Source of the DNA: an uncultured SAR86 cluster bacterium
GTDB taxonomy: Bacteria; Pseudomonadota; Gammaproteobacteria; Magnimaribacterales; AG-339-G14
NCBI GenBank assembly: GCA_902589965.1
Contig: CACIUX010000005.1
Span: forward strand, 7,929 to 71,928
Direction of reading: 5' to 3'
Length of the DNA stretch: 64,000 bases
Part shown: positions 1-64,000 of the stretch, piece after piece
How the letters are laid out: every line of letters starts with the position of its first letter
How positions within the stretch are numbered: position 1 is the first letter of the stretch
The notes under the pieces: model-generated
What the model saw: only the letters and a program-made list of their open reading frames with translations
What the model was told of the DNA's origin: nothing
The model's database searches: none
Made by a program: the position numbers and the translations under genes

Positions 1-245
1 TAGATTGCGGTGATAATAAGTTCAGTGGAGAGTCTTCTGGTGATGCATTTAGTACAGCTGCTTGGGCTACTGCGCAAGGAATCACAGAAGGTACTAATTC
101 GTTAACTGGATATAAAAACGGTGCTACAGAGGCATCAGTGACAGTTAACACTGCGTTATTAGGGTCTTTCTTTGATGTACCAACGGAGATCGGTGCAGTT
201 CCATCTACTGGTTCTGACTGGACTACCGTTTGGTCTGATATTTAA
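1..245 (+). CDS. Partial (5' truncated) probable secreted/surface lipoprotein, ElpS-like, upstream of TBDR and T2SS
   Basis: Not in the ORF track. Frame 3 is open from base 3 to TAA 243-245 and ends ...LLGSFFDVPTEIGAVPSTGSDWTTVWSDI*. The FFD..IGAV..DWT.W tail resembles lipoproteins found upstream of this TBDR type. Confidence 0.7.
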   Translation, partial: DCGDNKFSGESSGDAFSTAAWATAQGITEGTNSLTGYKNGATEASVTVNTALLGSFFDVPTEIGAVPSTGSDWTTVWSDI

Positions 246-261
246 GACTAAAACAATTGAT

Positions 262-301
262 AAATTGAGCTACCACCTTAAAATGGTAGCTCAATTTTTT
301 T
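262..301 (+). terminator. Intrinsic terminator/attenuator hairpin
   Basis: Perfect 14-bp inverted repeat AAATTGAGCTACCA (262-275) / TGGTAGCTCAATTT (284-297), T-run to 301, directly before GGAG SD (302-305). Confidence 0.85.
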
Positions 302-313
302 GGAGCTAAAAAA

Positions 314-2815
314 ATGAAACAACTGTCCCTTATATTTTTATTTGTTTTTTACTCTGCTCTCTCTTTTACACAAGATACTGGCAACTTTGAAGAATTAGTA
401 GTTTCAGGAATTTTTATCCCAGACGAAAAACGAACAACTTCTGAAATTTCAAATGTCATTGATTCGACTCAAATGTCTGAGGCAGGCGATAGCAATATAG
501 CTGACTCTTTGAAAAGAGTAACCGGTCTTAGTTTAGTTGAAGGAAAATACGTTTACGTTAGGGGTTTGGGCGATAGATATTCAACTGCTTTGCTAGATGG
601 TTCTTCGATAGCATCACCGGAACCATTAAGTCGAGTTGTTCCTTTAGATTTATTTCCAACTAATATCTTAGAAAGCGTCTTAGTTCAAAAAACCTTTTCT
701 CCTGAGTACCCTGGAAATTTTGGGGGAGGCGTGGTGAATCTAAGAACGGTTGCAGTGCCCGAACAAGCATTTACTGATTTCTCTTTCTCGTTAGGCGGTG
801 ACAACCTAACCACTGGTAAAAGTTTCTTAACAGCTCCAAATTATGATTTAGATATTTTTGGCATTGGTTCGGAAGATAGAGAGATACCCAGTGCATATTT
901 AAAAGCACAATCGGAAGGTAAAATAATCAGAAGAAATAATAATTTTTTCTCAGGCGGCTTATCTCCAGTAGAACTTCAAGAAATTGGTGTCGCACTTGCA
1001 GCTAACATGCCTACAAGAACAAAATCTTCTTCCTTAGATCCTAATTTTTCTTTGTCTTTGTCGACTGGCGATTCCTTTGATATCGATAGAGGAGATATGG
1101 GTTTAATCTTTGCGTTAAATTATTCAAATGCATGGGAATCTCAAGAAAAAATGCGTAACTCAAACTCTTGGAATTCAGATGCTGAAGATCCTGAGGACGT
1201 CTTAATAATTCTAGATAGAGAAACGTTTACCAATTCAACCAACACAATAAATCTATCTTCTCTTTTGGGTCTGGGATTCAATATAGATGACGATCACACA
1301 ATAAAATTAACAAGCTTTTTAACTCGAAAATCATCAGACACAGTGTCCTTTATATACAGCGATTTAGCTCTTTCTAATTTTCCGATGGAGAAAACTTATG
1401 TTGAGTGGGTTGAAAGACAAGTCTGGACCAATCAAGCTTCCGGAGAACACTTTTGGGGAGATTTGCAATTCATTTGGCGTACATCCTTTGCGGACAGCAC
1501 AAGGGAATCACCTAATAACCTTGATACACAATATGAAGTCTACGAAGATGGAACGAGATATTTTGGCAACAGGAATGATAAATTTAGATTAAAGTTTTTT
1601 GATCTTCAGGACTCTGTTATTGATATAGGGGCAGATATCAAATACTTTATTATCTCTGGCGATGTCAGCATGGATTTTAAAGCTGGAGCTTCCTATTATT
1701 TCAAAGAAAGAGATAATCAAATTTCTAATTTTGAATTTGATCGCTCTCCAACTGCTACGACCGTATTTGATGAGACATTTCTTACTCAGCCTTTAACGGA
1801 GCTTTTTGCAGAACAAAATATCGGTCCAGATACATGGGAAATAAACGAAATTACTGGAGCAGCTGATTACTACGAAGCAGATTCAGAAATACTAGCTTTT
1901 TACGCTGGTATCGATGGTCAATTTACAGATTCTCTAAGATTGTCAATCGGATTTAGGTATGAAGATTCTGATATAAATGTTTCAAACTTTAATAAATACT
2001 CTAAAGTTGAAAATGACAGAAGCGATTTAGCGCTAGATAAAGTTTTGCCTGCGATAACACTTACTCAAACCTTAGATAATAATATGCAAATAAGATTGGG
2101 TGTGAGTGAGACTGTGGTGAGGCCTAATTTTAGAGAATTAGCCCAGTCCGTTTTCTTTAATCCCGCCACTAACAGATCTTTCGTGGGAAATCCTGACTTA
2201 AAAATAACCGAAATTATCAATTTAGATTTTAGATACGAATGGTATTTTGGTGATGGTGGTCAGTATTTTTCTGCAGGATTGTTTGCAAAAGATCTTAAAA
2301 ATCCTATTGAACAAGGAATTCAACCAGGGACTTTTTATAGAGAGTTTTTAAACGTAGATGAAGGTCAAATGACCGGTGCTGAATTTGAAATTTTTTATGA
2401 TTTTTTCCCATTCTTCATAAGAAGCAATCTAACCTTTATGAATTCAGAGGTTGATACAACTTCTCAGTTTGTTCAAGAAGAAAGAAGCCTGCAAGGCCAG
2501 TCAGACTTTTTGGGTAACTTTACTTTTGGCTACGAAACGGATGCACACAAAGTTATTCTTGCATATAACTACACAGGAGAACGTATATCTGAATTAGCTC
2601 CAATTAAGGGTGCACCTGCCTATTATGAGCAAGGTACAGGAATTTTAGATTTTAATTACACTGCTTATATTTATAACGGAAACAATGATCTCGAAATAGG
2701 TTTTAAGCTTGGTAATTTAACCGGTGAAAAATATGAAGTTTTTCAATTGGATGAAATGGTAGAGCAATACGAATACCCAACATCATATTCATTCAGTATT
2801 AAGGTTAATTTCTAA
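314..2815 (+). CDS. TonB-dependent receptor
   Basis: Signal peptide, TonB box EELVVSG, plug motifs (VYVRGLGDRY, LDLFP, GNFGGGVVNL), GNPDLK motif, C-terminal F. Confidence 0.95.
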   Translation: MKQLSLIFLFVFYSALSFTQDTGNFEELVVSGIFIPDEKRTTSEISNVIDSTQMSEAGDSNIADSLKRVTGLSLVEGKYVYVRGLGDRYSTALLDGSSIASPEPLSRVVPLDLFPTNILESVLVQKTFSPEYPGNFGGGVVNLRTVAVPEQAFTDFSFSLGGDNLTTGKSFLTAPNYDLDIFGIGSEDREIPSAYLKAQSEGKIIRRNNNFFSGGLSPVELQEIGVALAANMPTRTKSSSLDPNFSLSLSTGDSFDIDRGDMGLIFALNYSNAWESQEKMRNSNSWNSDAEDPEDVLIILDRETFTNSTNTINLSSLLGLGFNIDDDHTIKLTSFLTRKSSDTVSFIYSDLALSNFPMEKTYVEWVERQVWTNQASGEHFWGDLQFIWRTSFADSTRESPNNLDTQYEVYEDGTRYFGNRNDKFRLKFFDLQDSVIDIGADIKYFIISGDVSMDFKAGASYYFKERDNQISNFEFDRSPTATTVFDETFLTQPLTELFAEQNIGPDTWEINEITGAADYYEADSEILAFYAGIDGQFTDSLRLSIGFRYEDSDINVSNFNKYSKVENDRSDLALDKVLPAITLTQTLDNNMQIRLGVSETVVRPNFRELAQSVFFNPATNRSFVGNPDLKITEIINLDFRYEWYFGDGGQYFSAGLFAKDLKNPIEQGIQPGTFYREFLNVDEGQMTGAEFEIFYDFFPFFIRSNLTFMNSEVDTTSQFVQEERSLQGQSDFLGNFTFGYETDAHKVILAYNYTGERISELAPIKGAPAYYEQGTGILDFNYTAYIYNGNNDLEIGFKLGNLTGEKYEVFQLDEMVEQYEYPTSYSFSIKVNF

Positions 2816-2846
2816 AAATTACTATGTTTTTAAGTAAACATATATA

Positions 2847-3674
2847 ATGAAATTTATGATTTTTGGCATTAAGCTCGATTTTCAGAGCTATTTCAATTAC
2901 GCAACGGAATTTGCACTTAAATTCCGTATAGTTTTTGCTTCTGTTTTTGCCATTTTTATTTCCGTGCAACTTTATTCTTCTGTAAACAGCATATTGTTTC
3001 CAGATATAGATTTTAAAGCTTCTACTGTTGTAAATACTTCTCAACAGTACGTCGCGCTTAATTCGGACCCTTTTTCTTCAGCTAAGGCCAGCGCTATCAA
3101 TCAATCCATAGCTAATTCTTCTGAAAATAATAAAAAAGGTCCTGAAACTGATCTGAATATTAAATTGTATGGAATTGTAAAATCTAAAGAAGAAAATGTT
3201 GCCATTATTGGTCTTCCAAATGAAAAACAGAGAAGCTATAAAATTGGAGACAAAATTTCAGGTAATCTCGTAGTGGAATCTATAGATGACACGTTTGTTA
3301 ATCTCAGAAGAAACGGGAAACTTGAAAGCTTATCTTTTGCCGAAGTCATAAAAAATAAAGGTTTTAAACAATCCATAGATCCAACCAAAGTGGCATCAAA
3401 AGATTGGTTAGAAAATCTTGAAATCAAAGAGCTTATTTCATTCAATCCCGTCATTAGAGATGGGGAAGTTTTAGGAATAAGAGTTAATCCGGTGAAATCT
3501 TCACCATTTTTTCAAGATGATAATTTAGAACCCGGAGACATCCTTACATCCTTCAACGGTCAAAAGGTAACGACTGTTGATCTAGAACGAGAACTAAACC
3601 AAAAAGTTAGAAATATAGAGGTTGGTGTTATCAGAGACGGTAGCCCAATCACCCTTACAATTAACCTAAATTAA
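2847..3674 (+). CDS. gspC: Type II secretion protein C (TM + HR + PDZ)
   Basis: PETDLNIKLYG HR motif, C-terminal PDZ-like LEPGDILTSFNG, position before the secretin. Confidence 0.85.
   Translation: MKFMIFGIKLDFQSYFNYATEFALKFRIVFASVFAIFISVQLYSSVNSILFPDIDFKASTVVNTSQQYVALNSDPFSSAKASAINQSIANSSENNKKGPETDLNIKLYGIVKSKEENVAIIGLPNEKQRSYKIGDKISGNLVVESIDDTFVNLRRNGKLESLSFAEVIKNKGFKQSIDPTKVASKDWLENLEIKELISFNPVIRDGEVLGIRVNPVKSSPFFQDDNLEPGDILTSFNGQKVTTVDLERELNQKVRNIEVGVIRDGSPITLTINLN
3611..3632 (+). repeat. 22-bp direct repeat, copy 1 (inside the gspC 3' end)
   Basis: AAATATAGAGGTTGGTGTTATC, identical to 40423-40444. Confidence 0.95.
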
Positions 3675-3677
3675 AAT

Positions 3678-5582
3678 ATGATTTTTACGAGAGGGATATT
3701 ACTCCTTGCGCTCGCCTGTGCGTCTTTGTCATTGGCGTCTGCAAAAATAAATTTACGTGATGCCGACATCAAGGTTTTTATATCAGATATGGCCGGCGTG
3801 ACCAATAAAACCTTTGTAGTTGATCCCAGGGTAAAAGGCTCGGTAACGGTCGCATCTGAGATTGATTTAAGCATTGATGAGGCTTACGAAGTATTTAAAT
3901 CTGTCATGGCTGCCCACGCTTATTCTGTGGTTGATTATGGGAATCTTGCCAAAATAGTTCCTGAAGTCGTTGGTAGAACCGAATTTCAAGCTAACTACTC
4001 TGAAAATAGCTTGTCCGATGGATTGGCCATCAATGTTTTTAGACCAAAAAATATTTCTGCAAAGCCTTTAGTAGCTTTATTGAAACCCATCACCAATAGG
4101 TCAGGTCACCTTGAAGCTTTTGTTGATGCAAACGCAGTTTTAATTGCAGATAAGGCATCGAACATTACAAAAATCATGAACATTGCAAATGAGTTAGATC
4201 GACTTGATCAAGATCTCGTTGAATTAATTTCTCTTAAAAATTCTTCTTCTAAAGAAATGGCTAAGATTCTGAATGATCTGCATTTGAAGAGTGCGTCTAA
4301 CCGAACAACTGCACAATTTAATGCTTTTGGAATTGATCGTATTAATGCCGTCTTGTTGGTTGGAAATCAAGAAGTTACGACAAAAATGAAATCCATAGCA
4401 TTTGATTTAGATAACGAAGTTAGTGAGTCAAAAAGTTTAAAAGTTAGATATTTAAAATACGCATCCGCAGAGGAGATAAAGGATATTCTGACCAACGTTG
4501 CAGAAAATATAGATAAGAGTCCTCAAGGAAATTCTGGTGGGAAAATTAAGACATCGATATCAGCTCATAAAGAGACAAACTCTTTAATCATTAATGCAGA
4601 TCCAGATATCCTAGGGCAATTAGAAGATGTCATAGATAAAATTGATATCAGAAGAGCTCAGGTCTTAGTCGAAGCAATTATTGTGGAAATCTCAGAACAA
4701 CTTACAAAAGATCTTGGTGTGCAGATTCTTTTTCAAGGCGATGGTGTGGAACAACCAGCATTTGGCACAAGATTTGGAAGCCCAAATCCTGATTTAAGTG
4801 CTTTTGCTGCTTCTAGCTCAAGTCTCTTGGCAGAAGAGGGATTAGCAGGAACAGTTAAGTCAGTTGCAGCATCCTCATTACTTGGAATTGAGGGTATAGC
4901 GGTTGGGATTGGAAAAATTGTTGCGGGTCAAAGTAGCTTTGCATCTATTTTAAATGCTATTGCAAAAGACTCTGATTCAAATGTCCTATCTACACCTTCT
5001 ATCTTAACCATGGATAATGAAACCTCTTCTATTTTAGTTGGACAAGAAATTCCTATCACCACTGGAGAATCACTAGGGGCAAACAATGCGAATCCTTTCA
5101 GAACTATCAATCGTCAAGAAATAGGAATTAAACTTTTGGTAACTCCGCAAATCAATGACGGCGATTCAATTAGGCTTGATATCGAACAAGAAGTTTCCAG
5201 TTTATTTGGGCCAATTACAGAAAGTGCTTCAGAGATAATTACAAATAAAAGAGAGATTCAAACTAAAGTCATGGTTGAGGATAGACAGACCGTTGTGCTT
5301 GGAGGTTTGATTGATGAAGATATTCAAGAGGTTGAAAGAAAAGTTCCAGGACTAGGTGATATTCCAGTATTTGGTAATCTCTTCAAATCAACGTCAAAAT
5401 CTAAGGTGAAAAGAAACCTTGTCGTGTTCCTTAAACCAACAATAATTAAAAATGCTGCTGATATGCAAACCATCAGCACTGAAAAGTATAACTATTTGAA
5501 AGCAGAGCAAATGTTGTTAGAGAAAAGAGGTAAACCAGTGGTTGATTTAAGCCTCATCGAAACCTTTTTAGACGAACAATAG
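3678..5582 (+). CDS. gspD: Type II secretion secretin
   Basis: FVVDPRVKG N0 motif, IDIRRAQVLVEAIIVE, KVPGLGDIPVFGNLF secretin motifs. Confidence 0.97.
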   Translation: MIFTRGILLLALACASLSLASAKINLRDADIKVFISDMAGVTNKTFVVDPRVKGSVTVASEIDLSIDEAYEVFKSVMAAHAYSVVDYGNLAKIVPEVVGRTEFQANYSENSLSDGLAINVFRPKNISAKPLVALLKPITNRSGHLEAFVDANAVLIADKASNITKIMNIANELDRLDQDLVELISLKNSSSKEMAKILNDLHLKSASNRTTAQFNAFGIDRINAVLLVGNQEVTTKMKSIAFDLDNEVSESKSLKVRYLKYASAEEIKDILTNVAENIDKSPQGNSGGKIKTSISAHKETNSLIINADPDILGQLEDVIDKIDIRRAQVLVEAIIVEISEQLTKDLGVQILFQGDGVEQPAFGTRFGSPNPDLSAFAASSSSLLAEEGLAGTVKSVAASSLLGIEGIAVGIGKIVAGQSSFASILNAIAKDSDSNVLSTPSILTMDNETSSILVGQEIPITTGESLGANNANPFRTINRQEIGIKLLVTPQINDGDSIRLDIEQEVSSLFGPITESASEIITNKREIQTKVMVEDRQTVVLGGLIDEDIQEVERKVPGLGDIPVFGNLFKSTSKSKVKRNLVVFLKPTIIKNAADMQTISTEKYNYLKAEQMLLEKRGKPVVDLSLIETFLDEQ

Positions 5583-5585
5583 ATT

Positions 5586-6968
5586 ATGGAGAATAAAAAT
5601 ATACAAGATTTTCAATTGAGCTATAAATTTGCTCGAGAAAATGGAATTTTTATTTCGGGTATAAATGAAAACAACTTGGAAGTGTTAGCTTCTGAAGATG
5701 TTAAATTAAACAAATTATCTCAATTAGAAGCAAAATTTAAGATGCCGCTTGTAATTAAATCGTTATCTGGAGCTGATTTTTTTAAACACATTTCATCTTT
5801 TTATTCAGAAAATACCGATAAATCAGAAGATATTGTGGATGGCCTTGGAGATCAAATTAATTTGGAACAATTGGCTTCCGATTTACCAAAAACAGAAGAT
5901 CTTCTCGATGACTCAACCGAAGCTCCCGTAATCAGACTAATTAATGCTGTTTTATCGGAAGCAATCAAATCGAATGCATCTGATATACACATAGAGCCTT
6001 ACGAAAAAAATCTTTCCATAAGGTTTAGAGTAGACGGTATATTAAAAGAAATACTTTCTCCAAGTAGCAGAATAGCCTCTCTTTTAAATGCCAGAATAAA
6101 AGTCATGGCTAACCTTGATATTGCTGAAAAACGAGTTCCTCAAGACGGCAGAATCTCATTAAAGCTTGGGGAAAAATGGGTAGATTTAAGAGTATCAACT
6201 TTACCTTCTAATTACGGTGAAAGAATTGTTCTCAGACTTCTCGATAAGTCTGAAGCAAAATTTAATTTAGACGATCTAGGAATGCCTGCAGGGCAAAAAG
6301 AAGTATTCACTAAGTCCCTTTCTCAAAATAATGGAATTATATTAGTAACAGGGCCAACTGGTTCCGGTAAAACTACAACTTTATATGCTGGATTAAACCT
6401 ATTGAATGATCAGAGTAGAAACATTTTAACGGTTGAGGATCCTATTGAATATGCCGTAGACGGTATTGGGCAAACACAAGTTAATAATAAAGTTGGAATG
6501 ACTTTTGCTGCTGGACTGCGAGCAATTCTAAGACAGGATCCAGACGTGGTAATGGTTGGTGAAATAAGGGACAAAGAAACAGCTGAGATTGCAATTCAGG
6601 CTTCTCTAACTGGTCACTTGGTTTTATCAACGATTCACACCAATGATACCTTGGGTGCTATTACTAGATTGATAGACATGGGCGTTGAACCTTATTTATT
6701 AGCTTCATCGTTAAGAACAATTATTTCACAACGACTGGTAAGAAAACTTTCATCAGATGGAGAAACTTATTCTGGGAGGCAAGGTATTTTTGAAATTTTA
6801 GATATCGATCAAAACGTTAAAGAACTTATTAACGATGATTTTTCTGAAAAGAAAGTCAGGGATATTATCGATCCACAGCATGATTTTCTTGAAGAATCAG
6901 GTCAAAAACTTATTCAAGAGGGTGTCACAACCCTTGAAGAAGTCAGAAGAGTCCTTATGGAGGCCTGA
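5586..6968 (+). CDS. gspE: Type II secretion ATPase lacking the tetracysteine Zn domain
   Basis: ASDIHIEP, Walker A GPTGSGKT, LRQDPDVVMVGEIRD, His box TGHLVLSTIH. Confidence 0.97.
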   Translation: MENKNIQDFQLSYKFARENGIFISGINENNLEVLASEDVKLNKLSQLEAKFKMPLVIKSLSGADFFKHISSFYSENTDKSEDIVDGLGDQINLEQLASDLPKTEDLLDDSTEAPVIRLINAVLSEAIKSNASDIHIEPYEKNLSIRFRVDGILKEILSPSSRIASLLNARIKVMANLDIAEKRVPQDGRISLKLGEKWVDLRVSTLPSNYGERIVLRLLDKSEAKFNLDDLGMPAGQKEVFTKSLSQNNGIILVTGPTGSGKTTTLYAGLNLLNDQSRNILTVEDPIEYAVDGIGQTQVNNKVGMTFAAGLRAILRQDPDVVMVGEIRDKETAEIAIQASLTGHLVLSTIHTNDTLGAITRLIDMGVEPYLLASSLRTIISQRLVRKLSSDGETYSGRQGIFEILDIDQNVKELINDDFSEKKVRDIIDPQHDFLEESGQKLIQEGVTTLEEVRRVLMEA

Positions 6969-8176
6969 TGCCTGCTTTTAATTACGAAGCTTTATCGTCA
7001 GATGGAAAAAAAATTAAAGGCAGCTTAATTGCAGATGATGTCAATTTAGCCTCTCAAGAATTAAAAAGTAGGAGTTTAATTCCTATAGATGTAAAAGAAA
7101 GAAAAGCTTCAGGATCTTTTTTAAGTTTTTTGTCTCATAAAATTAAATCAAGTGATTTAGCATTAATTACTCGTCAAATGTCCACTCTTATAAATGCAGG
7201 CATACCTGTTGATAGATCACTAGATTCGGTAGCTGAACAGCTTTCAGATAAATCTAGTGCCAACAAACTCAAGGAAATATCCATGCGGGTTAAAGAGGGG
7301 TATAAGTTTTCTGAAGCTTTAAAGGAATTCCCTGAATCTTTCGATAGTTTATATGTATCACTAATCGAAGCAGGGGAATCTTCTGGAGAATTGGGAAATG
7401 TTATGGAGGAGACAGCTGATTATCTAGAAAAAAGAGCAACCCTTAATCAAGAGATCCTTGGAGCAACAATATATCCAATGGTTTTATTTGCAACTTCCCT
7501 AGTGATAATAAGCTTACTGCTAATCTTTGTTGTTCCAAATGTCGTCTCTCAATTTGCTAACTCTAATCAGCAATTACCATTCTTAACAATGGCAATGTTA
7601 GGAATTTCAAATTTTTTTACAAGCCTCTGGTTTGGATTGCTTATTGTTTTTTTAGCTTTAATTGCTTTTATTGGAATCAGATTCATTGGCATTAATAAAT
7701 TTTTTCTTTATGTTGATAAAGTCCTATTAAAACTTCCGATAATTAATAAATTTATCATCGATTCAAACTTATCAAGATTCACTAATTCTCTATCCATTCT
7801 CAGATCAAGTAATGTCCCCATAATTAGGTCGCTAGATATTTCTGCAAATACTGTTAGCAACAGAATTTTAAAAAAAGATATTAATTTTGCATCCGTGGAA
7901 GTTTCTGAAGGAAATTCTCTTGCAAGATCGTTAAGTAAATCAAAATACATACCTTCATTGATTATTGAAATGATATCAAGCGGTGAAGCAAGTGGAGAGT
8001 TAGAAAATATGTTAATTAAGGTTTCAAAATACCTTCAGGATAGATTTAATCATTCTACTAAGATAACTTTAAATCTTTTGGAACCTGCGGTTATTATTTT
8101 TATGGGAGGATTTGTTTCTTTGATTGTTTTGGCAATTTTATTACCGTTGATTCAGTTAAATACATTCAGCCTATAA
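6968..8176 (+). CDS. gspF: Type II secretion inner membrane protein F
   Basis: MPAFNYEAL N-terminus, two AGE.SG.L repeats, LLEP motif. Confidence 0.97.
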   Translation: MPAFNYEALSSDGKKIKGSLIADDVNLASQELKSRSLIPIDVKERKASGSFLSFLSHKIKSSDLALITRQMSTLINAGIPVDRSLDSVAEQLSDKSSANKLKEISMRVKEGYKFSEALKEFPESFDSLYVSLIEAGESSGELGNVMEETADYLEKRATLNQEILGATIYPMVLFATSLVIISLLLIFVVPNVVSQFANSNQQLPFLTMAMLGISNFFTSLWFGLLIVFLALIAFIGIRFIGINKFFLYVDKVLLKLPIINKFIIDSNLSRFTNSLSILRSSNVPIIRSLDISANTVSNRILKKDINFASVEVSEGNSLARSLSKSKYIPSLIIEMISSGEASGELENMLIKVSKYLQDRFNHSTKITLNLLEPAVIIFMGGFVSLIVLAILLPLIQLNTFSL

Positions 8177-8189
8177 CGAGGAGTAAAAT

Positions 8190-8621
8190 ATGATGATGAA
8201 AAAAATAAAATTAAAAGGCTTTACACTTATTGAAATCTTAGTTGTTTTAATGATTTTAGGCTTATTGACTGCCGTGATTGCAATCAATGTTTTACCGAGT
8301 CAGGAAAGAGCTAGAGAAGATAAAGCTAAAGCCGACATTAGACTTTTAGAACAAGCACTTGAGCTCTATCGTCTTGATATGATCTCTTACCCAAATTCCA
8401 GAGAGGGTCTTCAAGCTCTTGTGACAGTTCCTGAAAATCACAGATTTAAAGAAAGATATAGATCAGGAGGATATGTAAGAAGATTAGAAAAAGATCCCTG
8501 GGGTAATGATTACAAATACAGAAGACCCGGAAGATTTGGAACTTTTGATTTATATTCTCTAGGAGCAGATGGTGAGGAAGGTGGAGAAGGATCGGATAAA
8601 GATATTGGAAACTGGGAATAA
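8190..8621 (+). CDS. gspG: Major pseudopilin
   Basis: G|FTLIE prepilin site, YP...EGLQAL, DPWGNDY, SLGADG..GGEG...DIGNW; GAGGAG SD upstream. Confidence 0.97.
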   Translation: MMMKKIKLKGFTLIEILVVLMILGLLTAVIAINVLPSQERAREDKAKADIRLLEQALELYRLDMISYPNSREGLQALVTVPENHRFKERYRSGGYVRRLEKDPWGNDYKYRRPGRFGTFDLYSLGADGEEGGEGSDKDIGNWE

Positions 8622-8985
8622 AACATTATCTGGTTTCACAATAATAGAAATCTTAGTTGCTTTCTTTATTCTTGCTATTGCTGCACTGGCTTTCTCTTCT
8701 TTAATCACTGATTCTTCAAGATCCATTAACTTAATCGAAGAAAGATTCTTGGCAAATAATATTGCAGAAAACTTAGCTTTGAAAAACTTAGTCAAGGATG
8801 ATTACCTTACTTCTTCGCAATATGACGAAGGAGAGGAAACATTTCTAGGCATGCCGTTCATTTGGGAAAGAGAGTTAGCAACTTCAGTTGAGAGAAATAG
8901 AATTGAAATTGAAATAAAAGTTTTTTCAGAAAATGGTGATTTATTAGGAAAATCAAAGGTTTTTAAAGAGGTTTTCGTCCAATGA
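8605..8985 (+). CDS. gspI: Minor pseudopilin I (likely TTG start at 8605; ORF track starts at 8569)
   Basis: G|FTIIEILVAFFILAIAA, EERFLANNIAEN and FIWER are GspI-like; length about 125 aa; precedes gspJ. Confidence 0.85.
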   Translation: METGNKTLSGFTIIEILVAFFILAIAALAFSSLITDSSRSINLIEERFLANNIAENLALKNLVKDDYLTSSQYDEGEETFLGMPFIWERELATSVERNRIEIEIKVFSENGDLLGKSKVFKEVFVQ

Positions 8986-9572
8986 AAGGCTTATCTTTAA
9001 TAGAAATGCTCATTGCAATATCTTTATTTGCTCTTTTGGCATTATTAGGTTCATCTTTATTAAATATATCTGTTTCTTCGAATCTTTCTATTCAAGAAAA
9101 AAATGATAGGTTAGATAAATTGGTTCTTTTGAATAAATATTTAAGACAAGATTTTATGCAATCCGTAAATACAATCCCAAGAGATCAAATGGGCGCTTAT
9201 GAATTATCAACTATGGAGTTAAATTCCTCAGATTCTGACGAAATTTTGCTAAGGTTAATAAAACTCTCGGATACAGATGGATTGGAAGATACCGGCGCTC
9301 TTAGAAAGATAATTTATAAATTAGATAACGGAGAACTGATCAGAGAATCCTACAGGTACATAGATAATGAGAATCCCTTTCAAAGTGAAATCCTTCTTGA
9401 TGATGTGGATTATGTAGATCTTGAAATATTTTTTGAAAATGTCTCTTATGAAGCATGGCCTATATCAGAAGAAATATTTTTTGATAGCAGCCTTCCGGAG
9501 GCAGTTGAAGTCAAAATTGGATTTTATGACCTTTCAATATTCAATAAGATTTTATTGGTGAATTATGGATAA
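8982..9572 (+). CDS. gspJ: Minor pseudopilin J
   Basis: G|LSLIEMLIAI, LRQDFMQ, C-terminal LPEAVEV motif. Confidence 0.88.
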   Translation: MKGLSLIEMLIAISLFALLALLGSSLLNISVSSNLSIQEKNDRLDKLVLLNKYLRQDFMQSVNTIPRDQMGAYELSTMELNSSDSDEILLRLIKLSDTDGLEDTGALRKIIYKLDNGELIRESYRYIDNENPFQSEILLDDVDYVDLEIFFENVSYEAWPISEEIFFDSSLPEAVEVKIGFYDLSIFNKILLVNYG

Positions 9573-10548
9573 GAGAGAAAGTCTGCCTGGAATAGCGCTC
9601 ATATTATCCTTATTTATTATAACGATCGTTTCTTCGATCGGAGTAATGATGAGTAATGAGACACAGCAAAAGGTTAAGTTTCATATTTATGAAAATTTTT
9701 TCTCTCAAGCATATCTTGATCTTTTAAGTCTCGAAGTAATTGGAAAAGAATATTTAAAACCGGAACAAAATAGACTTCAAATTGCTTTAGCTAGCTCATC
9801 AGAGTCCATTGAAAACTCATTAAGTTTTGAAACTGAAAACGGTCGGGTTTTTGGAAATTTTTATGACAGGAATAATTGCTTTAATGTTAATTCTTTGGTT
9901 TCAAAAATCAATAATTCTCAAGATAGAGTTAGTAGGATCAATTCGCAGTTATTGAAAAATCTTGGAATTAGTCTAGAAATTCCTGAATATGACATGGATA
10001 TAATTGTGTCCTCTTTAATTGATTGGATTGATACCAATTCCACTCCACAGGATACTCTTGGCGCGGAAGATATTAACTACACTGCCAAAAAAAATCCTTA
10101 CCTTCCAACTAATCAATTAATTGCTGACTTGCCTGAAATTAGAAACATTAATGGGATGAATGATGAGATTTATAAGCAACTAAAACCTTATCTATGTGTT
10201 CATCCTTCGAGGGAGTTAAACATCAATATAAATGCTTTGTCTCCTAAATATCCTCATCTAATAATTGCCATTACTGAAAATCAATTAGATTTTTATTCGG
10301 CTCAAAATGTGCTGTTATCAAAACCTTTTGGAGGCTACAAATCAACTAAGGAATTCTTTGATATGCCAGAATTTGATGGATTGGCTTTATCAGGATCTAT
10401 AAGAGAGTCGTTATCAACTCAAAGTAATTATTATGAAATAGATGTAGAAATTACTAATGGATCGAACACTTACGATTTAATTTCAAAAATCGAAATAACT
10501 TCAACAGGACCAAAAGTTTACATGCGAAAAATCGGAAAATATCTATGA
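9565..10548 (+). CDS. gspK: Minor pseudopilin K
   Basis: G|IALI N-terminus without E5, CFNVNSL, LIDWIDTN, GAED..Y, LKPYLC, ININ. Confidence 0.92.
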   Translation: MDKRESLPGIALILSLFIITIVSSIGVMMSNETQQKVKFHIYENFFSQAYLDLLSLEVIGKEYLKPEQNRLQIALASSSESIENSLSFETENGRVFGNFYDRNNCFNVNSLVSKINNSQDRVSRINSQLLKNLGISLEIPEYDMDIIVSSLIDWIDTNSTPQDTLGAEDINYTAKKNPYLPTNQLIADLPEIRNINGMNDEIYKQLKPYLCVHPSRELNININALSPKYPHLIIAITENQLDFYSAQNVLLSKPFGGYKSTKEFFDMPEFDGLALSGSIRESLSTQSNYYEIDVEITNGSNTYDLISKIEITSTGPKVYMRKIGKYL

Positions 10549-11666
10549 TACAAAAAGTAATAGAACTTATTGAGCAAGGTAAAAGTCATTATTTTCTTCA
10601 AGATAATGATACTTTTAAATCAGTAAAATTTGATTCCAAAATTCACAAAGTTTCGGGAAGAATATTGCTGACTAATGAGTTCCATAATATTGATCTAAAT
10701 CTCCCCGATGTATCAGATGCACAGCTTAAGAAAGCTATTCCTTTCATGATAAAAGATGAGCTTATAGAAGTTGATTCTGAAGATGAATGGATCCAATCAA
10801 AAGACTCAAAAGAGATTCTTGCTGCATCAAGTGAATATCTTAATTCAGTCAGAGATTTAGCTTTTCAAGAAAATCTTGATTTTTTAACACCATTTCATGG
10901 TTATGACTCTGAAGTAAATACTTTAATTTTCTTTGAAAATTTTGTTTACGTTCACTCTAAGAGAAAAAAAATAAGATTGATGATGTCTTTGGAGACCTTC
11001 AAATTAAGTAAAGAAAATATTATTAATCAATTAAAAGCTGATCCACTCGAGGTATTTAGCGTCGAAGAAATATCACTCGATAAGGATTTAAAAATTCAAT
11101 CAAAAGTCTTTGATTCTTATGAAGATCTCATGATCCATTCATTTAAATCGATAGACTTTTCATATTTCAACCTCATGCAAGGAAGGTATGAAAAACGTCT
11201 AGATATAGATAAGTTATTCAAGCAAAGCAAAACACCTTTAATTGCTTTAGCTTCAATTTATTTATTTTTTATTAGTTTGAGTTTGATTGAAATTATTTCC
11301 TATTCTTTTCAAATCGATAATTCGCTAGAAAAGTCAAAGCAAGTTTTTAACCAAAAATTCCCAAGTCTGAATTATGAGACCGATTTCAATGAAATTAAAT
11401 ACCGCTTGATGAGACAGAATAACGATCAAGATCAATTAAAATTAATATCTACAGTCAGTAATGCTGTTACTTCTCTAAATTCAACTAATTTAAATTCATT
11501 TGTGTTGTCTCAACAAAGAACTGCTTTCGAAGTTGAGGCAAATTCATTCGCCGATTTAGAAAGAATAATAGCTAAATTGGAAGGCGAGGGTATTTACGCT
11601 CAAATAGGCACATCCAATAGAACTAATAATTTCATCATAGGAGAAATCATAATTGAAAGTTTTTAG
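10545..11666 (+). CDS. gspL: Type II secretion protein L
   Basis: KAIPFMIKDELI, NLMQGRY motif before a single TM; operon position. Confidence 0.85.
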   Translation: MIQKVIELIEQGKSHYFLQDNDTFKSVKFDSKIHKVSGRILLTNEFHNIDLNLPDVSDAQLKKAIPFMIKDELIEVDSEDEWIQSKDSKEILAASSEYLNSVRDLAFQENLDFLTPFHGYDSEVNTLIFFENFVYVHSKRKKIRLMMSLETFKLSKENIINQLKADPLEVFSVEEISLDKDLKIQSKVFDSYEDLMIHSFKSIDFSYFNLMQGRYEKRLDIDKLFKQSKTPLIALASIYLFFISLSLIEIISYSFQIDNSLEKSKQVFNQKFPSLNYETDFNEIKYRLMRQNNDQDQLKLISTVSNAVTSLNSTNLNSFVLSQQRTAFEVEANSFADLERIIAKLEGEGIYAQIGTSNRTNNFIIGEIIIESF

Positions 11667-12099
11667 CTATCTAAATTCCTTAACTCGACAACAACAAATA
11701 ATATTTATTTTGACGTTGTCTTTACTTCTTCTTATGGTTCTTAGTTTCTTTTTGAATTTTATTCAAAAGACAGCAAACAATCTTGAAATCGAAAGAAATA
11801 AAATACTCACAGAAGAAAGATTAATAAATAAAATTAATTTTTTCCCAGGGTTTGTCAATCAAGATAATGTTTCAATATCCTCCTTAATAACTAATACTTC
11901 TGGTGATTTTAAAATTAACATCGATAGAACTCAGGTCATAGACGAAGAGTCAATTATTGTCTGGATAAATGATGCAGATTTTATGAGACTTTATGACTGG
12001 CTTTTTTCAATTCAAGATCGAGTTTCTTTAGATAAAACTAGCCTTACTAAGTCTTCAGGCGGGAGAGTGTCTGCTCAATTAAATCTATCTAAAATCTAA
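11653..12099 (+). CDS. gspM: Type II secretion protein M
   Basis: N-terminal LT.QQQ then TM, VWINDADF..LYDWL motif; follows gspL. Confidence 0.82.
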   Translation: MKVFSYLNSLTRQQQIIFILTLSLLLLMVLSFFLNFIQKTANNLEIERNKILTEERLINKINFFPGFVNQDNVSISSLITNTSGDFKINIDRTQVIDEESIIVWINDADFMRLYDWLFSIQDRVSLDKTSLTKSSGGRVSAQLNLSKI

Positions 12100-12812
12100 T
12101 GAGTCTTCGATATTTTTTTATCTCGGTAGTTTCTCTCTTCTTTATACTTCTTTTTTTATTTTTACCCTTAAGGATTGCTTACTCCACTGTTGATGATCTT
12201 TTTCCAGAAATCTCTTATAGAGACATCAAAGGAACAATTTGGAGTGGCACATTTGAGGAAGTTTTTTATGGCGATACTTTGATCGGGAACCTTAATACCT
12301 CTGTTGGTTTTAATAAACTTCATATAAAAATTGATCGTGGGAGGCTTGATCTAGCAGGAGATATTTCAATTGCAGAGCTAATCATTAATGAAATAATTAG
12401 TCTTAGCTCCATAAAATTTATATTTGATAGTGACAATTTTGGCTCAAAATTGCCTATGAAAATCCTTCTTTCATCGGATAACTTAAAGTTAGGTTTTGAT
12501 AAAGATAGATGCATTTCTTCTTCGGGAAGAATTAACGCTATGGTCAATGATCTTGAATTATTTGGTGAAGTTTATGAAACTTCGGTTGAAGCAGATATAA
12601 ATTGCGAAAATAATAAATTAATTGCTAATTTCATAACTTTTCCAAACGCTGATCTCTTATCAGGCATTATAGTTATAGATAATGAATTAAATTACGAAAT
12701 ATTCGGCTCCTCTAGAATGTTGGAAAAAGTATTAGAACAATCTCTTACCGCCGGAGTTAATGTCAATCCGTCCATAGAGTTTCAAGGAAATATTCACTCC
12801 TTACTTAGATAA
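12099..12812 (+). CDS. gspN: Type II secretion protein N
   Basis: N-terminal TM then GTIWSG motif; last gene of the gsp run. Confidence 0.82.
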   Translation: MSLRYFFISVVSLFFILLFLFLPLRIAYSTVDDLFPEISYRDIKGTIWSGTFEEVFYGDTLIGNLNTSVGFNKLHIKIDRGRLDLAGDISIAELIINEIISLSSIKFIFDSDNFGSKLPMKILLSSDNLKLGFDKDRCISSSGRINAMVNDLELFGEVYETSVEADINCENNKLIANFITFPNADLLSGIIVIDNELNYEIFGSSRMLEKVLEQSLTAGVNVNPSIEFQGNIHSLLR

Positions 12813-12835
12813 CTAATATTCCGTATAATCGCGCC
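12801..12835 (+). promoter_or_regulatory. Sigma70-type promoter, probably leaderless
   Basis: TTACTT-N17-TATAAT (12824-12829), then CGCGCC and ATG at 12836; no SD. Confidence 0.65.
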
Positions 12836-13717
12836 ATGTTAATTGGAAAAAATCCTCTGGGTCTAGCACCAGAATGGTTCATAAATAATATTGAATATCC
12901 TTCAGAACAATTATCGATAGATTCATCTGGGGTAAAAATAAATGTAAGGACTTGGGGTTCAAGTGAAAAAAAGTGCCTTCTGTTTTTACATGGCTTTAAT
13001 GCGCATACGCATTGGTGGGATCATGTCATTCCAGAATTTGCGAATGATTATTTTGTTATTGCCATGGATTTTAGCGGTATGGGAGATAGTGAACACAGAG
13101 AAGCTTACTCGCAGGAAACATATGCTGATGAAGTTAAAGACGTTATAGAAGGTTTAAAACTAGATAAACCGATCATAGTTGCTCACAGCATGGGAGGTCA
13201 TGTTTCCATGATCTTTGGTAATAAATATAAAGACCTCTGCGATGAAATAATCCTTGTGGATTCAACCATTGTTCTTCCGCCTGAAAAAGCAAAAGAAATG
13301 TCATCTCGTCGGCCAACTGTTAGATTAGGAGTGGCATCTCCTACTAAAGAAGATGCAATTGAAAGATTTAGGCTCATGCCTCCTCAACCTTGTGAGCTGG
13401 ATTTTGTCTTGAAATATGTTGCCGAAACTTCTTATAGAGAAACTGAAGAAGGGTGGAAATTGAAATCAGACCCGACAATCATGAAAACTTATTCGTATTT
13501 AGATCAACATGAGAATTTAACCAACCTTAACTGCAAACTCTCCCTAATTTACGGTCAGCTTAGTCAACTCATGACCCAAGAAACTTTAGATTATTTCAAG
13601 TATGTAAGTGGTTTATCTGATGATAGGTTACATATGATTCCTGGTGCAATGCATCATTTATTCTTGGATAAACCTAAAGAATTTGTCGATTCATTAAAAC
13701 AAGTTCTAGCATTATGA
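12836..13717 (+). CDS. Alpha/beta hydrolase
   Basis: FLHGF oxyanion motif, AHSMGG nucleophile, C-terminal AMHH catalytic His; no signal peptide. Confidence 0.92.
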   Translation: MLIGKNPLGLAPEWFINNIEYPSEQLSIDSSGVKINVRTWGSSEKKCLLFLHGFNAHTHWWDHVIPEFANDYFVIAMDFSGMGDSEHREAYSQETYADEVKDVIEGLKLDKPIIVAHSMGGHVSMIFGNKYKDLCDEIILVDSTIVLPPEKAKEMSSRRPTVRLGVASPTKEDAIERFRLMPPQPCELDFVLKYVAETSYRETEEGWKLKSDPTIMKTYSYLDQHENLTNLNCKLSLIYGQLSQLMTQETLDYFKYVSGLSDDRLHMIPGAMHHLFLDKPKEFVDSLKQVLAL

Positions 13718-14916
13718 TAGATGGATATTGTCACCCAGATTTTAAAGAGTTAGAGAATCACTTCCGATCTTTAACAGATTCTGGTTATGAAACTGGTGCG
13801 TCATTCGCTGTGGAAAAAGATGGTGAAATGATAGTGGATTTATGGGGTGGATTTAAAGATAAGGAAAAAACTATACCTTGGGATAAAGATACTATTTGCA
13901 ATGTCTTCTCTGTCACAAAAGGAATTATTGTCCCTTGCATGATGCACTTAGTTGAACAAGGAAAAATATCATTGGATGACAAAGTAAGTAAATATTGGCC
14001 AGAATACGGAACTAACGGTAAAGAAAATACCTTAATCAAACATTTTTTAACACACAGAGCGGGAATGTTTGGTTTTAGAGAAAGACTCGAAAATCCAAGA
14101 TGGCAGGATTGGTCTTCATTTATCAAAGCTCTTGAAACTCAAGAACCATTTCATGAACCTGGCACAAGTCAAGGTTACCATGCATTGACTTATGGTTTTC
14201 TAAACGGCGAACTCTTCAGAAGGGTTACAGGCCAAACAATAGGATCTTATTTTAAAGAACATATTGCTGATCCATTTGACCTAAATTTTAAGATTGGTTT
14301 AGATGAAGAGGATTTGCCAAATTGTGCAGATACAATTTCTATTTCTGATGCTATGGGGCCCTCAAAAGGATTTCAGATATTTATATCTTTGATCCCAGAG
14401 TTATTTCTTCCTCAGCCACTGAAAAACATAAAGAGATGGTTCAGAAAGGGAGATTTCAAGGTTGCTTTTGACAGTACTGCAGCTAACGATGATCAGAACT
14501 ATATGAATTCGACAGATTGGAGGATGGCAGAAATTCCAGCTGCAAACGGACACGGCAATTCAAATGCTTTAGCGAAGTTTTATGGCATCTTATCTAATGG
14601 TGGATCAAGAGATGGCAAGACAATCATGTCAAGGGAATCAATCAATCAGGCTTTAACTCCCCATACTTATGGACCGGATACAGTTCTCTTTTTTGGAGAT
14701 ATTAAATTTGGACTAGGATATTTGCTCAATACGCAGCTTTCTCCGATTGGAAGATCTGAAAGTGCTTTTGGGCATGCAGGCATCGGTGGAGCCTGCGCTT
14801 ATGGTGATACAGATAAAAAAATTGGTTTTTCTTATATCAATAACAAAATTCATAAGGGCTTAAAACTTTATCAATCCTCCAACGAATTATCCGATATTCT
14901 CTATAAATTAATTTAA
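13714..14916 (+). CDS. Beta-lactamase-family serine hydrolase (family VIII esterase)
   Basis: FSVTK (SxxK), LTHRAG, GYHALTYG, FGHAGIGG. Confidence 0.92.
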   Translation: MIDGYCHPDFKELENHFRSLTDSGYETGASFAVEKDGEMIVDLWGGFKDKEKTIPWDKDTICNVFSVTKGIIVPCMMHLVEQGKISLDDKVSKYWPEYGTNGKENTLIKHFLTHRAGMFGFRERLENPRWQDWSSFIKALETQEPFHEPGTSQGYHALTYGFLNGELFRRVTGQTIGSYFKEHIADPFDLNFKIGLDEEDLPNCADTISISDAMGPSKGFQIFISLIPELFLPQPLKNIKRWFRKGDFKVAFDSTAANDDQNYMNSTDWRMAEIPAANGHGNSNALAKFYGILSNGGSRDGKTIMSRESINQALTPHTYGPDTVLFFGDIKFGLGYLLNTQLSPIGRSESAFGHAGIGGACAYGDTDKKIGFSYINNKIHKGLKLYQSSNELSDILYKLI

Positions 14917-14922
14917 AAGAAA

Positions 14923-15687
14923 ATGATTCTGGATCCATTATTTTATGTGGTAGCAATCATTTCTGTTTTCCTTCATGGAATGGGAAAAGGAGGATTCATT
15001 GGAGCAGGATCCTTTGGTTCTCTCTTGGCAATTCCCGTTATGTCTTTTTTTGTTCCACCTTTTCAGGCTGTAGCAATTCTTCTTATACCTTTGATTTTTA
15101 TGGATTGCGTTACAGTTTGGAGATACAGGCATAAATGGAACATTGAAATTATCAAATTTATAATTCCTCTTGCTTTTGTCGGAGTATTAATTGGGACTTT
15201 TACATTTAGCTATCTGACCAATGACCATATAAGAATGATCATTGGACTAATGGCTATTATTTTCTGTTTGGATTATTACTTTCGTAAAGATTCAGATAAA
15301 CCTAAGAAGCCATCTAAATTTGCCTCATATTTTTGGCCAAGTCTTTCAGGTTTTACTAGTTTTTCAATTCATGCTGGCGGATTGCCATTGAGTTTTTATC
15401 TTCTTCCGATGAGGCTAGATAGAACTATGTACGTTGCAACCGCCGGTCTTTTTTATTTATTGATAAATTTATTTAAAATTTTTCCCTATGCTTATCTAGG
15501 CGAAATGAATTTTGAAAATATATATACTTCTCTCTTATTACTTCCTTTAGCTCCTCTTGGTGTTTATTTTGGAGCTTATCTTGTTGATAAAATAGGACAA
15601 GATTGGTTTTATAAAATTGGATACTTTTGTACTTTGCTCGCAGGTTGCAAGCTATTTTATGATGGATCCATAAAGATTTTTTTATGA
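14923..15687 (+). CDS. TauE/SafE-family membrane transporter
   Basis: GMGKGGF, SGFTSFSIHAGG.P motifs, about 8 TM segments. Confidence 0.88.
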   Translation: MILDPLFYVVAIISVFLHGMGKGGFIGAGSFGSLLAIPVMSFFVPPFQAVAILLIPLIFMDCVTVWRYRHKWNIEIIKFIIPLAFVGVLIGTFTFSYLTNDHIRMIIGLMAIIFCLDYYFRKDSDKPKKPSKFASYFWPSLSGFTSFSIHAGGLPLSFYLLPMRLDRTMYVATAGLFYLLINLFKIFPYAYLGEMNFENIYTSLLLLPLAPLGVYFGAYLVDKIGQDWFYKIGYFCTLLAGCKLFYDGSIKIFL

Positions 15688-16415
15688 CAAATTTAAGTAT
15701 CAATATTAATAAGATAGCTTGGTTAAGGAATGCAAGAGATGGAGATATTCCAAACTTGGTGGATATGACTATGAATATTATAGATTCGGGTTGTCATGGA
15801 ATAACAGTTCATCCGAGACCAGATTTAAGACACATAACGCCAAAAGACGTTGCAGAAATAAAAAAGATCATACCAAGCAATATAGAATTTAACATTGAAG
15901 GAAATCCATTTGAACAGCCAAACGATGAATATCCCGGTTATATGGAACTGATTAACTTCTATCAACCTGATCAGGCAACTTTAGTACCAGACGATACGAT
16001 GCAAAAAACTTCTGATCATGGGTTTGATTTAACCAAACCAAATCTGGAATTAGAAAAAATAATTAAAACGTTAAAATCTTTCAATATAAGATCAAGCATT
16101 TTTATCGATCCGGATATTGAACAGCTAAAACGTGCTAAAGATTTAGGAGTGGATAGGGTAGAACTCTACACAGGACCTTACGCAGCTCTCTACAACAGCC
16201 AATCAACAAAAGATACTTATCGTTCTGTTATTGAATTTGCTAATGAGATAAATTTGGATATCAATGCCGGTCATGATTTAAATCTCATGAATCTTCCTTT
16301 TCTTATGGATTGTGGTGAGATAAAAGAAGTATCTATTGGACAGGCATATGTATCTGATTGTTTGATCTATGGAATCAAAGAAACCACTAAGAAATATCTT
16401 AAAGTGTTAAAATAA
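15684..16415 (+). CDS. pdxJ: Pyridoxine 5'-phosphate synthase
   Basis: LRNAR, GITVHPRPDLRHI, VELYTG, NAGHDL, EVSIG. Confidence 0.97.
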   Translation: MTNLSININKIAWLRNARDGDIPNLVDMTMNIIDSGCHGITVHPRPDLRHITPKDVAEIKKIIPSNIEFNIEGNPFEQPNDEYPGYMELINFYQPDQATLVPDDTMQKTSDHGFDLTKPNLELEKIIKTLKSFNIRSSIFIDPDIEQLKRAKDLGVDRVELYTGPYAALYNSQSTKDTYRSVIEFANEINLDINAGHDLNLMNLPFLMDCGEIKEVSIGQAYVSDCLIYGIKETTKKYLKVLK

Positions 16416-16420
16416 AAATC

Positions 16421-16735
16421 ATGGATATTATTGAAAAGATTAATAATCAAATTGCTGACAACAAAATTCTTTTGTACATGAAAGGATCTCCTGATAAACC
16501 AGAATGCGGTTTTTCTCAACGTGCATCACAAATACTAATGGCATGTGGAAAGGAATTCTCTTTTGTAGATATTTTAAGTAATCCAGAAATCAGACAGGAA
16601 CTTCCTTCTGTTTCGGAATGGCCAACTTTTCCTCAATTATTTATCAATGGTGAACTAGTCGGTGGTAGTGACATCATGATGGAGATGTACCAAAACGGCG
16701 AACTCAAAGAATTGATAGATTCAGTTGAAATCTAA
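16421..16735 (+). CDS. grxD: Monothiol glutaredoxin Grx4
   Basis: CGFS, WPTFPQL, GGSDI. Confidence 0.97.
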   Translation: MDIIEKINNQIADNKILLYMKGSPDKPECGFSQRASQILMACGKEFSFVDILSNPEIRQELPSVSEWPTFPQLFINGELVGGSDIMMEMYQNGELKELIDSVEI

Positions 16736-17115
16736 ATTGGAAGAATCCAACTTAAGTTAGCTAATAAGGTAAACAAGGTTAAAACTACAGTTAGGGTATG
16801 CAATCTTCTAAAAGCTGTAGACCTGTCTTCATCTCGAGCTTTGTTAGTTGCTGGCACTACTAGGTAAGAAATAATCATTGAAATCGTAGTAACTACAGCG
16901 ATAACGATCCCCTGGATGCTCAAAAATACTGATGAAACGATTAAAGCGCTAATACCTAAGATAAAAATTACCATAAAAAATCTAGGAAAGATTTTTCTTA
17001 AAAACTTTGAGGCATTTTCTGCATCAAGTGTAGTAAAAACTACAGGAGCAACAATAGCAGTTTGAAAAAGAATCATCCCTGAAATTACTCCAGAAAGAAG
17101 TTCTATAAAAATCAT
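16732..17115 (-). CDS. DUF4149-like 4-TM membrane protein
   Basis: VAPVVF..L, FLRKIFPRFF, FRRLH motifs. Confidence 0.8.
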   Translation of the reverse strand: MIFIELLSGVISGMILFQTAIVAPVVFTTLDAENASKFLRKIFPRFFMVIFILGISALIVSSVFLSIQGIVIAVVTTISMIISYLVVPATNKARDEDRSTAFRRLHTLTVVLTLFTLLANLSWILPI

Positions 17116-17118
17116 TTG

Positions 17119-18060
17119 CTAGTCAGTAATGGTTATAACAGCATCATTAGCCATACCAGAATGTATAAAACAGAAATAATATAGCTGATCGGGAGCATCG
17201 CTAGGTACGGTAATATAAATTGTGTTGTTTGTTTTAGAAGTTTTCACACCTCTAATGAATTCCGGTTTAGAAGCATGTAAACCATTTTTTTCTATAGAGA
17301 ATCTTAGCGGGTGAGAAGTATAAGAATCTGTTTGAACAAAAGCGTATGTCTTACCTCTTTCTAAGGTAAGGTCTTTTGCTAAGTCACCATCAATATAAAA
17401 TTTATTTCCTGAATCTGTGCTCTGGACGTTTACCGTAAAAGATTGAGTAGTTTCAGGAACAGATTCTGTATCTTCTAGATTTACTGAACCATTTGGAAGA
17501 AAAAGTCTCCAGTTTGCATCTTCACAACCTGCATTGTAGTCATATGCATCAGCAGAGCATTGATAACTAGGACGAAAATTTATTCCTACAATATCGTTAC
17601 TATTTGTTGTGTTGGAAAGCTTTGTAACTTGTGCGGTAACAGAATCAGATTTACTGATCTCGGTTCCAGAAAATCTCACCCTCGGCCATGCATTACCTTC
17701 GTAGGTTGCAACTGAATCATCATCATTACTATATGAGTAAACAGATCTTTTTGAACTAGTTGCAGATCCCCCCATATTTGACTCACTGTTAGCACCCATT
17801 ATCTGAATTATTTCAAGACCATTTATTGTAGTTGTCGATGCGGCAAGAGTAGGTGAGGAGGATTGGCTGCTGCTTGACGAGCTCGATCCATAGCTTGATG
17901 AACTTCCATAATCACCAGAAGAACCTGTACCAGTTTCTTCAGAGCTTCCATACATGGAGCCACCGCCTCCACCACAAGAATAGAGAACAAGAATTAGAAT
18001 AGGTATAAAAATTTTTATAACAACTCCGTAAAGTAAATCAGAATTGATCCTTCTTAGCAT
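17119..18060 (-). CDS. Lipoprotein with Ser-rich linker and C-terminal cupredoxin-like domain
   Basis: Lipobox LYSC-GGGGG, poly-Ser tract, SHPLRFS...LYYFCFIHSGM (His, Cys, His, Met type-1 Cu ligand set). The start codon is uncertain. Confidence 0.75.
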   Translation of the reverse strand: MLRRINSDLLYGVVIKIFIPILILVLYSCGGGGGSMYGSSEETGTGSSGDYGSSSSYGSSSSSSSQSSSPTLAASTTTINGLEIIQIMGANSESNMGGSATSSKRSVYSYSNDDDSVATYEGNAWPRVRFSGTEISKSDSVTAQVTKLSNTTNSNDIVGINFRPSYQCSADAYDYNAGCEDANWRLFLPNGSVNLEDTESVPETTQSFTVNVQSTDSGNKFYIDGDLAKDLTLERGKTYAFVQTDSYTSHPLRFSIEKNGLHASKPEFIRGVKTSKTNNTIYITVPSDAPDQLYYFCFIHSGMANDAVITITD

Positions 18061-18148
18061 TTACGCAGCAATAGGGCCAAATCACACAATTTCATTATAG
18101 CTAATTTATATAATTAAAATCCTAAACTGAACTTTTAGAGATAAGCAA

Positions 18149-18589
18149 TTAACTAAAGTCTTTTAACATCTTGCGGAGTTCGAGTTGATGCTGTTCTTCT
18201 TGCCCAATTAAATCTCTTGTATATTCTTCGAGATAGACTGATTCACCTTCAACTTTATTGAGAAGTTTTTTGTAGAGATTCAATGCATGCATTTCATGCT
18301 CAAGACTTTCTTCTAGAATATCTTTAATTGAGTGGTTATTTGTTTCAACGATATTAGCTATTTTCTGACTTGGATGGCCATCTAAACCCGTTAGTAATTC
18401 CCCAGCTTGTTGAGCATGCTGTAATGACTCACTTGCCTGTTCTTTTAAAAAATCTACTATGGGTAATCTATGAGGACCAGTAACCATCAAAGACGAATGG
18501 GTATATCTTACAACTCCTGATAGTTCATATTCCATGATTTCATTTAATATTCCACATACCTCGCTTGTATCAAAATTTTCATTTTCCAT
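18149..18589 (-). CDS. Ferritin-like / bacterioferritin-family diiron protein (ATG at 18589 after GAGGTG SD)
   Basis: Diiron ligand pattern E(YEL)...ESLQH...EHE...EEQH; no Met at the usual Bfr haem position. Confidence 0.85.
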   Translation of the reverse strand: MENENFDTSEVCGILNEIMEYELSGVVRYTHSSLMVTGPHRLPIVDFLKEQASESLQHAQQAGELLTGLDGHPSQKIANIVETNNHSIKDILEESLEHEMHALNLYKKLLNKVEGESVYLEEYTRDLIGQEEQHQLELRKMLKDFS

Positions 18590-18658
18590 TTTTATCACCT
18601 CAAAATTTTGGAAACTATAGCAGTTAAATCATAGAAAATTCTTGATGAGAAATAGATG

Positions 18659-18677
18659 GGAATTGATAATCATTTTT
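18659..18677. promoter_or_regulatory. Fur-box-like operator
   Basis: GGAATTGATAATCATTTTT matches GATAATGATAATCATTATC at 14/19 and lies upstream of the ferritin-like gene. Confidence 0.6.
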
Positions 18678-18786
18678 ATTAAGCATTTAACTTAGCAACA
18701 AAGAAGAAATTTTGGATACGGAATGTTTTTCATATTGATTTACATAGGGTAGATGTTTAAAGATATAATCCTCAAAAATTTTTTAT

Positions 18787-19974
18787 ATGAATAAGATAAT
18801 ACTAGCTTACTCAGGCGGACTAGATACAACTGTTATCCTTAAATGGTTGCAAGAAAACTATGATGCTGAAGTTATTACGTATACCGCAGATTTAGGGCAA
18901 AAAGACTTAAGAGATGACGTGGAAGATAGAGCTTCACAAGCTGGTGCATCTCATTCAATAGTTGAAGATCTTAAAGATGATTTTGTAAAAAATTACGTTT
19001 TTCCTATGTTCAGAGGGAATGCTATTTACGAAGGTGAATATCTTTTAGGTACTTCAATTGCAAGACCTTTAATCGCCAAAAGGCTCGTTGAAATTGCAAA
19101 AGAGGAGGGAGCTCAGTTCATATCTCATGGGGCTACAGGTAAAGGAAACGATCAGATTAGATTTGAATTAGGAGTTTATGGACTTGCTCCTGAATTGAAA
19201 ATTATTAGCCCTTGGCGTGAGTGGGATCTAGCATCGAGGAAGGATTTAGTTAAATACTGCAATGAAAATCAATTGTCAGTTGAAGAGGGTAGTGAAAACG
19301 AACCTCCTTTTTCAACTGATGAAAATTTATTACATATTTCTTATGAAGGTGGAATCTTAGAAGATATAACCTCGGTACCTCCAGAAAGTATGTGGCGCAA
19401 TACTAAATCAATTGATGATGCGACTGATTCAGGAGAAGAATTTTCCATAGAGTTTGAAAACGGAGATCCTATTGCAGTTAATGATGAAAAGCTTTCTCCT
19501 GCAGAATTATTAACAAAGTTAAATGACATTGGCTCAAGAAACGGCATAGGCAGATTGGATATTGTTGAATCGAGATCTACCGGAATGAAGTCAAGAGGTT
19601 GCTACGAGACGCCTGGTGGTTCGATCTTACTCAAAGCAAGAAGATCAATAGAATCAATCTGTATGGATGGAGAATCAATAAAAACTAAAGACGAACTTAT
19701 AAGTAAATATTCCGGTTTAATTTATGATGGTTTGTGGTGGGCACCTGAAAGGTTTGCAATACAAAGTCTTGTCGATAATTTTTCAAAAAATGTTCAAGGA
19801 CAAATAAAAATATTAGCCAAGAAAGGTAATGTAATCATTTTAAGCAGACGAAGTGATAAATCTTTATATAAAGCAGATTTAGCGAGTTTTGATGAGAAAG
19901 GTGATTTTGATCAGAAAGATGCCGAGGGCTATATTAAGATCAAATCGTTAAGATTAAAAAATAGAGATAATTAA
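18787..19974 (+). CDS. argG: Argininosuccinate synthase
   Basis: LAYSGGLDT, HGATGKGNDQIRFE, GMKSRGCYETPGG. Confidence 0.98.
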   Translation: MNKIILAYSGGLDTTVILKWLQENYDAEVITYTADLGQKDLRDDVEDRASQAGASHSIVEDLKDDFVKNYVFPMFRGNAIYEGEYLLGTSIARPLIAKRLVEIAKEEGAQFISHGATGKGNDQIRFELGVYGLAPELKIISPWREWDLASRKDLVKYCNENQLSVEEGSENEPPFSTDENLLHISYEGGILEDITSVPPESMWRNTKSIDDATDSGEEFSIEFENGDPIAVNDEKLSPAELLTKLNDIGSRNGIGRLDIVESRSTGMKSRGCYETPGGSILLKARRSIESICMDGESIKTKDELISKYSGLIYDGLWWAPERFAIQSLVDNFSKNVQGQIKILAKKGNVIILSRRSDKSLYKADLASFDEKGDFDQKDAEGYIKIKSLRLKNRDN

Positions 19975-20867
19975 GTATCAATTAAAGCTAGTTTCTCCAT
20001 TTCTTTAAACTTCCTAGCCATTCCTATTATTGTTTTTCCGGGACCAGAGTCCGTAATGCTTAAAACTTTGCTTTTATCAAGAAAATCTAAAGTTTCTCTC
20101 CACCTTACAGTTTCACAAAGTTGATTGATCAAATTATCTTTTATTTCATCGATATCAGAAGTTGGAAGCGCAGTAAAATTAGATATTATCGGAACTCTTG
20201 GATCTCTGAATTCTATTTTTTCTAACTCATAGGCTAATTTCTCTTGAGCATCTTTTAGCAAATAACAATGCGATGGCACAGACATATTTACGTATTGCGT
20301 TTTAACTCTTCTTAATTCTTTGCTTTCAAGCAAAGTTTTACATTTTTCAATATTTGCAGTTTCGCCCGCAAGCACACCCATTCCATCAGCAGTATCTGTG
20401 GACAAATTTACTGTGCATCCATCATCAGAAAGTTCTTTTATTAAGGATTGAATATCATCATGATTCATTCCCATGACAACCAGCATTTTAGCTTCACCGG
20501 GTGCAACTGAATTCTGCATTAGCTTTCCTCTAATATGAACTAACTTTATTGCATCTAAAAAATCTAAGCATCCTGAATAAACTAGCGCAGAATATTCACC
20601 GAGAGATAGACCTGCACAGAAATTATAATTGGCTTTATCTGTGAAGTGTTCAGCAAAGGCAATGCTTGAAGCCAAAATAATTGGTTGAGAATATTCTGTT
20701 AAATCAATCAAATTATTTGAATCATCTGAAACTAACTCAACAAGATCAATATCAATAGCATCAGAAGCTTTGATGAATAAATCTTTTGCTTTTTCGCTTG
20801 AACTGAAAAGGCTATCCATCATGCCTACAGTTTGAACTCCCTGACCAGGGAACAAAATAGCATTCAT
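19971..20867 (-). CDS. fabD: Malonyl-CoA:ACP transacylase
   Basis: FPGQG.Q, GLSLGEY, SVPSHC, VRWRE. Confidence 0.93.
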   Translation of the reverse strand: MNAILFPGQGVQTVGMMDSLFSSSEKAKDLFIKASDAIDIDLVELVSDDSNNLIDLTEYSQPIILASSIAFAEHFTDKANYNFCAGLSLGEYSALVYSGCLDFLDAIKLVHIRGKLMQNSVAPGEAKMLVVMGMNHDDIQSLIKELSDDGCTVNLSTDTADGMGVLAGETANIEKCKTLLESKELRRVKTQYVNMSVPSHCYLLKDAQEKLAYELEKIEFRDPRVPIISNFTALPTSDIDEIKDNLINQLCETVRWRETLDFLDKSKVLSITDSGPGKTIIGMARKFKEMEKLALIDT

Positions 20868-21898
20868 GATCCAGAAACTTTAAGTTTTTCTTGCAAACCT
20901 TTATTCGAGGTTGTGTAACCGAAAGGAACTCTCTCACCTGGATTTATTCTTTTAAAGGCTTCTTGTACAGCTAGGGTAGTTTCATGAAACCCGCAAAGGA
21001 TTAGGTCTAATTTTCCAGGATAAGTATTGATATCGCCAACAGCGAAGATGCCTTTTTGATTCGTTTCAAATTTTTCTGTATCTACTTGAACTTTTCTTTC
21101 GTTTAAATCAATCTCCCAATCATTTATTGGCCCAAGTTGCTTACTTAAACCAAAGAAAAATAACGCCTCATCGCAGTTAATAACTTCTGTCTCTTTGGTT
21201 TCAAAATTCATGATTTCTACTCCCTCAAAAGACTTACCACCAACAATAGATTTTATGACAAAAGGAATTTTTAACTCTATTTCACCGCTTGCAACAAAAT
21301 TTCGCATTTTGTTTTCGGTATGTTCTGCGCCTCTAAAATCATCTCTTCTGTGAACAAGTTTTATTGATTTCGCTTTATTTGCTAATTCTACTGACCAATC
21401 TAGTGCACTATCTCCTCCACCAAAAATAACAATATCTTTATCTTTGTATTTGTCTACACTTCTGACTGCATAATCTATTCCTTTGCCTAAAAATTTATCC
21501 GGAGACTCAACAGGGGGTTTTCTAGGTTCAAAAGACCCAGCACCAGCCGCTATAAAAATATTTAGCGTCTTAAAAGAAATTCCATCAGTCGTTTCGGCAA
21601 TCCAATAATCTCCTGACTCTTTAATTTTATCCACTCGTTGATTTAGATGAACTTCGTAATCAAAGGGCTCGATTTGTTTTAAAAGTGAATCTATATGCTC
21701 CTTACCTGTTTGATTTGGTACACCGGGTATGTCGTAAATAGGTTTTTCTGGATAAAGTTCAATGCATTGACCGCCAATTTTATCTAGATTGTCTACAAGA
21801 TGACATTTGAGACCCAGTAATCCTGCCTCAAATACTGTAAATAGTCCTACCGGACCAGCTCCAATAATTAAAATATCTGTTTCAATGCTTTTAGTCAT
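20864..21898 (-). CDS. Ferredoxin--NADP+ reductase, TrxB-type (no CxxC)
   Basis: GAGPVG, GGQC.ELYPEKPIYDIPG, GGGDSALDW, YPGKL.LILCGFHE. Confidence 0.9.
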   Translation of the reverse strand: MTKSIETDILIIGAGPVGLFTVFEAGLLGLKCHLVDNLDKIGGQCIELYPEKPIYDIPGVPNQTGKEHIDSLLKQIEPFDYEVHLNQRVDKIKESGDYWIAETTDGISFKTLNIFIAAGAGSFEPRKPPVESPDKFLGKGIDYAVRSVDKYKDKDIVIFGGGDSALDWSVELANKAKSIKLVHRRDDFRGAEHTENKMRNFVASGEIELKIPFVIKSIVGGKSFEGVEIMNFETKETEVINCDEALFFFGLSKQLGPINDWEIDLNERKVQVDTEKFETNQKGIFAVGDINTYPGKLDLILCGFHETTLAVQEAFKRINPGERVPFGYTTSNKGLQEKLKVSGS

Positions 21899-22230
21899 TA
21901 ACTCACTCTCATCCCTGGTTTTGCACCCTGATCAGGATGCAATATAAATACGCCTTCTTCATCGTTACTTGCAGCAAGAATCATACCCTCAGATACTCCA
22001 AATCGCATCTTCCTAGGCTTTAAATTAGCTACACATATAATTTTTAGACCTATTAATTTTTCTGGATCATAAAATTTTTTAATACCTGCAAATACCGTTC
22101 TTTCTCCTAAATCTCCTAGGTCTAGAATTATTTTTAGGAGTTTATCTGCTTCTTCCACGTTTTCAGCGTTTTTGATCTCAGCAACTCTCAGATCTATTTT
22201 TATAAAATCTTCTATAGAAATTTCATCCAT
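21898..22230 (-). CDS. Stand-alone MetRS C-terminal/Trbp111-like tRNA-binding OB domain
   Basis: [36 protein letters not shown]; own AGAGG SD. Confidence 0.9.
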
Positions 22231-23875
22231 TTGAACCTCTTTGAATAAGTGCTTCTAATTTCTCATCTTCTAATCTATTAAGGATAGGAGAAAAAGAATC
22301 TAATTTATGATTTGTTAAAGGAGTGTCAATATCATCGATCGAGCCGCTTTTTTTGTTTAGAAAACTTTCTCCTTTAGAGCATGTGTCTGGAATCACTATC
22401 TTGAGATAAGTGTTTATAACTCTAAATAGATTTATTGTGGTGCTCGCAATCTTGATAACCTCATCCCTGTTTTTTTCATCTCTAGCTAAAATCCAAGGTT
22501 TTTTTTCATCCACATATGCATTTGCTGAATCAGCTAATTTCATGATTTCTTTAATTGCCTTTGAGTATTCAAGGTCTGCAAAAAGATTAATAATTTCATT
22601 TTTTGATGAAATAAAATTTTCATAAAATTCGCGATCGATACTATTTCCTATCTGATTATCATTCTTTTTTAAAAATCCTGCTGATCTACTAGCAATATTC
22701 ACAAATTTTCCGACCAAATCAGAGTTAACCTTTTTTTGGAAGTCATCATAATTAAGATCAATATCATCAATGGAAGGCGATAACTTTGATGCCAAGTAAT
22801 ATCTTATATAGTCAGCATCAAGAATATCTAAGTAATCTCTCATACTTAAAAAATTACCTTTTGACTTAGACATTTTTGCTCCGTTCAAGCCTAAGAAACC
22901 ATGAACAAAAACATTGGATGGTTTTTTAAATTTAGAAGTTTCTAGTAAAGCTGGCCAAAATAAGGCGTGGAAATTCATGATATCTTTTCCAATAAAATGA
23001 TAAATTTCTGTATTGGCAGTTTCCGACCAAATTTCTTCTGCAGACTCATCACTTTTTGCTCTTAAATGATTTTCAAGACTGGCTATGTACCCGATAGGGG
23101 CATCAAGCCAGACATAAAAGTACTTCCCTGGCATATCAGGAATTTCAAATCCAAAATAAGGCGAATCTCTACTAATATCCCAATCTTTTAGACCTTGCTG
23201 AAACCATTCTTCAAGTTTATTTTTAACTGCTTCCTGAAGAGGTGTAGCTTTCATCCAATTTGCCACTTTAGTTTCTAACTTTGATAATTTAAAAAAAACA
23301 TGCTCACTAGTTTTTACTACTGGCTTTTGACCGCTGATTATTGACACTGGATTAATTAATTCAGCGGCTTCATATTTTGCACCACAGATTTCACAATTAT
23401 CTCCATACTGATCTTCAGCGGAACATTTTGGACAAGTACCTTTAACATACCTATCTGAGAGAAATAAGCCTGCACTCTCGTCAAAAAGTTGTTCGATCTG
23501 TTTACTTTCAATGAATCCAGATTCTTTTGCTTTGTTATAAATCAATTCACTGAAGTATTTATTTTCTTCACTATGAGTCGTATAAAAATTATCGTGAGAA
23601 ATATTGAATGATCCCAAGTCTTTCATGTGAGAGGATCTGAATTCTTCAACCATTTTTTCAGGTTCAGTCGCTAATTCCTTAGCTCTTAGCATGATAGGAG
23701 TACCATGAGCATCGCTCGCACAAACATAGTGACAAGTAATGTTGTTTGATCTAAGCAACCTTACCCAGATATCTGTTTGTACATGCTCTAAGAGATGTCC
23801 TATGTGCAAGTCACCATTTGCATAGGGCAAAGCACTCGTAATAATTACACGGTTGTTTTTTTCAGGAAGAGGCAT
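22223..23875 (-). CDS. metG: Methionine--tRNA ligase (catalytic and anticodon-binding domains)
   Basis: [13 protein letters not shown] (HIGH), KMSKS, Zn knuckle CPKC/CEIC. Confidence 0.98.
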
Positions 23876-23886
23876 ATGCTTACGAA

Positions 23887-24612
23887 ATGGTTATTCTGTA
23901 TATCAAAAGATTGAGTGCTATTTTAGCACTTTTCTTTCTATTTATAGGGTGTGCCGCCTCTCCCGAATTAAGAGATTCTCTAGATCCTTATGAAGAGCAA
24001 AATAGAAAAGTTCATGAATTCAATGAGAGGGTAATAGAAAATTTAATTGAACCTGTTACAGGAGCATATGTAGAAGCAACTCCACCATTTGTTCGAGATC
24101 GTATTACAGATTTTTTTGAAAATATTGATGACGTAAAGTCAGGCTTAAATAATATTTTGCAAGAGAACTTTTCTAAAGCATTAAATGATTTCGGAAGATT
24201 TATTTTCAATACAACTTTTGGAATTTTTGGTCTCTTTGATGTTGCTACTCCAATGGGATTTGATAAGAACGATGAAGATTTTGGACAGACACTTGGAAAA
24301 TGGGGTGTTGAATCTGGTCCTTATATAGTTTTACCTTTTCTAGGTCCAACTACTGTGAGGGATGGTTTATCCAGAGGAATAGATTCTGTTATATCTCCTT
24401 TAGCTGTAGCTGATGATCATCCAACTACATCAGGTTTATTGACTGGATTAAATATCCTTAATCAAACAACTGTTTTACTTGAGCTAGACAATTTTGTCAG
24501 CGGAGATAAATACATATTTTTCAGAGACGCATACTTACAGCGTAGAAAATATGAAATCAGTGACGGAGAAATTGATGCTGATGACTTCGTTGATGAATTT
24601 GAAGATTTTTAA
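23887..24612 (+). CDS. mlaA: VacJ/MlaA lipoprotein
   Basis: Lipobox FIGC, DPYE..NR, EDFGQTLGKWGV.SGPY.VLPFLGP.T.RD. Confidence 0.95.
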   Translation: MVILYIKRLSAILALFFLFIGCAASPELRDSLDPYEEQNRKVHEFNERVIENLIEPVTGAYVEATPPFVRDRITDFFENIDDVKSGLNNILQENFSKALNDFGRFIFNTTFGIFGLFDVATPMGFDKNDEDFGQTLGKWGVESGPYIVLPFLGPTTVRDGLSRGIDSVISPLAVADDHPTTSGLLTGLNILNQTTVLLELDNFVSGDKYIFFRDAYLQRRKYEISDGEIDADDFVDEFEDF

Positions 24613-25850
24613 TCTTCGAAGGCTCCATAGACCATAGCTTGCATTTGTCCTCTGAACGGAAAAGTTGTTGAGGGCCTTAATTGGGTCATAAAAATACCTA
24701 ACAAATTCTCCTTTGGATCTATCCAGAAGAAGGTACTTGCCATACCACCCCAATTATAGGAACCCGCGGTTCCAGAGATTTGTGTGGCAGCTTGATCGAC
24801 GGTTACAGCCATACTCAAACCATAACCCATTCCTTGGTAACGTACCTCAGAAAATCCTCCTCCAGCATTCATGTCTAACAAAGTTTTATTGTCCGGAAGG
24901 TGATTCATAGTCATCAATTCAACAGTTTTTCTTGAGAGTATTCTTTTGCCATTTAATTCACCGCCATTTAAAAGCATCTGACTGAACTTAAAATAATCTT
25001 CTATGGTAGATGCGAGACCACTCCCACCACCTTTGTAAACTTTATCTATTAACATGTTGCTTTCATTTCCAGAGGGATCTTCTAAGACTAATTTTTTTTC
25101 TGGTGTTCTCCAATACAAAGCTGTCAATCTATCTGCATCCTTTTTAGGCACAATAAATCCTGTATCCTTCATACCTAAGGGATCAAATATGTTTTCTTTA
25201 AAGTAATCATCTATTTTCTCCCCTGATATGACTTCAACAATTCTTGCGCAAACATCTATGGAAACGCTGTAAAGCCAGCCTTCGCCAGGCGAAAATTGAA
25301 GAGGAAGGGTAGCTAAAGTTTCGCATACATCTTTTAAATCCAGAGAACGTCTTTCTCTATCTGGCAGTAATTCATCAAATACATGTCTGTAGGCACTATC
25401 TAAGTGATTTTCAAAATTAATTGAATAGCTGAGACCAGAGGTATGGGTTAATAAATCTCGGATGGTCATTTCTCTGTTCACTGGTCTGGTATCAAAAGCT
25501 GGATAGATTCCACTTATATAAACTGATTGATTTTTAAATTCAGGAAGAAATTTACTAACTGGGTCTGCCAGATGAAAGTAACCTTTTTCATACAACTGCA
25601 TTAAGGCAACTCCAGTTACAGGTTTCGTCATTGAATAGATTCTAAAAATCGAGTCATCTTCCATCTTAAGATTTTGTTCAATATCTCTTAAACCTTGAGA
25701 GTGACAATGAACAATTTCTTCATTTCTTGCTACTAGGGTTTGCGTTCCGGATATTTTTCCTGTTGATATGTATCTATCCATGAAAAGTTCATCCATGAAC
25801 TGGAGTTTTTCCTTGGATAAATTGTGTTTGTTTGGATTAACTATTTTCAT
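24609..25850 (-). CDS. Beta-lactamase-family serine hydrolase
   Basis: IYSMTK (SxxK), LLTHTSGLSY, WGG..STFFWIDP. Confidence 0.93.
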   Translation of the reverse strand: MKIVNPNKHNLSKEKLQFMDELFMDRYISTGKISGTQTLVARNEEIVHCHSQGLRDIEQNLKMEDDSIFRIYSMTKPVTGVALMQLYEKGYFHLADPVSKFLPEFKNQSVYISGIYPAFDTRPVNREMTIRDLLTHTSGLSYSINFENHLDSAYRHVFDELLPDRERRSLDLKDVCETLATLPLQFSPGEGWLYSVSIDVCARIVEVISGEKIDDYFKENIFDPLGMKDTGFIVPKKDADRLTALYWRTPEKKLVLEDPSGNESNMLIDKVYKGGGSGLASTIEDYFKFSQMLLNGGELNGKRILSRKTVELMTMNHLPDNKTLLDMNAGGGFSEVRYQGMGYGLSMAVTVDQAATQISGTAGSYNWGGMASTFFWIDPKENLLGIFMTQLRPSTTFPFRGQMQAMVYGAFED

Positions 25851-26283
25851 TATTTTCCTTTTGATTTAATTTGGCATTTATAAAATCTTTATGATTGAGG
25901 TATAAAAGATCAGCAATTCTTCTTATCAGATGCTCCTCATGCTTATCCATTTCACCATCTGCAAACGCAATTGCCCAAACTGAATTAAGGACTTCTTTTT
26001 TTTGATCGTAATCAAGTTGATCGTTAAGTATTCTCGTGTGTTCATAAAAAGAAATTGATTCTTTAGACTTAGCAAGAGTTGCATCAACAATTTCTTGTAT
26101 CTCCTCTTTTTCAATATCTAATTTACTGAGGGAATTTGCCATTGCTTTTAATTCAGATTCATCTAGTTGATCATCAGCATAAGCAACTTCTATCATTAAT
26201 GAGCAAATTGATTTTTGAATGCTGCTATCTTTACTTTCTTCTTCAATCTCTTTTGTTTTAAATAAATTTTTGAAAAGTTTCAT
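25837..26283 (-). CDS. TerB-family protein
   Basis: EVAYADDQLDESE and AFADGEMDKHEEHLIRRIADLL motifs. Confidence 0.9.
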   Translation of the reverse strand: MKLFKNLFKTKEIEEESKDSSIQKSICSLMIEVAYADDQLDESELKAMANSLSKLDIEKEEIQEIVDATLAKSKESISFYEHTRILNDQLDYDQKKEVLNSVWAIAFADGEMDKHEEHLIRRIADLLYLNHKDFINAKLNQKENNENS

Positions 26284-27239
26284 GCGACTAATAAATGTTT
26301 TTTCTTCAGTATTCTTATTATCTCATCTACGTTCAGGTTATCCGACATAATTATTTGCCTAATTTTTTTTGAATAACTAAAACCTTTAAAAAAATTTACC
26401 ATATGCCTTTTAATCAAATAGCCTGAGAATCCTAAATTTTGATTTTCTATCAAATATTTTTCCATCATCATTACAAGAGTTTCAATATCAGTTTCATTGC
26501 TAGATTGATAAAAAATTTTATCTACTTTTGTTAATTCATAAGGTTTTTCACAGACATATCTTCCGTACATCAAACCATCTACCATTTTTAATTTATTTTT
26601 ATCTTCTAGAAAGTTAGATAAACCTCCGTTAAGTATTATTTCAATTTCTGGAAAATCTTCTTTTAATCGATAGACTCTTTCATAGTTAAGCGGCGGAATA
26701 TTTCTATTTTCTTTTGGATTTAACCCCTCAAGCATTCCTTTTCTAGCGTGCACATACAGAGTTTTTATTCCTGATTGCAAAATTATTGCAATGAAATTAT
26801 CTAAAGTATCTTCAATATCTTGATTATCTACTCCTAATCTAATTTTTGCTGTTATCGGTATATCTGAAGATGCAGTCATAGCAGAAAGGCAATCTCTTAC
26901 TTTAGTTGGTTCGTACATGAGAAATGCTCCAAAACCTCCTGATTTCACCCTTGGGCTGGGGCAACCAACATTCAAATTAATTTCATCGTATTTGTTTTCA
27001 TTAATTATCTTAGTTGCTTCTGCAAGATCCTTTGGTTCACAGCCTCCAAGCTGGAAGACAACTGGGTTTTCTATATCAGTTTTTTGGATGTATTTATCTA
27101 TTCGTTTGTTTTTCAAAAGGGCATTGGAATGCACCATTTCTGTGAATAAAACAGCATGTTTTGAAGCGAACCTACAAAGATTTCTAAAATGCGTATCAGT
27201 TCTTCCCATCATTGGGGCGATACAAAAGGTTCTATCCAT
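26280..27239 (-). CDS. dusA: tRNA dihydrouridine synthase A
   Basis: APMM..TD.H.R, NLNVGCPS.RV, VHARK, ENR.IPPL.Y. Confidence 0.93.
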   Translation of the reverse strand: MDRTFCIAPMMGRTDTHFRNLCRFASKHAVLFTEMVHSNALLKNKRIDKYIQKTDIENPVVFQLGGCEPKDLAEATKIINENKYDEINLNVGCPSPRVKSGGFGAFLMYEPTKVRDCLSAMTASSDIPITAKIRLGVDNQDIEDTLDNFIAIILQSGIKTLYVHARKGMLEGLNPKENRNIPPLNYERVYRLKEDFPEIEIILNGGLSNFLEDKNKLKMVDGLMYGRYVCEKPYELTKVDKIFYQSSNETDIETLVMMMEKYLIENQNLGFSGYLIKRHMVNFFKGFSYSKKIRQIIMSDNLNVDEIIRILKKKHLLVA

Positions 27240-28747
27240 TAAAAGTAATAAAAAATTGCTGTTAATCCAACAGAGCTCAATACGATTGTATAAGGAAGAG
27301 CCAGCTTGACCATTCTTAAATAAGACAGACCAATTAGTGGAGCCACTGATGATGTTAGCAAGAAGAGAAAAGCTGCTTGTCCGTTTGGAGTAGCAACACT
27401 TGGTAAGTTTGTACCGGTATTTATCGCAACAGCTAACGCATCAAATTGATCTCTGCTGATTTCTCCAGAATCTAATGCAGCTTTAATTTCGTTGATATAA
27501 ATAGTAGCAACAAAAACATTGTCACTAATCATGGATAAAATTCCATTTGCTATAAAAAACAGAGGTGCTTGAAGTGCCAAGGCTTGAAGAAACACATAAT
27601 CAATAACAGGCTTAAATAAATGTTGATCGTGTATAACTGCAACCACAGCAAAAAAAACAACCAGCAGGGCTGTGAAAGGAAGAGCTTCCTCGAAGGCTTT
27701 TCCTAATTCTTTTTCTTCAATGATCCCTGTAAATGAAGTCAAAAGTATAATGATCATCAAACCTATAAGACCAACAGCAGCAATACTAAATGCCAACGAG
27801 AACATAAGGATTAATCCAACGATTAGTTGAACGAGAAGTTTGGCTTTAACTTGATCTGTTAAGTTAGCTGTTTGATCATCATCAAATGCTTGAAGTATAT
27901 CTCTGACTCTTTCTGGGAGTTGAGCGCCGTATCCAAAAACCTTAAATCTTTCTAAAAATAATGTAGTGAACAAGCCAGCGATTAAAACAGGCATTGAAAT
28001 TGGAGCCATCCTCATAAAAAATTCTATAAAGTCCCATTCGGCAATGGATGCAATAAGAAGATTTTGTGGCTCTCCTACAATAGTACAAACGCCACCAAGA
28101 GCTGTTCCCACGGCTCCGTGCATTAGTAGGTTACAAAGAAAGAGTTTAAATTTTTCTAAATTAATTGATTCATTATCGTCTAGATGAGAATCATCGTTTA
28201 AATCATGTTCATCTAAATAATCTTTTCCAGATGCCGCTTGGTGGTAAACAGTATAAAAACCAACGGCGACGGATATTAAAACTGCTGTTACGGTTAAGGC
28301 ATCAAGAAAAGCTGATAAAAAAGCGGCAGCGAAGACAAAAAGAAGAGATACAGTTGTCTTGTTTTTTACTTTCAATAAAAGCTTAGTAAAAATAAAAAGA
28401 AGCAAGTCCTTCATAAAAAATATTCCAGCAACCATGAACATAAGCAATAGAATTACTTTTAGGTTTAGAGAAATTTCGTAATAAACTTGACTGGTTGTAG
28501 TGAGCCCTAAAATAACTGCCTGCAGTGCAATTAGTCCTCCAGGAGGAAGAGGGTGACATTTAAAAGTCATGGCAAGTGTAAAAATAAATTCCGCAAGAAT
28601 AACCCAGCCTAAAATAGTCCCAGCAGGCAAGGACATTGCAATACAAATGAAGTAAAGAATTGGATTTATAACTAAAAAGGCTAGAATGGTCTGCTTATAC
28701 CAATCAGGAGCATGACCAAGAAAGTTCTTAAAAATTGCTGAGGACAT
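27239..28747 (-). CDS. nhaB: Na+/H+ antiporter NhaB
   Basis: [40 protein letters not shown]. Confidence 0.97.
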
Positions 28748-28758
28748 AGTTTTTTTGT

Positions 28759-29580
28759 ATGAATATTTTTACGCCGGCTAATTTTATAGATGATACGTCC
28801 AAAGAGTCAAAGTACTTTCCTGTATATAATTCAAAGTTATTACACTTTTTAAAAGAATCTTCGGTCCGACCAGCTACTGAGGATGAAATGAAATGGTCAG
28901 GTCTTGAAGAAAAGAGTAGACACTTTATTGGATATTTAGATGACGCAGCTCTTTATGCTGTCTCTGTCTCAAACGAACAAACAATGATTCCAGATACAAC
29001 TTTTACTGATTTAAGAGCTTTATTTCCTGTCATGAACATGCATCTATTCGAGGCCATCTCTAGAGCATTTCAGATAGTCAACTGGTCAGACTCCAATAGA
29101 TATTGTGGTTTTTGTGGATCAGAATTACATCATGATGAAAAAGAAAGGGCTATGAAATGTCATAATTGTCATGCGCCTTTAGTTTATCCAAAAATTTCTC
29201 CATGCATAATTACCTTAATTCATAAAGATAAAAGCATCTTATTGGCTCACAACAAAAATTTTCCAGTGAATCTCTACAGCACCATTGCTGGCTTTATTGA
29301 GGCCGGAGAAAGCGCCGAGGCCTGCTTAAAGAGAGAAGTTAAAGAAGAAGTTGGAATAGAGGTTCACAATATTAAATATTTTCAAAGTCAGTCTTGGCCT
29401 TTTCCGGGCCAATTAATGCTTGGATATTTTGCTGAATATAAATCCGGAGAGATAACCCCAGATAACGATGAGATAGATGATGCTCAATGGTTTGAAGTTG
29501 ATAATTTACCTAATACTCCACCACCAGGCGTATCTATTTCAGGTGATTTAATTCAACATTTCCTTAATAGTCTCAAATAA
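28759..29580 (+). CDS. nudC: NADH pyrophosphatase / NAD-cap decapping enzyme
   Basis: Zn ribbon CGFC..CHNC, Nudix box [27 protein letters not shown]. Confidence 0.96.
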
Positions 29581-29581
29581 A

Positions 29582-31639
29582 TTATTTATTTCTCGGATCG
29601 TTTGAAGCCCTAGTATCGCCGGCATGTTGCGTCTGATCTAAAACTGATTCTTCTTTTTCAACCTTTTTGGGTTCTTCAACTTTCTTAGGTCTGGATAATT
29701 TCACTGGTTTAGTAGTTTTTTTACTAGTTTCAGATTTTGATTCCTTTTTAGCTTCATTAACCTTACCTGCAGCCGCATCGGCTTGAAGTTTTGCCTTAGA
29801 GTCTTTTTTTGCAGCAGGTTTATTATCTTTTTTTGGTTTTGAAATTTTTTTCTTTGGCGCTTCATTTACTGAATCTTTTTTCGCGGTTGCCTTAGATTTA
29901 ACCTGTTCTCTTTTTTGGTTAGACGGTCTTCTCTTTTGATTAGAATTCCTTCTAGCATCTTGTTTAGGCTGATGTTTTTTATTTTGAGCTTTTCTGGGAT
30001 TTCGTTTTCTTATATTTTTTGGTTTTTTCTTTCCTTTAGGTTTATTACTTTTAAACAGATTCACCAATTTGGATATCAAACCAGTTTTGGGTCTAGAGGA
30101 TGGCATCAGATTAACAGCGGCTTTTTCCTCCTTCCTTGCAACAGGAGAACTGATTGAATCTCTCTCTAATTGTTCTTGTATGTGAGAACTTGTTTCTTCT
30201 TCAATTATTTCCCCATCTTTTAATCTAACAACTTCAAATCTTGTATCTGGACGAATAGGATCAGCTATAACAGTTACTTTTAAGTTAGCTCTTGCCTCGA
30301 TATCGTTAAGTCTTATTCTTCTCTCATTCAATAAAAGAGCAGACATTGATGGCGATACGATCGCTCTCACTTCTCCTGTATTTTCTTTACTACTTTCTTC
30401 TTCGATTAATCTTAATACAGCGGTTGAGAGGGTATTTATATCTTGAGTCCATCTTTCCTTCAAAGAAGACCTCAGTCTTTGTCTAGAAAGTTCAAGAAGA
30501 CCGAATCTTGAAATTCTGCCAATTTGTACTCTTGCTCTATCCGCTGAGAGAGAATTTCGCATTTCATCTTCCACTTTTCTTTTATTTTCAAGATTCATCA
30601 TGTCAATAAAATCAATAACTACCAGGCCGCCAATATCTCTGAGTCTTAACTGCCTGGATATTTCTCTCGCTGCTTCAAGATTAGTATGCGTAGCAGTTTC
30701 TTCAATATCTTTACCTGAAGTTGCTTTTGATGAATTTATGTCTATCGCAACTAGGGCTTCTGCATCGTCAATGACTATTGATCCACCTGACTCAAGTTTT
30801 ACTTCTCTTTGATAAGCAGTCTCTATTTGAGATTCAATTTGATATCGAGTGAAAAGAGGTAGACTGTTTTCATATCTTTTTATGATATTTGATTGTTCTG
30901 GCATAACTTTGTCTACAAACTCTATGGCTTGGTCATATGCTTCTTGAGTATCTATCCAAACTTCATCAACGTCTTCCCTAACATAATCTCGGAGAGATCT
31001 AATGATTACATCACTTTCTTTGTAAATTAAGAAAGGGCCATTTTTTTGAAGATTTGCTTCCAAAATTGCATCCCAGACTTTCAATAAATAATCTAAATCC
31101 CATTCTAATTCAGTTAATTCCTTTCCTTCCCCAGCAGTCCTTACAATTATCCCCATTTCTTCAGGAATGTTCAGAGCAGAAACTTTTTGTTTCAAAGTAT
31201 CTCTTTCAGAAGGGTTCAATCTTCTAGAGATGCCTTGAGCTTTTGGGTTGTTCGGCATTAAAACTAAAAATCTTCCCGCCAAACTGACAAAAGTAGTTAA
31301 CGCAGCACCTTTGTTCCCGCGTTCTTCTTTTTCAACTTGAACGATAATTTCTTGATTTTTAGATAGGCAATCAGTTATGGATAATCTCCCTTTTTTGTCT
31401 TTGGGATAAAATTGGGGTGCAACCTCCTTGAAAGGCAGAAAACCGTGTCTATCAGCACCAAAATTGATAAATGCAGCCCCTAAACTTGGTTCCACTCTGG
31501 TAACAATACCTTTGTAGATATTTCCCTTCCTTCTAACTTCATTTATATTTTCAATGTCTAAATCATAGAGAGAATCTCCTCTAGTCATCGCGACGCGAAG
31601 CTCTTCTGGTTGAGTAGCATTAATTAACATTCTTTTCAT
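29582..31639 (-). CDS. rne: Ribonuclease E (no Zn-link, short Lys-rich C-terminus)
   Basis: MKRMLINATQPEELRVA, DINS, IDFIDM, amphipathic GLISKLVNLF, terminal RASNDPR. Confidence 0.97.
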   Translation of the reverse strand: MKRMLINATQPEELRVAMTRGDSLYDLDIENINEVRRKGNIYKGIVTRVEPSLGAAFINFGADRHGFLPFKEVAPQFYPKDKKGRLSITDCLSKNQEIIVQVEKEERGNKGAALTTFVSLAGRFLVLMPNNPKAQGISRRLNPSERDTLKQKVSALNIPEEMGIIVRTAGEGKELTELEWDLDYLLKVWDAILEANLQKNGPFLIYKESDVIIRSLRDYVREDVDEVWIDTQEAYDQAIEFVDKVMPEQSNIIKRYENSLPLFTRYQIESQIETAYQREVKLESGGSIVIDDAEALVAIDINSSKATSGKDIEETATHTNLEAAREISRQLRLRDIGGLVVIDFIDMMNLENKRKVEDEMRNSLSADRARVQIGRISRFGLLELSRQRLRSSLKERWTQDINTLSTAVLRLIEEESSKENTGEVRAIVSPSMSALLLNERRIRLNDIEARANLKVTVIADPIRPDTRFEVVRLKDGEIIEEETSSHIQEQLERDSISSPVARKEEKAAVNLMPSSRPKTGLISKLVNLFKSNKPKGKKKPKNIRKRNPRKAQNKKHQPKQDARRNSNQKRRPSNQKREQVKSKATAKKDSVNEAPKKKISKPKKDNKPAAKKDSKAKLQADAAAGKVNEAKKESKSETSKKTTKPVKLSRPKKVEEPKKVEKEESVLDQTQHAGDTRASNDPRNK

Positions 31640-31880
31640 AAATACCTCGAAAAAAATGTTTTATAAGTAATTAAAAGTCAGTAAAGACTTCAAAAATGTG
31701 AGATTTTCAGGATTTACGCCTACTGACCTGAAAAAATATTAATTGTTCTTATAAAACTCTATTATTTAACATGCAAAAAATTCTTTATCTTTGAATAATT
31801 TATGTGTTTAGGAGATTAAAAATAAAGATAAAGAGCGAAATTGCTATGTTTTATCTCCTAAAAAAGAAGCTAAACTACCA
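31640..31880 (-). promoter_or_regulatory. rne promoter and structured 5' leader
   Basis: Extended -10 TGgTAGTTT (minus strand 31880-31872); inverted repeats 31807-31816/31853-31862, 31782-31792/31824-31834, 31704-31711/31727-31734. Confidence 0.6.
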
Positions 31881-31918
31881 CATTAATAGGATATTTAAAA
31901 ACAATTCCGCTTAAGATA

Positions 31919-32830
31919 TTGACAGAAAATAGCTATACAAAAGTTTCTATCGAAGAAATAGGCATAAATTCATCAAATCAAAGAGTAGATAATTTTTTGC
32001 TGGGAAAATTCAAAGATTTGCCTAAATCAAAAATTTATTCAATTATCAGAAAAGGAGAGGTCAGAATAAACGGCTCTAGAGTAAAACCTCATTTTAAACT
32101 TTCCTTAGGCGATAAAATAAGGATTCCCCCCTTATTTTTGGCTAAAAAATCTAATCTTAGTTCACCAGAAAAAGGGCTTATAGAGGAAATTAGGGGACAA
32201 GTAATTTATGAAGATGGAGAAATATTAGCTATTAACAAAAAGCATAATTTAGCCGTTCATGGGGGCTCAAGAGTAAGTATCGGATTAATTGAAATTGTAA
32301 GAAACTTTGGAAAGGATTATAGAGACGCTCAACTTGTTCACAGGTTAGACAAAGCAACATCCGGTTGCATCATAGTAGCCAAGAATAAACAAAGCACTCG
32401 TCTATACAATTCGTTTATCAGATCCAATCAAATAATTAAAAAATATCATTGCTTAATTCATGGCTCTTGGCCAGAGAAACTCGATAACATTAGACTGCCA
32501 TTGAAAGTTAAAAAGAACGAAAATTTAAAAAAGACCATCGTTTCTGAAGATGGAAAATATTCAGCAACAAACTTTAAATTGATTAAAACTAATCAACACT
32601 TTTCTTTACTAGAATGCAGCTTAGAGACAGGTAGAACTCATCAAATTAGAGTGCATACCAGTGCCAGTGGTTTTCCTATAGTAGGAGATTTAAAATATTC
32701 CTCAAAGACCTTAAACAGTGACATGGAGAAAAGAATGTATCTACATTGTTCAAGCTTGGAGATTTTAGAGAAGGATCTGAAAATCACTAGCAAAGTACCA
32801 AATTCTTTTTTTCAACCCTTTGAAGTTTGA
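31919..32830 (+). CDS. rluC: 23S rRNA pseudouridine synthase C
   Basis: S4 domain QRVDNFL..IRKGEVRIN, LVHRLD, TGRTHQIRVH; divergent from rne as usual. Confidence 0.95.
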   Translation: MTENSYTKVSIEEIGINSSNQRVDNFLLGKFKDLPKSKIYSIIRKGEVRINGSRVKPHFKLSLGDKIRIPPLFLAKKSNLSSPEKGLIEEIRGQVIYEDGEILAINKKHNLAVHGGSRVSIGLIEIVRNFGKDYRDAQLVHRLDKATSGCIIVAKNKQSTRLYNSFIRSNQIIKKYHCLIHGSWPEKLDNIRLPLKVKKNENLKKTIVSEDGKYSATNFKLIKTNQHFSLLECSLETGRTHQIRVHTSASGFPIVGDLKYSSKTLNSDMEKRMYLHCSSLEILEKDLKITSKVPNSFFQPFEV

Positions 32831-32870
32831 TGAGAAACGAAATTTCATCTAGAATCGCATTCTTTTAATT

Positions 32871-33080
32871 ATGGCAGTACAAAAAAGTAAAGTATCTAGA
32901 GCAAGAAGAGGAGCACGTAGGTCCCACAATGCTCTAAAAAACACAACCTTATCTACCGATCAGGTTTCAGGAGAACGTCATCAACGTCATGTCATGACTT
33001 CAGATGGTTTTTACAAAGGCAAGAAGGTAATGGAAGTAAAAATCAAGGAAGACACTGAAGAACAAAATACTCCAGAATAA
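32871..33080 (+). CDS. rpmF: 50S ribosomal protein L32
   Basis: [23 protein letters not shown]...DGFYKG. Confidence 0.97.
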
Positions 33081-33087
33081 TTAAGTT

Positions 33088-33822
33088 TTGAATTCTCAAT
33101 ATGTTTTTGTATCTGGTGCTTCGAGAGGCATTGGTCAAAGCATACTGAAGTTATTTTCTTCCAAAGGGTTTCCTGTGATTGGAACGGCTACATCAGAGGA
33201 AGGCGTTAATTTTATAGATGGAATCTTATCCGAATCATCTGGAGGAGGCTTTGGAATACAACTTGATCTATCTGATAAGCAATCAATTGAAAATTTGTTT
33301 GATACTTTGAAGGAGAAAGACATCAATCCAGAGATTATCGTTAATAATGCCGGTATAACAAGAGATAATATTTTTCTGAGGATGAAAGATACAGAGTGGG
33401 ATGAGGTAATTCAGGTTCATCTTAGTTCTGTTTTTTCTTTACTGAAGTTTTTTTCCAAAAAAATGGTGAAAAATAAATCCGGAAGAATTATTAATATCTC
33501 TTCTACTTCGGCAGCTATTGGAAATAAGGGACAAGCTAATTACGCAGCCGCAAAATCAGGTTTAGAAGCATTTTCAAGGTCTTTAGCCAGGGAACTGGCA
33601 CCAAGGAATATAACTGTTAATTGCGTTGCACCAGGTTTCATAGAGACAGATATGATCAAAGGCATGGATGAAGATACTTTAAAGTTTATGTCAGACCAAA
33701 TTCCTCTGGGCAGGCTTGGTTCTCCCGAAGATGTAGCTGATTTAATATATTTTCTATCTTCAGAAGAAGCTAATTACATTACTGGTCAGACCATTCATAT
33801 AAATGGTGGACTTTATATGTAG
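33088..33822 (+). CDS. fabG: 3-oxoacyl-ACP reductase
   Basis: [36 protein letters not shown]. Confidence 0.96.
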
Positions 33823-33898
33823 GTTATGCAAAAAAAAATTAAAAAACTTATCTTCTAGGTATATAATTCGACAACTTTTTAACCTTAACGAGGTATTT

Positions 33899-34132
33899 AT
33901 GAGCAGCACACAAGAAAGAGTACAGAGAATTGTTTGCGAACAATTAGGCGTAAGTGAAGAAGAAGTTACTACAACAGCTTCGTTTATAGACGATTTGGGA
34001 GCAGACTCACTTGATACTGTTGAACTTGTAATGGCTTTTGAAGAGGAATTTGAAATTGAGATTCCTGATGAAGAAGCTGAGAAAATAGCAACTGTTCAAG
34101 ATGCTATCAGTTACATAGAATCTGCATCTTAA
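33899..34132 (+). CDS. acpP: Acyl carrier protein (true start ATG 33899)
   Basis: [14 protein letters not shown]; GAGGT SD before ATG 33899; TATAAT at 33862-33867. Confidence 0.97.
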
Positions 34133-34150
34133 TTCCATTCACATACACTC

Positions 34151-35395
34151 ATGGCCGCATCTCGTAGAGTTGTAGTTACAGGCATGGGTATCATTTCCCC
34201 GTTGGGAAATGAATTAGAGACAACTTGGCAAAATATTTTAGCCGGTAAAAGCGGCGCTAAGACTGTTACTGCATTCGATGTAACAGAATATCCAACTAAA
34301 TTTGCTGCTCCAGTAGAAAACTTTGATGATGTAAATCATCTGGATGTAAAGACTAAACGAAGAGTTGATAAATTTGTTCAATATGGACTGGTTGCTTCCA
34401 AACATGCAATTGAAAATTCTGGCTTGGAGCTAAATTCCATCGATTCTTCGAGAATAGGAGTTTCGATAGGATCCGGCATCGGTGGTTTAGATACCATTGA
34501 AAAAAATGCTCTGACTTTAGATAAGAGAGGTCCTAGAAAGATTTCACCATTTTTTGTTCCAGGAGCAATCGTAAACATGGTTTCTGGCTTAGTCTCAATC
34601 GAATACGGATTGCATGGCCCTAATTTATCGATTGTTACAGCTTGTTCCAGTGGAAATCACAGCATAGGATTTTCAGCAAGGTCTATTTCACACGGTGATT
34701 GCGATGTTATGATCACCGGTGGATCAGAGATGGCTATCACCCCTCTAGGTTTGGGAGGGTTTTCTGCAGTAACAGCCTTATCTACTAACAATGAAAATCC
34801 TACCAAAGCTAGCAGACCCTGGGATAAAGATAGAGATGGTTTTGTTTTAGGCGATGGAGCTGGTGTTTTAGTATTGGAAGAATATGAGCATGCTAAAGCA
34901 AGATCTGCAAATATCTATGCAGAAGTGTCAGGATTTGGAATGAGTTCTGATGCTTTTCATATGACAGCGCCTGCTGAAGACGGGAAGGGCGCCAAACAGG
35001 CAATGATCTCCGCATTAAAGGATGCAGATCTAGATAGCTCTAAAATTGACTATATAAATGCTCATGGAACATCTACTCCTTTAGGAGATATCATAGAAGC
35101 AAACGCGATAGCTGAAATTTTTTCTACTTCTCAAGAACAAATTGCTGTTTCATCTACAAAGTCCATGACTGGTCATCTATTAGGGGCAGCAGGTGCAATA
35201 GAATCAATTTTTTCTATTCTAAGTCTTAGAGATAATCGTCTCCCTCCAACCATAAATCTTGATAATCTTGACGCAGATGCTCCAAAACTTAACTATGTTG
35301 CTAATGAATCTCAAGAAAAAGAAATTAACTACGTCCTAAATAATTCATTTGGTTTTGGCGGAACGAACGCATCTTTGGTGTTCTCAAAAATCTAG
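34151..35395 (+). CDS. fabF: Beta-ketoacyl-ACP synthase II
   Basis: RRVVVTG.G, TACSS, NAHGTSTP.GD, GHLLGAAG, NSFGFGGTN. Confidence 0.97.
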   Translation: MAASRRVVVTGMGIISPLGNELETTWQNILAGKSGAKTVTAFDVTEYPTKFAAPVENFDDVNHLDVKTKRRVDKFVQYGLVASKHAIENSGLELNSIDSSRIGVSIGSGIGGLDTIEKNALTLDKRGPRKISPFFVPGAIVNMVSGLVSIEYGLHGPNLSIVTACSSGNHSIGFSARSISHGDCDVMITGGSEMAITPLGLGGFSAVTALSTNNENPTKASRPWDKDRDGFVLGDGAGVLVLEEYEHAKARSANIYAEVSGFGMSSDAFHMTAPAEDGKGAKQAMISALKDADLDSSKIDYINAHGTSTPLGDIIEANAIAEIFSTSQEQIAVSSTKSMTGHLLGAAGAIESIFSILSLRDNRLPPTINLDNLDADAPKLNYVANESQEKEINYVLNNSFGFGGTNASLVFSKI

Positions 35396-36325
35396 GTGAT
35401 AAGACTTTTACTTACAGTTAGCTTTATAAATATATTATTCAGCGTATTTTTATTAATAAAACCGTCTGAAATCAAAGAAGATTTAATTTTTGAAATTAAA
35501 AAAGGAGATTCTTACCTAAAGATTATTGAAAACCTAGAAAACATAGATATAACCATTCCCTCATTTGTTACGGTTATCCTTCAATACACTTCTTTGGACA
35601 AAAATATCACTTACGGAGATTATTTGATAAGAAAACATGAGAATCTTATCTCTGTTTTAACAAAAATAATTTCATCAGATACCCATTTTAGAAAGTATAG
35701 AATCCCCGAAGGTTCCACTATTAGTTCAATACTGGATAGATCGAACGTACCAGTTTCTTTAAAGATCAATGGAATTAAATTCGACAAAACAAACATCCAT
35801 GCTCTTGAGGGGAGATTCCATCCAAATACCTACTATTATTCAAGCGTTGAAGATAGTGAAGATGTCTTTTTAGAAGCAATCCTTACTCAAGACAGTCTTT
35901 TAGAAAAATACTGGAATTCAAGAACTCCTTACGTATCTTTACAAGAACCTCAGGAACTTTTAGTTCTAGCATCTTTATTAGAAAAAGAGGCATGTCCTAA
36001 TGAACATAAAAAAGTTGCAGGCGTTATTTATAACAGGCTGCGTTTAAATATGCCTCTGCAAATTGATTCTTCGGTAATTTATGGCATTGAGGACTTTGAT
36101 GGAGATATTAAAAAGCATCATTTGAGGAAAGATACCCCTTTCAATACATATACAAATAAAGGATTACCTCCCATGCCGATATCAAATCCATCTGAATCAG
36201 CCATAAGAGCGGCATCAAATCCCGATATACATAGCTTTCTATATTTTGTTGCGAAAGATAGATGTGCTCATCATTTTTCTGAAACATACGATGAGCACAA
36301 AGAAGCTATAAAAAAATATCAATAG
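35396..36325 (+). CDS. mltG: Endolytic transglycosylase MltG (YceG)
   Basis: IPEG, LEG.F.P.TY, ASLLEKE, NRL...MPLQ.D, TPFNTY...GLPP.PI. Confidence 0.94.
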   Translation: MIRLLLTVSFINILFSVFLLIKPSEIKEDLIFEIKKGDSYLKIIENLENIDITIPSFVTVILQYTSLDKNITYGDYLIRKHENLISVLTKIISSDTHFRKYRIPEGSTISSILDRSNVPVSLKINGIKFDKTNIHALEGRFHPNTYYYSSVEDSEDVFLEAILTQDSLLEKYWNSRTPYVSLQEPQELLVLASLLEKEACPNEHKKVAGVIYNRLRLNMPLQIDSSVIYGIEDFDGDIKKHHLRKDTPFNTYTNKGLPPMPISNPSESAIRAASNPDIHSFLYFVAKDRCAHHFSETYDEHKEAIKKYQ

Positions 36326-36356
36326 AATAATCTTTTAGTTTGATAAACTTCACTGA

Positions 36357-36950
36357 ATGTTTATTAGCGTAGAGGGTATTGAAGGATGTGGAAAATCAAC
36401 TCTAGTAAATGGTTTAGGTCAGTACCTTCAAGAAAGAAATATTGACTATGTAATCACTAAGGAGCCAGGCAGTACCTCAATAGGGAAAATCCTTCGCTCA
36501 ATTCTTCTAGATAAAAAGCAACAAATTAGTCCTTTAACAGAACTTTTATTAATGTTCTCTGATAGATTGGATCATCTAGATAAAGTGATAAAGCCATCTC
36601 TAGAAGAAGGAAAAATTGTCATTACAGATCGCTATATTGATTCAACTTATGCCTACCAAGGCGCTGGCAGAGGTATCCCCAAAAATATTATTGATAATTT
36701 AGTCAGCCAAACAGAAATAATGTTACCTGACAGAACTATTCTGTTAGATCTTAGCCCGGAAGTAGGTTTGAAAAGAGCCTCCACAAGAAATGAACTTGAT
36801 AGATTTGAGTCAGAGAATATAGAGTTCCATGAAAGGTTAAGGAAAAGTTTCTTAGGTGCGGCAGGCGATAATCCTGAAAGGTTCATAACCGTAGACGCTG
36901 AACAAGAGCCTGACAAAATTCTTCTATCAGTTATCAATAAACTTTTTTGA
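36357..36950 (+). CDS. tmk: Thymidylate kinase
   Basis: EGIEGCGKST, DRY.DST.AYQG.GR, DRFE. Confidence 0.97.
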   Translation: MFISVEGIEGCGKSTLVNGLGQYLQERNIDYVITKEPGSTSIGKILRSILLDKKQQISPLTELLLMFSDRLDHLDKVIKPSLEEGKIVITDRYIDSTYAYQGAGRGIPKNIIDNLVSQTEIMLPDRTILLDLSPEVGLKRASTRNELDRFESENIEFHERLRKSFLGAAGDNPERFITVDAEQEPDKILLSVINKLF

Positions 36951-36951
36951 A

Positions 36952-37842
36952 ATGACTAAGGATTTAGAGAATCTGATTAATTTAATTTTTATGAGCAGCG
37001 CTTCCTCTTTGCTTCTGTCGGGAAATTCAATATCACAACCTGAAAAAATTGCATTGCACGTAGCTCAATCTTTTTTGTGTAAAGATATCAAAAAAAATAA
37101 TTCGTTCTGCAATGATTGTCATTCATGTAATCTATTTTTTGCCAATTCTCATCCCGATATTAAAGTAATTGAGCGTTCAAAAGACAGAACTCAAATTCAA
37201 ATTAAACAGATTAGAGATGCATCAGATTTTATATATTCGACTCCATTAATTGCCGATAAAAAAATTGTATTAATCCTTAGAGCTGATGAGTTGAATTTTT
37301 TTGCGCAAGACACTTTATTAAAGTCATTAGAAGAGCCGCCAGAAAATTTGAAGTTTATTTTAACCACTTCTTTACCTTACAGACTTAAGCCAACAGTTTT
37401 AAGCAGATTAACGCACTATAAACTTAATCCTGAAACGCATAGTCTGAATTCTGATTTAAATAATGATGGATCTAGCGACATCAATAAAAATGATTACCCA
37501 GAAGAATGCTGGAATAAAGAAGAAAAAGTCATGAGATTGTTTGATGATTTGGTCTCATTAAAAGGGAGGGAGATAATCAACTACTTAATCAAAGATAAAG
37601 ATAAAGATAACTTGCTGATAAAGCTTAATTGGTTATCAAAAATAATTGAAGAAAGTATTCTCATTCATTTCACAGAAACTTTAAGTGAAACTCCATTTGC
37701 TCAAATTTCCAAAGAAGTTAAAAATACTTTAGATGCAGATACATTGATCTATCTTTACGATGAAATTTTGCCTGTGATAAATTCCTTACAGTCAAATGAA
37801 AACCTTAACTATGATTTTCAAACTGCTGCAATTAGCTACTGA
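36952..37842 (+). CDS. holB: DNA polymerase III delta-prime subunit
   Basis: C..C.SC...HPD, LLKSLEEPP, TVLSR; follows tmk. Confidence 0.9.
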   Translation: MTKDLENLINLIFMSSASSLLLSGNSISQPEKIALHVAQSFLCKDIKKNNSFCNDCHSCNLFFANSHPDIKVIERSKDRTQIQIKQIRDASDFIYSTPLIADKKIVLILRADELNFFAQDTLLKSLEEPPENLKFILTTSLPYRLKPTVLSRLTHYKLNPETHSLNSDLNNDGSSDINKNDYPEECWNKEEKVMRLFDDLVSLKGREIINYLIKDKDKDNLLIKLNWLSKIIEESILIHFTETLSETPFAQISKEVKNTLDADTLIYLYDEILPVINSLQSNENLNYDFQTAAISY

Positions 37843-38518
37843 TTTTTTTAAGAATTAATTGGTAAATTGAATACACAGGGAAAGCTACTAGAATCATTTG
37901 TAAGTAGATAGTGATGCAATTACCGATAAAACTTAAAACGACTGACATTTCATCTTGAGACGATATTCCTAAAACTGCATAAAGAATCAAAACAAAAGAA
38001 ATTGTTACAAGAGTTAATAAAACTCCTGCGTTGAATAAAGACCAGTGTACTTCTCTCGATTCATTCCATAAATTGTCTAAAGAACCTAAGATAGTGTTTC
38101 CTTCCAAGACTAAGTAATAGACTGAGTAAGTGAATCTAAATTGAATATAAAGACCAGGAACAATAAATAAAACTAAACCTATGATTGTCATAATTCCAAT
38201 GATCACTTGAAGAATAAAAATCTTTAAAGCTAGTTGGGCTGCAACTATCACATAACCGATGAGTTTATTTAGAGATCCATTTCTTAAATCTCTACCTATT
38301 AAGATTGCCATGCCGGTGTACAGAGGAGTCAAGAAAATAACCTGAAAAACTAGAATCAATGCGGCAACAACAAAGTAATCTTCTCCTAAAGAGAATAAAT
38401 AATCTGCCGCAGTAGAAAAAAGGCCAATAAATAGGATTGGAAATAAAAATATCTTAGAAAAAGCTAAAAAATTATTAAAATATAATGTGAAGCCTGATGT
38501 GATAGCGTTTAAAATCAT
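37832..38518 (-). CDS. Hypothetical multi-TM membrane protein (YciC-like)
   Basis: 5-6 hydrophobic segments, GLVLFIVPGLY motif. Confidence 0.7.
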   Translation of the reverse strand: MILNAITSGFTLYFNNFLAFSKIFLFPILFIGLFSTAADYLFSLGEDYFVVAALILVFQVIFLTPLYTGMAILIGRDLRNGSLNKLIGYVIVAAQLALKIFILQVIIGIMTIIGLVLFIVPGLYIQFRFTYSVYYLVLEGNTILGSLDNLWNESREVHWSLFNAGVLLTLVTISFVLILYAVLGISSQDEMSVVLSFIGNCITIYLQMILVAFPVYSIYQLILKKISS

Positions 38519-38542
38519 ATAAAAATAAATGTAGGAGACATT

Positions 38543-38773
38543 ATGATAGAAATTTGGTCAAAACCACAATGCCCATTCTGCGATGCAGCCGTTCAAATTT
38601 GTGAAACAAAGGATTTAGAATTTAAAAAATACATGCTTGATGAAGATTTCAATCGAGAAGAATTCACAGAAAAATTTCCAAACGCCAGAACCTTTCCTCA
38701 AATTATTGTAGATGGAGAGTTAGTTGGCGGCTATCAAGAATTTAATCAATACGTCCAGACTAAATCTATTTAG
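38543..38773 (+). CDS. Dithiol glutaredoxin
   Basis: CPFC, RTFPQI, VGGY; AGGAG SD. Confidence 0.93.
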   Translation: MIEIWSKPQCPFCDAAVQICETKDLEFKKYMLDEDFNREEFTEKFPNARTFPQIIVDGELVGGYQEFNQYVQTKSI

Positions 38774-38775
38774 CA

Positions 38776-40413
38776 GTGGATTCGATAAATTCAGCAATTC
38801 TGCTGATAGATAGTTACTTTGGTAGCTCTCCGTGGTTTCCAGCTTTACTTTTGGGAACAGGTATTTTTTTTACTATCTATCTTAAATTCCCACAAATCAT
38901 TTTTTTTAACAGAGCTTGGAAAATTCTTTTTTCTGGAAATAAATATGAAGATAACAAAGGAGAAACCACACCTTTCCAAGCTTTAAGCACCGCTTTATCC
39001 GGAACAGTTGGAACTGGAAATATTGGAGGAGTGGCAATGGCAATCTTTATCGGTGGACCTGCTGCACTTTTTTGGATGTGGATTACTGCATTCTTAGGAA
39101 TGACAACTAAATATGTCGAAGTATCTTTAGCCCACAAATACAGGATCTCATTAGGAGACGGATCTATTGCCGGCGGTCCAATGTATTACATGCAAAATGG
39201 CTTAAAGTCTAAATGGTTGGGAATTATCTTTGCGTTTTGTTTATTAGTCACTACATTTGGTTCTGGGATGATGCCCCAAATAGACAATATCAGCAGTACG
39301 TTATTTTCCAGCTTTTCTATCCCTAATCTTACGACGTCAATTGTCATGACTTTCTTAGTTGGACTAGTGATAATTGGGGGGCTTAAAAGAATAGCTTCGG
39401 TTGCTGCTTCCATTGTGCCAACAATGGCCATAATTTATTTTATCGGTGCACTGAGTGTAATTTTTTATAACTATGAAAATATCCTTCCTACTTTTCAAAT
39501 GATATTCAGCGATATCTTTACGGGGACTTCGGTAGTCGGTGGATTTTTAGGTGCAAGCATAGCTACGGCTTTCAATTATGGAGTTGCAAGAGGACTATAT
39601 TCAAACGAGGCGGGTCAAGGCTCAGCACCTATTGCACATGCTACTTCAAAAACGACAGAATCTATTGAGGAAGGTTTTGTATCTATTCTCGAACCTTTTA
39701 TTGACACAATTGTAATCTGTACCCTCACCGGGCTGGTTATCCTTTCTTCAGGCGCATGGATAGAGAAGTATGAAAATAAATTCGAAAGAACAACTTTTTT
39801 TATTCTTGAAGGAAGTTTTGATGAAACTGACTCGGAAGAACTAATCGATTTCTTTCAAGGAAATAATAATTCCATCAACCTTCATTCTGGAGAAATAAGC
39901 ATTAAGTCAGGAAGGATTGAGGGAAATTATACTTTTATAAACAATAGATCGTTCGCTGAAGATATTATTATCTATGAAAATGAAAATTTATTTAACGGTG
40001 AAATTATCGTAAACGATGGCCTAGTTTCATCTGATGTAGATATCGTTGGAAAATCTTTAGTTAAATCCGCTGTGCTGACCAGTAAAGCATTTAATAAAGG
40101 TTTTTTTGGAGATTATGGAGAATATATTGTTACTTTGGGTCTTTTGTTGTTTGCGTTCAGCACAGTGGTGTCATGGTCTTACTATGGAGATCGATGCACC
40201 ATTTATTTATTCGGTAAAAAGTACGTTTTTCTATATAGGATTGTTTATATGTCAGCTTTTTTTATTGTTGGCACAGGTTGGATTGATACAGAAATAATAT
40301 GGAATTTTGCCCTGATTACTGTAGCTGCAGCTGCTTTACCAAACTTAATTGCCATTTTTCTACTTTCTAAAGAAATGAGAACTCTTCAAGATAATTACAC
40401 ACAATACAAGTAG
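38776..40413 (+). CDS. Alanine/glycine:cation symporter (AGCS) with large loop insertion
   Basis: GTVGTGNI.GVA, GGPAALFWMW, GGPMYY, RGLYSNEAGQGSAP.AH, FIDTIVIC. Confidence 0.95.
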   Translation: MDSINSAILLIDSYFGSSPWFPALLLGTGIFFTIYLKFPQIIFFNRAWKILFSGNKYEDNKGETTPFQALSTALSGTVGTGNIGGVAMAIFIGGPAALFWMWITAFLGMTTKYVEVSLAHKYRISLGDGSIAGGPMYYMQNGLKSKWLGIIFAFCLLVTTFGSGMMPQIDNISSTLFSSFSIPNLTTSIVMTFLVGLVIIGGLKRIASVAASIVPTMAIIYFIGALSVIFYNYENILPTFQMIFSDIFTGTSVVGGFLGASIATAFNYGVARGLYSNEAGQGSAPIAHATSKTTESIEEGFVSILEPFIDTIVICTLTGLVILSSGAWIEKYENKFERTTFFILEGSFDETDSEELIDFFQGNNNSINLHSGEISIKSGRIEGNYTFINNRSFAEDIIIYENENLFNGEIIVNDGLVSSDVDIVGKSLVKSAVLTSKAFNKGFFGDYGEYIVTLGLLLFAFSTVVSWSYYGDRCTIYLFGKKYVFLYRIVYMSAFFIVGTGWIDTEIIWNFALITVAAAALPNLIAIFLLSKEMRTLQDNYTQYK

Positions 40414-40422
40414 AACTAAGAT

Positions 40423-40444
40423 AAATATAGAGGTTGGTGTTATC
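40423..40444 (+). repeat. 22-bp direct repeat, copy 2 (intergenic, between short imperfect direct repeats)
   Basis: AAATATAGAGGTTGGTGTTATC, identical to 3611-3632; flanked by GAACTAAGAT (40413-40422) and GTACTAAGGT (40445-40454). Confidence 0.95.
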
Positions 40445-40464
40445 GTACTAAGGTAATCAGTAAT

Positions 40465-42504
40465 TTAGGAACCCACTAAGCTTATAAAGAAGGTAAAGTC
40501 TTCCGAAGTTTCCTTTAATACTGAAGTCTTTCCACTTAAGCCTCCATGACCACCTATTAAGTTTATTCTAAAGAGAATTTTATTATTTGAAGTAGAAAGG
40601 TCTCTCATTTTAGCAACATATTTTGCAGGCTCGTAGTATTGAACTTGTGAATCGAATAGCGAAGAAGTTACCAGAATGTTCGGATACGGTAGATTGGATA
40701 AATTATCGTAGGGTGAATAACTCTTCATATAGTCGTAATCTTTTTTATTATTTGGATTGCCCCATTCATCGTATTCGAAAGTTGTTAATGGAATAGTTTC
40801 ATCAAGCATGGTCGTAACAACATCCATGAAAGGGACTGCAGCTAAAATACCCTTATATAAATGCGGAGCTTCGTTTGCTATAACACCCATTAATAAACCT
40901 CCGGCACTGCCTCCCATAGCGAAAACATTATCTTTATCTCCAAAACCTTTTTTTAAACATCCTTGAGTTACATCGATAAAATCATAAAAGGTATTTTTCT
41001 TCTGATGCATGCGTCCATTTTCATACCAATGTTTACCCATTTCAGATCCGCCTCGAATATGCGCTAAAACAAATATAAAGTTTTCTTCTAATAAGGGCAC
41101 AATGCTGGAACGGAAATTAGCATCAATTATGTGGCCGTAAGATCCGTATCCATAAAATAGTACGGGTTTTTTATGTAATGGGATCCCGTTATCCTTATAA
41201 ACAAGAGATGCTGGAACTTTTGTGTTGTCTCTAGATTTTAATGAAAGTCTTTCAACTTTTAAGCCTTTTGTCTCGCACTTAATTTTTGATTTCCAAATAA
41301 CGGATCTTCTACCAGAAACTAAAAATTGCTTATAAACAGTCTCTGGTTTATTGAGCGATGAATACGCAAAACAAAAATAATCAGCATTTGGATCATGATT
41401 GCCCGCTAGAGAAACGTCATAACACGGCTCATCAAATTTAATGTATTCATGGGTCCTGTTTTTGGTATTAATTTTTAATATCCGAGGAAGACCGTTTTCT
41501 CTTACATCAAGAAGAATATGATCTTTAAATATTTCGAAATCCAATAGATATCTTTTTTTACTTTCTTTGAGAACCGTTTTCCATTTTTTAAATTGATGAC
41601 AAACGGATAAATCAGAATATTTGAGTGAAAAGTTATCCTGACCACCCATGTTTGTCATGACATAAAAAGTATTATTAAAAATATCTACGTAATATTTATG
41701 TTTTTTCTTTCTTTTAAGAATTAATTTTAATTTGGTTGGATTATTTAATGAGAAGAATCGAACCTCATTTGCATTAGTCTGGCTTGAATAAATAAAGCCA
41801 TATTCTTTATCCCTTGAAATTCCTAAACTGCAATGAAATTGTGGATCAGTTTCTTCAAATAAAAGTATGTCATTTTTTTGAGAGGTTCCAATTGTATGAA
41901 GAAAGACTTTATTGCTTGTTAATGTCGTTTCATCCCTTTTAATGTAAATAATATTCTTTGAGTTTTTAGACCAAATAAATTGTCCATCCGTTCCGGAAAT
42001 TTTATCTGGAAGGTTTTCTCCGCTATTTAGATTTTTAACTTTGATCGTGTATTCTCTGCGACCATTTATATCTTCAGCGTATGCCAAAGATCGATTATCC
42101 TTGGAAGGCGAAACACCTGAAACTTGATAGAACTTTTTATTTTTAGCTAACTTATTGATATCTAAAATTAATTCTTTCTTTGAATTTCTTTTTTTTGATC
42201 GATAGTATTTTCTGTACTCATTTTTTTTTAGAGATTCCGAAAAGTAAAAAAATCCATCTCTTTCTATCTTTAAAGACTCATCTCTAGTCGGAATGTAGTC
42301 CTTTAGTTTTTTGAAGTATTTATTTGAAATAAATGTTTGAGTTTTGATCCAATCATCATGGTAAGCGCGCTCAGTTTTTAAATAATTGAGGACTGCTTTA
42401 TTTTTTCTAGTATCATCTCTGAGCCAGTAATAGTTATCAATTCTTAAGTCGTTATGTTTTTTTAAAACTTTCTTGACTTTTTTTGCTTTAGGTAATGACT
42501 TCAT
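40465..42504 (-). CDS. ptrB: Oligopeptidase B (S9A)
   Basis: D.YYWLRDD, YGYGSYG, GGSAGGLLMG, PLTT.EYDEWGNP, DSQVQY.EPAKY, GHGG.SG. Confidence 0.95.
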   Translation of the reverse strand: MKSLPKAKKVKKVLKKHNDLRIDNYYWLRDDTRKNKAVLNYLKTERAYHDDWIKTQTFISNKYFKKLKDYIPTRDESLKIERDGFFYFSESLKKNEYRKYYRSKKRNSKKELILDINKLAKNKKFYQVSGVSPSKDNRSLAYAEDINGRREYTIKVKNLNSGENLPDKISGTDGQFIWSKNSKNIIYIKRDETTLTSNKVFLHTIGTSQKNDILLFEETDPQFHCSLGISRDKEYGFIYSSQTNANEVRFFSLNNPTKLKLILKRKKKHKYYVDIFNNTFYVMTNMGGQDNFSLKYSDLSVCHQFKKWKTVLKESKKRYLLDFEIFKDHILLDVRENGLPRILKINTKNRTHEYIKFDEPCYDVSLAGNHDPNADYFCFAYSSLNKPETVYKQFLVSGRRSVIWKSKIKCETKGLKVERLSLKSRDNTKVPASLVYKDNGIPLHKKPVLFYGYGSYGHIIDANFRSSIVPLLEENFIFVLAHIRGGSEMGKHWYENGRMHQKKNTFYDFIDVTQGCLKKGFGDKDNVFAMGGSAGGLLMGVIANEAPHLYKGILAAVPFMDVVTTMLDETIPLTTFEYDEWGNPNNKKDYDYMKSYSPYDNLSNLPYPNILVTSSLFDSQVQYYEPAKYVAKMRDLSTSNNKILFRINLIGGHGGLSGKTSVLKETSEDFTFFISLVGS

Positions 42505-42596
42505 AATATTTAATTGTCTTTTATTCTTTGATCTCTATAATCCGCAAACATTAAGGATGATTATTTTAAAAACTTTCACTTTCTAAGGAGCTTTAT

Positions 42597-45500
42597 ATGA
42601 AATTTTTCCATCACCTCTTAATTGCATTCTTTTTATTTTCCGCAAACTTTTTCGCACAATCTGACAACGAAGATTATACGCTTGAGGAGATAATTGTAAC
42701 CGCTCAAAAAACAGAAAAATCACTTCAAGATGTTCCTATAGCTGTTTCCGCTTTATCAGCCGATGATTTGGCATTGAGACAAGCAGTGAGATTTACTGAT
42801 TTACAACTTAACGTTCCTAATCTCAGTTATTCAGAGACTAACTTTGGAGGTAGTTCCGTATCAATCAGAGGTATAGGTAGACTTGCTACAGGAATTTCAT
42901 TTGACCAATCAGTGACCACTCACATTAATGAATCTCCTTGGGGAGAAAATACCAATGTTGCAACTATGTTTGATATGGATAGAGTTGAAGTCTTGAGAGG
43001 TCCTCAAGGTACTCTTTTCGGAAGAGGAACAACAGCTGGATTAGTTAATTTGGTTACCAAAAGGCCATCCGTTGATACAGGTCTTGATGGCTATGCAGGT
43101 TTTACAATTGGTGAATACGATTTAAAAACGTTTGAAGGAGCAATAAATATTCCTTTAGATGAAAATTTTGCTGTAAGGGCCGCTTACACTCAAACAGAAA
43201 GAGATGGATTTACTGAGAACCTCTATGAACCATTGGGCGGTACTTTTGATGGTCGAGATCATTATGTGGGAAGAATTTCTCTAAGATATGATTCTGGAAA
43301 TACTGTAGTTGATTATATGTACCAAGAGCACGAGGAAGAAAGTACCAGAACACTTCGAACAAATTATGTCTGTACTCCCGATACTAATATTGCAAGAGGT
43401 TGCGCCTTAGGCGGCGAAGGAATCGGAATAGCTAATCCAGCTGCGACCTACAATGGAATCCTTGGAGCAGTTTTTCTAGAATCAGGGCCCTTGGGTGCAA
43501 ATACAGCAACTTACACAGCGTTTGGTCTTAATGATGTTCCGAGACCTGCAAACATGACTCTTAGGCAGACTCATAGTGATTTCGCTCCTATATACGATAG
43601 GCATTCTGGTACTCATCAGCTTAACATATCTCACGATTTGGAGGATGGAATTGTGTCATTAAATGTTATGTCACGAGAATCATCATCATACACAAGAATG
43701 GATACAACTTTGGCAGTTGAACCTTTGATTGGTGTAAAAATTTCTGATGATCCCCTTACTTATCTTGGAGGTTTAGTTTCGGTTGATATGCTTGATCACT
43801 GCGTTGGAGATCAATGCGGAAAAAAAGGTCCTACGCAAGTAGAAAGACTGAGCGGTCAATCTGGCAAGTATGTTTTACAGACTACTAACAGAAACTCATT
43901 CATTGACGGATCTAGTAATGAACAAGCAACTGAATATCTCGAACTTAAATACAGTTCTGATCTAGATGGTATTTTTAATTTCATAGTCGGTGTAAATCAT
44001 TATGGTCATTATGAAGATGATAGTTATCTGACAACTTCATCTCCTTTAACGCTTCTAGGAGATGCCCAATTTTTTGTTCCTACTACATTTGGTGATATTA
44101 ATGAGTATGAGTTAGAGGCCAGCGGTCTATTTGGAGAACTTTACTTTGATGTCAGAGATGATTTGAGAATTACTCTTGGTTTGCGATACGGAGAAGAGAA
44201 AAAAATTAACGATATCGTAACGACAAATTATGGACAAGCAAGAAATGTCGGCGCATTTGCTGGCGTGCCTTGGTTGTTGGTCGATGGAGATTTATATAAC
44301 TGTTTCGAGGGTATTGCAGGAGCTTTTGGTCAAGCACCAGACCTTGGCGTTATCGGTCAGATTTTATCTGGTCAATCATCAAACGGTTGTGGAGCAGGTG
44401 AGCAAGAAACCATTGATCTTTATCAAGTTTCAGCTCAAGTTAATGCTGCATCTACTGCTTTAGCAGGTGGTATTGCTGCAGCTGGCTTAATTACAGATCC
44501 TCAACAACAAGCTTTAGCAACTGGAACGGCTTATGCGACTTACTTTATGAGTGTTAAAGATTTGGTTCCTCCGCTCTATGATAGAAGCGAAAATTATAAT
44601 ATTCCTGGCTGGGAGTCTTATAAAAAGAATAAACTAGATTACACAACAACGGCTGGAAGATTAATCGTTGATTATACTTTCGGTGATGATTCTCTTTTGT
44701 ATGCTTCTTATTCCAGAGGAACTAAACCTGCAGGCATTAATCCTCCAATTAACCCAAGAATTTATGAAAAGGGTTTAATTCCTGCAAACACAGTAGAGGA
44801 AAAAGTTGATGCATTTGAATTGGGAATCAAGTCAATTTTGCTCAACGGTCAAATGAGACTGAATACTTCGATTTTTTACAACAAGTATACCGATATGCAA
44901 ATATCAAGGATTCTTGCTACTACAACTTTTAATTTCAATATTGACTCAGAAAATTTTGGGGCTGAAATAGAAATGGATTTCGTTCCTGCTGCAATTCCAA
45001 ATCTGAGGTTAGATTTTATGTTTGCCTACATAAACACAAAAATCCAAGATGACGAGCTTACAATTGATCCGTTCAACATTGCAGCTCAAGGTACGCCTTA
45101 TTTTGATGCCAGCAATACTATTTACAAATGTATTGATCTTTTTTATGAAGGTGAGGGTTGTGTTGCAAACACCTTTATTGCTGATAAAGATCTTGTCAAT
45201 TCAGTTCAAGCTGTCTTAGCCAGTTTGGATGCTTGGTTACCAGTTCCTGGAACAACTCAAGCAGACGGCCATCCAATTTATATGTCTAGGGTGGCATTAT
45301 CAGCTCTTGGAATACCAACTTCTACAGGCGTGAAGCAAAGTATTGATGGCAATCGTCTTCCTAATACGCCAGAAATGACAACTTCATTAGGACTTTCTTA
45401 CAATTTTGAAATTGGTAACGGCATCTCAATTGTTCCAAATATTTACTACTATTATCAAAGCGATATGTACGTAAATGAATTTAACAATGATTTATACGGT

Positions 45501-45707
45501 AAGGTTGATGCTTGGGATGAAATAAATATTGGTTTAACGGTAGGAGACGTTGAAAATCAATGGTATTTCAGATTTTTTTCAAGAAATGCTCTCAATGAGG
45601 ATAATATAACTTGGAAATATAACTCAACTGACGTGACCGGTAATTTCCAAAGTTATTTCTTAAGAGATCCAAGGGTAACTGGAATAGAGTATAGATATAA
45701 TTTTTAA
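42597..45707 (+). CDS. TonB-dependent receptor (1036 aa)
   Basis: LEEIIVTAQK TonB box, SLQDVPIAV, RVEVLRGPQGTLFGR, C-terminal YNF. Confidence 0.96.
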   Translation: MKFFHHLLIAFFLFSANFFAQSDNEDYTLEEIIVTAQKTEKSLQDVPIAVSALSADDLALRQAVRFTDLQLNVPNLSYSETNFGGSSVSIRGIGRLATGISFDQSVTTHINESPWGENTNVATMFDMDRVEVLRGPQGTLFGRGTTAGLVNLVTKRPSVDTGLDGYAGFTIGEYDLKTFEGAINIPLDENFAVRAAYTQTERDGFTENLYEPLGGTFDGRDHYVGRISLRYDSGNTVVDYMYQEHEEESTRTLRTNYVCTPDTNIARGCALGGEGIGIANPAATYNGILGAVFLESGPLGANTATYTAFGLNDVPRPANMTLRQTHSDFAPIYDRHSGTHQLNISHDLEDGIVSLNVMSRESSSYTRMDTTLAVEPLIGVKISDDPLTYLGGLVSVDMLDHCVGDQCGKKGPTQVERLSGQSGKYVLQTTNRNSFIDGSSNEQATEYLELKYSSDLDGIFNFIVGVNHYGHYEDDSYLTTSSPLTLLGDAQFFVPTTFGDINEYELEASGLFGELYFDVRDDLRITLGLRYGEEKKINDIVTTNYGQARNVGAFAGVPWLLVDGDLYNCFEGIAGAFGQAPDLGVIGQILSGQSSNGCGAGEQETIDLYQVSAQVNAASTALAGGIAAAGLITDPQQQALATGTAYATYFMSVKDLVPPLYDRSENYNIPGWESYKKNKLDYTTTAGRLIVDYTFGDDSLLYASYSRGTKPAGINPPINPRIYEKGLIPANTVEEKVDAFELGIKSILLNGQMRLNTSIFYNKYTDMQISRILATTTFNFNIDSENFGAEIEMDFVPAAIPNLRLDFMFAYINTKIQDDELTIDPFNIAAQGTPYFDASNTIYKCIDLFYEGEGCVANTFIADKDLVNSVQAVLASLDAWLPVPGTTQADGHPIYMSRVALSALGIPTSTGVKQSIDGNRLPNTPEMTTSLGLSYNFEIGNGISIVPNIYYYYQSDMYVNEFNNDLYGKVDAWDEINIGLTVGDVENQWYFRFFSRNALNEDNITWKYNSTDVTGNFQSYFLRDPRVTGIEYRYNF

Positions 45708-45716
45708 TCTTTAAAT

Positions 45717-45751
45717 AAAAAAGCCTCCCTTATTATTGAAGGAGGCTTTTT
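45717..45751 (+). terminator. Intrinsic terminator
   Basis: AAAAAGCCTCC-loop-GGAGGCTTTTT after the TBDR stop. Confidence 0.9.
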
Positions 45752-45821
45752 ATATCTAAATAATTGATCAAATATGTTACAAAAACGTTTAATTTTGTCT
45801 ATTTTTACTATAAATTAACGC

Positions 45822-45895
45822 TAATACGTTTAAGAAAGGAGTCTTAAATAGTATTAACAAGGAAGTTATCAACTCAAAACACAAAGGGGAATGTT
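45822..45895 (+). promoter_or_regulatory. 5' leader with three GGA-loop hairpins (CsrA/RsmA-like sites)
   Basis: TTTAAGA-AAGGAG-TCTTAAA (45829-45848); TAAC-AAGGAA-GTTA (45855-45868); AACA-CAAAGGGGAA-TGTT over the SD (45878-45895). Confidence 0.6.
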
Positions 45896-48800
45896 ATGAG
45901 TATAAAAAAATTATTATCGCCATTATTGATATTGGCACTCATTTTCACTGGATATTCGATAGCGCAAGACAATGCTCTTGAAGAAGTAACCGTAACATCG
46001 CAAAGACAAGAACAAAGTCTTCAAGACGTTCCTTTAGCTGTGACAGCTTTTAATGCAGATGATTTGCTTGAACAGCAAATTGAGGAAGCTTCGGATCTTC
46101 AACTTGTGGTTCCTGGATTGACTTTTGCACCCACTGCTTTTTCTGGCGGTGGTGGATTTGATATTCGTGGAATTACTAATTTAGCCGTTGCAGCTTCTGC
46201 AGATGCTGGAGTTGCAATCCACATGAATGACTTAGCATTAGGTTCAACAACTTTGCAGGATGGAACATTCTTTGACATGCAGAGAATAGAGGTTATCAGA
46301 GGACCAGCAGGAACCTTATTTGGAAGAAATTCAGTTGGTGGCGCCATCAACATGATTACTGCAAAAGGGGACACGTCTGGTTATTACGGTAATGCAAGTA
46401 TCGATATTGCTGACTATAACGGACTGAAAACAACCTCAACTTTTAATATTCCATTAGACGATAAAGTGGCTTTGAGACTTGCCACATCTACTCTTAAAAG
46501 AGACGGTTATATGGAAAACATTTACTCTGTTCAAAAAGATCAAGATGTTGATGGAAGAAATCAAGTAGCTTATCGAGCTACTTTAACTTTTGAGCCAACT
46601 GACAATACTACAATCCATATTATCCATAACGCAGAAATTGAAGATTCAACCAGAACATTAGGTGGTAACGTATACTGTAAAAGAGATACATCTTTTGTAA
46701 CGGGTTGTACTCGTACTTCTGAGCGAGCATTTGAGTTAACCCACCCTATGGGAACTTACGTTGAAAACTTGATGGTTGCTATGGGAGTATTGGATTTTAC
46801 TACAACAACTGATATGTCTGGTGCTCCTCAAGGATTCAGACAAGTAAATACTCGTGGTAATTCTCTCTATCAAGTTGATCAATACACTACGCAACTTCTC
46901 ATAGAGCACAGCGTTGATGATATTGATATTTCAATAGGTGCTCACTCAAAAGATAGAACTTTCATGAGAATGTCTGCTTATGCCTCTCCTGAAATGCAAA
47001 CTTTAAGATTTAAAAATACTCCTGCCACCCCTGGTGGTTTGATCAATATGTCAGGGTACGGTCCAGGATGTGATTTAGACGCAGGAACTCTTGGTGCTTA
47101 CGGTGGTTGTGTCATGGATACAATAAATTATCCAACAGGCGGAGATAGACCAGAATCAGACGTTGATACAAAAGTACTTGAATTAAAAGTGAGTTCTTCA
47201 TTCGATGGAAATGTAAACTTCCTAGCCGGTTACACTTACTATGATAATGCTTCCATTACCTTATACGATGTATATGCAAGTGGATTGGATGTCTTAGCTC
47301 AAGCACCGCCAGCATTATTGGCGGGTCCTGCTGCTGCTCTAGGCGCACAACTTTATCCAAGTTTATTCAGAACAAATGATAAAGGAACTATTGAATCGCA
47401 AGCAGTTTTTGGAGAACTTTATTATGAGCCGAGAGAAGACTTAAAACTTACTTTTGGTCTTAGATATAATGAAGATGAAAAAACAAGCTTAAGTAGAATT
47501 GCATTTGTTAACGTTTTAGGTTTTTCTAAAGGTCGAGCTACTGACTTAGGAGTAAATCTTCTGACAGAAGGAGCCATACCAACTGCTGCTGCTTTCGAAG
47601 CTTTTGCTTGTGGAAACTTTGAGCAAGGATTTTGTCCCCTTTTAGGAAGTGTTCCTGATTATGGAGAAGCTTATATCGCAACTACAGGTCTGGATCCGTA
47701 TATGGAATTTAGTGCCATGACCGGAAGATTTGTCGTTGATTATTTTGTCGATGAAAACTCGTTGATTTATGTAAATTTATCTAAAGGTTTCAAAGGCGGA
47801 GGTTTTAACCCTGCTCTTGATCCCTTAATTTTCCCTAACACACCTCAAATATTCCCAGCCTCTGATCTTATATCGCTTGAATTTGGGTTTAAAACAGAGT
47901 TCCCAGAACAAGGCGTTCGTCTGAACGGAGCTGTCTATGCATATGATGCTGAAAATTATCACATCACAAAAATTATGAATAAAACCTCAATTAATGAAGG
48001 TATTGATGTTGATATTATGGGTCTAGAATTAGAGTTGTTATACGCTCCTCCTTCAGTCCCAGGCCTTGCTCTGAATGCTTCTTTAGCAATGACCGAGTCA
48101 ACAATTGCTGATGGTGTTTCGGCGCTTGATCCAGTACAACCGGATGGAGCATTTTCAGGACATCCAGACAGCAAAAACTGGCATTTAATGAAAGATGAAC
48201 TTTCAACCATGTTTATTATGAGAAAAGATGCATTGCAAGCTGTTTATGGAGCTTGGTTGCAAGAAACTCTTACAGGTGGGGCAGCTCAAACTGGATTGGA
48301 TGCTATTGAAGTTCTTACGGCTGGTGCCACAACTACAGCTGATTTAATGGCGGCATTAATACCTGCTGAGTTCCACGGAGATAGAACTTACGGCCAACCA
48401 ACACCTGTCAGTTATTTGGTTCCTGCCTTAGGTTTAAGTCCTGCTGAGGGTCATTTACCTTCTCTAGGTGTTCAAGCCGGTATGAGAACCATGGCTCAAT
48501 TAATGGGTTTTGATCCTGCAGCTGTTGTTTCTGAAGGTCTCGAAACAGATATCTCAGGAAATTCATTAGTTCACCCTGACTCATCAGCAAACATAGGTAT
48601 TTCTTATACAGCTCAAGCAGGAAGTGTGAACGTAACAACAAGACTAGATGTAGCGTATCAAGGTGCAAGGTATGTACGTATATTTAATCTCCCAGAGGAT
48701 CAAATTGATTCTTGGTTAGAATCAAATTTACAAATTACTGTTACACCTGCAAATGATGACAGTTGGTATGTACAATTTTACGGTCAGAACATTACCGATG

Positions 48801-48910
48801 AACTTAACGTTACCGGCATTGGCCTTGGTGATGCTTCAGTAGGCCAAACTAGAGGAGTTACTGTTAGAGATCCTCAAGTCTTTGGAATTAGAGTTGGTTA
48901 CAATTTCTAA
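45896..48910 (+). CDS. TonB-dependent receptor (1004 aa)
   Basis: LEEVTVTSQRQEQSLQDVP, RIEVIRGPAGTLFGRN, GFKGGGFN, C-terminal GYNF. Confidence 0.96.
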   Translation: MSIKKLLSPLLILALIFTGYSIAQDNALEEVTVTSQRQEQSLQDVPLAVTAFNADDLLEQQIEEASDLQLVVPGLTFAPTAFSGGGGFDIRGITNLAVAASADAGVAIHMNDLALGSTTLQDGTFFDMQRIEVIRGPAGTLFGRNSVGGAINMITAKGDTSGYYGNASIDIADYNGLKTTSTFNIPLDDKVALRLATSTLKRDGYMENIYSVQKDQDVDGRNQVAYRATLTFEPTDNTTIHIIHNAEIEDSTRTLGGNVYCKRDTSFVTGCTRTSERAFELTHPMGTYVENLMVAMGVLDFTTTTDMSGAPQGFRQVNTRGNSLYQVDQYTTQLLIEHSVDDIDISIGAHSKDRTFMRMSAYASPEMQTLRFKNTPATPGGLINMSGYGPGCDLDAGTLGAYGGCVMDTINYPTGGDRPESDVDTKVLELKVSSSFDGNVNFLAGYTYYDNASITLYDVYASGLDVLAQAPPALLAGPAAALGAQLYPSLFRTNDKGTIESQAVFGELYYEPREDLKLTFGLRYNEDEKTSLSRIAFVNVLGFSKGRATDLGVNLLTEGAIPTAAAFEAFACGNFEQGFCPLLGSVPDYGEAYIATTGLDPYMEFSAMTGRFVVDYFVDENSLIYVNLSKGFKGGGFNPALDPLIFPNTPQIFPASDLISLEFGFKTEFPEQGVRLNGAVYAYDAENYHITKIMNKTSINEGIDVDIMGLELELLYAPPSVPGLALNASLAMTESTIADGVSALDPVQPDGAFSGHPDSKNWHLMKDELSTMFIMRKDALQAVYGAWLQETLTGGAAQTGLDAIEVLTAGATTTADLMAALIPAEFHGDRTYGQPTPVSYLVPALGLSPAEGHLPSLGVQAGMRTMAQLMGFDPAAVVSEGLETDISGNSLVHPDSSANIGISYTAQAGSVNVTTRLDVAYQGARYVRIFNLPEDQIDSWLESNLQITVTPANDDSWYVQFYGQNITDELNVTGIGLGDASVGQTRGVTVRDPQVFGIRVGYNF

Positions 48911-50618
48911 TTTTAGAAAATATCTGCAAAAAACCCTGATTTTTATCGGGGTTTTTTGTATCTTATTTTCTTGTTCTTACGGACAAGACTCATCAATCAT
49001 CACTATTCAGCAAGGTAAATTAAAAGGCTTGGAGCATGATGATGGCACTATAAAATATTTTGGTATCCCTTATGCGAAAGCTCCAGTTGGCAATCTTCGT
49101 TGGAAGGAACCTTTGCCTCATGAAGGATGGGAGGGAACTCTTTTAGCAGAATCTCATGGTAAAGCATGCATGCAGCCACTTGAATTATTGACTCCTGATG
49201 GAAAACTGACTGGCAATAATGGTTTTTACGATCTTATTATAGAAAAGTCAGGCTTAGATATTCCATCTGATGAATCTCAAAATAATGCAGGATTTAATCG
49301 TTTTACATACGATGATATGTCCGAGGACTGTTTATTTCTAAACATTGTTGTTCCTAAAGGCGGCGCTGCTAACAAACCTGTAATGTTTTGGATCCATGGC
49401 GGAGCTTCAAGGTGGGGGTCTGGGCATGAAAGTAATTACACCAGCCAATATATTCCCACAGAGGGGGACGTCATCGTGGTGAGTATAAATTATCGACTGG
49501 GGGTTTTTGCCTGGTTGGCTCATCCAGAATTATCAAGAGAGTCAGAAAAAAACGTTTCTGGAAATTATGGAACTTTAGATCAAATAGCAGCTCTAAAGTG
49601 GGTTAAAGATAATATTGCAAATTTTGGTGGAGACCCAAACAACATAACCATTTTTGGTGAATCGGCTGGGGGACAAGCTGTGACGTCTTTGATGATAAGT
49701 CCATTATCGAAAGGATTGTTTCACAAAGCCATTGCTCAAAGTGGCACCGGATTACCGAATGTTTTAACTGATATCAGAGAAGATAAAGGGATATTAGTTT
49801 CCGCCGAGTCAAAAGGTATCAAGTTAGCTGAATATTTTTTAGGAGAAAATGCCAATATAAATGATTTAAGGGAATTGCCAGCCCTGGAAATTGTTTCCAT
49901 TGATGATTTCCAACTCGATCAAGACTTAATCATGATGACAAATCAAATTGTTGACGGATATGTTTTCCCTGAATCTATAAAAGATGCTTTTATAAATCAA
50001 AATGTCCACGATTTACCTTTTATGGTCGGTTTCAACGGAGATGAGGGGACAAGCCTATTTCCATTGATTATTGATCCAAAAACTTTCAGTTTATTCGGCG
50101 AGTTTTGGCCTGAAAGTCTTTGGGCTTTTGTTAACCCTGACCCATCATCCTTCCAAGGTCCAAAAGGAATGAGAGATTTTGCATTAAGCTTGGATGACAA
50201 TTATTACGATGCTGCAACGGATTTCTGGGGATTTTTATTTTTTGGTGCTCCCTCTTATTTTGTTGCAAAGCAACATTCATTATCTGGAAATCCGACTTAT
50301 CTTTATCAATTTGATAAGAAACCTAATATTCCTAATGATTATCTTGGCGCCACCCATGCTCTTGAACTTGGTTATCTATTTAATAAAGGCGGATTATTCG
50401 GCATAGAAGGATCTTTTGATGATTCTGATATTGAACTTGCTCAGAAAATGCGAGCGGATTGGATTAATTTTGCAAAAAATGGCTCTCCAAATATTGCCGA
50501 AAGATTTGATCATATCAGTTCGAATGCAAGAATTTATGACTCTTTCATTGAAGATAAGAAAATAGAGCACTCTGATTTTTATAAGTCCTACTCAAATTTT
50601 TGGGAAAATCTAAATTAG
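48882..50618 (+). CDS. Type-B carboxylesterase/lipase, probable lipoprotein (start uncertain: TTG 48882/48894 or CTG)
   Basis: GIPYA..P.G.LRW, SEDCLFLN, WIHGG, GESAGG, GATHALEL; LFSC lipobox-like motif. Confidence 0.92.
   Translation: MELELVTISNFRKYLQKTLIFIGVFCILFSCSYGQDSSIITIQQGKLKGLEHDDGTIKYFGIPYAKAPVGNLRWKEPLPHEGWEGTLLAESHGKACMQPLELLTPDGKLTGNNGFYDLIIEKSGLDIPSDESQNNAGFNRFTYDDMSEDCLFLNIVVPKGGAANKPVMFWIHGGASRWGSGHESNYTSQYIPTEGDVIVVSINYRLGVFAWLAHPELSRESEKNVSGNYGTLDQIAALKWVKDNIANFGGDPNNITIFGESAGGQAVTSLMISPLSKGLFHKAIAQSGTGLPNVLTDIREDKGILVSAESKGIKLAEYFLGENANINDLRELPALEIVSIDDFQLDQDLIMMTNQIVDGYVFPESIKDAFINQNVHDLPFMVGFNGDEGTSLFPLIIDPKTFSLFGEFWPESLWAFVNPDPSSFQGPKGMRDFALSLDDNYYDAATDFWGFLFFGAPSYFVAKQHSLSGNPTYLYQFDKKPNIPNDYLGATHALELGYLFNKGGLFGIEGSFDDSDIELAQKMRADWINFAKNGSPNIAERFDHISSNARIYDSFIEDKKIEHSDFYKSYSNFWENLN
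48926..48959 (+). terminator. Intrinsic terminator overlapping the esterase signal-peptide codons
   Basis: GCAAAAAACCCTGAT-TTTT-ATCGGGGTTTTTTGT, starting 16 nt after the TBDR stop. Confidence 0.8.
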
Positions 50619-50734
50619 ATTATTGACTTACTCAAAGAAATAATTTTAGAAAAATATAAATTCATTTAATTTTTCTCTTTTTTAGGATAGATTACTTTTT
50701 TAAATTTAACGATTTATTCTAAACAAGGAGCGTT

Positions 50735-53700
50735 ATGCATAAATTTTCAATTAATTTAATACTTTTCTATTTATTTTTCTCTTCACCCTTCGCAATTGTC
50801 CAAGATTCTGATGGATTAGAAGAAATTATTGTAACTGCGCAAAGACAAGAACAAAGTCTGCAAGACGTTCCTTTAGCAGTATCTTCATTCTCTGGAGATG
50901 ATCTATTGGAGCAACAGATCGAAGGAATTAATGACATGCAATTGTTTGTTCCTGGACTTAGGTTTGGTGGAAATATTGGTGAAGGTGGAGGAGATATTGA
51001 AATAAGGGGAATGGTGAATGGAGCAGTATCAGGTACAGCAGATTCAGCAGTTGGAGTTCATATTAATGACTTAGCTGTGGGAATAACACCTCTTGATACT
51101 GGCCAGCTTTTTGATATGGAAAGAGTTGAGATAATCAGAGGTCCTGCAGGAACTTTATATGGAAGAAATGCTATTGGTGGATCATTGAATATGATTACGG
51201 CAAAAGCAGATCCAACTTCTTTTTCTGGGAAAGTTAGTGTTGATCTTGGAGATTATGGAAGATTTGGCACTACTTCAGTTATAAATATTCCTCTTGATGA
51301 CAATGCAGCCTTTAGATTTGCTTCAACAACTTTGAAGCAAGATGGTCTAGTAGATAACATTTATAGCAAAGGACTCGATTATAACTTGGATAACAGAAAT
51401 CAAATGGGATACAGAGCTACCCTAAGTTTCGAACCTTCTGAAAAAACTACAATTCATATTGTTCATCAAGCTCAGATTGAAGATTCAAAAAGAACGCTTA
51501 CTTCAGGAACTTGGTGTGACAGAGATCCTTCCGCAGTCTTTGGTTGCACAATGCAAGCACCTGAAAATCAAAAATTTGAGATTGCGCATCCCATGTCCAC
51601 GTTAGTTGAACAACTTCTCATAGCACAAGGAGTTTTAAACTACACTCCGATAACTAGTCTGGCTGGAGCTCCTCAAGAATTATGGACGATGAACGTCAGA
51701 AACGAACCTGTATATACCGTTGACGAATATATTACTCAATTCATCGTAGACCATGATATTAATGACGAACTATCCTTATCTGTTGCTGCGAGCAGAAAAG
51801 ATAGAAAGTTTTATAGGTTAGAGGCTTACGAATCTCCAGAGTTAGATACATTAAGATTTAACGATACTCCTGTAACTCCTGGCGGTATTGGAACTATGTC
51901 TGCAAGTATCGATTCAAATTGCTCAGTCGAAGGCTACACTGCTGGTTTTTATGGTGGATGCATTTTGGATACACTGAATTATCCTACAGGAGCATTTAAC
52001 TATAGTTCTCTGGCTGATACGGATGCAGTTGAAATGAAACTAGTTTCTAGTTTTGATGGACCTCATAATTTTCTATTCGGTATGAATTATTTTAAAAATT
52101 ATCAAGATACGGATACAGATGTTGTGGCTTCTGGTCTAGATGCATTAACTGTGGCTCCACCTGCAGCAATGATAGGTACTCAAGCAGCTAGTCTTGGAGC
52201 ACAACTTTACGCACCATTTTTTAGAACAGCCAATATCGATGTAATAGAATCAACCGCCGTATTTGGTGAATATTACTTTGATGTGCGTGACGACTTAAAA
52301 TTAACCGTTGGCATGAGATACACAGATGACTTTAAAGAAGCAGGTCCAAGTAATCCGTCATTTAATATATTAGGTTACGCCAAAGGTAATATCACAGATG
52401 CTGCAGCTTCAGCTTGGACTGGTGGATTAGTTCCATCTGCCGCAGCCTGGGAAGCTTTATTTTGTCCTATAGGCGCCACTTTTTGCCCAGTTCCAGAATC
52501 CGCTATTCCTGGCAACAAAGTTCCCGCACCAGGAGAAGCTTACAGAGCAGCAGGGCTAGAAACCACTAGAGAAACTTCAGAATTTACTGGAAGGATTGTT
52601 TTAGACTACTTTATAAATCAAGATTCAATGATGTTTGTTTCCTTTTCCACTGGATTCAAAGGCGGTGGGATTAATCCTGGGTTTGATCCTACAAGTTTTG
52701 CTGGCGTTCCAACTGGATTTCCAAATTCAGAAGTAAATAATCTTGAAATAGGTTTCAAAAATGAATTTCCTGCTCAGGGAGTAAGACTTAATGTTTCTGC
52801 TTACTATAGTGATATTGAAAATTACCATATCACACAAATTAAAAATAGAACCTCAGTAAACGAGGGTATTGATGTTGAAATCATGGGTGCCGAGGCTGAT
52901 TTGCTTTACATGCCACCTGAAGTCCCTGGTTTTTCCCTGAATGCTTCTCTCAGCTACACATCTTCTGAGATCAATGATGGAGAAGGCTCTATAGATATGG
53001 TTAATAGAGATTTGCAATTAACAGGAGGAGTAGGCTCAACTGATTGGCACACTGTCAAAGATCAAGTTTCAGAAACCTTTATTATCAGAAAAACTGCTTT
53101 GCAGGCTATGTGGACCAGTTATTTGCAAGAGATTGCAACCTCTGGTGCAGCAGTGACTCCTGCAGATGGCATATCTGCCTTAAATCCGACTCTTGACGGT
53201 TTAACCCTCGCAAGTTTGGTGTTTTTTAATCCTGTAGAACATCACGGTGACAGAACTTTTGGAGCACCAACTCCAGTAAGTTATTGGAATCCATTAGCTG
53301 GTCAAAACCCTGCTGATGGTCATCTACCCTCAGTACTAAATAGAGCTTCAGGTCTTCATCAAATTCTAGCTCAGCTACATGGATTTGATCTAGTTCCTGG
53401 TTCTGATATCAGTGAAGGTTTAGTGAGCGATGTTTCAGGTAATTCTTTATTTCATCCCGAACTGCAAGCAAATCTTGGTATAGGTTACTTACAAGATATT
53501 GGAAATCTAAAAATTAATTATCGTCTGGATTATTCATATCAGGGAGAAAGATATTTAAGGGTATTTAATCTTCCAAGTGACGTCTTAGAGGCTTGGGATG
53601 AGTTAGGCGCCCAAATTACTCTATCTAGTTCAGATGATTCTTGGTTTGTTCAATTTTATGGACAAAACATAACTGACAACAATAGCTATTATTATAGAGA

Positions 53701-53788
53701 ACTTCAAAGTACCGCTGTAGGAAACTACCAAAGGATAATGGCTAGAGAAAGGGCTAGATATGGAATAAGGCTTGGTTATAATTTTTAA
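50735..53788 (+). CDS. TonB-dependent receptor (1017 aa), paralog of 45896-48910
   Basis: LEEIIVTAQRQEQSLQDVP, RGPAGTLYGRN, many blocks shared with the previous TBDR, C-terminal GYNF. Confidence 0.96.
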   Translation: MHKFSINLILFYLFFSSPFAIVQDSDGLEEIIVTAQRQEQSLQDVPLAVSSFSGDDLLEQQIEGINDMQLFVPGLRFGGNIGEGGGDIEIRGMVNGAVSGTADSAVGVHINDLAVGITPLDTGQLFDMERVEIIRGPAGTLYGRNAIGGSLNMITAKADPTSFSGKVSVDLGDYGRFGTTSVINIPLDDNAAFRFASTTLKQDGLVDNIYSKGLDYNLDNRNQMGYRATLSFEPSEKTTIHIVHQAQIEDSKRTLTSGTWCDRDPSAVFGCTMQAPENQKFEIAHPMSTLVEQLLIAQGVLNYTPITSLAGAPQELWTMNVRNEPVYTVDEYITQFIVDHDINDELSLSVAASRKDRKFYRLEAYESPELDTLRFNDTPVTPGGIGTMSASIDSNCSVEGYTAGFYGGCILDTLNYPTGAFNYSSLADTDAVEMKLVSSFDGPHNFLFGMNYFKNYQDTDTDVVASGLDALTVAPPAAMIGTQAASLGAQLYAPFFRTANIDVIESTAVFGEYYFDVRDDLKLTVGMRYTDDFKEAGPSNPSFNILGYAKGNITDAAASAWTGGLVPSAAAWEALFCPIGATFCPVPESAIPGNKVPAPGEAYRAAGLETTRETSEFTGRIVLDYFINQDSMMFVSFSTGFKGGGINPGFDPTSFAGVPTGFPNSEVNNLEIGFKNEFPAQGVRLNVSAYYSDIENYHITQIKNRTSVNEGIDVEIMGAEADLLYMPPEVPGFSLNASLSYTSSEINDGEGSIDMVNRDLQLTGGVGSTDWHTVKDQVSETFIIRKTALQAMWTSYLQEIATSGAAVTPADGISALNPTLDGLTLASLVFFNPVEHHGDRTFGAPTPVSYWNPLAGQNPADGHLPSVLNRASGLHQILAQLHGFDLVPGSDISEGLVSDVSGNSLFHPELQANLGIGYLQDIGNLKINYRLDYSYQGERYLRVFNLPSDVLEAWDELGAQITLSSSDDSWFVQFYGQNITDNNSYYYRELQSTAVGNYQRIMARERARYGIRLGYNF

Positions 53789-53796
53789 TTGAGATT

Positions 53797-53828
53797 AAAA
53801 AAAGACCCTGCTTCGGCAGGGTTTTTTT
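53797..53828 (+). terminator. Intrinsic terminator with UUCG tetraloop
   Basis: AAAAAAAGACCCTGC-TTCG-GCAGGGTTTTTTT. Confidence 0.95.
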
Positions 53829-53875
53829 ATTTAGAGGGTATATTTATTATAAAATATATCTAAAGTCTTTTCTGA

Positions 53876-54889
53876 ATGATTAAACACATCAACAATATTG
53901 CTGGAATTTTAATTCTTCTTAATATTTTTGATCAGATTTTGTCGTCTAGCAAAATTATTCCTGAAAATATCTATTTTGATATATTTGTTATAGCTTCTTA
54001 TCTTTTTTTTGGTGCTGAATTTATTACAAGAATTATCATTGAAAGAAGATTCTCTTTCCTGTTAGTTTTCGATTTTATCGTTTTAGCAAATTATATTTTC
54101 TTTGGATTTTACGATTTAAGAATTTTAAGAATCTTTAGGGCTTATTCAATTTATAGCAATCATAAAATGTTACTTCCAACTAATACATTGTTGAGAACGG
54201 TGTATAACCAAAGGTTGGCGTTACTTGGTTCTCAAATAATGGTTTTTTCCGTTTTACTTATTTTTTCGACTTTAATTCACTTCATTGAAAGAGATATTAA
54301 TCCAGAGTATTTTGGTTCTATTCTCAATTCAATGTGGTTTGGAATTGCTACGCTAACCACAGTTGGTTATGGAGATGTAACTCCATCATCCCCATTAGGC
54401 CAAGTTCTTACTTCTTTAACTATGTTTCTAGGTATCGGAATGTTTGCTTTGCCTGCTGCAATCTTAGCCTCGGCTTATTATGAGGAAATCCAAAAAAGAA
54501 ACTTTCTCATAACAATGGAAACAATTTCTAGTATCCCATTATTCTCGATGTTGCCCATAGGGGCTTTAAGTAAAATTAACGATAAGTTAGTTGCTGAAAT
54601 TTACCCGGCTAAAAGAAAAATTATAGAAAAAGGTGATGAGGCAGATTGCATGTACATTATTGAGTTTGGATCTGTTCAAGTAGAAATAGAATCTCCTGTG
54701 ACTTTGGGACAGGGTGATTATTTTGGTGAAAAAGGAATTCTTTCTAAAGAACTTCGTAATGCATCTATAAGCTCAATAGAGGAAGTTAAATTACTTTCCC
54801 TGTCAAAAGACGATTTAGAAGAACTAATGGGAGAATATCCTCATCTTTTTGAAGAGCTTGAAAAAGTTAGTTTAGACAGAAAAGGTTAA
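53876..54889 (+). CDS. Cyclic-nucleotide-gated K+ channel (MloK1/SthK-like)
   Basis: Reduced S1-S4 with LRILRIFR, K+ filter TTVGYGD, cNMP domain with FGE...RNA. Confidence 0.93.
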   Translation: MIKHINNIAGILILLNIFDQILSSSKIIPENIYFDIFVIASYLFFGAEFITRIIIERRFSFLLVFDFIVLANYIFFGFYDLRILRIFRAYSIYSNHKMLLPTNTLLRTVYNQRLALLGSQIMVFSVLLIFSTLIHFIERDINPEYFGSILNSMWFGIATLTTVGYGDVTPSSPLGQVLTSLTMFLGIGMFALPAAILASAYYEEIQKRNFLITMETISSIPLFSMLPIGALSKINDKLVAEIYPAKRKIIEKGDEADCMYIIEFGSVQVEIESPVTLGQGDYFGEKGILSKELRNASISSIEEVKLLSLSKDDLEELMGEYPHLFEELEKVSLDRKG

Positions 54890-55638
54890 TTAAAAGAATA
54901 AGAAAACTTAGTACTAAGACCTTGATCATCTTCAACGGCATTAGTTATTGGATCCGAATCATATGCGATGTCATATTGAAGGCTGATACTAAATTTTTTA
55001 TTTACCAGAAAGTTAAAAGCCATAAGAAAACTTGCCTTGTAGTCACTAAAATCAGTGACTCCTGGTTGGTAATAAATCGTAGTATTAAAGTTAATATTTT
55101 CAGCAACTGCAAAATTATCGTGGAAATAAGCGGAAAGCCTTGTTGTGTTTGTTACAAAGTCGTCTAAATCAGTTTCTTCTTCATATATCACTCCAGCTCC
55201 AAATCTCATTTGATCATCTATAATCATTCTAAGACCAGTCCCAAATAAATTTCTTTCTCTAAAAAGCCTAAATGGATTTTTCGCTGACTGAATAAAGAAT
55301 TCTGTATTGTACTGATTGTAAGTTTCGAAAACTGATCTTATATGAATGAGTTGAGAAATATCCGTGACGTTTTGATTTATTTTCCTTTCAGATTTTCTCA
55401 AAATCATGAAGTTTTCAACGTCATCAAGGTTATAGTCAAACCTTAAATCAAAAGAATAGAAATCTCTGTCTCTGTTACCTCTGGAAGCATTTAAAGAAAA
55501 TCCAAGGCCAGCAAAAAATCCTTCCTTACCCTCATTTCTTAACTCTTCAATATTCACTATAGTCTGAGAAATAGCAAATGAGGGCAAGAGTAATGAAATA
55601 AAGAAGAATTTATTTAGTTGTTGCAACATACGCTCCAT
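54886..55638 (-). CDS. DUF481-like outer-membrane beta-barrel
   Basis: Signal peptide, IVNIE.LR N-terminus, GN motif, YYQP, alternating beta pattern, terminal YSF. Confidence 0.8.
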   Translation of the reverse strand: MERMLQQLNKFFFISLLLPSFAISQTIVNIEELRNEGKEGFFAGLGFSLNASRGNRDRDFYSFDLRFDYNLDDVENFMILRKSERKINQNVTDISQLIHIRSVFETYNQYNTEFFIQSAKNPFRLFRERNLFGTGLRMIIDDQMRFGAGVIYEEETDLDDFVTNTTRLSAYFHDNFAVAENINFNTTIYYQPGVTDFSDYKASFLMAFNFLVNKKFSISLQYDIAYDSDPITNAVEDDQGLSTKFSYSFN

Positions 55639-57793
55639 TCCAATTCGGATCAGTTAAATTAAGTTTCATATCCTTAATCCTGTCTTTAAAAATAGCGTAG
55701 TATAAATCAAACTCCACAACTTGTTCTTCCCATTTTTTAATAAAGTTTAATGCTAGATCCCATCGTTGGTTTCTATAATTCTCTAGAAATTTATTATGAT
55801 CATTTTGAAATTCAATTAATTCTTCATCATCTAATGAGAATTTATCAAAAGAAGTATAAATTTTAACCGGCTCAGTTTTCCCTTTAACTTGAATCAAGTC
55901 TAGTTCAAAAAGATTAGATTTTGACTTGAGGGTATTCACAGTTTCTTGTCCAAGAATTCTTTGAAAACCATAAGTTCCTGATTGACCTTCTAATCTTGAC
56001 GCCAAATTAACTGGATCTCCTAAGACGGTATAATCAAATCTTTTTTCTGATCCCATATTCCCAACAATACATTCACCAGTATTAATACCAATTCCGATTT
56101 TAAGTTCCATTCCTTTTTCTTTTTGGAATTCAATATTAAAGTTTTCTAACGCCTTTTCCATATCAAAAGATGCTTTTAGAGCTAAATCCGTATGATTTTC
56201 TTGATCTGTAGGTGCATTCCAGAATGCCATGATGCAATCACCCATATATTTATCAATTGTTCCTTCATTATCCAAAATTTCATTAGACAAAACTGTAAGA
56301 AGTTTATTTATCAGTTCAGTTAATTCTTCTGGATTAGATTTGTAACTTTCTGATATAGCTGTGAACCCTCGTATGTCAGAAAAAAGAAAAGTCATAGTTT
56401 TCTTCTCTCCTCCCAATTTAAGTGATTCACTTGATTCCGCAAGTCTCGAAACCATTTCTGGAGCAAGATATTGAGAAAAAGCTGTTCTAACTTTACTACG
56501 TTCCAACTCAGTAAAAAGAAAATTAAAAAATGTGATTATCAAGTAACTCAATAAGCATATTATTAATGGAGAAATTGGATCTATTAAAAAATCTAATTGA
56601 TTGAAACCATAGAAAGAACCATAGAGACTACTTAAATTTGCTACTAAGAATGTAATTAATCCCCCGATAGGTCCAAAATATTGAATGACCAAGCAAATCA
56701 AGATGGAAAAAAGTAAACCAAATAAAAATTCTGCTCCTTCCATCCAATCTGGTCTTACTAAAAAATCTCCATTTATAATTTGTTGAATGCCTTGAGCTAT
56801 GATTGTTACGCCAGGTATATCTCGCTCTAAAGAGGTATTTCTTATGTCGAGCAGTCCAGACGCGCTAGTTCCTATAAGAACAATTTTTCCAGCAAAGAAA
56901 TCTTTATCAAAAGAATTATTTATGACTTTAGCCGCAGGAATGATATTCAAGTTTTCCTTATAAGTAGAATATAACCAAAGGTAACCATTTGAATTGGTTG
57001 GAATAATTACGTTTCCTAATTTTATGTTATTAACTCCAGTACTCTCACCAAACGCTAACTCTCCTGATGCATTTGATGACTTGATTTGATAAGTACTTGC
57101 TCCGATAGCAACCCTAAGGGTCTCTAGCATCAAGGAAGGTACTATCTGTCCATTCACTACTTCAAATGTGGGGAGGCTTCTAACAATACTTGAATCACCC
57201 CCAATGCTCATCGACCCTACGCCCGCTGCAGAATCTACTAGAGCGGGTAAGTTGTTTTGCATTCCTGTGTAATTAGGAAGAAATTCTTTTGGTGAATCTC
57301 CCTGAATTATTAGACCGTATTTAGGTTTTACTTCTAAGGTTCTTAATTTATTATTTGGCGCACTTCCTAAGACAACAGTGGAGTGTGACTCCATAGATTC
57401 AGCAAATATTTTGTCATTTGGCTTTATCTTTTTTAACTCTCTAATTAGTTCAGTATTTGTTGAATATTGTTCAGTTAGAACATCACTTCCGGTTCTATCT
57501 CTTTCTGCAAAAACGATATCAAATGATGTAGTTAAAGCTCGCTCTGTTTTACTCACTAATTGAGAAAGTAGATCTCTTGACCAAGGCCATTGACCTAAAT
57601 TATTGAGAGACTCATCATCAATATCAATTATTACAACTGGATCATCTTCTAAAGGTTCTCTTGGACTTATTTGTTGTAGAGTATCAAAAGCAAATAATCT
57701 TAAATCATTAAAAATATTTAATGGATTTGTCAGTGGAATTAGACCAATTAAAATGGCTAAAGGGAGAAGTATTTTTTTTTGAATGTTCTTCAT
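55610..57793 (-). CDS. CHASE2-domain class III adenylate cyclase
   Basis: IDIDDESL..LGQWPWSR (CHASE2), 3 TM, FSDIRGFT, DKYMGDCIMAFW, DYTVLGDPVNLASRLEG (K and T ATP-specifying residues). Confidence 0.95.
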   Translation of the reverse strand: MKNIQKKILLPLAILIGLIPLTNPLNIFNDLRLFAFDTLQQISPREPLEDDPVVIIDIDDESLNNLGQWPWSRDLLSQLVSKTERALTTSFDIVFAERDRTGSDVLTEQYSTNTELIRELKKIKPNDKIFAESMESHSTVVLGSAPNNKLRTLEVKPKYGLIIQGDSPKEFLPNYTGMQNNLPALVDSAAGVGSMSIGGDSSIVRSLPTFEVVNGQIVPSLMLETLRVAIGASTYQIKSSNASGELAFGESTGVNNIKLGNVIIPTNSNGYLWLYSTYKENLNIIPAAKVINNSFDKDFFAGKIVLIGTSASGLLDIRNTSLERDIPGVTIIAQGIQQIINGDFLVRPDWMEGAEFLFGLLFSILICLVIQYFGPIGGLITFLVANLSSLYGSFYGFNQLDFLIDPISPLIICLLSYLIITFFNFLFTELERSKVRTAFSQYLAPEMVSRLAESSESLKLGGEKKTMTFLFSDIRGFTAISESYKSNPEELTELINKLLTVLSNEILDNEGTIDKYMGDCIMAFWNAPTDQENHTDLALKASFDMEKALENFNIEFQKEKGMELKIGIGINTGECIVGNMGSEKRFDYTVLGDPVNLASRLEGQSGTYGFQRILGQETVNTLKSKSNLFELDLIQVKGKTEPVKIYTSFDKFSLDDEELIEFQNDHNKFLENYRNQRWDLALNFIKKWEEQVVEFDLYYAIFKDRIKDMKLNLTDPNWNGAYVATTK

Positions 57794-57830
57794 CTTTTTT
57801 TGATAAAACCTTTATAATTGACGCCTTGTC

Positions 57831-59153
57831 ATGTTTGTCAGATATATTTTATTACTATTTATCTTTAGTTTTAGTATTTTTGTTTTAGCGCAAAACGTAC
57901 CTCCGACTATATCGGATCCTGAGCAATTAGAAACGATTAGAAAAGAAAGGCAAGCTATTTTTAATGAATTGATAGAGGATCCAACTAATCAGGGAAATTT
58001 ATTTAAATATGCCAATCTATCAATTATTTTAGGAGATTTAGAAGCGGCTATTGGGGTTTTTGAACAAATGCTTATTTATGATCCTACTTTGGCAAGAATT
58101 AGGCTAGAACTTGGAGTACTTTACTTTAGGCTAGAAGCTTATGCTCCAGCAAAATTATATCTTGAGAGCGTTAAAGACTACGACCCTCCTGAAGAAGTGA
58201 TTACGAAGGTTGAATCTTTTTTAGCTGCCATTGAAGAGCAAGAAAAGCCTGTAACGGTAAATCAACTAATGACTTTTGGTTTTGCCAGTTCTTCTAACGC
58301 AAATGCTGGTATAGATGCCGACATTATCGAGATAGCAGGTTTTCCTCTTGAGGTATCTCCAGATTCAAAACCTCAATCGGATTCAAAATTTTCTGTCAAT
58401 TACAATTTGTCTTTAACTCAGAATTTGAATAATCCCCGTGGTGATGCAATTAATTATTTCCTGGCAGTTGCTACCACTTATCAATCTAGGTTTACGCAAT
58501 TTGACCAAAGAAGTTTCGTATTTGGTTTAAATAGTCGTTTAGATGTAGAAGAGGGCAGATTTGGATTATTGAAAAATCCATCGGTCACACCAAGCTTCAC
58601 AAGAATTCAAGTTTACTTATCTGGAGAGCCTCTGCTTGAATCTAATGCTTTCAGCGTAAGTCATTCTGGATCCTTAACAAATGGTTCTGTTTTTGAATAC
58701 GGTTTTAACGTAGATAAAAGGAATTTTATAGGCTTAGATGCAAAAAGCGGTTACAGATACGGAACTTTTGTGAATAACACTTTTAATTTACCAAATAATA
58801 ACTCTAGTTGGACTATGAATATTTTCTCTGATAAATATGAAGCCAACCAAAAATTTGAATCCTTTAGACAATGGGGTTTTGGTTTTAATTACAGAATGCC
58901 TCTTCCAGATGCATGGGTTATGGCTGCTAATTATGATTTCTCTACTAAAAATTACCTTGCACCAAACGGACCACTTGGAACAAGAAAAGATATTAACGAA
59001 TCATCAGATTTAACCTTTTCAAGACTTTATATAAATTGTTTATCTATGAATATTTTTATTAAACCTTTTGATAATAGAAGCAGCATTGATATCTTCTCCA
59101 GAAGTAACACCGATGTAGGTGTAAATCTTTCTTATCTTTGCTTAAATAACTAA
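57831..59153 (+). CDS. TPR + outer-membrane beta-barrel protein (DUF560/Slam-like)
   Basis: Signal peptide, TPR pair (AAIGVFEQML..DP...RIRLELGVLYFRL..Y), SSNANAG strand start, beta-rich C-terminus. Confidence 0.75.
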   Translation: MFVRYILLLFIFSFSIFVLAQNVPPTISDPEQLETIRKERQAIFNELIEDPTNQGNLFKYANLSIILGDLEAAIGVFEQMLIYDPTLARIRLELGVLYFRLEAYAPAKLYLESVKDYDPPEEVITKVESFLAAIEEQEKPVTVNQLMTFGFASSSNANAGIDADIIEIAGFPLEVSPDSKPQSDSKFSVNYNLSLTQNLNNPRGDAINYFLAVATTYQSRFTQFDQRSFVFGLNSRLDVEEGRFGLLKNPSVTPSFTRIQVYLSGEPLLESNAFSVSHSGSLTNGSVFEYGFNVDKRNFIGLDAKSGYRYGTFVNNTFNLPNNNSSWTMNIFSDKYEANQKFESFRQWGFGFNYRMPLPDAWVMAANYDFSTKNYLAPNGPLGTRKDINESSDLTFSRLYINCLSMNIFIKPFDNRSSIDIFSRSNTDVGVNLSYLCLNN

Positions 59154-59185
59154 CCTTAAATTTTACTTGAGTATATAATCCGCAA

Positions 59186-59911
59186 ATGAATCAGATAGTC
59201 CAATTTTTTCTAAAAATAAGAAACAGTAGTTTTTTTAATGGAATTGTAATTTTTGTAATCATTGGCTCTGCTATTTATGCAGGAGTTAGCTCTTATGACC
59301 TTGCGGAAGAATACGTTGGACTGCTGAATTTTCTTGATACCGCCATAACAGTTTTTTTCCTAGTAGAGATTATTATAAGAATAGTCGCAGAAAGATCACT
59401 GATTAAATTTTTTAAAGGTGGTTGGAACGTCTTTGATTTCATCATCGTTACGGTCAGTTTAATTCCAATCACGGGAGGAGAGACAGCATTCGTTGCAAGA
59501 TTACTCAGAATTGTCAGGGTATTAAGAATTATCACCGTAGTGCCTGCATTGAAGAAAATTGTCGATGCGTTGTTTGAAACGCTTCCAAGAGTTGGTTTTG
59601 TGGCTCTTCTAATGTTCATTTTCATATATATATGGGCTGCTATAGGAACTTTAGTTTTTGGAACAACAGATCCAGAACATTGGGGTAATATTGGTCTTGC
59701 TATGCTTACCCTTGCACAAGTTGCTACATACGATGACTGGGCTGCAGTTATGAAAGATATAATTGAAGTTTTTCCTTGGGTATGGATTTACTTTATTAGT
59801 TTCATTCTTCTTAATGCCGTAATCATGTTGAATATGGTCATTGGTATCATTGTTGATGTTATGTCTAAGAAATCTAGCAGCGGCCAATTAAGTGCAGATG
59901 AGAATCAATAA
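59186..59911 (+). CDS. BacNav-family voltage-gated cation channel with TYDDW filter
   Basis: GWNVFDFIIV (S3), RLLRIVRVLR (S4), pore VATYDDWAAV, S6 LNMVIGIIVD.M. Confidence 0.93.
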   Translation: MNQIVQFFLKIRNSSFFNGIVIFVIIGSAIYAGVSSYDLAEEYVGLLNFLDTAITVFFLVEIIIRIVAERSLIKFFKGGWNVFDFIIVTVSLIPITGGETAFVARLLRIVRVLRIITVVPALKKIVDALFETLPRVGFVALLMFIFIYIWAAIGTLVFGTTDPEHWGNIGLAMLTLAQVATYDDWAAVMKDIIEVFPWVWIYFISFILLNAVIMLNMVIGIIVDVMSKKSSSGQLSADENQ

Positions 59912-60140
59912 TTTTCTGATCCTTTTTCTATTTTTATCTTTATCTTCATGCACCTATCAAAAGGTAATTAAGAACTCTATGTATGATTTAGATGAGTTTG
60001 ATGCATGTTATTTAGATCATAAATCCGTCCTAGACTCCGATAAACAGAAGTATCTAAACATGCTCATAGAGTTAAGAAATTATAATTGTTCTCGTTATTA
60101 TGAACTTTTTATGAGAGGGACAATTATTCAGGGCAATTAA
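59898..60140 (+). CDS. Small hypothetical lipoprotein
   Basis: MRINNFLILFLFLSLSSC lipobox; overlaps the channel stop; two further Cys. Confidence 0.6.
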   Translation: MRINNFLILFLFLSLSSCTYQKVIKNSMYDLDEFDACYLDHKSVLDSDKQKYLNMLIELRNYNCSRYYELFMRGTIIQGN

Positions 60141-61909
60141 AACCAAAATATCAGGAGCAATGGTGTTGAAATGGCTATTATGAGTAATTCTAATGGTAGA
60201 CCTAATTTCCAGTAATCTCCAAATTTATAATTACCTGGTCCCATTACCAAAGTGTTACATTGATGTCCGATAGGAGATAAAAAAGCACAGCTTGCACCTA
60301 TTGCAACACACATCAAAAATGGTTCAGAAGGATGACCTAACTGATTTGCAATTGTGACTGATATAGGTCCCATAATAACTGCAGTCGCTGCATTATTAAT
60401 GACATCAGATAGACACATTGTGGCTACCATCAAAATAACAAGGGTGCCAACTAGACCAAATTGAATAGATTGAGTCGCTATTACGGTTGCTAATATATTT
60501 GTAAGACCACTGTCATATAGTGCATCGCCTATAGGAATCATAGCTCCAAGCAATACAATAACAGGCCATTCAATATGACGATAAAGCATATTTGGTTTTA
60601 GTAGTTTAGACGCAACAAATGCTAAAACGCATAGTAAAAATGCTATGACGACATTTAAAAAATTTGTGATAACCAAAAGTAAACTAAAAGAAAATAACCC
60701 TAATGAAAGTAAAACTTTAGAATCATCCTTTATTACATCTAACTCTCTTTGCCAAAGAGGCATCAAACCAAGATCTTGCATTTTATCACTGGTATCTTTT
60801 TGTTCTTCTCTAGTAGCAATCAACAACACATCTCCAGCCTTGAAATGTTCGTTTGAAAGGCTTCCTTGAAAATTTGTACCTTTCCTCCACAACCCAAGAA
60901 CAGCCATCTGTCTCCCAACCATATTTGAAAAATAGCTTATAGTTCTACCTATTAATCTTGACCCTGGAGAAATCATGGTTTCAATTTCACCAAAGCTTCC
61001 TGAATCAAGATCTTTAATTTCGGTTCTGAGAGAAAGACCATACTTATCTTGTAGTCCTGATACTTCCTCTGGATTTATTTTCAAAAGTAGAATTTGAGAT
61101 TCTTTTAATTCCTCAAAATTACTTAAAATTTCCCTAGCATCAGATGTTTCATTTACTGAACCAATGAGTACTGTGTCAGAACCTAGTTCCTTCCTGAATT
61201 CTTGAGTTTTTTTACCTATAAGATCGCTATCTTTATCAATCACAAGTTCAACTAAATATTCATTAATATCAACTAAAGAAGATGAATCACTGTCACCAGA
61301 TCTATTTTTAACAAGAATGAAACCAAGTAATGCGATAAAAATTACGCCTCCGATACTCACAGGCAACCCTGCATAGGCAAAATCAAAAAATTCGAACCCT
61401 TGATCGGAATATTGGTCCCTAAATTCGGAAATAATAATATTTGGAGGCGTTCCAATTTTTGTATTCATACCCCCAAGAATTGATGCGAAGGCAAGAGGCA
61501 TTAAAAATTTAGAAGGGGACCAGCCCATTTTCTGACATATACCCAAAGTTACAGGTAATAACATCGCCATAGCACCAATGTTATTCATAAAAGAAGATAG
61601 TATGACTGCAATACCCATCAATATGACTAAGAACTGAAATTCACTATTAGCAATTTTCTGTAATAGATTGCCAATTTTCCCTATCAATCCTGATGCCTCT
61701 AGGCCTTTACTAATCAATAAAACAAGCGCAACTGTTATAACTGCGGGATGTCCAAACCCTACAAATGCTTCTTTAGCTGGAACAAAACCAAGAACCACTA
61801 AAACTGCAAGACTTGTTAATGCTACTGCATCGTATCGAAATCTGCCCCAGATAAACATAACAACCATAACCAAGAGTACGGCTGAAAGGATGATTTGATT
61901 GATATCCAT
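60137..61909 (-). CDS. SLC13/CitMHS-family permease with TrkA-C (RCK-C) domains
   Basis: SSFMNNIGA, IGTPPNII, two RCK-C repeats, SCAFLSPIGHQCN.LVMGPG.YKFGDY. Confidence 0.93.
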   Translation of the reverse strand: MDINQIILSAVLLVMVVMFIWGRFRYDAVALTSLAVLVVLGFVPAKEAFVGFGHPAVITVALVLLISKGLEASGLIGKIGNLLQKIANSEFQFLVILMGIAVILSSFMNNIGAMAMLLPVTLGICQKMGWSPSKFLMPLAFASILGGMNTKIGTPPNIIISEFRDQYSDQGFEFFDFAYAGLPVSIGGVIFIALLGFILVKNRSGDSDSSSLVDINEYLVELVIDKDSDLIGKKTQEFRKELGSDTVLIGSVNETSDAREILSNFEELKESQILLLKINPEEVSGLQDKYGLSLRTEIKDLDSGSFGEIETMISPGSRLIGRTISYFSNMVGRQMAVLGLWRKGTNFQGSLSNEHFKAGDVLLIATREEQKDTSDKMQDLGLMPLWQRELDVIKDDSKVLLSLGLFSFSLLLVITNFLNVVIAFLLCVLAFVASKLLKPNMLYRHIEWPVIVLLGAMIPIGDALYDSGLTNILATVIATQSIQFGLVGTLVILMVATMCLSDVINNAATAVIMGPISVTIANQLGHPSEPFLMCVAIGASCAFLSPIGHQCNTLVMGPGNYKFGDYWKLGLPLELLIIAISTPLLLIFWF

Positions 61910-62136
61910 AAAAGAAAAGATACTTTACATTAAGTTATTTTAATTAGCATGATAGATTTTGGTTTTTTTAAAAATCTTATCTATGTTTTATAAATTAAGG
62001 CTTTTTAACCTCAAATATAGTAAAATTTATGAACGAAGTAAGTTTTTGTTAGTTTGACTAAGTGTCATTTTGACAATAAAATTCTTTTTTTCTTAATAAT
62101 GAGAAAAATAAAGGAAAAACTTCATGGAGTGGGTTT

Positions 62137-62613
62137 ATGAAGATAATAAACATGAAAAAATTTAACAAAGTATTGATCCTTCCTTTGTTAGTCTTTGTTT
62201 TAGCAAACTGTGCTGGAACAAATGTCACAACTTATTCATCTGCATCAATTATGCTTGATGACTTTATAGAACAGAATGGCGGTAAAGGTGCAGTAAATGA
62301 TGAAACGTTGCATTATCCTTTAGACATTCAAACTTTGTCATGTTCTGAGATGCAAGCTAACAGAATAAGAATCTCTAATTTAATCAATAATTTATCTGAA
62401 AAAGTAGTAGAAAACGCAAATAGAAGTACTAGTTACTCCACATATGGATTAACAAAGCATGATCCCTTGGTTGGAACTAGTTTTATTGGAATCAGCTCTG
62501 TAGGCTTAAATCCTGAAGTTACTGAATACAGGAAACTAAAATTAGTGTTAGAAGAACTTAACACTACTTCAATCCTCAAGTGTACTCCACCTGAGGTAAT
62601 GAGAACTCCGTAA
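62137..62613 (+). CDS. Hypothetical lipoprotein
   Basis: MKKFNKVLILPLLVFVLANC lipobox; LSC..C pair. Confidence 0.7.
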   Translation: MKIINMKKFNKVLILPLLVFVLANCAGTNVTTYSSASIMLDDFIEQNGGKGAVNDETLHYPLDIQTLSCSEMQANRIRISNLINNLSEKVVENANRSTSYSTYGLTKHDPLVGTSFIGISSVGLNPEVTEYRKLKLVLEELNTTSILKCTPPEVMRTP

Positions 62614-62655
62614 ATCTTTTCTAATTTACAGGACTCTATGGCTATATAATTAATT

Positions 62656-63594
62656 ATGGCCATTCGTCTTGCTTATCTAATCAGTTTCTTATTTCTTTTT
62701 CTTTATGGAATTTTTGCTTTTCTTGGTATAGGTATTTCTCTTGAGCCAGGAATGGAGATTGGAGGGGTATCAAGATGGTGTGAAAGAGTTAGTGATAGTA
62801 TTTTCAGAGAGCCTGTAAATACTATTACAAACTTAGCCTTTATGGTAACTGGCTTGATAATGTTTCATGTCCTTAATCGAGATGAAGAAAATGTAAATAC
62901 TTTCCATACTCTTACTCCAATAGCAATTTTATATGCATCTGCAGCCATTTTTTTAGGACCCGGATCGTTTTTAATGCATGGAACTCACACAGAATGGGGC
63001 GGTTGGGCAGATAACTTAAGTATGGTTATGTACATCATTATCCCTTGGCTCTACAACTTCAAGCTCATGGCTAATTGGAGTACGAGTACATTTTTTAAAA
63101 CATATTTAGGAATTGTCTTTGCCTATGGTCTTGGAAGGTGGTTCCTAGGAGATGGAATGGGTATTGGTTTCAGCGTTTATGGAGTCTCTATAGGAGTTTG
63201 GATAGTTTCTGAATTTTTATTTAGATTCTGGAGTCAAAGGATGAGATTCTTTTCTGGTTTTATTGGATTTTTAGTCGCAGCTATATTTGGAATTTTTCCC
63301 TCAGAAATATTCAATAATTTAGATCAATATTGGTGGATAGCATTTTTCTGGCTTCCAGGATTATTATGTAAATCAAAACCAACATACGAAAGAAAATATT
63401 CTTGGTTTTTTATTGGCATGATTCTCTATATATCAGCTTTCATTGTTTGGCTTCAAGGATACCCAGACCAACCTTTATGTAATCCTGATTCGTATATACA
63501 AGCTCATGGAATTTGGCACATTCTTTGCTCATTAGCTACTTTAAGTTTTTTTATATTCCTAAGAACTGAAAAATTAAAAAAAAGAGAGGCTTAA
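62656..63594 (+). CDS. Ceramidase-like (CREST superfamily) membrane hydrolase
   Basis: WCE...EPVNT.TN, GSFLMH (SxxxH), D..SM, HGIWH (HxxxH), multiple TM segments. Confidence 0.85.
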   Translation: MAIRLAYLISFLFLFLYGIFAFLGIGISLEPGMEIGGVSRWCERVSDSIFREPVNTITNLAFMVTGLIMFHVLNRDEENVNTFHTLTPIAILYASAAIFLGPGSFLMHGTHTEWGGWADNLSMVMYIIIPWLYNFKLMANWSTSTFFKTYLGIVFAYGLGRWFLGDGMGIGFSVYGVSIGVWIVSEFLFRFWSQRMRFFSGFIGFLVAAIFGIFPSEIFNNLDQYWWIAFFWLPGLLCKSKPTYERKYSWFFIGMILYISAFIVWLQGYPDQPLCNPDSYIQAHGIWHILCSLATLSFFIFLRTEKLKKREA

Positions 63595-63608
63595 CCTCTC
63601 TTTTTTTT
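63576..63608. terminator. Bidirectional intrinsic terminator
   Basis: A8-GAGAGG-CTTAA-CCTCTC-T8 between convergent genes. Confidence 0.92.
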
Positions 63609-63617
63609 GATAAATAT

Positions 63618-64000
63618 TTATCTTTTCAACCAGGCCTTAATTGGTGAACCATATGATATGTTTACTACTTCTCTCATACCTTTAACTTTTTTTAAGAATT
63701 TAGCTTGCGCATCTGATTGGGATTGTGCCATTTGATTCTTTGTTAGAGATGCAAAATCACTTCCACCTATATAGATGAAATGAGTGAATTCTGTAGATCC
63801 ATAAATAACAGCATTTAAACCATAGGAACTAGTAAGTTCATTCTCATTTGAATTAGCTAATTCGATAAATTCTTCCAGATAATCTCCTGCTTTTCCAGAT
63901 TCAACTTTAAGATCAAATCTCATAAAAGCCCTATCTTTTGTCCAATCTCCTACCTCTAAAGCCTGAAAGGTAACAAATTCTGAAACGGGAGTTGCTACAG
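63618..64000 (-). CDS. Partial hypothetical protein (5' end outside the window)
   Basis: The frame of the 63618-63923 ORF stays open to the window edge (VATPVSEFVTFQALEVGDWTKDRAFM...). Confidence 0.7.
   Translation of the reverse strand, partial: VATPVSEFVTFQALEVGDWTKDRAFMRFDLKVESGKAGDYLEEFIELANSNENELTSSYGLNAVIYGSTEFTHFIYIGGSDFASLTKNQMAQSQSDAQAKFLKKVKGMREVVNISYGSPIKAWLKR

Follow-up and report, generated by a model that had tools for sequence, protein, structure and literature searches.

Do the adenylate cyclase, the cyclic nucleotide-gated K+ channel and the voltage-gated channel that lie together in an uncultured SAR86 bacterium form one signalling pathway, or is their clustering fortuitous? 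The genes belong to a stretch of 64,000 nucleotides (the window), for which a preliminary description had proposed a route from a periplasmic signal through cAMP and K+ flux to a voltage change and Ca2+ or Na+ entry. The gene set on which that proposal was built is confirmed by Pfam and by the ORF positions, all seven genes of the cassette region being real and intact (Table 1).

Table 1. Features of the cassette region, with positions in the window.
Feature	Position	Strand	Basis or remark
Terminator-like hairpin, 7 bp, A/T runs on either side	53805..53822		Separates TonB-receptor array from cassette
MloK1-type 6TM K+ channel with cNMP-binding domain; likely cAMP effector, core	53876..54889	+	Pfam Ion_trans and cNMP_binding; filter TVGYGD
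DUF481 outer-membrane barrel	54886..55638	-	Pfam
CHASE2-sensor class III adenylate cyclase, core	55610..57793	-	Pfam CHASE2 and Guanylate_cyc
Divergent gap, 37 bp, with TATAAT	57794..57830		Between cyclase and TPR protein
TPR plus predicted 14-strand barrel, Slam/T11SS-like outer-membrane protein, core	57831..59153	+	AF2 model; Atlas clusters
BacNav/Cav-type voltage-gated channel, acidic filter TYDDWAA	59186..59911	+	Pfam Ion_trans; PDB match; conserved neighbour, not co-lost with core
Small predicted lipoprotein, 82 aa, lipobox-like LSSC	59892..60140	+	No family assigned
DASS/SLC13-type permease with RCK-C	60137..61909	-	Pfam CitMHS/Na_sulph_symp and TrkA_C

The DUF481 and cyclase reading frames overlap by 29 bp, from which the two genes are predicted to be cotranscribed. 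In many relatives the divergent slot on the other side of the cyclase holds a TetR gene. A promoter scan found 27 candidates against 36 expected (shuffled mean), which is not above chance, and NCBIfam gave no match over the cut-off for any cassette gene. The six large genes have dN/dS values of 0.02–0.07 against two congeners, indicating purifying selection; no value could be obtained for DUF481 against genome G002, a comparison that was saturated. The small ORF has values of 0.07 and 0.22 against the two congeners. Twenty RNA runs from 17 studies contain 0.20–0.31 of the words, and contigs from 4 runs span parts of the cassette genes. As these contigs show neither transcription, strand nor level, the matches were not counted as expression.

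The cyclase consists of an N-terminal CHASE2 domain (Pfam, over the cut-off) and a class III catalytic domain with the metal Asp pair, the Lys/Asp pair and the Asn/Arg pair. Residues D473, K515, D519, D587, N596 and R600 are invariant in 33/33 sequences; we take them to be the two metal-binding Asp, the adenine-specifying K515/D587 and the transition-state Asn/Arg. Family knowledge of the adenine specifiers suggests that the product would be cAMP. The CHASE2 sensor is strongly conserved (71% mean column identity), and the enzyme is the sole PF00211 match in the window's genome. Three metallophosphoesterases are present in genome G000, presumably resembling ApaH, LpxH and YfcE; none is CpdA-like, and no cAMP phosphodiesterase was recognised there.

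The K+ channel has six transmembrane helices, a GYG filter and a C-terminal cyclic nucleotide-binding domain (CNBD) straight after S6. Its best PDB match is MloK1 (E 4e-44), with an ungapped alignment over residues 105–337. G284, E285, R294 and A296, together with R82, R85 and R88 of S4, are found in all 37 orthologues. The C-helix arginine of the window's channel (R335, equivalent to R348 of MloK1) is kept in 29 of them. By analogy with the family, the channel would bind cAMP. MloK1 itself (mll3241, Mesorhizobium loti; PDB 2zd9 and others) shares the 6TM plus CNBD fold, the pore-to-C-terminus spacing, the GYG and the FGE...R cassette, whereas its filter is TTGYGD rather than TVGYGD and its binding cassette RSA rather than RNA. 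The three invariant S4 arginines and a fixed cyclase partner further set the window's channel apart.

Linkage was surveyed in 154 related and incomplete genomes of this order, with cNMP receptors counted through PF00027 matches; the counts exclude 11 weak matches to the barrel (TPR proteins of ~660 aa, E 1e-3 to 1e-6) and five cNMP matches that are not channels. The CHASE2 cyclase is present in 33 of the 154, and an MloK1-type channel lies within 3 kb of it in 32; the one cyclase without a linked channel sits on a 2,250-bp contig. Conversely, the cyclase is present in 32 of the 33 genomes with the channel; in the remaining one the channel sits on a 2,623-bp contig. In all 32 linked-pair genomes the channel is the sole PF00027 match, and so no CRP was found in them, a protein that the preliminary description had raised as another possible target of cAMP. 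A strong match to the TPR barrel occurs in every cyclase genome (33/33). The flanking genes vary by lineage while the core is constant.

The channel and cyclase have also been lost jointly and repeatedly, leaving deletion scars, in some cases on either side of an MscS gene that was kept. In G159 and G160 the DNA past tauD jumps directly into the final ~29 codons of a giant gene described below. In G090, G098, G099 and G100 the channel is missing from one side of mscS and the DUF481-cyclase-barrel-giant block from the other, and G140 displays the same two-sided loss around a retained mscS-DUF481 pair. The losses in genus g10 and in G151 are single contiguous deletions. Because the genomes are related and incomplete, the counts overstate independence; about 5–7 separate losses can be defended.

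Beyond the order, three Woeseiaceae-titled loci from a streamlined group carry the same genes as a rearranged cassette, and among ten small genomes of the Woeseiaceae group, three have both genes and seven lack any cNMP domain. On metagenome contigs the channel is visible beside 8 of 13 close cyclases, the remaining five contigs ending before it. Distant CHASE2 cyclases on such contigs have no GYG channel (0/67); ten have other cNMP effectors, which include CRP-like proteins and cNMP-MscS and cNMP-DASS fusions. Similarly, none of 46 distant MloK1-like loci has a CHASE2 cyclase. The preliminary description had allowed that genes on mixed strands might cluster by coincidence, and had proposed comparing neighbourhoods across SAR86 and other marine genomes. 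That comparison demonstrates that the linkage of the core is conserved, not coincidental, and that it withstands rearrangement.

The product of the TPR gene was modelled with AF2 (pLDDT 85) as 6 helices followed by 14 strands, the N-terminal TPR plus 14-strand layout of Slam, and in the Atlas it clusters with SlipAM/DUF560 at 0.99. The window's barrel has no direct SlipAM match in Pfam; a relative (131 bits on a custom profile) passes this family with a score of 36.4 against a cut-off of 22. Foldseek returned generic barrels (BcsC, CymA, OmpG), with no Slam among the matches listed. In 28 of the 33 cyclase genomes there is also a giant surface protein of 2,000–2,700 aa, composed of a FecR head, a cadherin-repeat stalk and a TbpB-type C-terminal barrel; among the 120 genomes with neither core gene, the FecR head recurs in only one (G014, at an assembly gap). 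In genera g1 and g3 the giant gene and the cyclase are not linked. The preliminary description had overlooked both this protein and the Slam-like nature of the barrel. Its statement that FecR is absent is correct for the window and for the 86%-complete assembly of its genome, where none was found; it does not apply to the locus, as relatives carry the FecR-headed gene and the C-terminal part of the giant gene opens contig C8 of the window's genome.

The giant C-terminus from a congener, which has no Pfam match, was modelled as an 8-strand barrel (pLDDT mostly 80–95), with NHBA and TbpB as top Foldseek matches (E 1e-5 to 1e-3). This resemblance, together with family knowledge, suggests that the giant protein may be a T11SS cargo. 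The Slam/type XI secretion system (DUF560) with TbpBBD cargo likewise places a TPR plus 14-strand barrel beside a Sec-exported protein ending in an 8-strand barrel (extracts of PMC8406197, PMC12282271); here the cargo differs in its size, FecR head, cadherin repeats and tie to a cyclase. The main texts of those two papers make no mention of cyclase, CHASE or FecR, and there is none of CHASE2 among the supplement entries.

On balance, the cyclase, the MloK1-type channel, the Slam-like barrel and the FecR-headed giant are inherited and deleted together as a unit, and probably form a pathway from envelope to ion flux. In this pathway the part of the barrel would be to export the giant protein or to hold it; the cyclase would be tuned by a cue from the periplasm, and its cAMP would gate the K+ channel, no other receptor of the cAMP type having been found in these genomes. 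CHASE2 may make contact with the FecR head or with the TPRs, and contact or binding at the stalk of cadherin repeats may supply the cue. Taking textbook values of 10 mM K+ outside and about 300 mM inside, E_K would lie near -87 mV, with a more negative resting potential. On these values, the output would be K+ influx, partial depolarisation and a change in turgor. As the cyclase, channel, giant protein and likely exporter are kept or lost jointly, an outside cue likely changes K+ flow directly and not genes. The cyclase-to-channel step of the preliminary description is thus upheld at the level of sequence by linkage, the sole cNMP domain, invariant catalytic and ligand residues and repeated co-loss.

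The preliminary description had also placed the voltage-gated channel in this circuit, with cAMP opening the K+ channel and the voltage shift then opening the TYDDW channel to Ca2+ or Na+. It has six transmembrane helices, a four-arginine S4 (R105, R108, R111, R114) and a TxExW/TxDxW-type filter, with the S4 arginines and T-x-D-D-W invariant in 41/41; its best single-domain PDB match is 4dxw_A (E 5e-61), which we take to be NavRh. In all 24 cyclase-genome loci examined, the gene comes directly after the barrel or the giant gene. Of the 28 cyclase genomes that have it, 15 place it no more than 18 kb from the cyclase, and one deletion (G046) cut this gene as well. Against this, 12 genomes that have neither the cyclase nor the K+ channel still carry it intact (G040, G090, G098, G099, G100, G134, G139, G140, G141, G151, G159, G160), and the excitability step is therefore unsupported; in genus g3 it has moved 156–170 kb away together with the giant gene (G017, G071). 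The BacNav family (PDB 4dxw, engineered CavAb with TLDDW, CavMr; PMC7041947, in extract) shares the single-domain voltage-gated fold and the four S4 arginines, while the channel here has a natural T-Y/F-D-D-W filter with two aspartates. This filter resembles that of CavAb, and TLDDW(S/A)D filters turned BacNavs Ca2+-selective; however, NavPp, with one aspartate more than CavMr, passes Na+ better, so that the filter does not fix selectivity and its charge is no predictor of Ca2+ over Na+ (PMC7041947, in extract). Flagellin, sought as an obvious output, was not found in G000. Tree congruence was rejected as proof of co-evolution: in quick and FastTree trees all seven genes agree similarly (r 0.77–0.97), and the value for the K+ and TYDDW channels (r 0.87) is not above those of the MscS and permease controls. 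A full excitability circuit is accordingly improbable. The same holds for its furthest form, a doubtful sensory neuron-like and transcription-free cascade in a non-flagellated, CRP-less bacterium with a 1.2-Mb genome, in which contact at the giant T11SS protein would raise cAMP, open the K+ channel, depolarise the cell and fire a natural TxDDW Ca2+ channel.

It is also unlikely that the cyclase merely keeps a high-affinity channel loaded with cAMP as a tonic cofactor, giving a K+ conductance that is constant or adjusted slowly, and no triggered signal. MloK1 binds cAMP very tightly, the lack of a recognised phosphodiesterase in G000 would fit, and cyclase-channel co-loss is accounted for equally well; yet the conserved CHASE2 sensor and the co-loss of barrel and giant protein are left unexplained, and TrkH already provides K+ uptake in the genome. 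Very improbable is a hitch-hiking origin, in which a single event would have joined an adhesin-export locus to an ion-transport neighbourhood, followed by deletions in blocks, with cyclase and channel functionally unlinked. The uniform congruence of the seven trees is what vertical descent predicts, and the contiguous g10 and G151 deletions fit, as do five Rhodobacteraceae channel orthologues (60–63%) whose genomes have other class III cyclases and no CHASE2 cyclase, nearby or elsewhere. The two-sided losses around mscS (g17, G140), a linkage that survives a change of gene order, the sharing of the same genomes by the sole cyclase and the sole cNMP domain, and the unconserved flanks speak against it.

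An older ion-transport neighbourhood, which outlives loss of the core, is made up of the TYDDW channel, MscS, DUF481 and the DASS permease. The permease is kept where the core is lost; DUF481 has mostly gone with the core, although G140 retains it, as does G038, where its neighbour is another Nav type. Among the loci mapped, both the small lipoprotein and the adjacency to the TonB-receptor array are confined to genus g1. The lipoprotein was therefore dropped as a cassette component, and the suggested link to the array was rejected on this distribution and on the intervening hairpin, which the scan scored on the minus strand and which a T-run follows on the plus strand too.

Bacterial cyclic nucleotide-gated channels are standard structural models, but little is known of where their native signal comes from or what they are for. 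Their native roles were described as unknown in 2005 (PMC2234077, in extract); a literature search found no later answer among the entries listed, and nothing relevant on SAR86 with adenylate cyclase or cyclic AMP. Since one cyclase adjoins one cNMP receptor here, with natural loss variants, the physiological role of such a channel becomes directly testable. A further addition from the locus is a class of giant, FecR-headed proteins that are likely T11SS cargo.

The closest known system is NsrA-CyaK/CyaD1/CyaD2-Clr of Sinorhizobium meliloti, in which an outer-membrane β-barrel feeds a CHASE2 class III cyclase, a precedent for the barrel-to-cyclase signalling proposed here (extracts of PMC7529298, PMC13001267), and FecR-domain and TPR proteins belong to one regulon (also PMC5498481, in extract). 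There, the FecR-domain protein SMc02177 and the TPR protein SMb20495 are dispensable for signal perception (PMC5498481, in extract), which makes the giant protein weaker as the input. The barrel here is a 440-aa Slam-like protein, whereas that of NsrA spans residues 600–1200, and the FecR domain forms the head of a giant protein with cadherin repeats. In S. meliloti the pathway ends in Clr, a regulator of the CRP family; no CRP was found here, where the K+ channel carries the only cNMP domain. In abundant marine bacteria with streamlined genomes, a CHASE2/barrel/FecR front end may thus drive an ion channel and need no transcription factor. The cassette is best described as an NsrA/CyaK-like front end in which an ion channel replaces CRP.

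All seven open reading frames of the preliminary description are encoded in the window as it claimed. The K+ channel, DUF481 protein, CHASE2 cyclase, second (Nav-type) channel and permease have Pfam matches above the cut-off, and the divergent gene has TPR matches. The genome that holds the window (G000; 1.12 Mb, 86% complete, G+C about 35%) has marine Gammaproteobacteria as close named relatives. In profile searches the K+ channel is its sole PF00027 match and the cyclase its sole PF00211 match; a custom profile built from the channel and CRP-like domains found no second cNMP domain in G000. The catalytic residues do not vary among 33 cyclases, nor do the binding-cassette residues among 37 channels, and the large cassette genes have dN/dS values of 0.02-0.07.

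Features of the window, of its genome and of related loci
Feature	Location	Remarks
Type II secretion cluster (GspC, D, E, F, G, J, K; Pfam)	window 2847-12812	after TonB-receptor-like gene; carries sole secretin match of G000
Three paralogous ~1,000-aa TonB-dependent receptors with interposed carboxylesterase	window 42597-53788	carboxylesterase variable between congeners
MloK1-type K+ channel	window 53876-54889 (+)	
DUF481 protein	window 54886-55638 (-)	
CHASE2 cyclase	window 55610-57793 (-)	
TPR/Slam-like barrel	window 57831-59153 (+)	
Nav-type channel	window 59186-59911 (+)	filter TYDDWAA
DASS permease	window 60137-61909 (-)	
158-aa lipoprotein-like gene, no family	window 62137-62613; G000 contig C1 ~149984; L140, L173, L179, L181, L076	recurs near cassette (genus g14: between giant and Nav-type genes; G000: near mscS); contig depth high in RNA runs
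Expanded group of secreted ~235-aa proteins, no Pfam family	window 63618-64000 and contig C5 beyond	copy number varies between congeners
Giant FecR-headed cadherin-repeat proteins	G000 contig C8 1-4034; L065, L066, L056-L060, L033	often tandem pairs; head conserved, body and barrel variable
TetR gene between cyclase and barrel	L175:12321-12950; equivalents in g14, g17, g10	present in many relatives; slot without it in g1, g3 and several others
Small DUF1508 gene between permease and K+ channel (g3, g14)	L034:5645-5974; L077, L173, L180	
Streamlined Rhodobacteraceae with channel clade, without cassette	L070-L074	L073: cyclase-TPR gene 1.3 kb upstream
cNMP-MscS, cNMP-DASS and cNMP-HlyD fusions beside distant CHASE2 cyclases	L254:12940-14415, L269:8502-10547, L252:2821-4545	

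Among 154 genomes of the order, each at least 80% complete, 34 contain a class III cyclase; that of G144, an unrelated cyclase-TPR protein, was removed, leaving 33 with a CHASE2 cyclase. In 32 of the 33 the K+ channel and the cyclase share a contig and are no more than 3 kb apart. The channel is the sole cNMP-domain match in these 32 genomes, and there is no match to CRP, which had been raised as an alternative target of cAMP. The exception is G074, whose cyclase is on a contig of 2,250 bp and in which no K+ channel was found; one further K+ channel, that of G146, extends past the end of a 2,623-bp contig. Five other cNMP matches all occur in genomes lacking the CHASE2 cyclase, and the four scanned are CRP/FNR-family or ABC proteins. 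The TPR barrel is strongly matched in 33/33 cyclase genomes, and a FecR-domain head (PF04773, 28.8 bits against a cut-off of 24) is found in 28/33, as against one of the 120 genomes that have neither of the core genes (G014, where the contig begins inside the barrel gene); these counts come from kin genomes and are descriptive, with no statistical test. The cassette spans 6 of 21 genera and 3 of 4 families. It is real and conserved, not the coincidental clustering that the preliminary description had allowed for.

In families f2 and f3 the gene order is permease, K+ channel, optional mscS, DUF481, cyclase, optional tetR, TPR barrel, giant gene and Nav-type channel, with outer flanks that vary by lineage. 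The giant gene has been relocated along with the Nav-type gene in genus g3, and giant genes lie away from the cassette in g1, the genus of the window.

The best evidence that the K+ channel and cyclase are mutually dependent is that they were lost from either side of a gene that stayed in place, which takes two deletions. Four genomes (G090, G098, G099, G100) keep the permease, mscS and Nav-type gene, mscS lacking the K+ channel on one side and the DUF481-cyclase-barrel-giant block on the other; in G140 both flanking blocks are missing around a retained mscS and DUF481. In G159 and G160 the DNA past tauD corresponds to the tauD-channel spacer of G043 and from there passes straight to the final ~29 codons of the giant gene, with the Nav-type gene still complete; G046 has a different junction, cutting into the Nav-type gene. 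No barrel or FecR match was found elsewhere in these genomes. In genus g17 there were probably one or two loss events, as suggested by the two types of junction and the two MscS clades.

The Nav-type channel is a real neighbour of the cassette. Its gene lies 3' of the barrel or giant gene, sometimes with one small gene between, at 24/24 cyclase-genome loci examined. The preliminary description placed it within the cAMP circuit; the adjacency holds, and the dependence is not supported. Strong matches occur in 50/154 genomes, 28 with the cyclase and 22 without, and of 20 inspected from the latter, 12 have an intact TxDDW channel with neither cyclase nor K+ channel, from which the channel appears independent of cAMP. 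The others are an assembly gap (G014), a truncation (G046) and six other filter types. A TATAAT at window 59174-59179 ends 6 nt upstream of the ATG, hinting at a leaderless promoter of its own. The natural two-aspartate T-Y/F-D-D-W filter, found here and in 41 orthologues, resembles those of engineered Ca2+-selective BacNavs (CavAb); PMC7041947 cautions that selectivity is not predicted by filter charge. Other genera of the order have MSSW, LSSW, VSGW and LEGW filters, the last being the CavMr motif.

The 2,000-2,700-aa giant protein combines a FecR head with an acidic stalk and cadherin repeats, and it starts with a signal-peptide-like segment. A model of the C-terminus, built for a congener, shows an 8-strand barrel with NHBA and TbpB as best matches. 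The TPR protein has a predicted fold of six helices and a 14-strand barrel, and SlipAM/DUF560 clusters are among its Atlas neighbours. Together, these predictions fit a type XI secretion system (T11SS) secretor and its cargo, C-terminal barrels being the trait that T11SS cargo shares in PMC12282271, and the giant proteins are likely a new class of such cargo. The earlier statement that FecR is absent needs qualifying: relatives carry the FecR-headed giant at the locus, and in G000 only its C-terminal part is seen. Contig C8 begins with the C-terminal 1,300+ residues, so the head probably lies in an assembly gap.

Outside the order, a channel-alignment search gave 65 loci, some of which may duplicate sampled genomes. 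The 19 close loci have the cyclase in 13, end first in one and lack it in five Rhodobacteraceae, whose genomes have other cyclases and no CHASE2 orthologue; among the 46 distant MloK1-like loci there is no CHASE2 neighbour. At three Woeseiaceae-titled loci the genes run DUF481, mscS, channel, barrel, cyclase. Three of ten small Woeseiaceae-group genomes (completeness not given) have the channel, their sole cNMP domain, ~3 kb from a CHASE2-size cyclase; the other seven have no cNMP match and one has another cyclase. In quick trees the Woeseiaceae-group proteins and Rhodobacteraceae channels nest within the sequences of the order, which suggests transfer. On metagenome contigs, close cyclases have the channel in 8/13 cases and the other five contigs end first. 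The 67 distant CHASE2 cyclases have a FecR neighbour in 17 cases, a TPR barrel in seven, another cNMP protein in ten and a GYG channel in none. Eight of the ten were scanned: two are CRP-like, three cNMP-only and the rest fused to HlyD, MscS or DASS. Judged by these neighbours, the CHASE2 front end is widespread and has an exchangeable effector slot, filled by the K+ channel in the clade of the window, and the transport-type fusions indicate that cAMP-controlled transport would recur with this cyclase family.

The most likely pathway runs from the barrel and giant protein through a cue, the cyclase and cAMP to K+ flow. The barrel would export or anchor the giant protein, a periplasmic cue would alter the cyclase, and cAMP would gate K+ flow, shifting voltage and turgor without a transcriptional step. 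The cyclase-to-channel link, which has good support from genomics, is probable; input via the barrel and giant protein is weaker, with roughly even chances. Against the mechanism, no phosphodiesterase was recognised, and the S. meliloti FecR and TPR proteins were dispensable for signal perception (PMC5498481). Motility is not the obvious purpose, as no flagellin match was found, and nor is basic K+ uptake, as TrkH is present.

No description of this gene combination was among the papers listed in literature searches whose coverage is thin on subscription papers. A term search of the supplements of two T11SS papers (PMC8406197, PMC12282271) gave no CHASE2 entry, and FecR and cluster 1 secretors occur together 201 times there. 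The nearest known system is NsrA-CyaK-Clr, from which the cassette differs in having an MloK1-type channel in place of Clr, the CRP-family effector of S. meliloti.

What the first reader, a model, noticed from the sequence alone, without database searches (positions are those of the whole stretch)
59720..59749. Natural TxDDW selectivity filter matching engineered Ca2+-selective BacNav mutants
Seen: pore sequence VATYDDWAAV (ACA TAC GAT GAC TGG at 59726-59740). Known: Na-selective BacNavs have TLESW; changing NaChBac or NavAb to LDDWAD / TLDDWSD makes them Ca2+-selective; the described native CavMr uses TLEGW. This channel has both core Asp residues, Tyr in place of Leu, lacks the outer third Asp and has almost no C-terminal coiled coil. 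Inference: candidate native prokaryotic voltage-gated Ca2+ channel of a different type.
Basis: partly seen in the sequence, partly recalled or inferred. Interest (0 to 1): 0.75.

Follow-up and report, generated by a model that had tools for sequence, protein, structure and literature searches.

The report
Natural double-aspartate bacterial voltage-gated channel
A small-genome marine bacterium carries an intact voltage-gated-type ion channel gene whose pore naturally has the two aspartates used to engineer calcium selectivity, so it likely lets calcium in, and it often sits beside a cAMP-making sensor and a predicted cAMP-gated potassium channel, though no current has been measured.

Summary
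Observation confirmed. Window 59186-59911 encodes an intact 241-aa BacNav-type channel with four S4 arginines, filter T181-Y-D-D-W-A-A and a 15-residue tail. YDDW is in 121 of 121 top homologues; T[YF]DDW is in 42 of 154 genomes of the order. The closest solved structure is NavRh, which is also short-tailed. Calcium selectivity is only partly supported. Asp4 raised PCa/PNa to 35 in NaChBac, but in the ancestor-like backbone, towards which this clade leans, Asp4 gave a Ca2+-blocked Na+ channel (NavPp), and Asp3 alone gave non-selectivity (NsvBa). My odds: Ca2+-preferring 0.5, Ca2+-blocked 0.25, non-selective 0.2. A second clade (TFDDWS, 120 of 120) appears to have reached the same filter independently (AU p=1e-5), also without the third Asp. 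The gene often ends a cassette: CHASE2 cyclase, MloK1-like K+ channel (the only cNMP-binding domain found in 32 of 32 genomes holding both), Slam-like protein and giant cadherin-repeat protein. 28 of 33 cyclase genomes hold the channel, but 14 of 42 channel genomes lack the cyclase. The scan noted both filter and cassette before, on another genome (e1-3625319, e1-3625316). New variant of a known kind.

The parts
59186..59911 (+). 241-aa single-domain 6TM voltage-gated-type cation channel (BacNav superfamily)
   Evidence: PF00520 144 bits; best prokaryotic PDB hit NavRh 4DXW, E 4.6e-61; model pLDDT 68.9, Foldseek rank 1 NavRh, 42% identity
59726..59746 (+). Selectivity filter T181-Y182-D183-D184-W185-A186-A187
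   Evidence: position 7 never acidic in 163 distinct DD-clade sequences
59498..59527 (+). S4 voltage sensor with R105, R108, R111, R114
   Evidence: all four invariant in 27 aligned sequences
59816..59818 (+). A211, at the S6 site equivalent to NavAb T206; predicted to slow inactivation
   Evidence: A147/S13/G3, never Thr, in 163 sequences; T206A/S/G slow or abolish early inactivation in NavAb (PMC6363407); equivalence inferred from the distance to the conserved S6 Asn (NavAb numbering recalled)
59864..59908 (+). 15-residue polar C-terminal tail, too short for the usual coiled coil
   Evidence: tail 7-26 aa in DD clade vs 33-59 (TFEDWTD/TLEDWTD) and 32-61 (TLESWSM)
59174..59179 (+). TATAAT 6 nt before the ATG: predicted own, leaderless promoter
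   Evidence: same place in 12 of 12 distinct genus upstream sequences; exact TATAAT within 45 nt in 23 of 35 distinct upstream sequences; not reported by the two-hexamer scan
57831..59153 (+). [quoted passage not shown]
   Evidence: TPR_19; ESM Atlas neighbours at 0.99 include SlipAM/DUF560 clusters
55610..57793 (-). 727-aa CHASE2-domain class III nucleotide cyclase, divergent from the previous gene
   Evidence: PF05226 and PF00211; only PF00211 match in G000
54886..55638 (-). 250-aa DUF481 outer-membrane protein
   Evidence: PF04338
53876..54889 (+). 337-aa MloK1-like K+ channel with TVGYG filter and cNMP-binding domain
   Evidence: PF07885 and PF00027; MloK1 E 4.2e-44; only PF00027 match in G000

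Best explanation
The gene encodes an intact BacNav-type channel with a conserved T-Y-D-D-W filter that likely assembles as a homotetramer, likely opens on depolarisation and likely passes Ca2+ in preference to Na+ (PCa/PNa above 1, probably moderate rather than CavAb-like). Shown: 6TM fold, four S4 arginines, two rings of aspartate at filter positions 3 and 4, no third acidic ring, no Arg beside the filter, small residue at the T206 site, short tail. Inferred: D183 and D184 form the central and outer Ca2+ sites as D177 and D178 do in CavAb; Y182 contributes only its backbone carbonyl; A211 slows inactivation; opening would give a Ca2+ pulse used as a signal. At PCa/PNa 8-35, Ca2+ would carry about 40-75% of inward current in seawater.
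For: Asp at position 4 alone raised NaChBac PCa/PNa from 0.15 to 35, and LDDWAD gave 133 (PMC2229573); about 100-fold in NavAb (PMC10120453). The DD filter conferred Ca2+ preference in a third backbone, NsvBa, about 30 (PMC4225499). CavAb sites 1 and 2 are D178 and D177 (PMC7583514). An aromatic at position 2 (L176F) did not cause Ca2+ block in NavAb (PMC10349818). Even in CavMr, G4D left PCa/PNa 7.7. The DD clade lacks the pore Arg that 46 of 46 TFEDWTD/TLEDWTD and 19 of 19 TLESWSM sequences carry. A second clade has TFDDW in 120 of 120, and joining the two clades is rejected (p-AU 1.2e-5), so the filter was likely selected twice. Current fractions: (seawater concentrations recalled).
Against: In the ancestor-like backbone, Asp4 gives Na+ preference with Ca2+ block (NavPp 0.308), and the TLEDWSD and TLEDWAD mutants of NavPp stayed blocked. 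My trees put this clade with NavRh-like and TFEDWTD channels (SH-aLRT 97, also with filter columns removed). Asp3 alone makes NsvBa non-selective, and LDDWADG in NsvBa still passes K+ and Rb+. The nearest solved relative's filter was Na+-selective when grafted into NaChBac. All engineered DD channels I could read about have the third Asp, which is missing here. No recording exists for this clade in the papers searched.
Confidence: 0.5

Rival explanations
1. A Na+-conducting channel partly blocked by seawater Ca2+ and Mg2+, like NavPp: the DD rings bind divalents too tightly to pass them without an outer knock-off site.
For: NavPp data and its mutants; tree position near the TFEDWTD group and a shared P2 spacing of 12 residues; no acidic residue at position 7; NavRh was crystallised with Ca2+ in or above the filter (PMC4692491); PMC10120453 allows either outcome for an Asp at position 4.
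Against: Differs from NavPp at positions 2, 3, 6 and 7, and has Gln, not Arg, at T-3 (compared with the TFEDWTD/TLEDWTD group; NavPp itself was not in hand). Grouping with NavAb-like channels is not rejected (p-AU 0.167).
Confidence: 0.25
2. A non-selective voltage-gated cation channel (Na+, K+, Ca2+ all pass), like NsvBa or diatom EukCatA, serving to dissipate potential or balance ions.
For: Asp at position 3 lowers Na+ selectivity in NsvBa and NaChBac; OsEukCatA1 with Asp3 passes Na+ and Ca2+; Gly at position 6 in 35 of 163 sequences, as in NsvBa; MscS and an SLC13 transporter are persistent neighbours.
Against: Those channels have Ser or Ala at position 4; adding Asp4 shifted every canonical backbone tested towards Ca2+.
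Confidence: 0.2
3. The protein is not gated by voltage in the usual way (for example pH-gated or partner-dependent), so heterologous selectivity would not describe its role.
For: S1 lacks the Asn and Glu seen in TLESWSM-type relatives; NavRh and two TFEDWTD-like AnclNavs gave no current when expressed.
Against: Four invariant S4 arginines plus invariant F57/F58, E61 and D84.
Confidence: 0.05

Closest known systems
NavRh (PDB 4DXW, alphaproteobacterium HIMB114)
   Same: Best prokaryotic sequence and fold match (E 4.6e-61; 42% identity); gap-free pore alignment; Gln at T-3; short tail.
   Different: Filter TLSSWET uses a Glu at position 6 and was Na+-selective when grafted; here Asp3-Asp4 and no acid at 6 or 7.
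CavAb (TLDDWSD) and CaChBac (LDDWAD), engineered Ca2+-selective mutants
   Same: Asp at filter positions 3 and 4.
   Different: Natural; Tyr2; no third Asp; no P2 Arg; P2 one residue shorter than NavAb-like relatives (12 vs 13 residues); no coiled coil.
AnclNav group: NavPp (TLEDWTD), CavMr (TLEGWVD), TFEDWTD homologues (PMC7041947)
   Same: Next-closest relatives in genome searches have TFEDWTD (42-52% identity); Asp4 shared with NavPp; same side of the tree.
   Different: Asp3 instead of Glu3, no Asp7, no Gly4, Gln not Arg at T-3, short tail; a separate clade (SH-aLRT 99-100).
NsvBa (TLDSWGS, Bacillus alcalophilus; PMC4225499)
   Same: Natural Asp at position 3.
   Different: Ser at position 4; non-selective; Bacillus group.
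CatSper1
   Same: Asp at both positions 3 and 4, per PMC10120453.
   Different: Eukaryotic heterotetramer subunit; not compared by sequence here.
CHASE2 adenylate cyclase / FecR-domain / TPR / phosphodiesterase cluster (PMC9239204)
   Same: CHASE2 cyclase, TPR protein and (in relatives) a FecR-domain protein cluster together.
   Different: Here flanked by an MloK1-like K+ channel and the TYDDW channel; the FecR protein is 2000-2650 aa with cadherin repeats; no CRP found in 5 of 5 genomes; phosphodiesterase not searched.

Membership tests
[quoted passage not shown] | Six-TM Ion_trans fold with P1-filter-P2 pore | tested here: met
   PF00520 144 bits; helical model, Foldseek TM 0.70 to NavRh (model confidence only 68.9)
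BacNav superfamily | S4 with four arginines every third residue | tested here: met
   R105, R108, R111, R114 invariant in 27 of 27
BacNav superfamily | Homotetramer | not tested
   No complex prediction run; inferred from family
BacNav superfamily | Voltage-dependent cation current | not testable with these tools
   Needs electrophysiology
Canonical Na+-selective BacNav (NavAb-like, NaChBac) | TLESW filter | tested here: not met
   TYDDW
Canonical Na+-selective BacNav (NavAb-like, NaChBac) | Long C-terminal coiled-coil tail and P2-helix Arg | tested here: not met
   Tail 7-26 aa; no conserved Arg at filter position 10 or 11
AnclNav (Shimomura 2020) | Phylogenetic placement outside NavAb-like and Bacillus groups | tested here: inconclusive
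   Groups with TFEDWTD and NavRh-like at SH-aLRT 97, but the alternative is not rejected (p-AU 0.167); no named references or Bacillus sequences in the tree
AnclNav (Shimomura 2020) | Filter with Glu3 and Asp7 (NavPp, CavMr) | tested here: not met
   Asp3; position 7 A122/N25/M15/T1
CavMr-type native Cav | Gly at filter position 4 | tested here: not met
   Asp184
CavAb/CaChBac-type filter | Asp at positions 3 and 4 | tested here: met
   121 of 121 top homologues
CavAb/CaChBac-type filter | Asp at position 7 | tested here: not met
   0 of 163
CavAb/CaChBac-type filter | PCa/PNa above 100 | not testable with these tools
   Needs reversal-potential measurement
CHASE2 cyclase / FecR / TPR cluster | CHASE2 cyclase next to a TPR protein | tested here: met
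   55610-57793 and 57831-59153
CHASE2 cyclase / FecR / TPR cluster | Adjacent FecR-domain protein | tested here: inconclusive
   Present between TPR gene and channel in 5 of 16 relative loci fetched (FecR score 22.9, below cut-off 24); in this genome the homologue is at the start of contig C8, not adjacent
CHASE2 cyclase / FecR / TPR cluster | cAMP phosphodiesterase in the cluster | not tested
   Not searched

The most novel reading that the evidence does not exclude
This is a native bacterial voltage-gated Ca2+ channel that evolved the CavAb double-aspartate solution (as did a second, independent clade), and it is the output of a purely electrical sensing circuit in a CRP-less, apparently flagellum-less ocean bacterium. 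A Slam-exported cadherin-repeat surface protein and a CHASE2 receptor cyclase make cAMP; cAMP opens the MloK1-like K+ channel, its only detected receptor; the membrane depolarises towards the K+ equilibrium; the TYDDW channel opens and admits Ca2+.
Probability: 0.2. Interest if true: 0.85.

Novelty: new variant of a known kind. Interest (0 to 1): 0.58.

Why it matters
Only one native prokaryotic voltage-gated Ca2+ channel (CavMr) is described in the papers I found, and it works through a glycine, not added aspartates. The textbook structural model of Ca2+ selectivity (CavAb) is an engineered protein. Two independent natural clades with T-[YF]-D-D-W and no third Asp give a direct test of whether that mechanism exists in nature and how far it depends on the backbone. 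A 241-aa, tail-less channel predicted to inactivate slowly would also be a compact structural model or Ca2+-influx tool. If the cassette link is functional, it would supply a physiological trigger for a bacterial voltage-gated channel in a cell with no detected flagellin.

Tried and rejected
Sequencing error: rejected. Missing coiled coil as a special feature: rejected, shared with NavRh-like relatives, and NavAb lacking 40 C-terminal residues still conducts. Common origin with the alphaproteobacterial TFDDWS clade: rejected (34% identity). Sister group (NavRh-like or TFEDWTD): unresolved, p-AU 0.52 and 0.60. Obligate membership of the cyclase cassette: not supported (14 of 42 lack the cyclase). 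Phage carriage: none of 107 candidate stretches in viral contigs confirmed. Plasmid records gave only hits under 60% identity. Expression: RNA-run contigs cover the gene, but also 25-27 of 30 bins of a 20-kb stretch, so transcription is not shown. The two-hexamer promoter scan found fewer sites than shuffles (8 vs 12.1) and not the TATAAT before the gene. The wide profile search of cluster representatives never left the queue, so the range of DD filters beyond my samples is unsurveyed. Tang 2014 (CavAb) and Zhang 2012 (NavRh) are not held; I used secondary passages. The sequence files of Shimomura 2020 could not be read. No tetramer prediction was run: it would pass by likeness to solved channels and cannot tell selectivity.

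Full report
1. Observation. Bases 59720-59749 encode VATYDDWAAV, with ACA TAC GAT GAC TGG at 59726-59740, in ORF 59186-59911, 241 aa. The protein matches PF00520 at 144 bits. The motif aligns without gaps to the filter of NavRh. YDDW is in 121 of 121 proteins examined (the query and the 120 best of 2992 homologues, chosen by E-value; one has Pro for Thr). The Asp codons vary only synonymously in the 37 loci printed, and an independent contig matches 59709-59883 exactly.

2. Anatomy. S4 has four invariant arginines (27 of 27 aligned). The best prokaryotic PDB hit by sequence (E 4.6e-61; NaChBac 3.6e-46) and by fold (42% identity, TM 0.70; model pLDDT 68.9) is NavRh. Across 163 distinct DD-clade sequences (grouped by the motif itself): position 2 is Y161/F2; position 7 is never acidic; T-3 is always Gln; no Arg is conserved in the P2 helix; the S6 site equivalent to NavAb T206 is Ala, Ser or Gly; the tail is 7-26 residues. 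In the same call, 46 of 46 TFEDWTD/TLEDWTD sequences have Arg at T-3 and 19 of 19 TLESWSM sequences have Arg at position 11, so this pore lacks the usual counter-charge. T206A, S and G slow or abolish early inactivation in NavAb, and tail truncation removes late inactivation but speeds the early phase (PMC6363407, passages); slow inactivation here is an inference.

3. Distribution. The genome is 1.12 Mb, 86% complete. Holders are marine metagenomes and related records are labelled Gammaproteobacteria. With rhodopsin in 5 of 5 and flagellin in 0 of 5 genomes tested, I infer a SAR86-type lineage; that name is recalled and comes from no call. The channel is in 15 of 15 genomes of the genus. Of 154 order genomes at least 80% complete, 50 match; 42 have T[YF]DDW (all read) and 8 have other filters. 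In 400 genomes drawn from the phylum, no hit exceeded 53% identity.

4. Phylogeny. A 103-row quick tree (53 near-duplicate or partial rows dropped) and a 65-row tree without the filter columns both give a DD clade (SH-aLRT 100 and 99) on one side with NavRh-like and TFEDWTD channels (97 in the filter-free tree), away from TLESWSM channels. This is not forced: DD plus NavAb-like is 25 log units worse but not rejected (p-AU 0.167), and the sister is unresolved. Groups were named after seeing the tree, and no named reference proteins were in it. One NavAb-like sequence has TFDDWSG; its 120 best homologues all have TFDDW with no acid at position 7, and joining it to this clade is rejected (p-AU 1.2e-5). 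T-[YF]-D-D-W without a third Asp therefore probably arose at least twice. An unchecked scan note (e1-2663146) reports a further TGDDWSN case.

5. What the filter predicts. For Ca2+ entry: NaChBac LEDWAS PCa/PNa 35 and LDDWAD 133, against 0.15 for wild type; LDDWAS does not occur in that paper (PMC2229573, passages). TLEDWSM raises the ratio about 100-fold in NavAb (PMC10120453, passages). LDDWADG in NsvBa gives about 30 but passes monovalents (PMC4225499, passages). D177 and D178 form CavAb sites 2 and 1 (PMC7583514, passages). L176F causes no Ca2+ block (PMC10349818, passages). A filter charge of -8 allowed Ca2+ influx in NaChBac (PMC7764494, passages). Against: NavPp TLEDWTD has PCa/PNa 0.308 with Ca2+ block, its TLEDWAD mutant has no inward current in divalents, CavMr-G4D falls from over 200 to 7.7, and two related AnclNavs gave no current (PMC7041947, section 8 and passages). 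Asp3 alone is non-selective in NsvBa. The backbone here leans to the side where Asp4 was least favourable. I put Ca2+-preferring at 0.5 (CavAb-like selectivity above 100 at about 0.15 within that), Ca2+-blocked Na+ channel at 0.25, non-selective at 0.2. By the GHK limit with recalled seawater values, Ca2+ would carry 3% of inward current at 0.3, 40% at 7.7 and 75% at 35.

6. Neighbourhood. Upstream lie a TPR/barrel protein resembling Slam (lead), a divergent CHASE2 cyclase, a DUF481 protein and an MloK1-like K+ channel. In 5 of 16 relative loci fetched, from two other families, the same genes appear in the same order with a 2000-2300-aa FecR/cadherin-repeat protein between the TPR gene and the channel; 6 more have the giant gene directly upstream without the rest in view. 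Among 154 genomes, 28 of 33 with the cyclase, 27 of 33 with the K+ channel and 26 of 27 with the giant protein hold the DD channel, and none of the 8 genomes with other filters has any of them. Channel and cyclase are within 16 kb in 15 of 28; 11 are on different contigs and 2 are 154-168 kb apart. By genus, 6 of 10 DD genera and 0 of 11 others have the cyclase (Fisher p 0.004; overstated, as kin are not independent). In 32 of 32 genomes with both cyclase and K+ channel, the K+ channel is the only PF00027 match, and no CRP HTH or class I cyclase was found in 5 of 5. None of the TFEDWTD/TLEDWTD loci of 6 kb or more (17) has these neighbours. Against coupling: 14 of 42 DD genomes lack the cyclase (one is a contig break); in G511, G518, G519 and G520 the channel follows MscS directly with the module absent, and G059 has the flanks of G056 without it. 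The gene also has its own TATAAT 6 nt before the ATG in 12 of 12 genus sequences. The link is real but optional. I had found the cassette before seeing scan note e1-3625316; its remark that the channel persists without the module prompted, which agree. The cyclase/FecR/TPR core is known (PMC9239204, passages; PMC5498481, passages).

7. Mechanism. Shown: gene, fold, filter, conservation, linkage. Inferred: tetramer, depolarisation gating, Ca2+ binding by D183/D184, slow inactivation. Speculative: cAMP opens the K+ channel, pulling a strongly negative resting potential towards the K+ equilibrium and so opening this channel.

8. Novelty. TYDDW has no occurrence in the 40 listed of 70 papers; a paper holding it would have ranked among the first. 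Searches (listings only) showed no description of this clade or of the two-channel cassette; one search was uninformative. PMC8677417, PMC4436565, PMC4692491 and PMC6509283 were read as passages. The scan itself noted the same filter on another genome (e1-3625319).

9. Verdict. Observation confirmed, interpretation partly supported. A new filter variant within the BacNav superfamily, widespread in an ocean lineage, apparently convergent and directly testable. Interest 0.58.

Noticed in passing
L128 (P0122) and P0123-P0241: A second natural clade, in alphaproteobacteria (Rhabdaerophilaceae, Beijerinckiaceae by source names), with TFDDW in 120 of 120 in a NavAb-like backbone; position 7 is A, G, N, S or T, never acidic.
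   Followed up: partly
L075-L077, L114-L118: Eight genomes of the same order carry a different single-domain channel instead: NavRh-like TLSSW/TMSSW/TVSGW (6) or TLEGWPD with the CavMr-type Gly (2). Each of the 50 positive genomes gave one match.
   Followed up: partly
L154, L156, L158, L159, L164, L166-L168; G000:C8:3-4034: Giant 2000-2650-aa protein: FecR-like N-terminus, acidic linker, 7-8 cadherin repeats in the two scanned most fully, TbpB-like C-terminal barrel (lead); directly upstream of the channel in many relatives, tandemly duplicated in L168 and fragmented in L155/L157.
   Followed up: partly
window 53876-57793: CHASE2 cyclase and MloK1-like K+ channel co-occur in 32 of 33 cyclase genomes, where the K+ channel holds the only PF00027 match; no CRP HTH or class I cyclase in 5 of 5 genomes tested.
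   Followed up: yes
window 59892-60140: 82-aa ORF overlapping the channel's last 20 bases, kept in the genus loci, with a hydrophobic N-terminus followed by Cys (lipoprotein-like by eye), no Pfam match.
   Followed up: no
P0003: Looks chimeric: N-terminal part like P0021, C-terminal part identical to the window's protein from the filter on; recombination or an assembly chimera.
   Followed up: no
window 42597-45707, 45896-48910, 50735-53788: Three large paralogous ORFs that look like TonB-dependent receptors by eye (not scanned), around a carboxylesterase-like gene, upstream of the K+ channel.
   Followed up: no
L040-L043: Helicobacter genomes carry short (about 232 aa) channels with TGESWS/TAESWS filters and about 16-residue tails.
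   Followed up: no
G000:C1:100179-101096; G000:C11:17671-18312: One Na+/Ca2+-exchanger-family gene (a possible Ca2+ exit route, but common: 11 of 14 control genomes) and one rhodopsin gene.
   Followed up: no
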